Source: Octopus sinensis
Taxonomy: Eukaryota
Assembly (NCBI RefSeq): GCF_006345805.1
Contig: NC_043010.1
Location: 12,648,001 to 12,712,000 of the forward strand
Reading direction: 5' to 3'
DNA: 64,000 nucleotides
Shown: in pieces, positions 1 to 64,000 of the stretch
Numbering within the stretch: the stretch's first letter is position 1
Layout: each line of letters opens with the position of its first letter
The notes under the pieces: model-generated
The model's database searches: none
What the model was told of the DNA's origin: nothing
What the model saw: only the letters and a program-made list of their open reading frames with translations
Position numbers and translations under genes: made by a program

Positions 1-290
1 TGACAGGAAAGCTTGGAAAGTGTTTGTGGACGGATGAGTGAATTCGATATTGCACAAAGGGGGTACAGAACCAGATTGATGCAGCAGCAGGGGGTAAACC
101 AGCACATGCTGTAAGGCCCCACTGCTGATACTGGGGGGGGGGGTTTCTATACCTTGACCCGAGCATAGAACGGGGCTCACCTCCTTGAGCTACGAACATC
201 AACATCAATGACAGCAACAACAACATCAACGACAACAGCAATAACAACAACAGCATCAATAGCAACAATAATGACAGCAACAACAAAGTA
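1..290 (+). mobile_element. Probable 3' end of a LINE-like retroelement with (CAA/CAG)n tail
   Basis: GC-richer block with short stem-loops followed by an A/C-rich simple-repeat tail; truncated by the window edge. Confidence 0.35.
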
Positions 291-535
291 AATGTTTGCA
301 ACATGGAGCTTAAGGCCAGCAATTCTGATATGAAGGGATCGTTTCACAACTAAAACAAAATCTACCCCCACATACAATTAATCCCATGAAATGCCGTTGC
401 CTACCAACATTGCACGTTTTCATCTGTAACTAAATCACTACTAATTTCCAATGGTTCTCTTTACTAACTACAAACCCTTATGCTAGTTATGAATCATATT
501 GATATAGATATACAGGGTGATTGAAAAGTAACTTT

Positions 536-936
536 CTCTTAACTCTTTAACTCTTTTACTTGTTTCAGTCATTTGACTGCGGCCATGCTGGAGCACCGCC
601 TTTAGTCGAGCAAATCGACCCCGGGACTTATTCTTTGTAAGCCCAGTACTTATTCTATCGGCGTCTTTTTCCGAACTGCTAAGTGACGGGGACGTAAACA
701 CACCACTGTCAGTTGTCAAGTAATGCTAGGGGGACAAACACAGACACACAAACACATATATATACATATATACGACAGGCTTCTTTCAGTTTCCGTCTAC
801 CAAATCCACTCACAAGGCATTGGTCAGCCCAGGGCTATAGCAGAAGACACTTGCCCAAGATGCCACGCAGTGTGACTGAACCCGGAACCATGTGGTTGGT
901 TAGCAAGCTACTTACCACACAGCCACTCCTGCGCCT
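536..936 (-). mobile_element. tRNA-derived SINE, family A (~400 bp, internal TA/TG microsatellite, GTAAAAGA-type tail)
   Basis: A-box-like TGGCTGTGTGG and B-box-like GGTTCAGTC head; shared body with many other copies in the window. Confidence 0.85.
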
Positions 937-1129
937 ATTTTAAAATACTTATAAATTATTTGTTAATTGTAATTTTTACCAAAAAAAAAATGGATATGAG
1001 AGAAAAGCTTTTGTATGAGGTTTTATTTAATATTTGATACGGGCTCCAGATGTCACCACCAGCTTCTTGAGTCACTTAGGAATTGCGTCAACTGATTTCA
1101 CCAGGAACTCTTGTGGGATGGAAGGTATA

Positions 1130-1371
1130 TCTATTTCTTTACTACCCACAAGGGGCTAAACAGAGGGGGGGGACAAACAAGGACAGACACACGGATTAAG
1201 CCTATTACATCAACCCCCAGTGCATAACTGGTACTTATTTAATCGACCCCAAAAGGATGAAAGGCAAAGTTGACCTCGGCAGAATTTGAACTCAGAACGT
1301 AGCGGCAGACGAGATACTGCTAAGCATTTCACCCGGTGTGCTGATGATTCTGCCAGCTCGCCGCCTTTTGT
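1130..1371 (-). mobile_element. SINE family B (~230 bp) with 9-bp TSD GAAGGTATA
   Basis: Head GGCGGCGAGCTGGCAGAA, B-box-like GAGTTCAAATTC. TSD at 1121-1129 and 1372-1380. Confidence 0.85.
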
Positions 1372-1574
1372 GAAGGTATACCTTCACATGTGCACCCTTC
1401 AAGTTCTTCCAAAATCCTTGGTTTGGTACAGCAGACTTTTTCCTTTAACCAACCCCAAAGAAAGAAGTCACAAGGTGTTAAGTTGGGACTCCTGACTGGC
1501 CACTCACTCATGCAGACCACAACAACCCATCCACGTCTCAGAGAAGTGGGCATTCAGCCATTTACGAATGACAA

Positions 1575-1940
1575 GAGCAACAGAGCAGTTGTATACTGTC
1601 AACTTAATGTGACAGTCCCGTAAAGGGAATCACACCACTGCTATTTAGCCCTAGGAAGCATCGACGCTTCCTGTCGGCTTTGACACATTTCCTATGTCCT
1701 TATATTTGCTAAGGGGAGACAAGCACCCCCAAAAGCTAGGCCTGCATCTGGAGACATGCATGTTTTTGAGTCTTGCTTGTCATCAGTCTAGGGTAGCAAG
1801 TCCTGCTAGTTGAGGTGTTTGCCAATCCTCCGCAAATATATATATTTTTAGTGAAGTTTATTCACTGTTCACCAAAATTAGAAATATTAAATTTCTAAAT
1901 ATCTCAGTGAGATATGAGTGGTGGTAGAACAATAGAGCAT
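1575..1940 (-). mobile_element. ~350-bp repeat with degenerate hammerhead fold (Penelope pLTR/retrozyme-like)
   Basis: Shares segments with 39378-39660; contains the hammerhead-like motif at 1748-1791. Confidence 0.6.
1748..1791 (-). ncRNA. Degenerate minimal type I hammerhead ribozyme motif
   Basis: CTAGA-CTGATGA-CAAGCAAGACTC-AAAA-C-ATGCAT-GTC|TCCAG. Stem I 4/5 paired, palindromic stem III ACATGCATGT, GUC triplet; G12 and stem II decayed. Confidence 0.55.
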
Positions 1941-2002
1941 GGATTAAATTCTCATACTTCAAAAAACAAACACAGAAAATTTGAGAAAAGAATTACAATT
2001 AA

Positions 2003-2625
2003 TCATCATCATCATTTAGCATCCGCTTTCCATGCTAGCATGGGTTGGACGGGTCAACTGGGGTCTGTGAAGCTGGAAGGCTTCGTCAGGCCCAGTCAGA
2101 TCTGGCAGTGTTTCTACGGCTTGATGCCCTTCCTAACGCCAACCACTCCGCGAGTGTAGTGGGTGTTTTTTACGTGCCACCTGCACAGGTGCCAGACAGA
2201 GCTGGCAAACGGCCATGAACGGATGGTGCTTTTACGTGTCACCGGCACGGGGCCAGGCGATGCTGGCAACGGACATGAACGGATGGTGCTTTTACGTGCC
2301 ACCGACACGGGGCCAGACAGAGCTGGCAAACGGCCACGAACAGACGGTGCTTTTACGTGTCACCAGCATGGGGGCCAGCCGAGGCTGGCAATGAACACGA
2401 ATGGATGGTGCTTTTACGTGCCACCGACACGGGGCCAGACAGAGCTGGCAAACGGCCACAAACGGATGGTGCTTTTACGTGCCACCGACACAGGGCCAGA
2501 CAGAGCTGGCAAACGGCCATGAACGGACGGTGCTTTTACGTGTCACCGGCACGGGGGCCAGCCGAGGCTGGCAACTGACATGAACGGATGGTGCTTTTAC
2601 GTGCCACCGACACGGTTGCCAGACA
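2003..2625 (-). mobile_element. RTE-like retroelement 3' portion with (GAT)n tail and internal ~60-bp tandem repeat (~8 units)
   Basis: Family terminus catgctagcatggaaagcggatg(ct)aaatgatgatg on the minus strand; unit cggatggtgcttttacgtgccaccgacacggggccagacagagctggcaaacggccatgaa repeated at 2160-2620. Confidence 0.75.
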
Positions 2626-2734
2626 ATAATAAATAATTCATAAGTGTTTTAAAATAGGGAATTACTTCCCAATCACAATATTGTTTCTACGAATTTTAGC
2701 AAATTAGTATAATTCTTTCTACTATAGGCACAAG

Positions 2735-2928
2735 GCCTGAAATTTTGGGGGAGGGGACTAGTCGATTACATCGACTCCAGTGTATCACAGGTACTTAATT
2801 TATTGAGCCCAAAAGAATAAAAGGCAAAGTCACCCTTGGCGGAATTTGAACTCAGAATGTAGCGACAGGCGAAATACCACCACGCATTTCGTCCAGCATG
2901 CTAACGATTCTACCAGCTCGCTACCTTA
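2735..2928 (-). mobile_element. SINE family B variant
   Basis: Similarity to other family B copies. Confidence 0.75.
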
Positions 2929-2965
2929 GCAAATTAGTATAATGCTACCTCTATGAAATCCTTTA

Positions 2966-3290
2966 TTAACACTTTTGTTACCATATTTCTATTGACATAC
3001 TCTACTTAATAAATTTTAAGGTTAATCCTTTTATCCTTTTACTTGTTTCAGTCATTTGACTGTGGCCAGGCTGGAGCACTGCCTTGAAGGTTTTTTTTTC
3101 TTTTTAGTCAAACAAATCAATGCCAGGACTTATTTCTTTAAGCCTAGTACTTATTCTATTGGTCTCTTTTTGCCAAACTGATAAATAACAGGGGCGTAAA
3201 CACATTAACACTGGTTGTCAAGTTGCTGGTGGGGGGGGGGAAACAAACCCAGACATAGAGGTACACACATAGATATGTACATATAGACAT

Positions 3291-3327
<37 letters not shown>

Positions 3328-3490
3328 ATAGATCATTAGACACTACACACACATTTTTTTCTCTCCTTGTTTTTTTCTCTCGCTCGAAATGTAAAAGACT
3401 TTTTCTATTCCTGAACGTTATACTAATACATCTGTTTGTTTTGTACAACACCTGTCTTCGTCTTTTGTTTTTTTCGTAAACTCTCCCTAT

Positions 3491-3524
<34 letters not shown>

Positions 3525-3850
3525 ATATATATATATTATATATATATATATATATACATACATATGTGATGGTCAACTCAAGGCTGTAGTAGAAGACATT
3601 TGCCTAAGGTGCCACACAGTGGGATTGAACCCAGAACCATGTGGTTGGGTAGTAAGTTTCTTACCACAAAGCCACACTTGCACCTATTTTAGCAAATTCT
3701 TCAATAAGAATTTACTAAAATAACTTTGTTCATTATTAAGCTGGTGTCTGGAACATAGATTAACATGAAATTTTGATGGCAGGTCTTAATTTAGATCACT
3801 TTATACCAGGAAGTTTGCCTCGTTGAATCAGGAGCAATTTCAGGTGTTTA
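2966..3850. mobile_element. TTAA-type MITE relic interrupted by SINE A
   Basis: Starts TTAA-cacttttgttacc, like the TIR of the 45395-45617 element; appears to resume at ~3686 after the SINE. Confidence 0.45.
3031..3685 (-). mobile_element. SINE family A with secondary insertion (~3350-3490)
   Basis: Family A head and tail present; extra T-rich segment inside the internal microsatellite. Confidence 0.75.
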
Positions 3851-3854
3851 GGAT

Positions 3855-4555
3855 GAATGTAAGATCGTGAGTTCAATTCCTGGTGGTGCGCTATGCCTTG
3901 AGCAAGACACTTTATTTCACGTTGCTCCAGTCCACTCGTCTGGCAAAAATGAGTTGTACTTTTAATTCAAAAGGGTCAGCATTGTCACATTCCATGTCAG
4001 ACTGAATCTCTCTGAGAGCTATGTTAAGGGTGTGCATGTCTGTGGAGTGCTCAACCACTTGCACATTAATTTCATGTTCGGATCTTTTCGGTTTGAACGG
4101 CAGTTTTTTAAAATAATTTCCATGTAACTAAACACTTTTAAACTTTGTATACTGGTAGAATGTGTTTATAAAACATCTTTTTCTCTTGGCTTTATTGAGA
4201 AAATTCTATAGTTTGTAAGATATTTGTTGTTTTTTTTCTTCAATTTCTGCAATTTCAACCAATCAATGATGTCTATTGAGGTAAAAAACATTCTGTGCCC
4301 TATGAATATGTCCCTCGTTTAAGAAACAGATTGGGTTTATTTACATTTGTGAAGAAAAAAAGATACCCTTCCCCCCACCCCTAACCCTAACCCTAAAACA
4401 GATTGAAATGCAATAGATCGATACTAGGGTCATAATTATGGGTGACAATTTCATATGACACCGATAGCAAAAACTGCTGTTCAAACCGAAAAGATCCTCA
4501 TGTTCTTTCACTGATTGAATCAACTGGAATTCTTGTCATCATAATTGATGGAGAG
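3855..4555 (+). mobile_element. tRNA-derived SINE family D, interrupted by a TIR element
   Basis: Matches 14873-15192; the sequence resumes after 4505. Confidence 0.7.
4080..4497 (+). mobile_element. Non-autonomous TIR element, 8-bp TSD, internal (CCCTAA)3
   Basis: TIRs GGATCTTTTCGGTTTGAAC / GTTCAAACCGAAAAGATCC; TSD TCATGTTC at 4072-4079 and 4498-4505. GG-starting TIR with 8-bp TSD fits Merlin or hAT (superfamily not resolved). Confidence 0.85.
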
Positions 4556-4987
4556 ACAGGCTAATATGCAAGGGGTTAGGTAAATGCAGGTTCAAACTTC
4601 AGCTCACAAGCATTCAATAAATTCACATCAGTTTCAAGATTTGAGTCACTTATAAATAATAAAGAAGAGGAAAATAATACTGGAGCTAACAAAAACAAAC
4701 TCTATGACAGGTTAGGTGATTTATAGTTTTGTATTTACTCTGTCATAACAGTGAAAGGCCTTCAAGCAAATATACAGTAGAATTAACAGTGGATGTGATT
4801 TCAAATTGCAGCTAACAGGTGATCATTTCTTTACCCCACAACCATCTCATGTGACACATGTATATTTATGAGATAAATATTTATTATTTGAACAATGCTA
4901 ACAAATGAATTCTTTAATACCTAAGCTATGATAATAGTAACGAAAGTATTTGGAAAATAAAATGTATGAATAATGACAGTGTTTATA

Positions 4988-5586
4988 CCTATTTATTTAC
5001 TACCCACAAGGGGTTAAACACAGAGGGGACAAACAAGGACAGACAAACGGATTAAGTCCATTACATTGACCCCAGTGCATAACTGGTACTTAATTTATCA
5101 ACCCCGAAAGGATGAAAGGCGAAGTTGACCTCGGTGGAATTTGAACTCAGAACGTAACGGCAGACGAAATACTTATTTCTTTACTACCCACAAGGGGTTA
5201 AACACAGAGAGGACAAACAAGGACAGACAAACGGATTAAGTCGATTACATCGACCCCAGTGCGTAACTGGTACTTAATTTATCAACCCCGAAAGGATGAA
5301 AGGCGAAGTTGACCTCGGTGGAATTTGAACTCAGAACGTAACAGCAGACGAAATACCTATTTCTTTACTACCCACAAGGGGTTAAACACAGTGGGGACAA
5401 ACAAGGACAGACAAACGGATTAAGTCGATTACATCGACCCCAGTGCGTAACTGGTACTTAATTTATCGACCCCGAAAGTATGAAAGGCGAAGTCGACCTC
5501 GGCGGAATTTGAACTCAGAACGTAACAGCAGACGAAATACGGCTACGCATTTCGCTCGGCATGCTAACGTTTCTGCCAGCTCGCAG
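4988..5586 (-). mobile_element. SINE family B head-to-tail trimer (184-bp period)
   Basis: TACCCACAAG at 5001, 5185 and 5369; single tRNA-like head at ~5540-5586. Confidence 0.85.
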
Positions 5587-5659
5587 ATGCTTATACCATT
5601 AAAATAATATACGTGATGGGATTAGGTATAACAGTTATTGCAGGGTTTGAGAAAATATG

Positions 5660-6070
5660 TGCAGGTATAGCTGTGTAGTTATGAAGTCCACTTCCCAACC
5701 ACATGGTTTCAGGTTCAGTCCCACTGTGTGACACTTTGGGTGTCTTCTACTATAGCTTCAGGCTGACCAAAGCCTTGTGAGTGGATTTGGTAGATGGAAA
5801 CTGAAAGAAGCCCATCGATTATATATCTACATGTGTGTGTGTATGTGTGCATGTGTATGTATGTGTGTGTTTGTACCCCATCACTGATTGAAAACCATTG
5901 TTAGTGCGTTTACAACCTTGTAACTTAGTAGTTCAGCAAAAGGTACTGATAGAATAAGTACCAGGCTTAAAATGATAATAAGGGGTTGATTCATTCAACT
6001 AAAATCCTTCCAGGTGGTTTCTCACTCACCACGGCCACAGTCCAATGACCGAAACAAGTAAAAGATAAAA
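5660..6070 (+). mobile_element. SINE family A (diverged)
   Basis: Family similarity. Confidence 0.75.
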
Positions 6071-6399
6071 AATAAATGAAATGGTTCCTTGGATTGCTCA
6101 TAAATATTCCTGGCAATAGTTTGTCCATATTTGGATGCTATTGATGTGCAGTGAAAGGCAGAATGATAGAGTAGGCAAAAGAAGGAGACTAAACTTTGAA
6201 GATTCGACTTAATTCTTTTAACCCTCTAAAAGATTTTGCTATATTTCTTAGGCAAAGCCTTTAGGAATGTCTATAAACTAAACATTACTTGGAAAGAGTT
6301 TCTATAAGTGTATTGTTGGGGTGAAGCTTAATTAAACATGTTGTTTGCATTGTAGAATGGCAAAAGAAGAATGCAACACTTAGAGGTTGTTTATGAGTA

Positions 6400-6750
6400 T
6401 ATATATATATATTGTGTGTGTGTGTGTATGTAAAAATATAAAATACAAAATGAGACAAGAAAACAAAACATCCAGACAGTTAGATGATACACAAAAGGAA
6501 CAACAAAACATCCAGATAGACGATACAAAAAAACAAGGACAGGTCATTCGAGTTCCAGATTATCTTTGCAATTTCAGCTGTTTATACTCGAGATTGCTCC
6601 AATATGGTCAACCCCAAGGAAAAAACTAAGCTCAGAGCATTAGATTCCTTGGAATAAAGTAGCGAATATATACGAAAACAAGGATGGAAAAAAAATGGAG
6701 AATGTTACACAAATACAAATAACAGGACATAACAACAGGTGTATATACAT
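6400..6750 (-). mobile_element. Unclassified repeat inserted in a TA/TG tract (possibly Penelope pLTR-type)
   Basis: Composition and TA-flanked ends resemble 34450-34652 and 35822-36018; no clear ribozyme core. Confidence 0.3.
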
Positions 6751-7029
6751 ATTTATGGAGAGAAAGAGAGAGAGAGGGGGAAAGTGAAAGTGGGAGAGAG
6801 AACCTACATATGCTTTGGATTTATTAATAATATCTTTAGATCTTTAGTCATATTGAAATTTTGAGAATTGCTATTATTATTAAATCAGGGTATTGGCTCA
6901 GTTACTAGAATATTGGGCAAAATTAATTATACTCCAAACCTAAATTTCTCATTTTATGCCTACAGAAGAGATTTTTAACATGCACACATATACAGAAACA
7001 CACAAACACACACACGTAAAGACACCCAT

Positions 7030-7350
7030 ACATACATATATATAATGCTGAGACCCCCTTCAGTCATGACTGACCATGGAATTGCACCTAAAGAGTTACC
7101 CGCCCAGGGACAAGTCTGGGCAAGGTTGTTTTTATGGAAGACCAGCAGTCACCCATGCATACCGGCCTCCTCTCTCCATACCACCAGTGTTATCCAAGGG
7201 AAAAGCAAAGGGGCCGAAACAGCTTGGCACCTGTGACATTGCAGCGTGAACTGGAGCAACGTGAAATAAAGTGTCTTGCTCAAGAATACACCACACAGCC
7301 TATCCGGGATTTGAACTCACAACCTCATGATTGTAAGCTCGACGCTCTAA
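7030..7350 (-). mobile_element. tRNA-derived SINE (head related to family D)
   Basis: Minus strand tggctcagtggttagagcgtcgagc...gtgagttcaaatccc (A and B boxes), then cttgagcaagacactttatttcacg. Confidence 0.75.
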
Positions 7351-7568
7351 CCACTGAGCCATGAACCTTCATATATATATATATATACATATATATGTTA
7401 TATATACCTGTGTTATTCATACATATATACACATATATATAAATGCATTATTATGCTAGCATGGAAAGCAGACGTTAAACGATGATGATGATGATGATAT
7501 ATATGTTATACATACATGTATGTGTACATATATATATACATATATATATATGTATGTATATATGTATG

Positions 7569-7603
<35 letters not shown>

Positions 7604-8053
7604 ATATGACTTTGTAGTGGGGAGGTTCCCTGTCCAACTTGATGGTTTGACTTATATCAAAATGTCTGGCCGCCAGGGCAAGTTTTTTCTATGTGTGTGT
7701 GTGTATGTGTGTGTGTTATGCATACATAATATATATATATATGCACACACACACACGCACGCACATACACATGTTTACATACACTTTCACACACACATGT
7801 ATGCACACACTCGTACAGATATATAAAACTAGAACTGGTGAGCTCTTAAATACATCCTCACTAGTCCTATAAGAAGAAATTATCTTCAAATGTATAAATG
7901 TGCCCTCCTTCTCTTTATGTCTTGAGTACCATATTACAGCTCTTTGATTGTACACACACGCGCACACATGCACACATATGTGCATATATCTATGCTTATT
8001 ATTTATATGCATATATACATAGATATATACACACATATATGCCCATACATCAA

Positions 8054-8105
<52 letters not shown>

Positions 8106-8175
8106 AATGAATATGGTACTTAAGTTAGATGCACCAGAATTTTGTATGGTGTTATCCATATAAATCCATGGGGTG

Positions 8176-8258
<83 letters not shown>

Positions 8259-8403
8259 CGAGATAGATAGATAGATATATGACTTTGCGGTTAAGAAGTT
8301 CCCTGCCCAACTAGATTGTTTTGAGTCAAGTCAAAATGTCTGGCAGCTAGGGCAAGTTTCTTCTACTGCGCATAGATTTAGTAGATAGAACCCAAAAGAA
8401 GCC

Positions 8404-8435
<32 letters not shown>

Positions 8436-8920
8436 TGCTGATTAGTAAATAATGACTTCTTCTTAGTACCCTTTCCGTGCAGTCTGTCACAAAAGTATAA
8501 TTTGGTTTCTTGCCATGTCTTCGCATGTTGCATGATGTTTGCAAAAAAAAAAATGGTTCTTTTAAAAAGTGCCATTTATTTCCAGGTATTTGCATAGAAC
8601 ATGACGTGACTGTCTGTTGGTTTGACTTATATCAAAATGTCTGGCCGCCAGGGCAAGTTTTTTCTATGTGTGTGTGTGTATGTGTGAAAGACTGGAAGAT
8701 TTTTATTTTGTATGGAAACAAGTGACAGGAGGGGTATCCAGTCATAAAAACTTTCTAGACCAAAAGTCCTCATCTGACCCATGCAAGCATGATAAAGCAG
8801 GCATTAGACAATATGATGATGATGATATACACACACACACACACACAACACACATACACACACCACACACACACACCACACACACATACACACACACACA
8901 AATATATTTAGATATAGATA

Positions 8921-9303
8921 TAATCCAAATTTAGGGAATGGAGAAGGTAAAATCTAGGTTACATATGTTTCTTAACGAGCAGAACCTCAGAAGTAATAAT
9001 TATTCAATGAGGGGTACTCTGCTAGCGAACTCATCAGGCCGAGGATACCTTAGTCAAATGAATGTTACATTGCCGTCAAGGGATCCCATGTTAACACACA
9101 GGAGATCTGATTGATCAAGTCTCCTGTGAGTTAACAGGAGCTTCCTTGATGACAATATAACCTTCATTTGACTAAGGTATACTCTGCCTAATGAGTAGCT
9201 AGTGAAGTACCCCTCCTTGAATAATTACTACTTCCAAGATTCTGCTTGCTAGGAAACATATGTAATCTGGATATTACGTGCTCCACTCTTTTAATTTGGA
9301 TTA
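8921..9303. repeat. Old foldback/inverted repeat, ~187-bp arms, ~80% identical, very short spacer
   Basis: Manual alignment of the left arm (taatccaaatt...caggagatct) to the reverse complement of the right arm gives ~36 differences; TA-flanked. Confidence 0.9.
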
Positions 9304-9433
9304 TATATATATATAATATATAAGTAGGTGAATGAATTATCCTAGTATTGATATACATATATATATATATATAATATACCTATTTGCATAAACCTTCTTC
9401 AGCATATCAAGCTTTGATATGAGAAAAATTTAC

Positions 9434-9808
9434 GTGTGGTAAGTAGCTTGCTTACCAAACACATGGTCCTGGGTTCAGTCCCATTGCGTGGCACCTTGGG
9501 CAAGTGTCTTCTATTATAGCCTCAGGCCAACCAAAAACCTTGTGAGTGGATTTGGTAGATGGTAAGTGGAAGAAGGCCATTGTATATGTATATATATATA
9601 TGTATATGTTTGTGTGTTTGTCCCTTCAGCATCGCTTCACAACCAATGCTGGTGTGTTAACATCCCCATAACTTAGCAGTTTGGCAAAAAGAGATTGATA
9701 GAATAATTTCTAGGCTTACAAAGAATAATCTCTGGGGTCGATTTGCTCGATTAAATGGCAGTGCTCCAGCATGGCTGCAGTCAAATGACTGAAACAAGTA
9801 AAAGAGTA
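9434..9808 (+). mobile_element. SINE family A
   Basis: Family similarity. Confidence 0.8.
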
Positions 9809-9981
9809 ACATACTACATCAATAAACCACTATCGCTCTGAAAGTTGTTTTTTACACCTTCTGCAAACTGCTTCATGCTTACTAACATCTTCTACTGGGA
9901 TCCATGTCTCTGAACTTTACATAAATTATATATAGATAAATATGTATAGATAAATATACATATATATATACATATATATAT

Positions 9982-10333
9982 ATCATATAAAATCTGTTCA
10001 GTCTGTCTGTGTGTGTGTCTTCTAGGATCTTGGGCATCCTCCATCCGATTGTGCTCAAATTTGATATGTAGATACCGACGGTATCAGGGCATGTAAAAGT
10101 CTTGAAAAAATTACAAAAATCGATTTCAAGTGAGAATGCGATCGATAAAGCTGTTTTTCTTTGAAATAGAAAAAAGTCTATCTATATTCTTCTTTTGCTG
10201 GTGTCTCAAATTTAGGTTAAATCAGTGTTTCTCAAAGGGGAGGCCTATGGGACGGTCGGACAAGTTGTTTTGAGAAAATTTGGTTTAAATGTTTGACACC
10301 AGCACCGTCCATTGGACAGGGTCGTTTTGCTTG
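9982..10333 (+). mobile_element. Probable non-autonomous Helitron (diverged)
   Basis: 5' ...TATAAAATCTG-(TCTG/TG)n start; 3' hairpin ccGTCC-att-GGACagg followed by CTTG|T (degenerate CTAG). Confidence 0.5.
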
Positions 10334-10366
10334 TATATATATATATATTATTTATATATATATATG

Positions 10367-10429
<63 letters not shown>

Positions 10430-10787
10430 ATATATATATAATATATGTATATATATATTGTGTGTGTGCATGGTAGAGGGGCTCCTTGTCAGAAACAATA
10501 GAGTTCTTGCTATTCCTTACTGAACAACCTGTATATATGATTTGCTTACAGTGATCAAATGTATATGTTGTGATTTAGCTCATTCCCTCCATCAAATTGA
10601 CCTTGTTTGTTCTAGAGCATCCTTGAAGTGATTGCAGAGCAAAGGGAAATGAAGAGTTTTTACTCAAGAAAACGATGCTCTGCCTGATCAAGGAATTGAA
10701 ATCACAACCTTGTGATATAGAGATGTGAGGCTTAGTGGTAAGAGTATCATAGTCATGGTCACAAGATCATAGAATCAATTCATATAT

Positions 10788-11173
10788 AGGCACAGGAGTG
10801 GCTGTGTGGTAAGTAGCTTGCTAACCAACCACATGGTTCCGGGTTCAGTCCCACTGCGTGGCACCTTGGACAAGTGTCTTCTACTATAGTCTCGGGCCGA
10901 CCAAAGCCTTGTGAGTGGATTTGGTAGACGGAAACTGAAAGAAGCCTGTCGTATATATGTATATATATATGTGTATGTGTGTGTGTGTGTTTGTCCCCCT
11001 AGCATTGCTTGACAACCGATGCTGGTGTGTTTATGTCCCCGTCACTTAGCGGTTCGGCAAAAGAGACCAATAGAATAAGTACTGGGCTTACAAAGAATAA
11101 GTCCCGGGGTCGATTTGCTCGACCAAAGGCAGTCAAATGACTGAAACAAGTAAAAGAGTAAAAGAGTAAAGAG
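10788..11173 (+). mobile_element. SINE family A (young), ~270 bp beyond the protocadherin stop
   Basis: Near-consensus copy. Confidence 0.9.
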
Positions 11174-11440
11174 TATATGCATGAGAAAGAAAAAGAGAGA
11201 AGAGAGAGAGAGAGATAGAGAGGAAGGGAGAGAGGTATATACCTTTACATGCACATGCGCACACACAAATATATTGAAATCTATAAATGTATTTAGAGAG
11301 ATTCGTAGATTGTGGAAACAGGACCCTAGGATGCCCTTTATGCAAAAGCATTTCAGTATTATCTATGGTGGATGTGTCCTTACAACACTTTTGCGGCTAA
11401 TCTAAACAACACAGAGTTTCAATAGATAATTAGACTCAAG

Positions 11441-11599
11441 CTATATACCTGGTATCTCTTCATATGGGCTTGTATCATTTTTATTCACTCTATGGCTATA
11501 TTTTCTACTCATGGATACATTATTACGATAATAGTCCGGAGATGGTAAGTGTTTGCCGTGAATTCTGCCAGATGTACCTCCAACTTCTTGTATACAAGC
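11441..11599 (-). CDS. Pcdh: Probable terminal coding exon of the protocadherin: ACIQEVGGTSGRIHGKHLPSPDYYRNNVSMSRKYSHRVNKNDTSPYEEIPGI*
   Basis: Strong acceptor on the minus strand (tttttcttcatttcctttttgttgtcaaag|GCT). Open for 52 codons in phase 0, matching the phase-0 donor at 27514. Non-repetitive sequence, TAG at 11443-11441. Confidence 0.75.
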   Translation of the reverse strand, partial: ACIQEVGGTSGRIHGKHLPSPDYYRNNVSMSRKYSHRVNKNDTSPYEEIPGI

Positions 11600-11829
11600 C
11601 TTTGACAACAAAAAGGAAATGAAGAAAAATATATAGATAGATAGTTAGTTAAAATTATTTGAATAATTTTCAATATTTCTTTATAATTAAGTCCAAAATC
11701 TACTTATACATATGCACACACACATATATATATACACACATGTATATATAAGTATATATAAGTATATATTCATATGTATGTATGTATATATATATATATA
11801 TGTATATATGCAGATATATATATATATAT

Positions 11830-11867
<38 letters not shown>

Positions 11868-12992
11868 CGCATATATATATATACACACACAAACACACAT
11901 ATATATACATACATATATGTAAAACATTCTGGGATCTAATCCAATTTTTGCAAGAAGTTCTAAAATTTAACCAACTCTTTCTCCATGAATCTGATTCTCA
12001 AAAAATAATAAAATAAAATAAAGTAAAATAAAACAAAAAATATATATATTTATTTGAATAAAATAAAATAAAATTATATATACATATACATACATATATA
12101 TATATATATATGTATTGAAAAATAATTTTTTATATCAATTTAATGTTGAAATTTTCATTTCAAATAAAACGGCCTATTCTATTAAATTTTTGAGGAATGT
12201 TGCTCTTTATTTTTATTTTCTCAAAGAATCCTGCTATTTGCCTTAAAGCAAATCACAACTGTACATTCGGCTAGCGAAAAGCACGACTAAATCTTTTATC
12301 AACTCTTTCTTTCATATTTTTTAACAGTGCGGCAGACAAAGTGAAAATGCTTGTTGATGATGCATGACAACACGCAGTCATGTTGATGCTACTGCAAAAA
12401 CTTGAAAATAATTTCATGAAATAAATAACAATTGTTCTTCAAAGAATAAAATATCTTGCCTGTGATAATAAAGTAACAAAGGAATGGTTTCTTTGTTCAT
12501 TCATCTCATTCTTCAACTCTTATTTATTCCTTTTTTTGTTTGTTAGCTTTGTTTTCTTTTTCTCTCTTGAATCTGGATTAAAACTTCTATTCAATTAACG
12601 TGGAGGCCTCATTTAGTTGGTTTAATCAGTGGTATATAATTTAATAATATGCTTTAAAGAACACCATAATATGTGTGTGTGTGTAGGTGTGTAGGTGTGT
12701 GTGTGTGTAGGTGTGTGTGTGTGTAGGTGTGTGTAGGTGTGTGTGTGTGTGTGTTTTGTACATAAGTTGTTTCTCTGTGTTTATGTATAAATGTGTGTAT
12801 GTAAATAGGTAAATGTACTCAAATATATGTGTGTGTGGTTTTGTGAGTGTATGTTTACGTACATATGTGTATGCATGTCTATCTGTACTCATGACAATAT
12901 TTCTTAAACTGTTTAGTAAGAGATATAGCAACAATAACTAAGTAATAATGACGATGATAATGATGATGATGATGATGATGATGACGATGACG

Positions 12993-13039
<47 letters not shown>

Positions 13040-13169
13040 AATAATAATAAAAAGGTTGAATCTGCAGGAAAATAGATGAGAGTATCGATCATATTTTGAG
13101 TGAGTGCAGTATGCCAGCACAAAAGGAGTATAAGCACAGACATGACTGTATAAGCAAAGGAGTGCATTG

Positions 13170-13660
13170 GCATGTTAGCCAAGTGTATGTCTTCAAAACA
13201 TCAAAGGAGTGGTATGAACATGAACAAGGAGCCACGATAGAAAATGAAAATTACAAGATCTAGTGGGGCTTCACCATAAAGACTAACCATAGTATTGAGA
13301 CAAGAAGATGAAACATGATTATAGGGGACAAAATAAACAAGCACATAGTTCATGGATTTTGCAACACCCTATGATAGCAGAGTCAATACCAAGGAAAATT
13401 AACAAAATCAAGAAATACCAAGATCTAGCTAGAGAGCTGAGGAGTCTGTGGAAGGCCAAGACAATAATTATTCCTGTAATATCTGGTGCACTTGGCACAA
13501 CATCCAAAATGCTACCTCAAAGACTGAAAGAAATTGGAGTTCGCAACTCACATTGTTGACTGGCAGAAAAGTAACATCCAATATTTTGCCAGAATCCCAA
13601 GAAAGATTCTTGAGATCTGAGGAGACAAAATACTCACTAACTAAATTAGCATGCACTAGT
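13170..13660 (+). mobile_element. R4/Dong-like non-LTR retrotransposon relic (restriction-like endonuclease region), (AAT)n tail
   Basis: Frames give KKIKKYQDLARELRSLWKAKTIIIPVISGALGT; preceded by WGFTIKT-like sequence. Confidence 0.7.
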
Positions 13661-13744
13661 GAAATACTACTACTACTAAAAATAATAATAATATAATAAT
13701 AATAATAAATAATAATAATAATAATAATAAATAATAATAATAAT

Positions 13745-14310
13745 AAAGTGCTTAAAAATGATCACATCTCACTCCTCTGGAACTTCACCATTCAAACTGA
13801 CAGAAAGATAGACGTGAATAGGCCAGACATTATATTGAAAGACTTCAGACAAAAATCATGCCTCCTCATGACTCCCAATCGATATAAATGTATCTGTCAA
13901 GACCTACCAAAAACTGAGCAAGTATAAAATAGAAAGCGGCAAAATGTGGAACGTCAAGACTAAAACAATACTTGTTGTCGTAGGTGCCCAAGGAATGATA
14001 GCAAAAGGGGTTGATTGCTACCTAACTCAGATACCAGGAAGCACCAAAATGGCAGCAATTCAAAAGATAGTGCTCATGGGAACTGCCCATATCCTACGTA
14101 AAATACTGTCTATGTAATCTCAAATTTTAATACAAACTCATAATTGTCTTGTTTGCTTAAACATTCTCTAGAACAATACTATGTATAAAATCAAATATAT
14201 GGCACCCTAGGCATAACACCAACATGAACTTATAACTTGTTTCTTGGGGTCTCTAGGTGAGACTTGGAGCCAACTTGTACAAATACAAAGCAAAAGTCAA
14301 ACATATAATA
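13745..14310 (+). mobile_element. R4/Dong-like LINE relic (RLE domain plus 3' UTR)
   Basis: LLWNFTIQTDRKIDVNRPDIILKD...KTKTILVVVGAQGMI...IVLMGTAHILRKILSM*. Confidence 0.8.
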
Positions 14311-14872
14311 ATAATAATAATACATACATGTATGTATATGGTTCAAAATCGTACAAAAAAAGCCAAAAAACAATAAGGGGACAGCAAACTAGGCCGATTA
14401 ATTTGACACCCAGGAAAAACGGAATAGTCTTTGACATTTTGAGCTTATGCTCTTCTACAGGAAAGAATGAGGAGAGAAAACAGGTGGAGAGAAGAAAAAT
14501 GGAGAGAGAAATAAAACATGTCTGGATTGATGGCTGCACACACACACGCACACACACACACACACATACACAAACACACACACTCATAATACATACATTT
14601 ATTTACATGATATATGTAATAATGTATGAATGCTTACATACCGCTTCTTCACACGAAAATGTTTGTACAAACAAATAACATTATAATGACATTCCCTCTC
14701 AGTAAATCATTGTGTAGCTCTTTGCTTTTGAAGACATATGGAATGTAAAGTCTCTTAGAATTAATGACAGGAAATACATCCAGTTCTGAAATAATGTCTC
14801 AATAATAAGTGTTTGCCCAACTTATACTAGGTGGATGCATGTGTCTTAGCAGTTAGGGTGTTGGAATGGGTG

Positions 14873-15192
14873 AGGGCGTGTGGCTTAGTGGTTAGGGCAT
14901 TCGGCTCATGATCGTAAGGTTGTGAGTTCGATTCCCGGCGACGCGTTGTGTCCTTGAGCAAGACACTTTATTTCACGTTGCTCCAGTCCTCTCAGCTGGC
15001 AAAAATGAGTTGTACTTGTATTTCAAAGGGTCAGCCTTGTCAGTCTCTGTGTCACGCTGATTATCCCCGAGAACTAAGTTAAGGGTACACGTGCCTGTGG
15101 AATGCTCAGCCATTTGCACATTAATTTCACGAGCAAGCTGTTCCGTTGATCGTATCAGCTGGGACCCTCGTCGTCGTAACCGGCGGAGTCTT
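14873..15192 (+). mobile_element. tRNA-derived SINE family D
   Basis: tggcttagtggttagggc...gagttcgattcc (A and B boxes). Confidence 0.85.
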
Positions 15193-15409
15193 TAAAGGGT
15201 GTTGGACTCATGATTATAAGATTGTGGTTTCAGAAACTGAGAAACCAGCGCTTATGAGTCTGTATGACTTGAGAAGATAACTTTACCTTTATCTAACTAA
15301 TGTTAAGCATGGAAAAACTGAAAATAAAACAAACAAATTGATAGCCCTTAATCGCCCTTAATAGTATGCCAGTGAAGCAACATTCTCACAATAGTTTAGA
15401 TGGGGCAGG

Positions 15410-15715
15410 GTAAGTTCAGCTGGATGCCCTTCCCAATGCCAACCACCCTGTGAGTGTAGTGGGTGCTTTTTACGTGCCACCGGCACAGGTGCCAGGCGAG
15501 GCTGGTAACGACCACGATCGGTTAGTGCTTTTTACATGCCACCGGCACGGAGGCCAGTCAAGGCGGTGCTGGCAATGGCCACGCTAGGATGGCTCTTTTA
15601 CGTGCCACCATCACAGGTATCACAACTACAATTTCCATTGATTTTTGATCGATTTCGATTTCACTTGCCTCAACAGGTCATTGCAAGCAGAGTCTTGTGT
15701 CCCAAGAAGGAAATG
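15410..15715 (-). mobile_element. RTE-like 3' portion (same family as 2003-2625)
   Basis: Family similarity. Confidence 0.75.
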
Positions 15716-15724
15716 TATGCATAA

Positions 15725-16272
15725 GTGGACTGGCTACATCCCGGGTAAAGGCCACGGGTTATGGTCTCACGTAGAAAGCAAGTATTTGAACATACTGACA
15801 AATGGTGTGAACATGAACCTAGTAAAGTACTAGAAGGCAAGAAATATAAGATGTTGTGTGACTTCAACATTCAGACTGACAGAGTAATAGAAGCTAGAAG
15901 TCCTGATTTGGTAGAAGTAGATAAAGAGAATAGAAAGTGCCAGATAATTGACTTTACATTAATATGAGAAGTATAGAAAAAATAGCAAAGTACCAGGACC
16001 AAGCTATTGAATGACAGAAACTATGGAAAGTACGGGTAAAATATATCCCAGTAAGTTATAGGTGCATTGGGAACTATCCCTAAAGATCTGAGCAGATGGA
16101 TAGAGGAAATAGGCATAAAACCCAGTTTAGTACAACTGCGGAAAATAATGTTATTAGGGACAGCTAGGATACTTAGGAGGGTTCTTGGCATCTAAGGTTA
16201 CTTGTAGCCCAATGTTAGAATTTTTTCTTTTCCAACAGTTTAATTTATTGAGTGTATATGAAAATAATAATA
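15725..16272 (+). mobile_element. R4/Dong-like LINE relic (RLE domain)
   Basis: HEPSKVLEGKKYKMLCDFNIQTDRVIEARSPDLVEVDKENRKCQIIDF (PD...D motif region); AAT tail. Confidence 0.8.
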
Positions 16273-16276
16273 ATAT

Positions 16277-19115
16277 TAAATGCCCTGATGCAGTACCAGA
16301 CAGTGGCTCTCATCGCTTCTGATCTTAAATGATAGGAAATGTTATCATGTACATTGTTTTGTCTTGGTATAAAAAGATGGGCTACAGCAAATATTCTGCC
16401 CCACACCACAGTTGAGCATGTCCCTTAGTGACTGACAATATGTGCATCTCTGATCATGAACAGAAGTAGTGGGGGAGCATCATAGCCATGTGTTGAGAAG
16501 AATTCTTTGGGGTTTGGATAATTCACCTCTGGAAACATGAATGTTTTGTTCTACATCTTTAAATTACACTTATTCAGGGACCTTTTGAATTCGGATGGGC
16601 TACTCGACTTGAAGAAAAATTCCAACTGGGCCTCACCTGCAAGGTCATGTGCTGTTTTGTTCTACATCCTTAAACTACCCTTATTCAGGGACCTTTTGAA
16701 TTTGGATGGGCTACTCGACTTGAAGAAAATTCCAACTGGGCTTCACCTGCAAGGTCATGTGCTGTTTTGTTCTACATCCTTAAACTACCCTTATTCAGGG
16801 ACCTTTTGAATTTGGATGGGCTACTAGACTTGAAGAAAATTCCAACTGGGCTTCACCTGCAAGGTCATGTGCTGTTTTGTTCTACATCCTTAAACTACCC
16901 TTATTCAGGGACCTTTTGAATTCGGATGGGCTACTAGACTTGAAGAAAATTCCAACTGGGCCTCACCTGCAAGGTCATGTGCTGTTTTGTTCTACATCCT
17001 TAAACTACCCTTATTCAGGGACCTTTTGAATTCAGATGGGCTACTAGACTTGAAGAAAATTCCAACTGGGCCTCACCTGCAAGTCATGTGCTGTTTTGTT
17101 CTACATCCTTAACTACCCTTATTCAGGGACCTTTTGAATTCGGATGGGCTACTAGACTTGAAGAAAATTCCAACTGGGCCTCACCTGCAAGGTCATGTGC
17201 TGTTTTGTTCTACATCCTTAAACTACCCTTATTCAGGGACCTTTTGAATTCGGATGGCTACTAGACTTGAAGAAAATTCCAACTGGGCCTCACCTGCAAG
17301 GTCATGTGCTGTTTTGTTCTACATCCTTAAACTACCCTTATTCAGGGACCTTTTGAATTCAGATGGGCTACTAGACTTGAAGAAAATTCCAACTGGGCCT
17401 CACCTGCAAGGTCATGTGCTGTTTTGTTCTACATCCTTAAACTACCCTTATTCAGGGACCTTTTGAATTCGGATGGGCTACTAGACTTGAAGAAAATTCC
17501 AACTGGGCCTCACCTGCAAGGTCATGTGCTGTTTTGTTCTACATCCTTAAACTACCCTTATTCAGGGACCTTTTGAATTCGGATGGGCTACTCGACTTGA
17601 AGAAAATTCCAACTGGGCTTCACCTGCAAGGTCATGTGCTGTTTTGTTCTACATCCTTAAACTACCCTTATTCAGGGACCTTTTGAATTCAGATGGGCTA
17701 CTCGACTTGAAGAATAATTCCAACTGGGCCTCACCTGCAAGGTCATGTGCTGTTTTGTTCTACATCCTTAAACTACCCTTATTCAGGGACCTTTTGAATT
17801 CAGATGGGCTACTCGACTTGAAGAAAATTCCAACTGGGCTTCACCTGCAAGGTCATGTGCTGTTTTGTTCTACATCCTTAAACTACCCTTATTCAGGGAC
17901 CTTTTGAATTTGGATGGGCTACTAGACTTGAAGAAAATTCCAACTGGGCTTCACCTGCAAGGTCATGTGCTGTTTTGTTCTACATCCTTAAACTACCCTT
18001 ATTCAGGGACCTTTTGAATTCGGATGGGCTACTAGACTTGAAGAAAATTCCAACTGGGCCTCACCTGCAAGGTCATGTGCTGTTTTGTTCTACATCCTTA
18101 AACTACCCTTATTCAGGGACCTTTTGAATTCAGATGGGCTACTAGACTTGAAGAAAATTCCAACTGGGCCTCACCTGCAAGGTCATGTGCTGTTTTGTTC
18201 TACATCCTTAAACTACCCTTATTCAGGGGCCTTTTGAATTCGGATGGGCTACTAGACTTGAAGAAAATTCCAACTGGGCCTCACCTGCAAGGTCATGTGC
18301 TGTTTTGTTCTACATCCTTAAACTACCCTTATTCAGGGACCTTTTGAATTCGGATGGGCTACTAGACTTGAAGAAAATTCCAACTGGGCCTCACCTGCAA
18401 GGTCATGTGCTGTTTTGTTCTACATCCTAAACTACCCTATTCAGGGACCTTTTGAATTCAGATGGGCTACTAGACTTGAAGAAAATTCCAACTGGGCCTC
18501 ACCTGCAAGGTCATGTGCTGTTTTGTTCTACATCCTTAAACTACCCTTATTCAGGGACCTTTTGAATTCGGATGGGCTACTAGACTTGAAGAAAATTCCA
18601 ACTGGGCCTCACCTGCAAGGTCATGTGCTGTTTTGTTCTACATCCTAAAACTACCCTTATTCAGGGACCTTTTGAATTCGGATGGGCTACTCGACTTGAA
18701 GAAAATTCCAACTGGGCTTCACCTGCAAGGTCATGTGCTGTTTTGTTCTACATCCTTAAACTACCCTTATTCAGGGACCTTTTGAATTCAGATGGGCTAC
18801 TCGACTTGAAGAATAATTCCAACTGGGCCTCACCTGCAAGGTCATGTGCTGTTTTGTTCTACATCCTTAAACTACCCTTATTCAGGGACCTTTTGAATTC
18901 AGATGGGCTACTCGACTTGAAGAATAATTCCAACTGGGCCTCACCTGCAAGGTCATGTGCTGTTTATCTTAGTATGACATCACCATGTCACACACATATG
19001 GTTGGGAAGCATGTGTCTGGTGTATACTTATTGGACAGGTAGTCATGATATGTGAACTGGGCTTCGTATATTTAACCCCGCTGTCACTTTAATGGCATGC
19101 ACTGCTCTCCCACTC
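16277..19115 (+). mobile_element. Dispersed retroelement hosting the 110-bp satellite
   Basis: Unique 5' flank, amplified internal segment, and 3' part matching the single-unit copy at 21285-21552; ends in (AAT)n. Confidence 0.65.
16542..18964. repeat. Tandem satellite, 110-bp unit, 22 copies
   Basis: Unit tgttttgttctacatccttaaactacccttattcagggaccttttgaattcggatgggctactagacttgaagaaaattccaactgggcctcacctgcaaggtcatgtgc; period 110 (e.g. 16741 vs 16851). Confidence 0.97.
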
Positions 19116-20222
19116 AATAATAATAGTAATGATAATAATAATAATAATGATAATAATAATAATAATGATAATAATGATAATAATAATGATAATAATGATA
19201 ATACTGATAATAATAATAATAATGATAATAATAATAATAATAATGATAATAATAATAATATGATAAATAATAATAAATAATGATAATAATAAATAATAAT
19301 GATAATAATAATAATAATGATAATAATAATGATAATACTGATAATAATAATAATAATGATAATAATAATAATAATAATGATAATAATAATAATAATGATA
19401 ATAATAATAATAATGATAATAATATAATAATAATGATAATAATAATAATAATGAATAATAATAAATAATGATAATAATAATAATAATAATAATGATAATA
19501 ATAATAATAATGATAATAATAATATAATAATGATAATAATAATAATAATAATGATAATAATAATAATAATGATAAAATAATAATAATGATAATAATAATA
19601 ATAATAATAAATAATAATAATAATGATAATAATAATAATAATGATAATAATAATAATAATAATGATAATAATGATAATAATGATAATAATAATAATAATA
19701 ATGATAATAATAATAATAATGATAATAATAATAATAATGATAATAATAATAATAATAATGATAATAATAATAATAATGATAATAATAATAATAATAATGA
19801 TAATATAATAATAATGATAATAATAATAATAATAATGATAATAATAATAATAATGATAATAATAATAATAATAATGATAATAATAATAATAATAATGATA
19901 ATAATAATAATAATGATAATAATAATGATAATGATAATAATAATAATATTGATAATAATATAATAATAATGATTAATAATAATAATAATAATGAATAATA
20001 ATAATAATGATAATAATAATGATAATGATAATATAATAATAATAATGATAAAATAATAATAATGATAATAATAATGATAATGATATAATAATAATAATAA
20101 TGATAATAATAATAATAATGATAATAATAATGATATACTGATAATAATAATAATATAATGATAATAATAATAATAATAATGATAATAATAATAATAATGA
20201 TAATAATAATAATAATGATATA

Positions 20223-20253
<31 letters not shown>

Positions 20254-21284
20254 TGATAATAATAATAATGATAATAATAATGATAATACTGATAATAATA
20301 ATAATAATGATAATAATAAAATAATGTAATAATAATAATAATAATGATAATAATAATAATAATGATAAAATAATAATAATGATAATAATAATAATAATGA
20401 TAATAATAATAATAATAATGATAATAATAATAATAATGATAATAATAATAATAATGATAATAATAATAATAATAATGATAATAATAATAATAATGATAAT
20501 AATAATAAAATGATAATAATAATAATTATATAATAATAATAATGATAATAATATATATAAATAATGATAATAATAATATATGATAATAATAATAATAATG
20601 ATAATAATAATAATAATGAATATAATAATAATAATGATAATAATAATAATAATGATAATAATAATAATAATGATAATAATAATAATAATAATGATAATAA
20701 TAATAATAATGATAATAATAATATAATGATAATAATAATAATAATAATAATAAAATAATGATAATAATAATAATAATGATAATAATAATAATAATGATAT
20801 AATAATAATATATAATAATAATATTGATAATAATAATAATAATAATGATATAATAATAATAATATGATAATAATAATAAATAATGATAATAATAATAATA
20901 ATATAATAATAATAATAATGAATAATAATAATGATAATGATAATAATAATAATAATGATAATAATAATAATAATATAATAATAATAATAATGATAATAAT
21001 AATAATAATGATAATAATAATAATGATAAATAATAATAATAATAATGATAATAATAATAATGATAATAATAATAATAATAATAAATAATAATGATAATAA
21101 TAATAATATGATAATATAATAATAATAATGATACTAATAATAATAATAATGATAATAATAATAATGATAATAATAATAATAATAATGATAATATATAATA
21201 ATGATAATAATAATAATAATGATAATAATAATAATAATAATGATAATAATAATAATAATGATAATAATAATAATAATGATAATA
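19116..21284. repeat. ~2.2 kb (AAT)n/(GAT) microsatellite (expanded retroelement tail)
   Basis: Direct reading. Confidence 0.95.
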
Positions 21285-21552
21285 AACGTGGGTGTTTTGT
21301 TCACATCTTTAAACAACCATTATCCAGGAACTTTTTGAGCGGGATGGGCTACTCAACCTGAAGAAAATTCTAACTGGATCCTACCTGCAAGGTAATGTGC
21401 TGTTTATCTTGATATGAGATCACCATGTTGCACACATATAGTTGTGATGCACGTGCCTGGTGTACCCTCATTAGACGGGTAATCATGAGTATACTGGGCT
21501 TCATATATTTTACCCCCGTGTCACTTTGATGGCATGCACTGATCTCCCGCTC
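21285..21552 (+). mobile_element. 5'-truncated second copy of the satellite-host element with one diverged unit
   Basis: tgttttgttcacatctttaaacaaccattatccagg...ctgcaaggtaatgtgctgtttatctt...gatggcatgcactgatctcccgctc then AAT tail. Confidence 0.85.
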
Positions 21553-21919
21553 AATAACAATAATAATAATAATAATTTTTTTTTTCAACTATAAGTACAA
21601 TAATAATAATAATAATAATGATGTTAATATATAATAATACATCAGTATTACTTTTAGAAGGTTAAAATTACATTATATCTAAAAATTATTGTTATTATTA
21701 TTTAATCTCAGATAAACTCAGGGTTGGGCAAGGTTATGGTCAATGAGGTTCCATATATGGCCAACATGTATTATCTTGTGTCTGTAGGGCAACGTTAGAT
21801 AATATGTCCTTTCAGTTTTCTTTATGGAAGAAGAGGACAATTTAAGCAATTTTGGTTGCTGTTTCCGTCAGTTTGAGTGACCACATAGAAAATCTTACAA
21901 TGGATTGTTGTAACACTGT

Positions 21920-22190
21920 GTCAGTGGTGGTGGTGGTGGTGGTAGTGGTGATGGTGGTGGTGCTGCTGCTGCTGGTGATGTTGGTGCTGGTGGTAGTGGA
22001 GGTAGCAGCAGTGGCAGAGGTAGCGGTGGTGGTGGCAGCAGTCACCATGGCAATGGCGGTGTTGGTGTTGGCAGCATAGGTAGCGGTGGGGGTGGAAGTA
22101 GCCATGGCCGCAGCAGCAGCAGTGGCCGCAGCAGCAGCAGTGGCCGCAGCAGCAGCAGTAGCGGTGGTAGCAGTAGTAGTAGTAGTGATA
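21920..22190. repeat. GC-rich compound trinucleotide repeat (GGT/GCA/GTA)
   Basis: Direct reading; includes three agtggccgcagcagcagc-type units. Confidence 0.85.
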
Positions 22191-22839
22191 ATTGAAATGA
22201 GCATATAGCCACGCATATAAACTGGAGAGAAATCATTGATGCTTTAAACTTTCTTCTACACCTGTACGGGGGGGTGTGCCTGGAGAACAATGGGAACAAT
22301 GGCCATTTTGTAAAACGTGTCGGATAATTACCAGAGAAAGACATCTGGCTTAATATGTTCCATGAATCAAGCGAAACTGTTAAGAAGTTACGAACATCTG
22401 ATAATAAAACTCAGACAACAATAGCTGCCATAGATAACATGTAAGCAGTTCCATAGAAATATGTTCTGTGGTAAAAGCCAGAAATCTTTACAAATCTTAT
22501 TAGCTGCAAGATCTTCTCAAAGTAGTGACAGGAGCTTTTGTACGAAGCTATAGTCAGGTGAGTGCAAATGAGCAAAAGATGCTGGATTAAGTAATTACAG
22601 TTTTTGTTGATGATAAAATAGGAAGATGAAGACGTTAAAATAGAGAATAATGAGAACGAAGAGAAAGGGTTTTCATGTCTTGGTAGATAAAAGAAGGAGA
22701 GACGTATTGGTATATATATATATATATATATGCTTTCCACCACACACACACATACATATATGTATGCACTTATTTGTTTATATATGATATATATATGAAT
22801 ATATAAATATGTAAGTGCATGTGTATGTATGTGTATGTG

Positions 22840-22893
<54 letters not shown>

Positions 22894-23000
22894 AAGATTG
22901 ATAGATTTAGATAATTAGATAGATAGATAGATAAACAGACAGACGGACGGACGGCCAGATAGACAGACAGACAGACAGACAGATAGACAAACAGCCAGAC

Positions 23001-23031
<31 letters not shown>

Positions 23032-23040
23032 TAGATAGAC

Positions 23041-23137
<97 letters not shown>

Positions 23138-23175
23138 GACAGACAGACACAGACAGATATGTGGAGATACAGACA
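22840..23175. repeat. (TA)n(GA)n(GATA/GACA)n microsatellite
   Basis: Direct reading. Confidence 0.9.
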
Positions 23176-23404
23176 CAGATAGATATAAATATTGATTTTA
23201 AACAAAGGCAGACACAGTAAATTTAGAGATGGTCATGCCCAATTTATTTTATCAGACCCAAAAGGAAGAAAGACGGGATTTAGATCTGATAGGATTTAAA
23301 CACAGATCTTAAAGATTCGTAAGTAATTAGTAGAAGGCATTTTGTCCAACAACTCATCTGACTCCATAAAGTGTAACCTCATACACACACACACACATAT
23401 TTAT

Positions 23405-23660
23405 CTTTTATTTGTTTTAGTTATTAGACTGTGGCCATATTGGAGCATCATCTCAAACAATTTGTTTAGTCAAATGAATCGGCCACCTCCACCTTACCCC
23501 AGTACTTACTCTTTGCTAAGCCTGGTACTTATTTAATTAATCGCTTTTGCTGAACCACTAAGTTGCGGGGATGTAAGTACACTAACTCCAGTTCCCAAGC
23601 AGTGGTGGGGACAAACATAGATACAAATACACACACGAGTATGTATGTAGGGCCCTCTTG
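23405..23660 (-). mobile_element. SINE family A, partial
   Basis: Family similarity (3' half). Confidence 0.6.
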
Positions 23661-23879
23661 GCTCAGGATCTAATTTGAACTTATCTGTCTAATTGGTTGA
23701 AAAACCAGCCCTGTCTCCATACAGTAAGCTTGGCCTTTTCTTTAATGGCATGTCAACTTTAGCAAAATATTCATTCTTGAGATTATCTGCTGCTTTCATA
23801 TGGATCTGGCCTTAGTTGTATGGTCTTAATTATGTCTTACAAGGATCTATGGATCAGCCAAGGATGTATAAAAGGCACT

Positions 23880-24090
23880 GATGTTAGTGCCACATAAAAA
23901 GCTACCCAGTACAATCAGTAAAGTGGTTGGCATCAGGAAGGACATCCAGCTGTAGAAACCATGGCAAAATAGACAATGGAACTTGGTGTTGCTTCCAGCC
24001 TTGCCACCCTCCTGTCAAACTGTCCAACCCATGCTAGCATGGAAAACATACATTAAATGTAGATGATGATGATGATGATGCTGATGATGG
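23880..24090 (+). mobile_element. RTE-like 3' end with (GAT)n tail
   Basis: Family terminus ccaacccatgctagcatggaaaa...gatgatgat. Confidence 0.75.
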
Positions 24091-24929
24091 ATATTAAATC
24101 CAGCTGGTAAAGCAAACGTTCCAGGTTCAATCTTTGGACTAATTCAGCATTATCACCTGGAGAGAATACTGATTAAAATGTTATGCTAAAGAAAGAAAAC
24201 GGTCTGAAAACCAGATGCATCTTGATCAGTTTTATTAAATTAATTAAACTAACAAGTTATGATTGGACGTTTATTATATTTCGATGTTAATTGACATTCC
24301 TTTATACCATTGTTCTGTTGTTTTCCGTTGAGTCAACTGTTATTCCGAATAAGGATATTTCTAAGGTGATGAGGGTGGAGGTTGGAAGACAAGGAAAATT
24401 AGTTCGTGAAACCGAGGAGGCAATGGTCTGAAGCTTTTATGAAACCAGTGATTTAGAAGGGGAAAAAAAATTGATACAATTACAAGTTGTGTTACATTTA
24501 AAGGACAGCCTTAGGGAACTTGTTATCGAAAACAGAAAAACCAGATAAATGAATAAATAAAAGTGGTAAAAAGAAAAAAAAAAATTAATGACAAATTTGT
24601 CTTAGTCATCCAAAAATTAAGCCATGTAATCCAAACAATTTCCGCAGAAATGCTAAAGTATGGAATACCATAGTTGCAAAACTCTGTTGACAATGAGTAT
24701 GGTAAATAAACAAGACAAGCAATCGATATGTGTCTAAATCCCCTTTCCTTTGCATAAAAGAAGGGGAAACAAAAAAGAGTCCAAACACTGTTGTATTATG
24801 TGGTTTTTGTCTCGTTCGAGGACTGCATAATGTAAGAGAGTATTTATTTATATGATAAATAATATAAAATATATATATATATATATATGTATGTTTATCA
24901 AATATTGTAAAAGTGTAATGCAATCACTT

Positions 24930-25460
24930 TTATATCACCATCATCATCATCAGCAGCAGTAGCATTTTCATCATCATTATCATCATCATTGATATTGTCA
25001 CCATCATCATCCTCATCATCATCGTCATCATCGTCATCATCATCATCGTCATCGTCATCGTCATCGTCATCATCGTCATCATCATCATCATTGTCTACAT
25101 CATCGTCATCATCGTCATCATCATCATCATCGTCGTCATCGTCATCATTGTCATCGCCGTCATCATCGTCATCATCATCATCATTGTCTACATCATCGTT
25201 GTCATCATCATCATCATCATCATCATCATCGTCATCATCATCATTGTCATCGTCATCGTCATCATCGTCATCATCATCATCATTGTCTACATCATCATCA
25301 TCACCACCATCACCATCATCATCATCATTTAACATCCACTTTTTCATGCTTGTATGGGTCAGAAGGAGTTTTATTGAGACAGATTTTCTACAGTTGGATG
25401 CCAATTTTTTTTTTTTTTGTTTTGTTGCTAACCCTTACCAGTTACCCAGCTCTGTCCCCA
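24930..25460 (-). repeat. Expanded (CAT/CGT)n tail plus RTE-like 3' end
   Basis: (CAT)n at 24930-25330 abuts tttaacatccactttttcatgc. Confidence 0.8.
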
Positions 25461-26354
25461 GAATGTAGATAGCGAAAATGATGTCACATTTTGAATTGGA
25501 GGAAAGTCTTGCCTTCTTTTATTGGTTGCATTCATAACGTGGATATTAACTGGTTGATTTCTTTTTCTGAAAACCCTAGCTCATCCAGATTGCCATTCAG
25601 GCACTTACTCACACAACCAACGGCACCAATTGTTATTGCTATAAATGTTAATTTATAATCTGGGTATAGAATCTAAAGGTTTCAAAGCAGTTGTCCATAG
25701 TGATCCTTTTCCTCTTCGATTTTCAGAGGGATATTCACACAGCAGGGCAGCTGACATCAATGCTGGTATATACTTTTCTTGTCAAATCTCCAATACCAAT
25801 ATCTGGCCGGTTGCATGTGTAAGCGACATGCTGTATAAATTTATCTGATGGTGGATGTTGATGTTCTGTCCAGGAGGATATGAATCAATCTGTCTGTTTC
25901 TTTTAATGATGTATGTTCTGTATCCTAGACAGATAGCCAGTGATGTGGTATGTAGAGTCCATATCTTAGTTTGCAAGGCCCATTTTTTTGCATGGTCTTT
26001 ATTGCCTGGTTGAGATTTGTTAGGGGGCAGTTCGATCAACAAACCACTGAATATGAATATCAGTCCATCCAATAGAGTTATGTTAGAAATTGACAGTAGA
26101 GATAGAGAAACCATTGCAAAATAGGTGAAGGGTTATGTTAATATTTAAAGGTGGATGAATGGCTTATAATAACCAGTGAGGTGTTATAAAAAAAATACTT
26201 GTAGGAAGTGTGAGTTATATTATGAAAACTGGTGAGGAAGGTGAGGGCTAGAGTATAAAAACTAATGGTTACCTCAACCGACTAACTGAAAATATATCTG
26301 ACATTCATACACATCAAATTTTGAATAAAAATATATATTGCAAAATTATTCTTT

Positions 26355-26513
26355 CCAAACACACACACACACATACACGCATGCACACACACACGCACAC
26401 ACACATATATGTATGTATAAAAGAGTAATATATACAATGTGGATTCAGAGAATCACGAGGCTATTACATTATGCCTCTCCTTTCTTATGGAAATCACATG
26501 TAATCATTACTGA

Positions 26514-26589
<76 letters not shown>

Positions 26590-26730
26590 CATATATATAT
26601 ATACATATATATATATACATATATATATATACATACATGTATATATACATACATATATATATATATATATACATACCTATATATATACATACATATATAT
26701 ACATATATATATACATATATATATATATAC

Positions 26731-26763
<33 letters not shown>

Positions 26764-26861
26764 ATATACATACATATATATATATATACATATATATACA
26801 TATACACACACACACACACACACACACCACACACATATATTATATATATTATATATATTTA

Positions 26862-26892
<31 letters not shown>

Positions 26893-26915
26893 TTATATAT
26901 ATATATATATATGTT
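26355..26915. repeat. Compound (CA)/(CTAT)/(TA)/(TACA) microsatellite
   Basis: Direct reading; explains the YIYI-type ORFs. Confidence 0.9.
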
Positions 26916-27513
26916 CGGATTTCTTCATACAGGTTTCATGCTAGCACAATTGGCATGGTTTATAGTTTTGTGTGTGCAAATGTTTTTATTTGTGTGTTAC
27001 TATTATTATCAACTGTGATATGTGAAGCTGTATGACATGCAATTAAATCGAAGTAAGCTGAGTTATGTACTGTCGGCATGGAACGGGAACAGGAACACAA
27101 ATGTAATTGTCATATTGAAGTTTATATTAAATACAATTCTTGATAACTGAAAGGAATGATCATATGTCGAACTGTCAGCCTCCAAATAAAGCTACTGTAG
27201 CAGAAAACTCATTTTATATTATATATCAATATTTTTCATTAGAAGACAAAAGGATATGATACAAAATGTAAAGAAACTCAGTCGTATAACATAATATAGA
27301 GCATTAGTTTTACCAAGAAGGCACTGCTGCTGTGGTATATGCTGAATATTAGGATTTTTGTTATAGTGGAAGATGTTTCTTTTTTTTTTTTTTGTTTGTT
27401 AGAATTTGTTTTTCTTTTTCGTTTTGTTTTTGTTTGTATTTTTTTTTTATATATATAACAGAATGAAAATTAATATAAATATGATTTTTAGCACCAAATT
27501 TGATAGAACTTAC

Positions 27514-29928
27514 CTGTGTTGAAGCTGGAATACTTTTTGGTGTTGTCAATGTGGTCCATTCGACTGGTAGCTCCTGCTCTGGACAGAAATCCCTTCTGGA
27601 TCTCATTGATGGTGTACTGTGATGCACCCCTTCTTCGGGGTTCTGTGTTATAGCAAAAGGATTGTTGCTTTGAGATATCATTAGACATTTCTCTCGTCCT
27701 GGTTGCATGGCTGGATTCATTGCTGCTGTATGTAGCATATTTCTCCTTCTGTTACATCTCACTATACATATCGTTATTATAACAACTATAGCAATTGATA
27801 TCACCACAGCCGTAACAACTATGATAATAACCAAGTTGATATCTATCATGTCACTAGATTGGATGTGAGCAGCTGTCAACATTGGGGATGTTCTGTTGCT
27901 GACAGTTAGTGTTAAGGACAGTGTAGTGGTTGCTGACAGCACTGGGCTGCCACTGTCTTTCACAACCAACAAAAGATTGTATGACCCGGCATCATTTTGG
28001 TAAACTTTTCGAGCAAATGATAAAACTCCAGTGTAAGGATTAACAGTAAACAATTGATGGTTTTTTCTATCAAGCATTTCATACTTAAGGAAAGCATTTT
28101 CCCGACTGTCTCTATCTGAAGCTCTCAGAGTTGTGATGTCGTTCTTGCTTTGTGGATGATAATGAACATCTAGGCTGAATGGGTTAACACTAGGAAATGT
28201 GAAGTATGGTGCATTATCATTCTCGTCCATGACTTCGACAATAACATTTGCTGTACTGTTTAGTGATGGCGTTCCGTTGTCCTTTACTAAAACCCGGAAT
28301 TTATAAATGTCTCGCCGTTCTCGGTCTAAAGACCGTATAGTTGAAATGAAACCATAGTCTGTAATCTGAAAAGGAAACATATTGTTTCTATCAATTATGA
28401 AATATGTTAGTTGGCCTCCATTTCCTAAATCCAAATCAGTGGCATTGATAAATCCAACTGGGAAATTTGATTTTTCATTTTCATAAGTAAGGAATTTAAA
28501 TGTGTCTTTGGTAAATTTGGGCTGTACATCATTAACATCCATTACTTGGATTGAAAATTTCCTCTCGGTCTTCAAAGCTGGTGAGCCTTTGTCACGACAG
28601 ATAATTGAAATATTGTAGTTACTTTCAGTTTCTCTGTCGACCGTGTTTTTCATCAGCACCTTATATTCTTTGGAACTTATTTTTAACAGCTGAAATTTAT
28701 CACTTTTAAGATCGCACGTTACTTCTCCATTTAGTCCAACATCATTGTCAATAACGCTGACGTAGGCAATAAAGCTGCCGACTTTGATTCGCTCTGAAAT
28801 TGCAGCTGTATTCTTTTTTAATGCAGAAACGAAATTGACATCAATTTCTGGCGCTCTGTTTTGTTGATTGATCACATTTACAAGTAGCAAAACTATAGAA
28901 CTGAGAGGGGGGGTACCTCTGTCTGTTGCTTCAACAAAAAGTTTATATTTTCGTGTCTGTGTAACTGGGAAGACATTCAGAAAGAATATTTCACCTGTAA
29001 CATTATTTAACTGAAAACTATTTTTTACAATTTCGGATGTTTTAGAACTAAAGTGGTAAATTATTCTTCCATTGTCTCCAGAATCTAAATCTGTAGCAGA
29101 TAAAACAGTAACCGGTGAAGCTCTGTGATGTGTATTCTTTATGGAAACATTATAGATATCTTTTGAAAAAATAGGTGGATTGTCATTGACATCAATTACA
29201 GAAATTTCAATATTCAGGATTCCATGCTGGGAGGGGAAGCCTCCATCTTCTGCAACTAGTTGTAAAAAGTAACTGTCTTTTGATTCCCTGTCTAATTTTT
29301 CATCTAAACTAATCCTTAGTTTGGAAGTACCGTCCACTTTCTTAGATACTGATAGTCTAAATGGTTCATTGTCGTGTTTTTTCAGGCGATATGAAATTTT
29401 TGAATTCATAATACCTACATCTTCGTCAACAGCATTTGGAATTGATTTCGCAGTTCCTTTGCCATGACTTTCATCGAAAATCAGTTTTATCTGTTTTACA
29501 GGGAATTCTGGTTGATGGTCATTAACATCTTCTATCGTTACCTTAATTTTAAGAATCTTGATAAATGTTTCTGCTTGCTTGACTGCAACTTTAATTGTTC
29601 TGGAACATTCTGTACTATAAGAACATAATGATTCGGCATCAAGTTTCTGTGAAGTGAACAGTTTACCAGATTTAGAAATATTAAAAAGCTGAGAAGTTTC
29701 TTTTTGGCTGAGCTGGTTAAAAGTTATCAGATTGTGATCTTGCGATGAGACACTGTTTAGAAGTTGTGAGTCTGCAGCAATATCCCCTATATAAGTTCCT
29801 GGACTTTTCTCTTCCTGGACAGGGTATGCAAGATCAACACACATGCAGGTATGAAGAAACAAATGCAATATATATACCAGTACTAGCATATTCCCTCTTG
29901 TGTCTGCTGAGTTTATAAGCTGAAGCAT
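27514..29928 (-). CDS. Pcdh: Protocadherin, large coding exon (signal peptide, 6 cadherin repeats, TM helix, proximal cytoplasmic tail; 805 codons)
   Basis: 855-aa ORF with cadherin motifs (DVNDHQP, LDRE, AEDGG, DVNDNPP, DVNDVQP, DENDNAP), EC1 Cys pair CSYSTEC, hydrophobic N-terminus and TM segment INLVIIIVVTAVVISIAIVVIITICIV. Consensus donor CAG|GTAAGT after ...PASTQ at 27514/27513 (phase 0). Second in-frame Met at 29889. Symbol is family-level only. Confidence 0.96.
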
Positions 29929-29938
29929 TCAAATAATT

Positions 29939-29960
29939 CTGAAAATAGAATAAATAATTT
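29939..29960 (-). other. Splice acceptor 10 nt upstream of the protocadherin ATG (implies an upstream non-coding exon)
   Basis: Minus strand reads ttatttattctattttcag|aattatttgaATG. Confidence 0.65.
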
Positions 29961-30025
29961 GATTTTAATATAACAGGAATAAAAGGAGTATTTTTATACA
30001 TAAAAAGAAATATTTTTATATAAAA

Positions 30026-30399
30026 CTAGCAGTATAGCCCAACGTTTCCTGGGTTTGTTTTCTTTTCGACTCTTTAGAATTGGAATTTTTGAAAAGTAAA
30101 AATTTTGCATTATATAGCTTGTAATTCTGGTTGAAATACACCGTAAAATGATGACACAGCAGTCAAAAACTTGTAAAAAATAAAGATTTTCATAGAAAAA
30201 AAGCACCTTTTTGATGTAAATAATTTTTGATGTTAACGTGGTTCAATTTGAATTTTTTCTTCTACAGAAGGAAGAGCAAGCCTTCTTCTATCATACTCTC
30301 AATTTTGGTCAACTTACGCTGCAGAGTCTCAGAGGAGATAGTGTTAGTTGAAGGCTACCAAACCTGCCATACAACTTCAGCTTTATATATATAGAGAGA
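30026..30399 (-). mobile_element. Non-autonomous Helitron ~85 bp upstream of the protocadherin acceptor
   Basis: A|TCTCTCTATATATATAAAGC 5' end; 3' hairpin cccagg-aaacg-ttggg then CTAG|T. Confidence 0.8.
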
Positions 30400-30484
30400 T
30401 AAAGGTATATTTGTTTTTAACTTCATGGAATAACTATGAATGAATGGTTACAAATTAAATATTATTCAACTCCTTATTAACATT

Positions 30485-30912
30485 AGTTCCAAATTTTGGC
30501 ACAAGGCCAGATATTTCAGTGGTGGTGCGCAAAGCCGACTGGATCAACCCCAGTACTCGACGCGAGCTGGCAGAATCGTTAGCACGCCGGGCAAAATGCG
30601 TAGCCGTATTTCGTCTGTCGTTACGTTGTGAGTTCAAATTCCGCCGAGGTGGACTTTGCCTTTCATCCTTTCGGGGTCGATAAATTAAGTACCAGTTACG
30701 CACTGGGGTCGATGTAATCGACTTAATACCTATGTCTGTCCTTGTTTATCCCCTCTGTGTTTAGCCCCTTGTGGGTAATAAAGAAATAGGTACTTTTTTT
30801 ATCAACCCCAAAAATATGAAAAGCAAGTTGACCCCGGCAATACTTGAACTCAGAACAGGTGAGATGCCACTAAGCATTTTGCCTGGTGTGCTAATGATTC
30901 TACCAGCTCGCC
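30485..30912. mobile_element. Nested family B SINEs (+ copy at ~30564-30792 inside a - copy)
   Basis: Family similarity in both orientations. Confidence 0.7.
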
Positions 30913-31344
30913 CTTATTAATGTGAATTATCTATTAACAAAGCTAAATTGTGGATTAAAAGAAAAATTCTTTGATGCTGTTAAAAAAGTGACCAGGTTGT
31001 CATGTTCTCTGTACATAAAAATTGTTCAAGTCAGCATCACATGTGTAGGTGTCTTGGGTGCAGACAGATAATGCATGTTTGGAAAGTGGTAAAGGAGAAA
31101 TGAAAGTTGGTTTGATTTTCATAGCAGTGTGTGTTATTAAATATCACAATAGGAAGGTCGTGTGTGTGTTAAGAATGAGAGTTGTAAAGACCTTCTTCAT
31201 CACATACTGTAGCAAAGCAATCTAGTAGGAAACTTCCAATCCAGAGGATTAGAAATGAATGGAGGCCTTAAGTAACTGACTTTGACTGTAGCATTTAAAC
31301 CAGTCATATTCCAAAATATTCTACCTGTTTTATGCTCAAAACTG

Positions 31345-31580
31345 TCAAATTCTGGCTTCTCACATATATACATATATATGTATGTATGTATATATATATA
31401 TTTATGTATATATATATACACGCATATATATATGTATGTTTGTATCAAAGGTTTCTGCACAGTTTCCATGTATCAAATCCCATTTACAAGATATTGGCCA
31501 AGCTTGATGCTATCATAAGAAATGCTTGCCCAAGAGTACCATACAATAGGATTGAACCTGAAACCATATGGTTGTGAAGA
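31345..31580 (-). mobile_element. SINE family A, partial/diverged
   Basis: Family similarity. Confidence 0.55.
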
Positions 31581-31800
31581 CAACTTAATAATTACTATGT
31601 TTATGCCTGGCCTCTTGACAGTATGCACCAGCTCTATAACACAGTCGCACAATTATTTCAATGGATCATTGTCTCTTTGGGGAATAATGAGGAAGCTAAT
31701 ATTCATGGAATTGGAAATCAAAACTGCAAACTAGTAAAGTAAGTATTTCAGTGTGCTATTAATTATTTATCAATGGCAGAATTGGTAAAATAGGGCTAAG

Positions 31801-32155
31801 TGGTAGACAGACAATTTGTCAACAGAGAATTAGCCAACATACAACTTACAGACAAGACAATTACGTGGTTTGGTGCAGAGTCCTGTTGTCAGACATAGGG
31901 TGTTCCAGTAGCCGCCCTCTTGACCCAGGGCAACACAACCTCCTCCAGGCACTTGATGTAGGCCTCTGTGTTGAGTCTGAGGCTGTGTGCAAATTGTCGG
32001 TCAGCAAACTGTCTGTTGGCGAATTGTCTGTTGGTGAATTGTCTGTTGGCAAATTGTCTGTTGGTGAATTGTCTGTTGGCAAATTGTCTGTTGGTGAATT
32101 GTCTGTTGGCAAATTGTCTGTTGGTGAATTGTCTGTCGACGAATTGTCTACACAC
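31801..32155. mobile_element. Foldback/MULE-like element with 15-bp subterminal repeats, 9-bp TSD and an internal mariner fragment
   Basis: TSD AGGGCTAAG at 31792-31800 and 32156-32164. Eleven 15-mers (g[ct][ag]aattgtctgttg) at 31988-32152, with degenerate inverted copies at 31803-31862. Internal 31863-31987 encodes LRLNTEAYIKCLEEVVLPWVKRAATGTPYV*QQDSAPNH on the minus strand. Confidence 0.75.
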
Positions 32156-32194
32156 AGGGCTAAGCATGCCCTGCATTATATAGTTGTGTTCCTA

Positions 32195-32330
32195 AATGTT
32201 CCGAAATTTGGGGGTAGGGGACCAGTCGATTAGATTGACCCCAGTATGTAACAGGTACTTAATTTATTGACCCCCAAAAAGATGAAAGGCAAAGTCGGAA
32301 TTTGAACTCAGAACATAAAGACAGATGAAA
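32195..32330 (-). mobile_element. SINE family B variant, partial
   Basis: Family similarity. Confidence 0.6.
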
Positions 32331-32689
32331 TATAAAGGAGTTAATATTAAGTACCAGTAAAATACTTTCCTTTCTGTTTTTTTTTCTTAAACCCTAGAAC
32401 TCGTAAGGCCAGTAACTCAAGCTTCTATGTTGTATAAGTGACCAAGATTATAATATTCCTTGTGAACAGGATGCTACTTACCACACATCCACTCCTGCAC
32501 CTGTGAAGCCATTCCTGTGCCTATAAATGTGAGATGCTTACAACACCTAGGTTTCCCAAGCAGTCACCTATCTAAGTACTCACGGTACTTTCAATGTGAT
32601 ATATATATATATATAGAGTGTTAGAAGTGGTGTACAGATATTGAATATTGAGAAAAGAAGAGGTCGTCGGAATTTTTGAAAAAAAATTT

Positions 32690-32995
32690 TTTTATGGCAT
32701 GTGAAACATTCAAGCGAGGTCGTTGCCAGTGCTGTTGGACTGGCTCCTGTGCAGGTGGCACGTAAAAAGCACCATTTGGGCATGGCCATTGCCAGTACCA
32801 CCAAATTGGCCCTCGTGCTGGTGGCATGTAAAAGCACCCACTATACTCTCGGAGTGGTTGGCGTTAGGAAGGGCATCCAGCTGTAGAAACTCTGCCAGAT
32901 CAGATTGGAGCTTGGTGCAGCCATCTGGCTTCCCAGAAACCCAGTCAAATCGTCCAACCCATGCTAGCATGGAAAGCAGACGTTAAATGATGGTG
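32690..32995 (+). mobile_element. RTE-like 3' portion
   Basis: Family similarity, GAT tail. Confidence 0.8.
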
Positions 32996-33169
32996 ACTTA
33001 TTATTATTAGTGCTTTCGCTCGTTTTTCAAACTTGTCAAATAAAATGTTTCTACAAATGTACAAACAGGTTGTTTATTTATATAAAACAGATGGGTTTTT
33101 TGTTTTGTTTAGAAGAGACCATTGTTTTTTTTTTGTCTTTTGGGGCAAAGTTCCAGGACAATTGAGATA

Positions 33170-33480
<311 letters not shown>

Positions 33481-34449
33481 ACACAGACAGAAAGATAGGT
33501 AGAGAGAGAGGGAGGGAAGCCCCTTCTTCAGTTTTGACTTCCATTAATTTATTTATTTCGTCATTTACCACTCTATTGACTTGAGTTCAAGGATGTTGAT
33601 CTCTCCTACAATGGGATACGGTCATCACTCAAAGCATCTTTGCTTTTCCTCTTTTTTCTTCGTTTTGTTTTCCTTCTTTTTTTTTCTTCTTTTTCTTCTT
33701 TTTCTTAAGGTGTCAGAAGGAAGATAAAAGGTTCTATGAAAATTCAATCATGTGTGTGTGTGCATGAGCATGCTTGCATGTGTGTGTGCATATGTGAGCC
33801 TATGAGCTCATGTGTTTGGAAATATATCTACATCTACACACTGTGTAATTTCAATGCTTTGCATTGAAAAATAAAGTCAGGTTTCTTTTAATTTCATGTT
33901 TTTGTATGAGAAAACCTTAGTACAATATTTACAAATTAGAAAAATAAAATCCAATGTTATAGAGACGAGCATCATGCTATAAATATTGAAGAAGAAACAA
34001 CAGTAATAGTGTTTTTTTTCTTTCCTTAGGGTGTTTTTCAATTTCATCATTTTGCATGAAAAAACAATATTTACAAGTTAGAAAATTACGTAAAGTTAGA
34101 ATATCCCAATGCTATATATATATATATATTCATTCTCAGAACCTTAAAGTAGTCTGGAACAACTAAATCTTAGTCAGTCAGTTGATGAGCTCCACTACCT
34201 CAAATGTTCTTAAAATTTAAATCCACATCTTTGTTTATGTATCTACCTTCTCTATAATGTTGCCACTTGATTTGAAAATTTTTGTATTAATGGAAAACCT
34301 CTGTAATTGGCTGATGAGTACTCAGCATCTTAAATCTGTTGTAATACTTACAACATTTAATAAAATGATGTAGTACGAAATGATCGTACCAAATTACCGG
34401 AGTCATTCTTGTTGCTTATTTTGTATATATACATATATATATTTCAATA

Positions 34450-34652
34450 TGTGACCGCGTGTGTATCGTTGGAGATTTTCTTTCTCCGTCTTCCCTTCCT
34501 TGGACCTTTCCCTTTTCTATGTTTCTGACGAAGAGCTTCGCTCGAAACGTTAAATCCTCCTTCTTTCTTCTCTTTCCCGAGCGTCCAATAACACTATACT
34601 TGTTCCACGTCCTCGCGTTGTTGTGTTTTCTCTTTGTTCATGTTTGGATTAA
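34450..34652 (+). mobile_element. Penelope-type pseudo-LTR with minimal hammerhead motif
   Basis: Inverted homologue at 35822-36018; motif GTTT-CTGACGA-A-GAGC-TTC-GCTC-GAAA-CGTT|AAAT at 34521-34555. Confidence 0.75.
34521..34555 (+). ncRNA. Minimal type I hammerhead ribozyme motif
   Basis: Intact CUGANGA and GAAA cores, perfect 4-bp stem II, palindromic ACGU stem III, short stem I. Confidence 0.65.
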
Positions 34653-34697
34653 ATATATATATGTATACATACATACATACATACATACATACATACA

Positions 34698-34729
<32 letters not shown>

Positions 34730-34789
34730 AACCTGAATATTTAGAGATGTGTATCATGTTTCCAATATTGCATCTACAATTAGAACAAA

Positions 34790-35452
34790 AAATGCAAATT
34801 CTCCACTTTTCTTTGAAACATTCAATTTTGGAAGGAATTTTTTGATGAAGTGTAACTCCATTGCTTTTCAGTATTGCGGATCTTCCCCCGAACATTTGTA
34901 AAATGGGAAGATTTTGAATTTTCCATCACTGCATATTTCCAGATGCTTCCTTAACAGAATGTTACATAATTCTTCTTATTTAATATGCCTGTGTATTCTT
35001 GCACATTGGCAGAGGGAATTACTTGTTTCGCCAATGTAATTTTCTTTGCAGTTGGGGCAGGTAAGGCAGTATATGAGGTTCTGCATTTTGCAGTTCATAT
35101 CTGCATTTATTTTGAACAAGAATCAACTATTGAATTTTATGTAGGAACCACTTTCTAAGTATTTAAATTTGTTGTTGTTGCATGTTCTACATCTCCTGTC
35201 TCCAAAAGGAAAGTTTGATTTTATGGCATGGAAGATGTCGGTTATCCCAGGACTGTGTGTGTTAACAAACAGGATCATGTGTTCTTTAATTTTTTCCTTA
35301 GGTGTTCATAGTCGGGCGATGCTTAGTTTCATTGCCTTTTTAATCCCCTCATTAATTAATCTTAAGGGGTATTTTTGCATTGTGAGGAAGTCTTTGAGCT
35401 CATTGAGTCAGATTTCATATATTTTGGGGTCGGTCACACACAAATATATATA
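34790..35452 (-). mobile_element. Penelope-like retroelement relic (RT C-terminus plus GIY-YIG endonuclease)
   Basis: Minus strand: LNELKDFLTMQKYPLRLINEGIKKAMKL ... DMNCKMQNLIYCLTCPNCKENYIGETSNSLCQCARIHRH ... ELHFIKKFLPKLN; contains stops. Confidence 0.88.
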
Positions 35453-35565
35453 TATACGTATGTGTATGTGTGTGTGTATATATATTATATATATATGTAG
35501 GTCCCGGGTTGATTCGGGGTTAACCACAGTAAATAAGGTACTCAATACATGGTAGAGTAAAATTA

Positions 35566-35800
35566 ATTTATTATATAGAAGGAGCTTCTACAGGACTAGA
35601 ACTGTTTCATTCAAGAGAAATCTTCAGGAAGCTAGTTAACAAGAATTGTATTGGCATTTATACATTTAGGCAGGTTTAAAGGGGTGTTGGTGGGGGACTA
35701 AATGTATAAATGCCAATACAATTCTTGTTAACTAGCTTCCTAAAGATTTCTCTTGAATGAAACAGTTCTAGTCCTGTAGAAGCTCTTCTATATAATAAAT
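35566..35800. repeat. Near-perfect palindrome (104/103-bp arms, 28-nt spacer)
   Basis: Arms 35566-35669 and 35698-35800 differ by one substitution and one 1-nt indel. Confidence 0.97.
35583..35633 (-). ncRNA. Type I hammerhead ribozyme fold (intact core)
   Basis: AGCTTC-CTGAAGA-TTTC(TCTT)GAAT-GAA-ACAG(TTCTAGTC)CTGT-A|GAAGCT. 6-bp stem I, 4-bp stem III, GUA triplet; stem II closes with U.U. Confidence 0.7.
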
Positions 35801-35821
35801 ATATATATATATATATATATA

Positions 35822-36018
35822 GTTAATCCAAACAAGAAAGCACAAAAAAACACAACGCGAGGACGTGGAACAAATATAGTATTATTGGAGGCTCAGGAAA
35901 GAAGGAGGGTTTAACATTTCAAGTGGAGTTCTTCGTCAGAAACATAGGAGAAGGAAAGATCCAGAGAAGGGAACACAGAGGAGAAAAAAAATTGCCAACG
36001 GTACACATGCGGTCACAT
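35822..36018 (-). mobile_element. Penelope-type pseudo-LTR, inverted relative to 34450-34652
   Basis: Reverse-complement similarity; degenerate CTGACGAAG...GAAATGTTAAAC. Confidence 0.75.
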
Positions 36019-36600
36019 TTGGGTTTATATTAACCAGATTCACTTGTAAGGGATTAGTCAGCCTAGGGCTATTGTAGAAGACACTTGCCCAAGGTACCAT
36101 GTAGTGGGACTGAACCCAAAACCATGTGAGTGTGAAGCAATTTTTTTTTTTTTATTATTATTCTAACTAGATTAACAAACAGTAAACAGATTCATGGATT
36201 AAAAATTCAAATCCCGATTTAGGAACACTCCTTTAGTATTTCTCAATGTATCATCCATTCCATTATTTGAAGAGAGGCAATACTTATGCCATTCACATCA
36301 TAAGAATTTATAAACTTTCGAGAGAAGAACGTGGGATAAGTCTTGTTTGGAACTGGATCCAAATCCACATAGAAAGCTACAAGGTAATATTTATCTCCCA
36401 CTAAAAGTGGATGTTGTATTAGATCACAGAATAACATGTTATTTGCCATGAAAGGAGCTCTAATATGGTCTTGCGGTGCCTATAAGCACTTGTGTTTTAG
36501 TGAGAGACAAGTATTATCTTTTGGTGCTGTAGCAATCCTCACTGTTTGAGAAGAACATTAGGAATGATCTTGTTTGAGATTACAACCATCTTTGGCTAGT

Positions 36601-37199
36601 TTAACCCTCTTGTGTCCACGGATCTGATTGGTTAGCATTTAAGCACGATCTGACCCTCTACTTAATTCGCGCCAGTGTGTAAACTGACCAATCACGGCTT
36701 TTGGATAGGATCTTTCAATTGAGCCATTTTCACTCCATAAATAGGCTAGTAATGGTTTGGTGTCCTTTATTCATTTCCTTTGGCACTGTATAATATATTT
36801 ATGTATTATGGCTTATATTATTATGTTATGTTAGGATGCGGCCGTGCGGCATACAGTGCTAATACTGCTCCATGGAGGAAGGATGTCACCAGAAGAGAGG
36901 GCAAGTGAGGGACCAAAAGGGGGAAGAAATGATGTAATTTCAAGAAGTGACAGGTTCAAATACTTCCTTTCTTATGGGGTCTTCAACAAAGTTAAGGCAT
37001 GCACTGGGACCAAGCATACAGTAGTAGTCCTTACTGGCTCAACAGTAGCTTGCTGTGGATAACTTACACATTGTTTACATCTGTGAGGTCTTGCTGGTTT
37101 TCCTGTGATCCAACGCTTTGAGGGATTGCTGCTGGAACTCAAGGTAAGAGCAATCTTTATTTCATGCCTTACAACAACATGCTTCTGTCACTTTAATTA
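36601..37199 (-). mobile_element. Possible piggyBac-like transposase 3' relic and right terminus
   Basis: TTAA|CCCTC at 36601. Minus-strand frames give KDCSYLEFQQ, RPHRCKQC and DYYCMLGPSACL, resembling a piggyBac Cys-rich tail; frameshifted. Confidence 0.4.
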
Positions 37200-37725
37200 T
37201 CTATATATATATATAAACGGCAAAATGTCTGTGTGTGTGTGTCCTTTATACAAATCCACATACACTGTTCACTTTCCAGACATTTGTACATTACTGCATA
37301 CACTTTATACGCACTTTTGACAAGTTGTGGTGCACCTAAACACTGTATACAATAATTTCATTATCTCTATATATAAATGGCAAAATGTCTGTGTGTGTGT
37401 CCTTTATACAAATCCACAATTTTTCAGTTAGAAGGCTTGCACTTTCTATGGTCATTCAAAACTGTCCTAGGGTGGTCGTGCATATCCTTACATTTCCCCA
37501 GTCACTCTGCAAAGCCATTAAAAAATCAATAGAAGTAACTTTTTTGTGAATTTTCTATCCAAAACCCAATCAAAATGCCTGAAACTTGATACACCAATTG
37601 AAAGCGAGCTAGCTGTATGTGATTGGTTGGAGATTTGGACAGTACTCGCGTGTATGTGCACACGCACGCAGCTGTATATGCATGCACTAGCACTATGACC
37701 TGGCAACGCCGGGTCATAATGCTAG
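37200..37725 (+). mobile_element. Non-autonomous Helitron with duplicated 5' end
   Basis: A|TCTATATATATATATAAACGGCAAAATGTCTG at 37200 and a second TC start at 37364; 3' hairpin tatgacc-tggcaacgccg-ggtcata then CTAG|T (37722-37726). Confidence 0.88.
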
Positions 37726-38469
37726 TTTGTATATAAAGCTATAAATAATAGAGTCTAAATATTGGGTTGAAAATCCTTTGTGGACAGGAAAAGTTGAAGG
37801 CTACTCATGGGACTCAAACCCACATATTCTGACATTTTTTTTGATGATGGCTGGTCTCATTTAAGGAAAATGTTTGCTGTTTTTTTGTTTTTTTTTGTAA
37901 CCTCAGGGTCCTGGTTTCTATTCATGATCAATCCACCATAGCCTTGGACAGAGGCATATTAGCAGAAATAAAGCTCCCTGGGCAAATTAATGCACTGGGT
38001 CCTGTAGTATTCATTTATTGACTGTAAGGCACAGAATACATGGATCAGAATTGGATCCCTAGACCTGTGAAGCCCTTGGGCAGCTGCCCAGTGTGTCCAT
38101 GCCTTAAGATAGCCTTGGCCTTGGGTCAAAATTAAATTTCATGGTTATTCATGGTGCAGCCTTCTGGCTTCCCAGATCCCCGGTCGAACCGTCCAACCCA
38201 TGCTAGCATGGAGAACGGACGTTAAACGATGATGATGGTGATGATGATTCCAGTAATGATTATAAATATTTACCTAAAAAATAAAATTGGTATTTTCTGC
38301 AGGTCACATTGCCTCAGTTAACATGATATATTTCAACAAAAATTAGTTTTAAGCATAACATTCTTCAATGAAAGATAGATTGGTATAAAAATCTGCTTTC
38401 CACAGTTAAGGGTAATAAAATTTTTAGAGGAAATATCTGATTTCTGCAGTAAAAGGGCTTAAGCAGAAA

Positions 38470-38895
38470 GTAGAGATTTCACTTGAGGAGACCTCTCCCT
38501 GTGCTTGAGGAGACCTATTGAGTCAAGTACATCAACATCAAAAATAAATGGAAATTGTAGTTGTGACACCTGTGCCGGTGGCACGTAAAAAGCACCATTC
38601 GAACATGGCCGATGCCAGTGCCACCTTGACTGGCTTCCGTACCAGTGGCACGTAAAAAAACACCAACCGATCGTGGCCGTTGCCAGCCTCGCCTGGCACC
38701 TGTGCCAGTGGCGCGTAAAAAGCACCCACTATGCTCACAGAGTGGCTGGCGTTAGGAAGGGCATCCAGCTGTAGAAACACTGCCAGATCAGACTGGAACC
38801 TGGTGCAGCCCTCTGGCCTCCCAGACCCCGGTCGAACCATCCAACCCATGCTAGCACGGAAAACGGACATTAAACGATGATTATAATGATGATGA
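38470..38895 (+). mobile_element. RTE-like 3' portion (another partial at ~38150-38245)
   Basis: Family similarity. Confidence 0.8.
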
Positions 38896-39377
38896 CAGCC
38901 AGTTATAACAGGTTAATAATTTAGAGAAAGTATTATTCTACATAAACTTTCTTCATAACTGTTTATTTATTTATTTTATATATGTTTTACAACTTTTCTT
39001 CCTATGTTAATAAAGGGAGAAAGCTTTTGAAAAGTGAGATAAATTTGCATATATTATTCACCCATTTATTTTTCACAACGAAATTCCCTTACCGCTTACA
39101 ACTCAAGTCATAAAGAGAACTTGCTGACCAGACAAAGACAAGCAGAGTTATGTGCCTTTGTGGAAAGCTAAAACAATAGCTATTGTATTAAAGAGATTGA
39201 GTATTTAATAGTTCCAGTAAGATAATCTCACAACTCTGAAGTAGAAAACATTTTAGGCAATTAATGTCACAACTATGGGTGATAATTATCAGGGTTAGAA
39301 TACTCTTATTACATATCCATATTAGAATATGGCAATCTTTTCAAATAGCATATTTGATTTTATGAGTTCCTCTCTGT

Positions 39378-39614
39378 AATAGAATGGTTGTATACTGTCA
39401 ATTCAATGTGACAGTAGGGGATTACATCACTGCTGTTTAGCCCTAGGAAGCATCGACGCTTCCTGCAGGCTTCGACACATTTTTTTTTTCCAAAAAAAAA
39501 AGAGAAAAAAAATGTGTCGAAGCCGGCAGGAAGCGTCGATGCTTCCTAGGGCTAAACAGCAGTGATGTAATCCCCTACTGTCACATTGAATTGACAGTAT
39601 ACAACCATTCTATT
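39378..39614. repeat. Near-perfect palindrome (110-bp arms, 1 mismatch, 17-nt spacer)
   Basis: Arms 39378-39487 and 39505-39614; arm is homologous to 1580-1690. Confidence 0.97.
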
Positions 39615-39664
39615 GCCCCCACCACCATACATATCTCTATGAGATATTTAGAAATTTAATATCT

Positions 39665-39872
39665 ACTCTTTTACTTGTTTCAGTCAAGTGACTCTGGCCA
39701 TACTGGAGCACCGCCTTTAGTCGATCAAATTGACCCCAGGACTTATTCTTTGTAAGACTAGTACTTATTTTATGGGTCTCTTTTTTGCCGAACCGCTAAG
39801 TTACAGGGACGTAAACACACCAGCATCGGTTGTCAAGCGATGTTGGGGGAACAAACACAGACACACAAACAT

Positions 39873-39926
<54 letters not shown>

Positions 39927-40050
39927 GACGGGCTTTGGTCGGCCCGAGGCTACAGTAGAAGACACTTGCCCAAGGTGCCACGCAGTGGGACTGAACCTGG
40001 AACCATGTGGTTCATAAGCAAGCTACTTACCACACAGCCACTCCTATGCC
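39665..40050 (-). mobile_element. SINE family A
   Basis: Family similarity. Confidence 0.85.
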
Positions 40051-40127
40051 TATCTCTGTAATAAATACAACTAAAATAGGCAACTAACACCATCCTCTGA
40101 GGTAACATCTCCAATATCCCACCCATG

Positions 40128-41508
40128 GGTTTTGTGTGTGTATGTGTGTGTCTGTGTCTGTCTGTGTGTGTGCATGTATGTACATGTGTGCGTGTGTGTA
40201 TATATATGTGCATGTGTGTGTGTGTGCATGTGTATATGCACATGTGCATGTGTTTGCATCTGTATGCGCATGTGTGTATGTGAATTCATGCATGTGTGTG
40301 TGCATGTGTGTATGTGTTTGTGTGTGTGTGGGCATGTGTGTGTGCGTGCATGTGTGTTTGAGCATGTGTGTGTATGTGTATGTGTGTGTGAGCATGTGTG
40401 TGTGAGCATGTGTGTGTACATGTGTGTGTGCGCGCATGCGTGTGTGTATATGTGTGCATATGTATGTGTGCGCATGTGTTCCTGTGTGTGTGTGCATATG
40501 TGCATGTGTGTATGTATGTGTGTGTACATGTGTGCATGTGTGTGTGCATGTGTGTGTGCATGTGTATATGCATATGTGCATGTGTTTGCATCTGTATGTG
40601 CATGTGTGTATGTGAATTCATGTGTGTATGTGTGTGTGCATGTGTGTATGTGTTTGTGTGTATGTGGGCATGTGTGTGTGAGCATGTGTGTGTATGTGCA
40701 TGTGTGTGTGCATGTGTACATGTGTGTGTGCATGCATGTGTATATGCGTGCATATGTATGTGTGTGCATGTGTACCTGTGTGTGTGCATATGTGCATGTG
40801 TGTGTACATGTGTATATGCATATGTGCACGCGTTTGCATATGTATGTGCATGTATGTATGTGAATTCATGTGTGTGTGTATGTGTTTGTGTGTGTGGGGG
40901 CATGTGTGTGCATGCATGTGTGTGTGAGCATGTGTGTGTGCATGTGTATATGCATATGTGCATGTGTTTGCATCTGTATGTGCATGTGTGTATGTGAATT
41001 CATGTGTGTATGTGTGTGTGCATGTGTGTATGTGTTTGTGTGTGTGTGGGCATGTGTGTGTATGTGCATGTGTGTGTGCATGTGTACATGTGTGTGTGCA
41101 TGCATGTGTATATGCGTGCATATGTATGTGTGTGCATGTGTACCTGTGTGTGTGCATATGTGCATGTGTGGGTATATGTGTGCATGTGTGTGTACATGTG
41201 TATATGCATATGTGCACGCGTTTGCATATGTATGTGCATGTATGTATGTGAATTCATGTGTGTGTGTATGTGTTTGTGTGTGTGGGGGCATGTGTGTGCA
41301 TGCATGTGTGTGTGAGCATGTGTGTGTGCATGTGTGTGAGCATGTGTGTGTGCATGAGTGTGTGTGCATGTGTACATGGGTGTGTGTGTGTATATGTGTG
41401 CATGTGTGTATGCATGTGTGGGTACATGTGTCTGTGTGTGTGTGTGTGTGTGCGCATGTGCATGTGCACACGTGTGTGTGCATGTGTTTGTGTGTGTTTG
41501 TGTGTGTT
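40128..41508. repeat. ~1.4 kb compound (TG)/(CATG)/(TATG) purine-pyrimidine-alternating tract
   Basis: Direct reading; recurring GTGAATTCATG landmarks indicate internal duplications. Confidence 0.95.
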
Positions 41509-42265
41509 CCACCTTATCTTGAGATTGTATGATTGTTATATATGAATATCGTGGCCACACAAGCTGTATAATTTGTTTCTAGTCCTCCCTGAAAACTTGT
41601 TGGATCAGGGGAAAATATTACCTCACTTTGAAACCAGTGAGGGCACCTGGCCAGAGAAAATCTCTCTCACAAAATTCTGTCTGTCCCATGTAAGCAATGA
41701 TGATGATGATGTTGATATATAATTATGATGATGATCCTTGTTTAATTTCTTTCTTTCTCTCCATAATTCTCTCAAAGTGGTTCACAAGTAGCTAAGCTAT
41801 ATCAGAACCTGTAGAAAAACTTCCATCTCTATCTCCACCAACAAGGTGGCTTTTGTCCACCACCATCTGCCTCTTGAATTGTTCTCATACATTTTGGCCC
41901 CTTGACTAAAGAATTTCCTGACCCTCAATTAGTGCACTCTAGATCTAACTTCAACAAATTTTCTCACCAAATTTTCCAACCATTTCTCTCTCTACAGGGA
42001 ATTTATCTCATTGCGATGTGTGTCTTATGTTATCTTATGTATCTTACACATGTCTCATACTTTGAAAGGGCCACTTCTCTGATCCCACCTACTGTTAACC
42101 GACTGCTCTCATTTTGATTTCATCAAATGTAACAGAATCAGATGTAAACAATCATCTTCTCACCAATATCTCGAGCGCCTCCCGTTTCTCAAAGACTACC
42201 GGCACAGCTTCCATTGAGCCACATTTACCAGGAACTTACTCTCCTATGTCATTCAGCAGTCAGTG

Positions 42266-42566
42266 GAAGCACATGGCCTAGTGGTTAGAGCAGCGGACTC
42301 GCGGTCGAGGGATCGCGGGTCCGAATCTCAGACCGGGCGATGTGTGTGTTTATGAGCGAAACACCTAAGCTCCACGCGGCTCCGGCAGAAGGTAATAGCA
42401 AAACTTCTGCTGACTCTTTCGCCACAACTTTCTCTCACTCTTTCCTCCTGCATCTTGCAGATCACCTGCGACGGACCGGCGTCCCGTCCAGGTGGGGAAC
42501 CTATACGCCAAGGAAACCGGGAAACCGGCCCTTATGAGCCAGACATGGCTCGAGAAGGAACAAACA
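42266..42566 (+). mobile_element. tRNA-derived SINE family E (CpG-rich, apparently young)
   Basis: tggcctagtggttagagc...gggtccgaatctc; related head at 54867. Confidence 0.8.
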
Positions 42567-42659
42567 TTCAGCAGTACCGTTTCACTTCTGCTGGGAAGCT
42601 CAGCGAAAGCATTGTTGTTGCACTCACCATCAGCAAAACATTTGATTGTGTCTAGAATG

Positions 42660-42670
42660 TGAACCACTCC

Positions 42671-42704
<34 letters not shown>

Positions 42705-42750
42705 TCATCCTCATCAACATCATCATCATCATCATCAACACCATCATCAA

Positions 42751-42782
<32 letters not shown>

Positions 42783-42804
42783 ACATCATCATCATCATCA
42801 TCAA

Positions 42805-42835
<31 letters not shown>

Positions 42836-42840
42836 GTCAA

Positions 42841-42884
<44 letters not shown>

Positions 42885-42950
42885 CCGTCGTCGTCGTCAT
42901 CATCATCGTTGTTTAATATCCATTTTCTATGCATGCATGGGTAGGATGGT
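42660..42950 (-). repeat. Expanded (CAT)n tail plus RTE-like 3' end
   Basis: Direct reading. Confidence 0.85.
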
Positions 42951-43344
42951 TGACAGGAGCTCGCTTATTATCTTCGCTCAACTCTCATCTCAACTTTTTT
43001 GACAGATAATGTCACAAGAACACCTGTGCAAACAAAGGGTGCTGTACATACAATTTATCAACTCCGGTGTGTGGAGAATCAACTGAAGTACTGGTACTTT
43101 ATTTATCAACCCCCTCCCCAAAAAAAAATATATGAAAAGACTAAGACTGACATTGAGAAGATTTGAACTCAGGGTGTAGAAAACCAAGATTGAACCCTGC
43201 AAGATTATTCTAACCAATGATCGAGTGACTCTAACAACTTGGCACCTTGACCCTCAAACTTGAAACTACTAACTAATAAAACTGAGAAGTTTCTCATAAG
43301 CTGAAATATATATAGAAAAAAATAACAAAAGAAATAAAGCAAGC

Positions 43345-43523
43345 ATTGTCATCATCATCACCACCACCACCACTATCATCATCATCACCACTACCATCAT
43401 CATCATCATCACCATCATCACCATCATCATCATCACCACCACCACCATCATCATCATCGTCGTCGTCATCGTCATCATCATTACAATCATAATCATCATC
43501 ATCGTCGTCGTCGTCGTCATCAG

Positions 43524-43575
<52 letters not shown>

Positions 43576-43628
43576 GTCATCATCATTACAATCATAATCA
43601 TCATCATCGTCGTCGTCGTCGTCATCAG

Positions 43629-43684
<56 letters not shown>

Positions 43685-43703
43685 CAATCATCATCATCAT
43701 CAT
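43345..43703. repeat. Compound (CAT/CGT/CAC)n tract with internal duplication
   Basis: cattacaatcataatcatc landmark occurs twice. Confidence 0.85.
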
Positions 43704-43796
43704 TGCCTAGGTCAGACAGAATTCTGTGAGGCAGATATTCTATGGTCAGATGTCCTTACTAGTTTCTAAGTGAGGCATTGTTTCCTTCCCTATAAG

Positions 43797-43990
43797 GCAG
43801 CGAGCTGGCAGAAACGTTAGCACGCCGGGCGAAATGCTTAGCGGTATTTCGTCTGTCTGTATGTTCTGAGTTTAAATTCCACCAAGCTTGACTTTACCTT
43901 TCATCCTTTCAGGGTCGAAAACTTAAGTACCAGTTGCATACTGGGGTCGATCTAATCAACTGGACCCCTCCCCAAAAATTTCAGGCCTTG
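43797..43990 (+). mobile_element. SINE family B variant
   Basis: Family similarity. Confidence 0.8.
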
Positions 43991-44204
43991 GGACATGTTT
44001 GCAGGGAAGGCAGGAAACATATTACATATCTTGTATGACAGTGACATCTGTATGTAACTATCACATAAAGGAAAGGAGGCAAACACACATGCATGCAAGC
44101 ACACACACACACACACACACACCACATACACACACATACACTCATACATATGCGTATCTGTGTGTACACATGACAGGCTTCTTTCAGTTTCCCTCTATCT
44201 TTTA

Positions 44205-44625
44205 TTCTTTTACTCTTTTATTTGTTTCAGTCATTTTGACTGCAGCCATGCTGAAGCACCACCTTTAGTTGAGCAAATCAACCCCCAGGACCTATTCTTT
44301 GTAAGCCTAGTACTTATTCTATCGGTCTCTTATGCCGAACTGCTAAGTTACAGGGACATAAACACACCAGCATCAATGTCAAGCGATGTTGGGGGACAGA
44401 CACACACAAACATATACACACAAACATATACACAAACATACATATATATACACATATATACGACAGGCTTCTTTCAGTTTCCGTCTACCAAATCCACTCA
44501 CAAGGCTTTGGTCGGCCCGAGGCTATAGCAGAAGACACTTGCCCAAGGTGCCATGCAGTGGGACTGAACCTGGAACCATGTGGTTGGTTAGCAAGCTACT
44601 TACCACACAGCCACTCCTGCGCCTA
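44205..44625 (-). mobile_element. SINE family A
   Basis: Family similarity. Confidence 0.85.
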
Positions 44626-44902
44626 TCTTTTCACTGGCTTTAATTTAAATTCCTATATCAGATCCTTCATTCTTTTGTTACACTTTATAAAGACATTTTC
44701 ACTTCATGTTTAATTTGACACCAACACAAAAATGAAAATAATAAAAAATATGAAAATTGAAATATAAACATTTTATGATACTTAATCCCCAATAAAATAG
44801 ATTTATTTCAATACAACTGTCTATGATACCAGCATACTGATAATAATGTAACAACATTATATAAAAAGTTACAGCACAAAGATTTCTGTCATAACATAAT
44901 AC

Positions 44903-45119
44903 TCTTTACTCTTTTACTTGTTTCAGTCATTTGACTGTGGCCATGCTGGAGCACCGCCTTTAGTCGAGCAACTCGACCCCGGGACTTATTCTTTTGTAAG
45001 CCCAGTACTTATTCTATCGGTCTCTTTTGCCGAACCGCTAAGTAACGGGGGACATAAACACACCAGCATCGGTTGTCAAGCAATGCTAGGGGGATAAACA
45101 CAGACACACAAACACACAC

Positions 45120-45156
<37 letters not shown>

Positions 45157-45316
45157 TACGACGGGCTTCTTTCAGTTTCCGTCAACCAAATTCACTCACA
45201 AGGATTTGGTCGGCCCAAGGCTATAGCAGAAGACACTTGCCCAAGATGCCACGCAGTGGGACTGAACCCGGAACCATGTGGTTGGCAGACAAGCTACTTA
45301 CCACACAGCCACTCCT
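44903..45316 (-). mobile_element. SINE family A
   Basis: Family similarity. Confidence 0.85.
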
Positions 45317-45394
45317 TCTTTGTGCTGTGCATGTACTTCTAGCTTCATGGCTGTCTTTCTTGACTTATGTGTCTGTTCTCTGTCTCTGCTTTAA

Positions 45395-45617
45395 CCCTTT
45401 CATTACCAACCCGGCTGAAACTGGCTCTGGCTCTTTAGTATAAATGTCTTGTTTACATAAGTTTTGAATTAAAATCTTCCACCAGACCTTTTAGTCACAA
45501 TTTATGTTCCTAACACTAGCTTAATGATAACTAAGTTATTTTACTAAATTCTTTGTTATATCTAAAATAATTGAGAGAAACACAGAGAATCTCAAAATAA
45601 ATACAGTAACAAAAGGG
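45395..45617. mobile_element. piggyBac-type (TTAA) MITE
   Basis: TTAA|CCCTTTCATTAC ... GTAACAAAAGGG|TAAA; imperfect TIR. Confidence 0.65.
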
Positions 45618-45678
45618 TAAAACTATTTTTTCCAATGAGCTGTTGTGATCATGAGCACTGTATATAATAAGGTCATTA

Positions 45679-45719
<41 letters not shown>

Positions 45720-45720
<1 letters not shown>

Positions 45721-46170
45721 CATGCCAGTGGCACATAAAAAGCACCATTCGAGTGTGATCATTACCAGCGTCGCCTTACTGGCACTTGTGCCCCATGCTA
45801 GTAAGGTGCTAAGAGCACCATCTGAGCGTGATCATTGCCAGAGCAGCTAACTGGCTTCTGTGCCGGTGGCATGTAGGAGGCACCATTCTAGCGGTATCGA
45901 TACAAGCATTGCCTTACTGGCATGTGTAAAAAAAAAAAATTCGAGCGAGGGCGTTGCCAGTACCACCTGACTGGCCCCCGTGCCAGACACGTAAAAGCAC
46001 CCACTACACTCACGGAGTGGTTGGCCTTAGAAAGGGCATCCAGCTGTAGAAACTCTGCCAGATCAAGACTGGAGCCTGGTGCAGCCATCTGGTTTGCCAG
46101 TCCTCAGTCAAACCGTCCAACCCATGCTAGCATGGAAAGCGGACGTTAAATGATGATGATGATGATTATT
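45720..46170 (+). mobile_element. RTE-like 3' portion
   Basis: Family similarity, GAT tail. Confidence 0.8.
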
Positions 46171-46554
46171 ATTATTATTATTATTATTATTGTTGTTGTT
46201 GTTGTTGTTGTTGTTGTTTTTTTTCCTTCTTTCTTCAAATTTTCTTCCGTTTCTCGCCGAGTGTTTTCCATACACCTAGGGCAGAGAAGCTCATTGTATG
46301 CATTCCCAGATTACACACGTAAATTCACAGGTAAAATAGGTATTTAAAAAAATAAATAAATAAATAAATAGATAAATTCATGAATGGATGTTGTTTTCAC
46401 AGCGATAATGCTCTCCTCGGTACATGAGTCGTTCCAGTTAACACGATTTTTTTGCACTTCCTGTAGGGATCATTTTCATTTAGGTTTCAGTACCTTTTTT
46501 TATCATTCCTAGAGATCCGACTGTAGTCGCCTTAAGATGCCACATTTTTTTTCA

Positions 46555-46680
46555 ATTTCTATTAGCAAGTCTTTATATTTACAGAACTTGTCTCAAATTC
46601 TTTCGCCGCTATATTGTGATCACAAAGAATACTCGTGTCAATTAATAAACAAACCTTTTTTGTCTGATCTTTTATTATTA
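46555..46680 (-). mobile_element. R4/Dong-like RLE fragment
   Basis: IKDQTKKVCLLIDTSILCDHNIAAKEFE. Confidence 0.6.
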
Positions 46681-46692
46681 TTATTATTATTA

Positions 46693-46730
<38 letters not shown>

Positions 46731-46732
46731 GG

Positions 46733-47215
46733 GTAGCGAGCTGGCAGAATCGTTAGCACAGTAGGCAAAATGCTTAGCATATTATGTTTGCAGCTAGATT
46801 CTGAGTTCAAATTCTGCCGAGATCAGTTTTGCCTTTCATCCATCCAGGGTCCATAAAGTTAGTACCATTTATGCACTGGGGTCGATGTAATTGACTTAAT
46901 CCCTTCCTCTAAATTTGAAGTAGTAGTAGTAGCAGTAGTAGTAGTCATCGTCGTCGTCTTCGTCGTTGTGGTGGTGGGTTGTGGTGGCAGTAGCAGCTGT
47001 GGTAAGCCAGCAAGCTAGCAGAGTCATTAGCACACCAGGCAAAATGCTTAGCAACATTTCGTCCATCTTGACATTCCAAGATCAAATCTCACTGAGGCTG
47101 ACTTTGTTTTTCATACTTTCAGGGTCAATAAAATGAGTACCATTGGTGGGGGGTGATGTAAACAACTAACGTTCTCCCACAGATTACTGGCCTTGCGCCA
47201 AAATTTAAAATCGTA
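46733..47215 (+). mobile_element. Two diverged family B SINEs
   Basis: Heads at ~46733 and ~47005. Confidence 0.65.
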
Positions 47216-47273
47216 TTCAGAAATTTTCTGTTAATTATGCTGACGCTGTTTTCCAAAATTTTTTTCTTATCTC

Positions 47274-48688
47274 AGGCATATGAGTGGCTGTGTGGTAAGT
47301 AGCTTGCTTACCAATCACATGGTTCCGGGTTCAGTCCCACTGCATGACACCTTGGGCAAGTGTCTTCTACTATAGCCTCATGCCGACCAAAGCTTTGTGA
47401 GTGGATTTGGTAGACACAAACTGAAAGAAGCCTGTCATATATATATATTCTTTCATTTATTCATATACAACACACGAATTTCTGCACAAGAACCCGGAGT
47501 TTCTACCCTTGACAGGTCGCTTCAACTGTATTTCTGTTGTGAATTTGCTACCCAGGTTTCGGTTAAACGAATTTTCCATGCTGACGATAAACATAGGATA
47601 ATTCATTCACCTACTTAAATATATATATATATTATATATATATATATATATATTATATACATATGTGTGTGTGTGTGTGTGTATGTGTGTGTGTATATGT
47701 TTGTGTGTCTGTGTTTGTCCCCCCCAACATTGCTTGACAACCGATGCTGGTGTGTTTATGTCCCTGTAACTTAGCGGTTCGGCAAAAAGAGACCAATAGA
47801 AGTAGAGTTTTTTCCCTTGGAAGGAAGCTGGAGAAACGGAATATCTACGTAGATAATAAATATAGTCGGAATGGTGGATGAATTGATAAATAAATAGATT
47901 AATTGAGAGATTTATTGATGGATAAATTAACAGCTGAACAGACCAAGAGACACGTGAATTAGACAGACAGATAAATGGATTAACCAAAGTGAAATGAAAA
48001 TAGCACAATGAAGGAGTGGCTGTGTGGTAAGTAGCTTGTTTACCAACCACATGGTTCTAGGTTCAGTCCCACTGCGTGGCATCTTGGGCAAGTTCTTCTA
48101 CGATAGCTTCGGGCCGACCAAAGCCTTGTGAGTGAATCTGGTAGACGGAAACTGAAAGAAGCCCGTCGTATATATGTATATATATAATATATATATAGCG
48201 TGGGTGGTGTGTTTGTGTGTCTGTGTTTGTCCCCCTAGCATTGCTTGACAACCGATGCTGGTGTTTTTATGTCCCCGTTACTTAGCGGTTCGGCAAAAGA
48301 GACCGATAGAATAAGTACTGGGCTTACAAAAGAATAAGTCCCGGGGTCGAGTTGCTCGATTAAAGTGGTACTCCAGCATGGCCGCAGTCAAATGACTGAA
48401 ACAAGTAAAAGAGTAAAAGAGTAAAGGGACGGCTAAATAGACACGAAGGTGGACGACCTACACCAGTTAATCTCTTCCCCCAAAATATTCTCTGGTCTTG
48501 TGTCTGACATCACAAGTAAATATCAATTCTCTTCTTCGTGGTAATCCCTTGATCTGGGTGAAATAGAAACTAAATGTAAGTACTAGGCTTACAGAGGATA
48601 AGTCGCTGGTTCGATTTGCTCGACTAAAAGGCGGTGCTCCAGCATGGCCGCAGTGAAATGACTGAAACAAGTAAGGAGTAAAGAGTAT
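47274..48688 (+). mobile_element. SINE family A split by insertions (47456-47605 and 47799-48575)
   Basis: Head at 47274-47455, middle at 47610-47800, tail at 48576-48688, all colinear with the consensus. Confidence 0.7.
47799..48575 (+). repeat. Local duplicate of 51409-52034 (~370 bp unique sequence), carrying its own SINE A (48012-48425)
   Basis: Colinear high similarity over agtagagttttttcccttgg...gaaatagaaactaaat. Confidence 0.9.
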
Positions 48689-48852
48689 CTCACATCCAAC
48701 AAAACCCCAGATTCCTCCATGTATTGTTAGTTGGAATGATGTGAAAAACAGTAGAAGAATTCAATAACGACACGAAATGACATCACTATGTAGATTTGAA
48801 TATGATAAATACTAAACCTGGAAAAAATCCCATTTATGAATTTTAAATGTTT

Positions 48853-49263
48853 TACTCTCTCTTTTACTCTCTTTTCCTTGTTTCAGTCATTTGACAGGCG
48901 GCCATGCTGGAGCACCGCCTTTAGTCGAGCAAATCGACCCCGGGACTTATTCCTTGTAAGCCCAGTACTTTTCTAATCGGTCTCTTTTGCCGAACCGCTA
49001 GTGACGGGGACGTAAACACACCAGCATCGGTTGTCAAGCCATGCTAGGGGACAACCACACACACACACAAACATATACATATAATTATATATATACATAT
49101 ATACGACAGGCTTCTTTCAGTTTCCGTCTACCAAATCCACTCACAAGGCATGGTCGGACCCGGGGCTTTAGCAGAAGACACTTGCCCAGATGCCACAGAT
49201 GGACTGAACCCAGAACCATGTGGTTGGTTAGCAAGCTACTTACCACACAGCCACTCCTGCGCT
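48853..49263 (-). mobile_element. SINE family A
   Basis: Family similarity. Confidence 0.85.
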
Positions 49264-49391
49264 TTCTTCAGCTAAACTTAACAAAACATAAATTTATATT
49301 CTGATTTATGTTAATTTTATTTCATTTCATTTTATTTTCACAAAAATAAAAAACAAACAAAGAAAGGCGTTCATGAAATGCTTTAATTATT

Positions 49392-49566
49392 AGGTGTGGC
49401 TGGGTGGTGAGAAGCTTGCTTCCAAACCAAATGGCTCTGGGTTCAGTCCCTTTGAGTGGCAACTTGGGTAAGTGTCTTCTACCACAGCCTTGAGCTGACC
49501 AAAGCATTGTGAGTGGATTTGGTAGACAGAAACTGAAAGGGGCTATTATGGTGTGTGTATATACAT

Positions 49567-49600
<34 letters not shown>

Positions 49601-49657
49601 CACACACATATATATATATATATATACACACACATATATATATATATATTATATATT

Positions 49658-49693
<36 letters not shown>

Positions 49694-49804
49694 CATACAT
49701 ATATATATATACATACATATATATATATATATATAATACACATACATATATATTTATATATATATATATACATACATATATATATATTATTATATTATAT
49801 ATAT

Positions 49805-49837
<33 letters not shown>

Positions 49838-49928
49838 ATATACATACATATATATAATATATAGATAATATAATACATACATAATATATATATACATACA
49901 TATATATATACATATATATACATATATA

Positions 49929-49969
<41 letters not shown>

Positions 49970-50285
49970 TATATATATATATATACATACATATATATAT
50001 ATATACTACATATTATATCATATATATACATAATATATATATATATACATACATATTATATATACAATACATTTATATATATATATATATATATATACAT
50101 ACATCTATATATATACATACATAAATATATACATACATATATATATATATACATATATATATATACATACATACATACATATATATATATATACATATAT
50201 ATACCTTATAATATATATCTATATACTATATATTATATACATATATATACATACATATATATAATATACATATATATATATATAC

Positions 50286-50319
<34 letters not shown>

Positions 50320-50391
50320 TATATACATAATATATAATATCTATCTATATATACATATATTATATACATATATATATATATATATATATTA

Positions 50392-50426
<35 letters not shown>

Positions 50427-50718
50427 ATATATATATAAATAATATATATATATATATTAATATATATATATATATATATACACACACCACACACACACGC
50501 ACATACATACATATAAGTGTGTGTACATATTTATGTGTCTGTGTGTGTGTTTAGGTCCCCGTAACCTAGCAGTTCGGCAAAAAAAATCCAATAGAATAAG
50601 TACTAGGCTTACAAAGAATAAGTCCCAGAGTTGATTTTTTTCAACTAAAAAAAACTTTTAGGCAGTGCTCCAGCATGGCTGAAATCAAATGACTGAAATA
50701 AGTAAAAGAGTAAAAGAA
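49392..50718 (+). mobile_element. SINE family A with internal (TA/TACA)n expanded to ~1 kb
   Basis: Head at 49392-49550, microsatellite at ~49550-50480, tail at 50530-50718. Confidence 0.8.
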
Positions 50719-50860
50719 TGATACCAAGACTTAATTAATTTGGACTTAGCAATTTTATCCTCCACGGGTTAATGAACTAAAGTACCAGTCAAGTACTTGG
50801 GTCGATCTAGTTGTCTAAAACAGCTTTTTTCTTTTTTCGTTTTTTTTTTTTACAAACATA

Positions 50861-51272
50861 TAGGCGCAGGAGTGGCTGTGTGGTAAGTAGCTTGCTAACC
50901 AACCACATGGTTCCGGGTTCAATCCCACTGTGTGGCATCTTGGGCAAGTGTCTTCTGCTATAGCCCCTGGCTGACCAATGCCTTGTGAATGGATTTGGTA
51001 GACGGAAACTGAAAGAAGCCTGTCGTATATATGTATATATATATATTATAATGTGTGTGTGTGTTTGTGTGTCTGTGTTTGTCCCCCTGCATTGCTTGAC
51101 ACCGATGCTGGTGTGTTTACGTCTCCGTCACTTAGCGGTTCAGCAAAAGAAACCGATAGAATAAGTACTAGGCTTACAAAGAATAAGTCCCGGGGTCGAT
51201 TTGCTCGACTAAAGGCGGTGCTCCAGCATGGCCGCAGTGAAATGGCTGAAACAAGTAAAAGAGTAAAAGAGT
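50861..51272 (+). mobile_element. SINE family A
   Basis: Family similarity. Confidence 0.88.
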
Positions 51273-51408
51273 ATATAACCCCAAAATTGCATTCTTGTGG
51301 GGCCAAATGTTAGGAATCAATATCGAAGTTGAAATTACGTTCTCTTACGACTACGTGTATGAGAATCTTCAAATAACTAATGACAGTATACAGGCAACAA
51401 CATTAGTT

Positions 51409-52034
51409 GAAGTAGAGTTTTTTCCCTTGGAAGGAAGTTGGAGAAACGGAATATCTTTATAGATAATAAATATAGTCGGAATGGTGAATGAATTGATGAA
51501 TAAATAGATTAATTGAGAGATTTATTGATAGATAAATTAATAGCTGAACAGACCAAGAGACACGTGAATTAGACAGACAGGTAATTGGATTAACCAAAGT
51601 GAAATGAAAATAGCTTAATGAAGAAAGAGACAGCTAAATAGACACAGAAAATGATAGAGAGACACGAAGGTGGACGACCTACACCAGTTAATCTCTTCCC
51701 CAAAATATTCTCTGGTCTTGTGTCTGACATCACAAGTAAATATTAATTCTCTTCTTCGGCGAGCTGGCAGAAACGTTAGCACGCCGGGCGAAATGCTTAG
51801 CGGTATTTCGTCTGCGTTACGTTGTGAGTTCAAATTCCGCCGAGGTCGACTTTGCCTTTCGTCCTTTCGGGGTCGATAAATTTAAGTACCAGTTATGCAC
51901 TGGGGTCGATGTAATCGACTTAATCCCTTTGTCTGTCCCCTCTGTGTTTAGCCCCTTGTGGGTAGTTAAAAAAAAAAAAAATAATTAATTCTCTTCGTGG
52001 TAATCCCTTGATCTGGGTGAAATAGAAACTAAAT
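51409..52034 (+). repeat. Second copy of the duplicated segment, carrying a family B SINE (51758-51975)
   Basis: TSD-like TTAATTCTCTTC at 51743-51754 and 51985-51996. Confidence 0.9.
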
Positions 52035-52449
52035 CTCCATCAAATTACAGAATGCACTTTTAAAAAAATGAAGAATACAGTGGACAATATAGCATCTGGT
52101 CAGTTGCTCAGCTGTGTGTGTGTGTGTGTTTGTGTGTGCCAGCCAAAGTAGCCCCTGAGTTTCCGGCCCCTCTACCCCGCTGTGCCTCTCAGCCCCAAAA
52201 CGGGCATAAACACCAAACCTTAAAGTGTGGTACCCATAGAAGTGTTGCTTTGGAGTGGACCAACCCTTTTCCTCTCTGCTCCTTTGACATTGGTCATGGA
52301 TGTTACTGAAAAAATGCTAGCTCACACATACAAATACTCACATACTTCTCTTGTGCACACATGCACATATACACATATACTCACACAGAGTTGAAATGCT
52401 GTTTGATTTTTCTTTTCAGTATTGAATGTTCACCATCCGATTTCCATTG

Positions 52450-52513
52450 CACACACCACACACACACACACACACTTACACACACACACACACACACTTA
52501 CACACACACACAC

Positions 52514-52558
<45 letters not shown>

Positions 52559-52625
52559 CACACACACACACACACACACATACACACACACACACACACT
52601 TACACACACACACACACACACAGGC
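52450..52625. repeat. (CA)n microsatellite
   Basis: Direct reading. Confidence 0.9.
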
Positions 52626-53257
52626 ATTCACATACCTCCTTTTTCCATACACACACATATATTCACAGAGTTGAAACGTACCACTACCAGTTTGCCATCA
52701 CCCCTTTCCTTTCTCATTCATATGTTGTAACAGAGAAAAACACAAGAGTATTATTATTTATATTTTATGATGGTCATAAGCAGAGCGATTTTGACCATTC
52801 GTCGCCTTAATCAGGTCAGGCCTGTGGCTAAACAACATCGATAACAATAACCCCTTACAGTTAAAGCTCATCCCCTCCCCTCACATTTGATATACCTGGG
52901 GTACATCACTGGTTTGTTGGTTTTCTTACAGATGTAAAAACACTGCACTAATAAAACACTGAAACACACATTTTACCAGTATATGAAGTTTAAAAGTGTT
53001 TAGTTAGCTAGAAATTGTGTTGACGTCTGACGTTCAAACGGAAAAGGTCCAAATGGTGTTTTTATTTTCGCATGCTCCCCCTATATTCATATTTGAAAAG
53101 TTTCCACCCAATTTTTTTAATTGCTAAGTCTTTGATCAGATCCTCAAAGTTAATCTTATTTAACACATCTGCATCTATCTATACCTGGTAGAGATAAAGG
53201 TATCCCGAATATTATCTCAGCAAGTTTAAAAGTGGTTTCTTTTGTGCCGTAGACCAT

Positions 53258-54468
53258 CTGTGTGTGTGTGTGTGTGTGCGTGCTTGTGTGTGTTTGTGAT
53301 GTGTGTATGCATGGTTGTGTGCATGCTGTGTGTGTGCTTGTGTGAGTGCTTGTGTGGTGTGTGTGTGTGCATGCTTGTGTGTGCATGCTTGTGTGTGTAT
53401 GCATGTGTGTGTGTGTGTGGTGCTGTGTGTGTGTGTTGTGTATGCATGTGTGTGGTGTGCGTGCTTGTGTGTGTGTGTGTATGCATGTGTGTGTGTGTGT
53501 GCGTGCTTGTGTGTGTGTGTGAGTGCATGTGTGTGTGTGTGTGCGTGCTTGTGTGTGTGTTGTGTGCATGCTTGTGTGAGTGCATGTGTTGTGTGTGTTG
53601 CGTGCTTGTGTGGTGTGTGTGCAGCTTGTGTGAGTGCATGTGTGTGTGTGTGTGTGTGCGTTGCTTGTGTGTGTGTGTGTGTATGCATGTGTGTGTTGTG
53701 TGCATGCTTGTGTGTTGTGTGTGTATGCATATGTGTATGTGTGTGCATGCTGTGTGCGTGCTTGTGTGTTGTGTGTGTGTGTATGCATGTGTGTGTGTGT
53801 GTGCGTGCTTGTGTGTGTGTGTGTGTATGCATGTGGTGTGTGTGTGCATGCTTGTGTGTGCATGCTTGTGTGAGTGCATGTGTGTGTGTGTGTGCGTGCT
53901 TGTGTGTGTGTGTGTGCATGCTTGTGTGAGTGCATGTGTGTGTGTGTGTGCGTGCTTGTGTGTGTGTGTGTGTATGCATGTGTGTGTGTGTGTATGCATG
54001 TGTGTGTGTGTGTATACATGTGTGTGTGTGTGTGCATGCTTGTGTGAGTGCATGTGTGTGTGTGTGTGCGTGCTTGTGTGTGTGTGTGTGTATGCATGTG
54101 TGTGTGTGTGTGTATGCATGTGTGTGTGTGTGTGCATGCTTGTGTGAGTGCATGTGTGTGTGTGTGGTGCGTGCTTGTTGGTGTGTGTGTATGCAGTGTG
54201 TTGTGTGTGTATGCATGTGTGTGTGTGTGTGCATGCTTGTGTGAGTGCTTGTGTGTGTGTGCGTGTGCTTGTGTGTGTGTGTATGCATGTGTGTGTGTGT
54301 GTGTGTGCATGCTTGTTTGTGCATGCTTGTGTGTGTGTGCATGCTTGTGTGTGCATGCTTGTGTGTGTATGCATGTGTGTGTGTGTGTGTGTGTGCATGC
54401 TTGTGCGTGCGTGCTTGTGTTTGTATGTATGTGTGTGCTTGTGTGTATGTGTGTGTGTGTGTGTGTTT
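53258..54468. repeat. ~1.2 kb compound (TG)n/GCATGCTT tract
   Basis: Direct reading. Confidence 0.95.
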
Positions 54469-54534
54469 GCCTCCAGTACAATAAATTTCTGTCTCCAAAA
54501 CAGGTTGAATGTCCAGCCAGCCATACCAAGTGGA

Positions 54535-54775
54535 GGTAGGTGGCTTAGTGGTTAGGATGTTGGAGTCATGGTTGTAAGATTGTGATTTCAATTCCTTGAC
54601 CAGGCAGCATATTGTGTTCTTGAGCAAAAAACACTTCCTTTCATGTTCCTCCAGTCCACTCAACTGGCAAAACAAAGCAATCATGCAATGGACTGGCATG
54701 CCATCCAGATGTGGAATATATACGCCCTGAAACCGGGAAACTGGCCCTTGTGAATCGGTACAACTTGAGAAGGTA
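54535..54775 (+). mobile_element. tRNA-derived SINE (family D-like head)
   Basis: tggcttagtggttagg...cttgagcaa...ctccagtccactcaactggc. Confidence 0.65.
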
Positions 54776-54866
54776 ACTTTACTATTACATCCATACTAAA
54801 TTGTCACCTTCTAAACAACCACATGCAATCATCTCATTCTGTGAAGATTACCAGCAGCAGCTGCAG

Positions 54867-55255
54867 GAGGCGCAATGGCCCAGTGGTTAGGGCATCAGAC
54901 TCGCAGTTGGAGGATCATGGTTTTCATTCCCAGACTGGGCGTTGTGTGTGTTTATTGAGCGAAAACACCTAAAGCACCACGAGGCTCTGGCAGGGGGGTG
55001 GCGACCCCTGTTCTACTCTTTCGCTCCGACTTTCTCTCACTCTTTCTTCCTGTTTCTTGTCCCCGACTTCCTACCCAACCGCTGAGCCTGGATGCGCATT
55101 CATCCATCCGTCGATGCTCTCGGTGTCGAGGGTTGACCTGCTTTCTCTTCTGCGGGTCCTACGAATAGCAAAGGACCACGTTTCGGACTTCTCAGATCTT
55201 GCGAGCTCTGGGACGAAGACCCGTTCGCTCAACAGCAACAGCAACAGCAGCAGCT
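54867..55255 (+). mobile_element. tRNA-derived SINE with (CAACAG)n tail (head related to family E)
   Basis: tggcccagtggttagggc head; shares gagcgaaaacacctaa and ctttctctcactcttt with 42266-42566. Confidence 0.7.
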
Positions 55256-55394
55256 GGGGATTAAACTAATGATGGATCAGTGTCCTGTCTAGGGATCTGT
55301 TTTGTACTTTTAATCACTTAAAGCCTCAGAAACCAACATAAGCTCAAGCCAAATGAGCTTGGAGAATTGATAAGACTTTAACTCGAATTTAGAG

Positions 55395-55843
55395 AGAAGT
55401 TTGAGTGTTGTTTTACTTGTTTCAGTCCTTTGACTGCAGCCATGCTGGAGCACTGCCTTAAAGGATTTTAGTCAAAGAAACTGAACCCAGAACTTATTCT
55501 TTGTAAGCCTAGTACTTATTCTATTGGCCTCTTTTGCTGAACCACTAAGTTATGGGGACATAAACACACCAGTGGTGTCAAGCAATGGTGGGAGATGAGA
55601 GGTGGGGGACAAACACACACATATGCACACACACACACACACACACATGCACACACACACATGCACGCGTGCACACACACACATGTACAATGGGCTTCTT
55701 TCAGTTTCTGTCTACCAAATCCACACATGGCCAGCTTGAGGTTATGGTAGAAGACACTTGCCCAAGGTGACATGCAGTGGGACTGAACCCAGAACCGTGT
55801 GGCTGAGAAGCAAGTTTCTTACTACACAGCCATGCCTGCACCT
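55395..55843 (-). mobile_element. SINE family A (diverged)
   Basis: Family similarity. Confidence 0.75.
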
Positions 55844-55944
55844 AGATAGATGAAATAATATTCAAAACATACCATGAATTAATCTATAAACATCTTGAAA
55901 TACTTTATTTACATTACTTACATTTAACAGATATTTGTCCTCAT

Positions 55945-57875
55945 ATGAATGTATGTATGTATGTATGTATGTATGTATGTGTGTGTGTGTGCATGCATGC
56001 GTGCGTGTGTGCGTATGTATGTATGTATGTATGTATGTACGTGTGTGTGTGTGTGTGCGTGTATGTATGTGTGTGTGTATGTATGTATGTATGTATGTGT
56101 GTGTGTGTAAATATGTATGTATGTGTGTGTGTGTATGTATGTGTTTATGTATGTGTTTATGTATGTGTGTATGTGTGTGTGTGTGTATGTCTGTATGTAT
56201 GTATGTATGTATGTATGTATGTATGTATGTATGTATGCATGTATGTATGTATGTATGCATGTATGTATGCATGTATGCATGTATGTATGTATGCATGTAT
56301 GTATGTATGTATGTATGCATGTATGTATGTATGTATGCATGTATGTATGCATGTATGTATGTATGTGTGTATGCATGTATGTATGTATGCATGTATGTAT
56401 GTATGTATGTATGTATGTATGTATGTATGTATGTTATGTATGTATGTATGTATGCATGTATGTATGTTGTATGTATGTATGTATGTATGTATGTAGTATG
56501 TATGTATGTATTCATGTATGTATGTATGTATGTATGTAGTATGTATGCATGCATGCATGTATGTATGTATGCATGCATGTATGTATGTATGTATGTATGT
56601 ATGTATGTATGTATGTATGTATGTGTGTATGCATGTAGTATGTATGTATGTATGTATGTATGTATGTATGTATGCATGTATGTATTATGTATGTTGTATG
56701 TATGTATGTTGTATGTATGTATGTGTGTATGCATGTATGTATGTATGTGTGTATGTATGTATGTATGTGTATGCATGTATGTCTGCATGTATGTATGCAT
56801 GTATGTATGTATGTATGTATGTATGTATGTATGTATGTATGTATGCATGTATGTATGTATGTATGTATGTATGTATGTATGTATGCATGCATGTATGTAT
56901 GTATGTATGCATGTATGTATGTATGTATGCATGTATGTATGTATGTATGTATGTATGTATGTATGTATGTATGTATGTATGTATGTATGCATGCATGTAT
57001 GTATGTATGTATGCATGCATGCATGCATGTATGTATGTATGTATGTATGTATGTATGTATGCATGCATGTATGTATGTATGCATGTATGTATGTATGTAT
57101 GTATGTATGTATGCATGTATGTATGTATGTATGTATGTATGCATGTATGTATGTATGTATGCATGTATGTATGTATGTATGTATGTATGTATGTATGTAT
57201 GTATGTATGTATGCATGTATGTATGTATGCATGTATGTCTGCATGTATGTATGCATGTATGTTATGTATGTATGTATGTATGTATGCATGTATGTATGTA
57301 TGTATGTATGTTGTATGCATGTATGTATGTATGTATGTATGTATGTATGTATGTATGTATGTATGTATGTATGCATGCATGCATGTATGTATGTATGCAT
57401 GCATGTATGTATGTATGTATGTATGTATGTATGTATGTATGTATGTATGCATGTGTATGTTGTATGTATGTATGTATGTATGATGTATGCATGTATGTAT
57501 GTATGTATGTATGCATGTATGTATGTTATGTATGTATGCATGTATGTATGTATGTATGTATGTATGCATGTATGTATGTATGTATGTATGCATGTATATA
57601 TGTATGTATGCATGCATGTATGTATGTATGTATGTATTCATGTATGTATGTATGCATGTATGTATGTATGTATGTATTCATGTATGTATGTATGCATGTA
57701 TGTATGTATGTATGTATGTATGTATGTATGTATGTATGCATGTATGTATGTATGTATGTATGCATGTATGTATGTATGTATGTATGTATGCATGTATGCA
57801 TGTATGTATGCATGTATGTATGTATGTATGTATGTATGTATGTATGTATGTATGTATGTATGTATGTGTGTATGC
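55945..57875. repeat. ~1.9 kb (TATG)n/(CATG) tetranucleotide tract
   Basis: Direct reading; source of the 677-aa MYVC ORF. Confidence 0.97.
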
Positions 57876-58603
57876 ATTCTTTGTATTCAAGCAGACAAAT
57901 ACAGCCTCCGTAACAGACTAAGTCAAAAGCCATTGCAACGTTTGCAAGTAGCACCAAAAGAGCTTTGACAAAAACAAAACAAAACAAATGACTTACTGTT
58001 TAACCAAATTAAACAAGCAATTGATTATTTACTTGGGTATTTAACCAATTCACTAATAATAAAGGAGTGGAACTGAACCTGTGTAAGTGTTAATTATATT
58101 GGCATGATGAATCTCCTTAGACACAGCAAAATTTGTTTCAACACACAAATTCACATAAAGAATCTTGCAAACCAGATACAAAAAGGAAGCATTATATATG
58201 TATTATCATGTAATATATATATGTATTATATATGTAATAATTAAATCAGATATTATGCATTTTATTGTGTTTTGTTATGTACGTGATCTTCCAGTCCATG
58301 GACAAAAATATCTTGTGTGACACTGGTCTAAGGGGTAAAAAGAAACTGGGGATTGCTGCCTCAACAATGTTTGTCAATCCTTTTTTTTCCCCCTCTTAAT
58401 CATAAACTTATGAGAGTCTCCCCTTAAAAGTGTCCCTGTTTCTAAGGACAAAGTCCTTGTGCTTCACTTTGACCCTAACATCACTTGTGTATGGTTAAGA
58501 AGTTTACTTTACAGCTACATAGCTTCAAGTTTTATTCTATAGCACATTATCTTTGACAAACATCTTCCTGCAAGAGTCTTGCATTGACAAGCATGGATAT
58601 TAA

Positions 58604-58823
58604 CCCTTTCGCATTCAGATTAATCTGCAAAATGAAATGGTTATGCATTCACATTGCTTTCAATCAATCATGCATTATTTCATAGCTTTGGGATTTCGAT
58701 GTTGTGATTGTTTATATTTAGAATTACATTGTAGGGTAGGTGTGAGAGGCAAAATCTGGCAAGTTTGAACATACGATATGTAGAATATTTAGGCTGGATA
58801 TGGCCAGTTTAAATGCTAAAGGG
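58604..58823. mobile_element. piggyBac-type MITE with TTAA TSD
   Basis: TTAA|CCCTTTCGCATT ... AATGCTAAAGGG|TTAA (TIR 11/12). Confidence 0.88.
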
Positions 58824-59024
58824 TTAATGAGTGGTTCTGTTGTGAGCAGGGTGGGTGGGGTGTACATGTGTATAAGCTGAGTGACACTGGGAATAGCCAA
58901 ATAGTTAGAAATTTCACTTTACAATCGTGTGGCCCAAGATCCTCTTCCACCATGTGGCAGCATTAGCAACCATTTTCTACCAACGCATCAGGTGCAGAGA
59001 CACTTTTGAAGCCCATCAGATGCA

Positions 59025-59535
59025 TTCATCATCATCATCATCGTTTAACATCCATTTTCCATGCTAGCATGGGTTGGATGGTTCAACCAGGGTCTGAGAA
59101 GCCAAGAGGCTGCACCAGGCCCAGTCTGATCTGGCAGTGTTTCTGCAGTTGGATGCCCTTCCTAAAGCCAACCACTCTGTGAGTGTAGTGGGTGCTTTTT
59201 ACGTGCCACCTGCACAGATGCCAGGGGAGGCTGGAAGCAGCCACGATCGGTTGGTGCTTTTTATGTGCCACCAGCGCAGAAGCCAGTCAAGGCGGTGCTG
59301 GCATCGGCCACATTCGGATGGTGCTTTTTACGTGCCACTGGCACAGGTATCATAACTACTATTTCCATTCGATATTTATTTTGATGTCGATGTACTTGAC
59401 TCAATAGGTCTCCTCAAGCACAGCAGGTCATGTGCCACCGGCACAGAGGCCAGTCAAGGCAACGCTGGCATCGGCCACGTTCAGATGGTGCTTTTTACGT
59501 GCCGCTGGCACAGGTATCATAACTACAATTTCCAT
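59025..59535 (-). mobile_element. RTE-like 3' portion
   Basis: Family similarity. Confidence 0.8.
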
Positions 59536-59764
59536 TTAGTGCAATTCAAATGCCAGCCTTGCCACACACTGCAGAAAGAGTACACAAATTCTGTATGAAG
59601 ATTCCATAAAGTGTCTGTGAAATATGTGGCTACTATTCTCTGTCAGTCACTTACCGTATCTTGAACATCTTGTTTCTATGGACATTGACACACAAGAGCT
59701 TCGAAGTCAAGGAGATGACTCGGTAGGAGCCCACAAGATTATCCAACATCTTCCTAGCATCAAC

Positions 59765-60017
59765 TTTACTCTTTTACTTGTTTCAGTCATTTGACTGCGG
59801 CCATGCTGGAGCACCGCCTTTAGTCGAGCAAATCGACCCCGGGACTTATTCTTTGTAAGCCCAGTACTTATTCTATCGGTCTCTTTTTGCCGAACCGCTA
59901 AGTGACGGGGGACGTAAACACACCAGCATCGGTTGTCAAGCAATGCTAGGGGACAAACATAGACACACAAACACACACACACACATATATATATATATAC
60001 ATATATACGACAGGCTT
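59765..60017 (-). mobile_element. SINE family A, 5'-truncated
   Basis: Family similarity. Confidence 0.8.
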
Positions 60018-60424
60018 TGATCATCTTTTTTAATTCAATCTCTCTACCATCAGTCGACATGCTTATATTATCAAAAGACAGTTCAGCACTCAAGACATTT
60101 TGAAACAACTCTTTTTTTCATGCTCAGAATTGTTGAAGCATAGAATAAATTACCAGTATAAGCTGTTAGCTGTCAGGGCACCACATCCTTCAAAAGCCCC
60201 ATATACCCCAGGATTCACCAACACTGTTCACGAGGGGCTTGCGCCTCCTTTCTTCTCAATGGCCCTTTTATTATTCACTCTTCTGCCTATGCATGTTTTA
60301 ATCTGTGTACCGTGCATGCCCTTTAGGCTTTTATTGCCGTCTTTCTTTAGTTGAATTGTTGCTGTTTGTTGTCATCTCTTTTACACTTTTCCAATAAGTT
60401 GTAAACTGTATGCAACAAGCTCAT

Positions 60425-60865
60425 TCATCATCATCATCATCATCATCGTTTAACGTCCATTTTCCATGCTAGCATGGGTTGGATGGTTCGACCGGGGATC
60501 TGGGAAACCAGAAGGCTGCACCAGGCTCCAGTCTTATCTGGCAATGTTTCTACAGCTGGATGCCCTTCCTAACGCCAACCACTCCGTGAGTGTAGTGGGT
60601 GCTTTTTACGTGCCACCTGAACAGGTGCCAGGCGAGGCTGGCATCGGCCACGGTTCGGATGGTGTTTTTACGTGCACCGGCACGGAGGCCAGTTGAGGCG
60701 GCACTGGTATCGGCCACGATTCAGATAGTGCTTTTTACGTACCACCAGTCCAGGGGTCCTGGCATCTGCCGAGTGCCAGTCATAGGATTGGTTCAATTTC
60801 GATTCCAACTTCAATTTCAATTTCACTTGCCCCAACAGGTCTTCACAAGTAAAGGGGGTTGGCAT
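60425..60865 (-). mobile_element. RTE-like 3' portion
   Basis: Family similarity. Confidence 0.8.
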
Positions 60866-61199
60866 GGGTGCCTTAATTCAAGGAGAAGATAGTTTGTTTG
60901 ACTGAGAAACTAGAAGCTCACTGTTGAAACCAACTGGTGTAAATCAGTGCAGTGAGTTACGTCCCTTTATGCTGAAACCATAAAAAAGAAGAAAAATTTA
61001 ATCCTGGCCATTCAATGAATGCAGATCAATAAAATAAGTTTGCACGCTAAGTACTGTGGTTGATAGAACAGACTAATAAAAAAAATCCCTTGAAGATGGT
61101 GCCCGAATATCATCAAAGTCCAGTGACTGATAGCAGTAAAAAATAAATCAATGAATATCCGCATTCAACCATCAGTGTTTTGATATTTTAACACTGCAA

Positions 61200-61765
61200 G
61201 GCGGCAAGCTGGCAGAAACGTTAGCACGTTGGGCGAAATGCCTAGCAGTATTTTGTCTGCTGCTACGTTCTGAGTTCAAATTCCGCCGAGGTAGACTTTG
61301 CCTTTCATCCTTTCGGGGTCGATAAATTGAGTACCAGTTACGCACTGGGGTCGATGTAATCGACTTAATACCTATGTCTGTCCTTGTTTGTCCCCTCTAT
61401 GTTTAGCCCCTTGTGGGTAATAAAGAAATAGGTATTTCGTCTGCCGTTACGTTGTAGTTCAAATTCCGCCCAGGTCAACTCTGCTTTTCATCCTTTCGGG
61501 GTCGATTAAATAAGTATCAGTTACGCACTGGGTCGATATAATCGACTTAATCTGTCTGACCTTCTTTGTCTCCTCTGTGTTTAGCCCCTTGTGGGTAGTA
61601 AAGAAATAGGTATTTCGTCCTCTGAGTTCAAAATTTGCCGAGGTTGACTTTGCCTTTCATCCTTCCGGGGTCGATAAATTAAGTAACAGTTGCATACTGG
61701 GGTTGACCTAATCGACTGGCCCCCTCCCCCAAAATTTCAGGTTTTGTGCCTTGAAAAGAAAAGGA
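61200..61765 (+). mobile_element. SINE family B head-to-tail trimer
   Basis: One head, junctions AAAGAAATAGGTATTTCGTC at ~61422 and ~61600. Confidence 0.85.
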
Positions 61766-62313
61766 TATTTTAACACTGCAGCTGAATTAAATAATGTTTA
61801 ACCTCCAGAGTCAAATCCTTGCACACCAGAATTACTTCTAATTACTCAAATGGAATTAATATATTTAATTTGGTCCCAGGCGCATTTTCATTCGTAAACA
61901 AAATTATTCACCTAATATTCCTCTTCGTGCAGAGGGAGCTTCTTTGAGGTCACTTATCTTGCTAGAAATAACAGTCAAGTCTCCTTCAAATCACATCCTA
62001 ACTGTCTTAAAGCTTAAATTATATTACATAGTCCGGTGCATCCAATAAAATACCAGAGGGATACTGTTGGAACATTTTTTTTTATCATAAGCCTGCTTAT
62101 TTAAAGTTAATTGGGGTTGAGGTTCAGGTTGAAAAACAACAACATTCATAAATGTATGTGTGTATGTGTGGGTGCAGGGGGCGGTTGGCATGTGGTTGGA
62201 CAGGTTTCAGAGGCCCAAGTCAGTTCTTATCTGGAGTCACTACCATCCTAGATGAGTATGGTTTCTGGAAATGAATGCCCTTTCTAACACTAACCACTTT
62301 ATAAAGGATATTT

Positions 62314-62921
62314 GGATCTTTTCGGTTTGAACGACAGTTTTTTCTAGCAGTGTCATATGAAATTGTCACCCATAATTATGACCCTAGTATCGATCTATTG
62401 CATTTCAATCTGTTTTAGGGTTAGGGTTAGAGGTAGGGTTACGGGTGGGGGAAGGGTATCTTTTTTTCTTCACAAATGTAATTAAACCCAATCTGTTTCT
62501 TAAACGAGGGACATATACATACAGCACAGAATGTTTTTTTTCACCTCAATAGACGTCATTGATTGGTTGAAATTGCAGAAATTGAAGAAAAAAAACAACA
62601 AATATCTTACAAACTATAGAATTTTCTCAATAAAGCCAAGAAAAAAAAGATGTTTTATAAACACATTCTACCAGTATACGAAGTTTAAAAGTGTTTAGTT
62701 ACTCTCTTTCTCTTTTCTCTCTTTTACTTGTTTCAGTCATTTGACTGTGGCCATGCTGGAGCACCGCCTTTAGTCGAGCAAATCGACCCCGGGACTTATT
62801 CTTTGTAAGCTCAGTACTTATTCTATCGGTCTCTTTTTGACGAACCGCTAAGTGACGGGGACGTAAACACACACAGCATCGGTTGTCAAGCAATGCTAGG
62901 GGGACAAACACGCACACACAA

Positions 62922-63007
<86 letters not shown>

Positions 63008-63245
63008 ATATATATATATATATATACATATATACGACATCTTCTTTCAGTTTCCGTCTACCAAAACCACTCACAAGGCTTTGGTCGGCCCGAGACTATA
63101 GCAGAAGACACTTGCCCAAGATGTCATGCAGTGGGATTGAACCCGGAACCATGTGGTTGGTTAGCAAGCTACTTACCACACAGCCACTCCTGCACCTGTT
63201 AGGTGGAAATTATGTTAAAAACTGCCATTCAAACCGAAAAGATCC
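62314..63245 (-). mobile_element. Second copy of the 8-bp-TSD TIR element, interrupted by SINE A (62701-63197)
   Basis: Same TIRs; TSD GGATATTT at 62306-62313 and 63246-63253; body is the reverse complement of 4080-4497 and includes TTAGGGTTAGGGTTAG. Confidence 0.9.
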
Positions 63246-63734
63246 GGATATTTTATGCATTTTATGTTGGTATCAAATCTAGAGACAGCTTGCTTTGTCC
63301 TCAGCAAGACTTAAAGAGTCCGCTCTAGCTTGCATTGTCTGTTTTTCTTCCTGATTAGATGACTGAGAAAGTGAGAGAGGAGACAGTAAGGTGGTGGTGG
63401 GGGGAGGAGCCAAAGGGGGAAAAAGCAACAAAGTGATAAAGGGAAGGGAGAGTGAATGATAAATGTATGTTAGTAAAGGGACTGAGTAAAACACAACATT
63501 GAAATTGCAAGATGACAGAAGAGAAAGAGATAGAGGGAGAAGGGAAGAGAGGAGAGTGAGATGGGGAGAGGGAGAGAGACAGACAGATAAGCAGGCAGGC
63601 AGGCAGGTAGGCAGGCAGACAGACTGAGACTGGCTGAGGAAGATAGAGAGCAATAGAGGCCTACAAAGAGTAGTAGTGAGAGTAGTGAGGAAGAGGGAGT
63701 GATGGCTGGCTAACAGGGAGATTGAATATATGTT

Positions 63735-64000
63735 TCTTTTCTACCCACAGGGGGCTAAACACAGAGGGGACAAACAAGGACAGACAAACGGATTAAGTCG
63801 ATTACATCGACCCCAGTATATAACTGGTACTGAATTTATCAACCCTGAAAGGATGAAAAGCAAAGTCGACCTCGGCAGAATTTGAACTCAGAATGTAACG
63901 GTAGACGAAATACCTATTTCTTTACTACCCACAAGGGGCTAAACATAGAGGGGACAAACAAGGACAGACAAACGGATTAAGTCGATTACATCGACCCCCA
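63735..64000 (-). mobile_element. SINE family B multimer, truncated by the window edge
   Basis: Same junction at ~63905-63925. Confidence 0.8.

What the first reader, a model, noticed from the sequence alone, without database searches (positions are those of the whole stretch)
11441..11599. Hidden distal exon gives the protocadherin a C-terminal YEEIP (Src-SH2-type) motif
Seen: a strong minus-strand acceptor opens a 52-codon phase-0 frame matching the phase-0 donor 15.9 kb away, ending ...NDTSPYEEIPGI*, with further Tyr in PDYY and RKY. Established: pTyr-Glu-Glu-Ile is the optimal Src-family SH2 ligand, and the polyoma middle-T peptide is pYEEIP. Inference: this protocadherin may couple adhesion to Src-family signalling through a motif on a separately spliced exon, so splicing or intronic polyadenylation would switch the docking site on or off. 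The exon is absent from the ORF track. I recall similar YEE[IL]P tails in other octopus protocadherins but cannot verify this here.
Basis: partly seen in the sequence, partly recalled or inferred. Interest (0 to 1): 0.75.

Follow-up and report, generated by a model that had tools for sequence, protein, structure and literature searches.

The report
Octopus protocadherin exon ending YEEIP
The "hidden" exon is real but already annotated: a 151-base alternative exon of an Octopus sinensis protocadherin that ends in a tyrosine motif (YEEIP) shared by most related octopus protocadherins, which might dock Src-type kinases but has never been tested.

Summary
The sequence is as described: acceptor at 11601-11600, open frame ACIQ...SPYEEIPGI*, and a phase-0 donor at 27514. 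The window is Octopus sinensis CM016872.1.

The exon is not hidden. RefSeq isoform X1 (XP_029645232.1, 867 aa) joins 27514 to 11599. So do the O. bimaculoides models, including a UniProt entry from the 2015 annotation.

The annotated exon is 151 nt (11599-11449). Isoform X2 skips the exon and reads the same terminal exon in another frame.

The exon, its phase and both splice sites are conserved in Argonauta hians.

YEE[IL]P occurs in 46 of the 120 closest homologues, and Y-[ED]-[EDT]-[IL]-x in 73. In the seven mapped genes it is always the last five codons of the exon, before a phase-1 donor. It is the only strongly conserved block in a tail that AlphaFold2 leaves unstructured.

Cuttlefish homologues keep x-[ED]-E-[ILM]-P but lack the tyrosine.

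SH2 or Src docking is plausible and untested. A YxxΦ sorting signal and a tyrosine-independent reader remain open. I found no paper describing the motif.

The parts
27514..29928 (-). Exon 1 coding part of the protocadherin (805 codons). It encodes the signal peptide, Cadherin_2 plus cadherin repeats, the TM helix and 82 aa of membrane-proximal cytoplasmic tail, and ends ...KSIPASTQ at a phase-0 donor.
   Evidence: Translation. Pfam Cadherin E=2.5e-72 with 5 stretches, and Cadherin_2. 100% identical to residues 1-805 of XP_029645232.1 on L001.
27760..27840 (-). Transmembrane segment INLVIIIVVTAVVISIAIVVIITICIV (residues 697-723).
   Evidence: Read directly from the translation. The equivalent segment in paralogue P0004 is modelled as a single long helix, 689-726.
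27507..27517 (-). Donor of intron 1, ACAG|GTAAGTT; the last exon base is 27514.
   Evidence: This junction is used in annotated isoforms X1 and X2.
11600..27513 (-). Intron 1 (15,914 nt). It contains a 110-bp x 22 tandem repeat (16542-18965) and about 2.2 kb of (AAT)n (19116-21285).
   Evidence: Exon mapping; Tandem Repeats Finder.
11600..11659 (-). Acceptor region: polypyrimidine tract tcttcatttcctttttgttgtcaaAG. These 60 nt are 70% identical to the Argonauta hians orthologue, against 43% further upstream.
11449..11599 (-). The 151-nt cassette exon (exon 2). It enters in phase 0 and leaves in phase 1, and encodes ACIQEVGGTSGRIHGKHLPSPDYYRNNVSMSRKYSHRVNKNDTSPYEEIP plus the first base (G) of the next codon.
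   Evidence: It is in XP_029645232.1 (O. sinensis), XP_014782248.1 and A0A0L8GDS1 (O. bimaculoides). The Argonauta orthologous exon is 139 nt, with two in-frame 6-nt deletions, the same phase and the same splice sites.
11450..11464 (-). The YEEIP motif (TAT GAA GAG ATA CCA), residues 851-855 of isoform X1, 128 residues after the TM segment. These are the last five full codons of the exon.
   Evidence: The same position at the exon end was found in the seven genes mapped on nine loci, with synonymous variation: TAT/TAC, GAA/GAG, ATA/ATC/ATT/TTA. In an alignment of 36 segments picked because they carry the relaxed motif, it is the only invariant or near-invariant block (Y, E); an alignment of 45 tails chosen without regard to the motif gives the same block.
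11404..11448 (-). Donor of intron 2 (GTATAT, a weak match to GTRAGT) plus 45 nt of intron that is 67% identical to Argonauta, against 33% further on. This is a candidate intronic splicing-control element.
11441..11448 (-). Read-through codons G-I-stop (GGT ATA TAG, using the last exon base 11449). They are translated only if the GTATAT donor is not used.
   Evidence: This form is not in any annotated model of this gene. There is no AATAAA or ATTAAA within 2.1 kb downstream. The same kind of read-through end is annotated in paralogues P0004 (GM*) and P0038 (GML*).
1..11448 (-). First 11.4 kb of intron 2, which is 25,137 nt in all. The terminal coding exon lies about 13.7 kb beyond window position 1, at L001 53618-53692 (CM016872.1, from about 12,634,311 downwards).
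   Evidence: The tail peptides VLPLPTRKAPYF and FYHCQPEK... are absent from the window and present at L001 53618.

Best explanation
Shown. Window 11599-11449 (minus strand) is the second coding exon of an Octopus sinensis protocadherin (RefSeq 'protocadherin beta-16', isoform X1 XP_029645232.1).

- It is a 151-nt cassette exon. When included, it adds 50 residues of unstructured cytoplasmic tail ending in YEEIP, and shifts the shared terminal exon into the frame V-LPLPTRKAPYF*.
- When skipped (isoform X2), the tail is FYHCQPEKPLIFEKQLCQETNAKQ* and has no YEEIP.
- The exon is gene-specific. Each paralogue locus has one copy of its own, so it is not a shared constant exon.
- Its last five codons, Y-E-[E/T]-[I/L]-[P/S/A], are the one strongly conserved block of the octopod protocadherin cytoplasmic tail.

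Inferred. The motif is a short linear motif read by a cytoplasmic partner. In octopods the most likely reading is a tyrosine-phosphorylation-dependent docking site for an SH2 protein of the Src-family specificity class (pY-E-E-I). Exon inclusion would then couple this adhesion receptor to tyrosine-kinase signalling, and exon skipping would uncouple it.

The proline-like residue at +4 is largely imposed by the splice donor, because the codon must be NCA followed by G|GT.

Confidence differs by layer. For the anatomy (exon, isoforms, conservation) it is at least 0.95. For the SH2-docking function it is about 0.4. The figure given is for the whole statement.
For: Identity and splicing:
- Window 1-39928 is 100% identical to CM016872.1.
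- P0121 (X1) maps as exon 1, then 11599-11449, then the terminal exon. P0125 (X2) maps as exon 1, then the same terminal exon in frame 0.
- Both isoforms also exist in the O. bimaculoides RefSeq and 2015 models. The skipped form exists in the separate O. vulgaris annotation.

Coding conservation:
- The Argonauta orthologue keeps the acceptor, the donor and the phase, and its indels are multiples of three.
- Intron sequence flanking the exon is conserved, as is typical of regulated cassette exons.
- The part of the terminal exon that codes only in the X2 frame shows 3 synonymous and 1 non-synonymous codon change against Argonauta.

Motif:
- Exact YEE[IL]P in 46 of 120 homologues, relaxed form in 73 of 120.
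- It lies at the exon end before a phase-1 donor in all seven genes mapped (O. sinensis, O. bimaculoides, Argonauta), with synonymous codon variation that argues for selection on the peptide.
- In an unbiased alignment of tails, the Y, E, E, I and P columns score 22-27 of 26-28 occupied rows, against 13 or fewer of 26 for neighbouring columns.

Accessibility:
- No Pfam domain in the tail.
- An AlphaFold2 model of paralogue P0004 has pLDDT 23-28 and no secondary structure from residue 727 to the end.

Reader plausibility:
- pYEEI is the optimal Src SH2 ligand, and a choanoflagellate Src SH2 binds it at 140 nM. The specificity therefore predates animals (PMC5876402, PMC7337045).
- Vertebrate Pcdh-alpha binds Fyn (cited in PMC6339937). 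Clustered Pcdh tails bind FAK and Pyk2 (PMC7339444).
- Long paralogues also end in [KR]PLPx[VL]P, and cuttlefish ones in RPLPPLP. From my own knowledge this is the class I SH3-ligand consensus.
Against: - No phosphorylation, binding or RNA-seq data could be examined. The isoforms are gene models.
- Cuttlefish homologues carry V, A, S, R, I, G or E at the tyrosine position while keeping [ED]-E-[ILM]-P (VDELP, HREEMP, HIDEMP, QGGEIP, PAEEIT). The older function of this exon end therefore cannot depend on phosphotyrosine.
- The residue at -1 is P, H, Q or L. From my own knowledge, that is not the aliphatic residue Src-family kinases prefer in substrates, so the kinase is unknown.
- Y-E-E-I also fits YxxΦ and the LIR core.
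- SH2 sequence preferences are only about 100-fold selective (PMC7337045).
- In the Argonauta orthologue the motif is YEEIS.
- The E-E codons (GAR GAR) next to a weak donor could also serve as a purine-rich splicing enhancer.
Confidence: 0.45

Rival explanations
1. The motif is a YxxΦ tyrosine-based sorting signal. Adaptor-complex mu subunits (AP-2 and relatives) would read it in its unphosphorylated state and control endocytosis or intracellular retention of the protocadherin. Exon skipping would change surface residence, not signalling.
For: Y-E-E-I and Y-E-T-L both fit Y-x-x-Φ. The motif lies in an unstructured, accessible tail. Trafficking control through the cytoplasmic tail is a known theme for vertebrate protocadherins (my own knowledge; PMC7339444 reviews the tail interactors).
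Against: YxxΦ tolerates almost any residue at +1 and +2. Here +1 is E in 76 of 82 sequences and +2 is E or T in 77 of 82. That is more constraint than a sorting signal needs. Cuttlefish homologues lack the tyrosine that such a signal requires.
Confidence: 0.2
2. The conserved unit is the older coleoid [ED]-E-[ILM]-P exon end. Either an unknown tyrosine-independent partner reads it, or it is conserved at the RNA level as a purine-rich splicing enhancer next to the CAG|GT donor of a weakly spliced exon. On this view the octopod tyrosine is an add-on of minor or different function.
For: Cuttlefish (Acanthosepion pharaonis) and unnamed Logan and ENA homologues keep x-[ED]-E-[ILM]-P without tyrosine. 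The +4 residue varies only among P, S, A and T, all NCA codons, as the CAG|GT donor demands. The donor GTATAT is weak, and intron sequence next to it is conserved.
Against: Within octopods the tyrosine is the most conserved residue. It is invariant in a 36-segment alignment chosen for carrying the motif, and both TAT and TAC are used. The +3 position changes codon family (ATA, ATC, ATT, TTA) but stays aliphatic, and D replaces E in some sequences. Both point to selection on the peptide, not the RNA.
Confidence: 0.2
3. The motif is an LC3/GABARAP-interacting region (core [WFY]-x-x-[LIV] with acidic residues) that directs the receptor to autophagic turnover.
For: Y-E-E-I fits the LIR core, and acidic residues are typical of LIRs (my own knowledge; motif).
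Against: No acidic run is conserved upstream of the tyrosine. The match is purely a pattern match, and nothing here was tested.
Confidence: 0.05
4. One reading: the main product ends ...YEEIPGI*. The exon would be a terminal exon whose transcript ends shortly after 11441, and the GTATAT donor would be unused.
For: The frame does stop after two more codons. RefSeq models of paralogues end in exactly this read-through way: P0004 YEEIPGM* and P0038 YEEIAGML*.
Against: All annotated models of this gene in O. sinensis and O. bimaculoides use the donor. The donor and 45 nt after it are conserved in Argonauta. There is no AATAAA or ATTAAA within 2.1 kb downstream.
Confidence: 0.1
5. The frame is a chance open reading frame behind a chance acceptor and is not an exon.
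For: Five equally good acceptor-plus-frame candidates exist on the strand.
Against: It is annotated in two Octopus species, conserved in frame in Argonauta, and homologous to the second exon of dozens of paralogues.
Confidence: 0.01

Closest known systems
Src-family SH2 ligands of the pY-E-E-I class (the hamster polyomavirus middle-T-derived phosphopeptide used in structures 1SPS and 1LCJ; cellular example FAK pY397, Y-A-E-I)
   Same: The residues from 0 to +3 are identical (Y-E-E-I), and here +4 is also P, as the finding notes. The motif sits in an unstructured cytoplasmic segment of a membrane protein (PMC7337045, PMC5876402).
   Different: Phosphorylation and binding have not been shown. 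The motif sits at an exon end, and +4 is constrained by the splice donor. Cuttlefish relatives lack the tyrosine.
Vertebrate clustered protocadherin cytoplasmic domains (the alpha and gamma constant regions that bind Fyn, FAK, Pyk2 and the WAVE complex)
   Same: A protocadherin ectodomain and TM segment encoded by one large exon, with the distal cytoplasmic tail added by downstream small exons. There is a link to non-receptor tyrosine kinases (PMC6339937 citing Kohmura 1998; PMC7339444).
   Different: The octopus downstream exons are gene-specific, not shared constant exons. Each of nine loci (seven genes) has its own copy and the sequences differ, in agreement with PMC9068888. The tails show no sequence similarity to vertebrate ones, and published searches found no vertebrate CM1-3 motifs (PMC6339937).
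Delta-protocadherin short linear motifs (CM3 RRVTF for PP1-alpha; the WIRS motif for the WAVE complex)
   Same: Short conserved peptide motifs in otherwise divergent, disordered protocadherin tails that recruit one cytoplasmic effector (PMC6339937, PMC7339444).
   Different: The sequence and the presumed partner differ. YEE[IL]P is not in the published list of octopus-specific motifs (EC1, EC5, EC6, TM, PP1; Table S2 of PMC6339937).
YxxΦ adaptor-binding sorting signals
   Same: The pattern Y-x-x-aliphatic in a cytoplasmic tail.
   Different: The strong conservation of the acidic +1 and +2 residues is not a feature of that class.
Bipartite SH2-plus-SH3 ligands that activate Src-family kinases (FAK, p130Cas, Sin/Efs)
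   Same: Twelve of the 120 homologues have both Y-E-[ET]-L-x and, 69-128 residues further on, a [KR]PLPx[VL]P class I SH3-type motif.
   Different: The gene in this window does not have the distal motif in either annotated isoform. The resemblance rests on consensus patterns recalled from memory and was not tested.

Membership tests
Octopod expanded (clustered-type) protocadherins | N-terminal Cadherin_2 domain plus tandem cadherin repeats, a single TM segment and a short cytoplasmic tail | tested here: met
   Pfam Cadherin E=2.5e-72 (5 stretches) and Cadherin_2 E=3.9e-11. TM at residues 697-723.
Octopod expanded (clustered-type) protocadherins | One large exon encodes the whole ectodomain and TM segment; the genes are multi-exonic with their own 3' exons | tested here: met
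   805-codon exon 1. Own exon 2 and terminal exon. Agrees with PMC9068888.
Octopod expanded (clustered-type) protocadherins | Identity to annotated members | tested here: met
   The window-encoded exons are 100% identical to XP_029645232.1. 99% to O. bimaculoides A0A0L8GDS1 and 87% to the Argonauta orthologue.
Vertebrate-style variable-exon / shared-constant-exon protocadherin cluster | Many variable first exons spliced to one shared set of constant exons | tested here: not met
   Exon-2 sequences differ between paralogues (19-55% identity to this gene's exon 2). Each of nine loci (seven genes) has exactly one such exon of its own.
Alternative cassette exon | Isoforms with and without the exon that use the same flanking exons | tested here: met
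   X1 (867 aa) and X2 (829 aa) in O. sinensis and O. bimaculoides, and the skipped form in O. vulgaris and Argonauta. All are gene models.
Alternative cassette exon | Junction reads for both inclusion and skipping in RNA-seq | not testable with these tools
   No read-level data are available. cDNA-sized Logan contigs show the homologous exon spliced in cuttlefish transcripts only.
Alternative cassette exon | Conserved intron sequence flanking the exon | tested here: met
   70% (60 nt upstream) and 67% (45 nt downstream) identity to Argonauta, against 43% and 33% further out.
Src-family SH2 docking site (pY-E-E-I class) | Sequence Y-[E/D/T]-[E/N/D/T]-[I/V/M/L] | tested here: met
   Y-E-E-I at residues 851-854. 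Conserved in 73 of 120 homologues.
Src-family SH2 docking site (pY-E-E-I class) | Cytoplasmic and accessible (disordered) | tested here: met
   128 residues C-terminal to the TM segment. No domain found. pLDDT 23-28 in the model of paralogue P0004. Low confidence is only indirect evidence of disorder.
Src-family SH2 docking site (pY-E-E-I class) | The tyrosine is phosphorylated in vivo | not testable with these tools
   Needs phosphoproteomics or anti-phosphotyrosine blots.
Src-family SH2 docking site (pY-E-E-I class) | Phospho-dependent binding to a Src-family SH2 domain of the same organism | not testable with these tools
   Needs a binding assay. Only the general conservation of pYEEI preference from choanoflagellates to mammals is documented (PMC5876402).
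YxxΦ sorting signal | Y-x-x-bulky hydrophobic residue in a cytoplasmic tail | tested here: met
   Y-E-E-I.
YxxΦ sorting signal | Binding of the unphosphorylated motif to an AP mu subunit | not testable with these tools
   Needs a binding or trafficking assay.

The most novel reading that the evidence does not exclude
Octopod protocadherins as a family acquired a tyrosine at the end of an older coleoid cytoplasmic exon. This created a pY-E-E-[I/L] SH2 docking site on a dedicated cassette exon in most of the roughly 170 genes. A subfamily pairs it with a class I SH3 ligand. The octopus adhesion code would then be wired directly to Src-family kinase activation. The link would be convergent with the vertebrate Pcdh-alpha/Fyn link. 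It could be switched per gene by exon skipping, and possibly by A-to-I editing of TAT to TGT.
Probability: 0.25. Interest if true: 0.65.

Novelty: new member of a known kind. Interest (0 to 1): 0.4.

Why it matters
Nothing is known about what octopus protocadherins signal to inside the cell. Published surveys found no vertebrate-type cytoplasmic motifs (PMC6339937).

This work points to one concrete entry to that question. A five-residue motif is conserved across most close octopod paralogues, sits on its own alternative exon, and matches the best-characterised SH2 ligand. The proposal can be tested with peptides, recombinant SH2 domains and existing RNA-seq data.

The gene model itself adds nothing new. 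The exon and both isoforms are already in public annotation.

Tried and rejected
- **Tail-only protein search.** A search with the 143-aa spliced tail returned nothing. This was a sensitivity limit of the word index, not absence. The full-length query found the annotated protein at once.
- **Pfam on the exon.** No family matched. The unfamiliar accessions PF28399 and PF28393 attached to homologues are extracellular Ig-like families (Ig_CLSTN, Ig_Cad99C_N). They are not cytoplasmic.
- **Downstream exons in the window.** Peptide searches for VLPLPTRKAPYF and FYHCQPEK... found only chance 4-7-residue matches. The exon lies outside the window.
- **Shared constant exon.** Rejected.
- **Chance ORF.** Rejected.
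- **O. sinensis versus O. bimaculoides comparison for exon-specific conservation.** Uninformative, because the introns are also 88-100% identical. Argonauta was used instead.
- **Other ORFs of at least 150 aa in the window.** All lie in microsatellites and none has a Pfam hit.
- **Literature.** No paper holds both 'YEEIP' and 'protocadherin'. None links octopus protocadherins to SH2. Albertin 2015 and Wang & Ragsdale 2017 could not be read, so a mention in those papers cannot be excluded.
- **Locus look-up for P0013 (YEEIH variant).** Not on record.
- **RNA-editing idea for the CEELP variant of P0018.** The genomic orthologue could not be retrieved.
- **Exon-2 profile search.** The search of 1.84 billion representatives gave only 33 hits and no taxon names. 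Ten were looked up. Taxa outside Octopoda and one cuttlefish remain unassigned.
Full report
**Observation**

On the minus strand the sequence reads ...ttcatttcctttttgttgtcaaag|GCTTGTATACAAG.... The AG is at 11601-11600 and the first exon base at 11599. From there the frame is ACIQEVGGTSGRIHGKHLPSPDYYRNNVSMSRKYSHRVNKNDTSPYEEIPGI*.

The 855-aa ORF at 29928-27361 is a protocadherin: Pfam Cadherin E=2.5e-72 in five stretches, plus Cadherin_2. It has a TM segment at residues 697-723. It contains ACACAG|GTAAGT with the last exon base at 27514, exactly 805 codons from the ATG.

The anatomy alone is not distinctive. Downstream of the donor, 91 AG sites open frames of at least 50 codons, and five of those have a pyrimidine tract as good as this one.

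**What the locus is**

A search with the spliced protein returned 3,629 protocadherins, nearly all named ones from octopods. The best cluster holds XP_029645232.1 (Octopus sinensis 'protocadherin beta-16 isoform X1', 867 aa). Its sequence is identical to the window-encoded exons.

The genomic locus of that protein (L001, CM016872.1) matches window 1-39928 at 100%. The window is therefore O. sinensis CM016872.1:12,648,001-12,712,000.

X1 is built from three pieces:
- exon 1 (29928-27514);
- the exon in question, which ends at 11449 at CCAG|GTATAT (151 nt, phase 1);
- a terminal exon 25,137 nt further on, about 13.7 kb outside the window, read as V-LPLPTRKAPYF*.

Isoform X2 (XP_029645233.1, 829 aa) joins exon 1 directly to the same terminal exon. 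It reads that exon in frame 0 as FYHCQPEKPLIFEKQLCQETNAKQ*.

The same pair of isoforms is present in O. bimaculoides, both in RefSeq (XP_014782248.1 and XP_014782249.1) and among the UniProt entries from the 2015 annotation (A0A0L8GDS1, A0A0L8GCX5). The skipped form is present in the O. vulgaris and Argonauta hians annotations.

So the exon is real, but it is neither hidden nor new. Because YEEIP lies upstream of that donor, the motif is kept either way.

**Independent evidence that the exon codes**

O. bimaculoides is too close to be informative, since its introns are 88-100% identical. The orthologous Argonauta hians locus (L003) is informative:
- The exon is recognisable: ACIQEVGVPCGRVAGKHISSPDYYRSSSNVKASHSTSKHDTYEEIS.
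- It has two 6-nt deletions, so it is 139 nt and keeps phase 1.
- The acceptor and the GTATAT donor are intact.
- Identity is 70% in the 60 nt upstream and 67% in the 45 nt downstream. It falls to 43% and 33% further out. This is the pattern expected of a regulated cassette exon.
- Both reading frames of the terminal exon are open. The stretch that codes only in the X2 frame has three synonymous and one non-synonymous codon change. This suggests the skipped isoform is translated too.

There is no canonical poly(A) signal within 2.1 kb after the exon. That argues weakly against the GI* terminal form for this gene. RefSeq does end some paralogues in exactly that read-through way: P0004 YEEIPGM* and P0038 YEEIAGML*.

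**The motif in the family**

Among the 120 best homologues, 46 contain YEE[IL]P. Seventy-three contain Y-[ED]-[EDT]-[IL]-[PSATH] in the tail, in the forms YETLP, YEEIA, YEELS, YEEIH, YEEIS and YDEIP. Many of the remainder are annotated as alternative isoforms with other tails.

In nine genomic loci, representing seven genes, the motif is always the last five full codons of a gene-specific exon of about 130-160 nt. It is followed by one base and GT: TAY GAR GAR ATH/TTA NCR G|GT. There is exactly one such exon per locus.

Synonymous variation (TAT/TAC, GAA/GAG, ATA/ATC/ATT/TTA) points to selection on the peptide. The residue at +4 (P, S or A in the loci mapped, where the codon is CCA, CCG, TCA or GCA) follows the CAG|GT donor consensus. 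The proline is therefore partly a splicing constraint.

In an alignment of 36 diverse exon-2 segments, selected because they carry the relaxed motif and 17-55% identical to this one, the only invariant column is the tyrosine. The only column at 90% or more is the following glutamate. An alignment of 45 whole tails made without reference to the motif gives the same picture.

The tail has no Pfam domain. An AlphaFold2 model of paralogue P0004, built on a 40-sequence alignment, has a TM helix at 689-726 and then pLDDT 23-28 with no secondary structure to the end. This is what a short linear motif in a disordered tail looks like.

**Beyond octopods**

A profile of exon 2, searched against 1.84 billion representative proteins, found only 33 hits. 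Every hit that could be named and carries the tyrosine is from an octopod: O. vulgaris, O. sinensis, O. bimaculoides or Argonauta.

The named tyrosine-less hit (HREEMS) is from the cuttlefish Acanthosepion pharaonis. Among the cuttlefish-type clusters in the first search (three of the eight hold a named A. pharaonis member), those that carry the homologous exon have VDELP, ADDMS, SREEP or EGEVP at the homologous place. Some of these come from cDNA-sized Logan contigs, which show the homologous exon spliced into transcripts.

The acidic-acidic-aliphatic-proline exon end is therefore older than the tyrosine, or the tyrosine was lost in decapodiforms. The sample is small.

**Mechanism**

Y-E-E-I is the optimal ligand of Src-family SH2 domains once phosphorylated. 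That preference is documented from a choanoflagellate Src (140 nM) to mammals (PMC5876402, PMC7337045). Vertebrate clustered protocadherin tails bind Fyn, FAK and Pyk2 (PMC6339937, PMC7339444).

The strong conservation of E at +1 and E/T at +2 fits an SH2 reading better than a plain YxxΦ signal.

There are reasons for caution:
- Nothing shows phosphorylation.
- The -1 residue (P, H, Q or L) is not what Src-family kinases prefer in substrates (my own knowledge).
- Cuttlefish lack the tyrosine.
- The motif also fits YxxΦ and the LIR core.
- SH2 preferences are only moderately selective (PMC7337045).

I put SH2 docking at about 0.4, a YxxΦ sorting signal at about 0.2, a tyrosine-independent or RNA-level constraint at about 0.2, and the rest small.

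The switch idea, that inclusion or skipping turns the motif on or off, is supported only at the level of gene models. These are conserved in four octopod species.

**Comparison with known systems, and novelty**

The gene is a member of the octopod protocadherin expansion, and all the features I tested are met. It does not have the vertebrate arrangement of shared constant exons (PMC9068888).

The motif is not in the published table of octopus-specific protocadherin motifs (Table S2 of PMC6339937). No held paper contains both YEEIP and protocadherin, and none links octopus protocadherins with SH2. Albertin 2015 and Wang & Ragsdale 2017 could not be read.

The exon and the gene model are already known. 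The family-wide motif and its possible reader amount to a new member of a known kind: a tyrosine-based linear motif on an alternative exon of an adhesion receptor.

**Verdict**

The interest is moderate. It lies in a testable hypothesis about octopus protocadherin signalling, not in a new exon.

Noticed in passing
L001 53618-53692 (about 13.7 kb beyond window position 1, minus strand of the window): The terminal coding exon is read in two overlapping frames, depending on whether the 151-nt exon is included: V-LPLPTRKAPYF* or FYHCQPEKPLIFEKQLCQETNAKQ*. Both frames are open in Argonauta. The part that codes only in frame 0 shows 3 synonymous and 1 non-synonymous change. Paralogue tails such as ...SVLLLPTRIPKR resemble the LP(L)PTR frame.
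   Followed up: partly
Homologues P0037, P0042, P0046, P0047, P0060, P0064, P0066, P0068, P0072, P0078, P0082, P0084, P0085, P0092-P0094, P0105, P0113; cuttlefish P0133, P0149, P0163: A subfamily with longer tails ends in a second conserved block, DVIDLKS...WNLPMRNSFTSY(S/A)KPLPAVPK. Cuttlefish versions end RPLPPLPI or RPLPPVPQ(I/L)LY. [KR]PLPx[VL]P matches the class I SH3-ligand consensus (from memory). Eighteen of 120 homologues have it, twelve of them together with the tyrosine motif 69-128 residues upstream. The gene in this window lacks it.
   Followed up: partly
P0018 (O. vulgaris A0A411DZ08, transcriptome-derived), residues about 843-847: This mRNA-derived protocadherin has CEELP where paralogues have YEELP. 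TAT to TGT is the change A-to-I editing would produce. A preprint notes that editing has been reported to be enriched in octopus protocadherins (10.1101/714394). The genomic orthologue could not be retrieved, so editing, polymorphism and a genuine Cys codon cannot be told apart.
   Followed up: partly
window 27514-28130 (residues about 600-805 of exon 1) versus paralogues P0003 to P0006: The end of EC6, the TM segment and the proximal cytoplasmic part of exon 1 are 80-90% identical to paralogues whose EC1-5 are only 60-65% identical and whose exon 2 is 48-60% identical. This mosaic pattern suggests gene conversion of the 3' part of the big exon. Albertin et al. 2022 propose homogenisation in these clusters.
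   Followed up: partly
window 16542-18965 and 19116-21285 (intron 1): A 110-bp unit is repeated 22 times at 97% identity, followed by about 2.2 kb of (AAT)n (GC 17%). Their function, if any, is unknown.
   Followed up: no
window 24898-25468, 26338-27018, 33074-33571, 40071-41560, 42365-42934, 53156-54699, 55862-57987: Apart from the protocadherin, all ORFs of at least 150 aa on both strands lie in microsatellites: (ATCATC)n, (ATAT)n, (AGAT)n, (TG)n-like, (CAT)n and (TATG)n. None has a Pfam hit, so they are artefacts of the ORF listing.
   Followed up: yes
window 2168-2625 and 4985-5540 (intron 2): Two further tandem arrays, a 61/183-bp unit x 7.5/2.5 and a 184-bp unit x 3. The DVIDL--IR chance hits at 5231-5435 and 63788-63992 suggest that the 184-bp unit recurs near the other end of the window, so it may be an interspersed repeat.
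   Followed up: no
The word-indexed protein search returned nothing for a 143-aa query that is identical to the C-terminal part of a protein in the database. Short queries can be missed by that tool, so an empty result from it should not be read as absence.
   Followed up: yes
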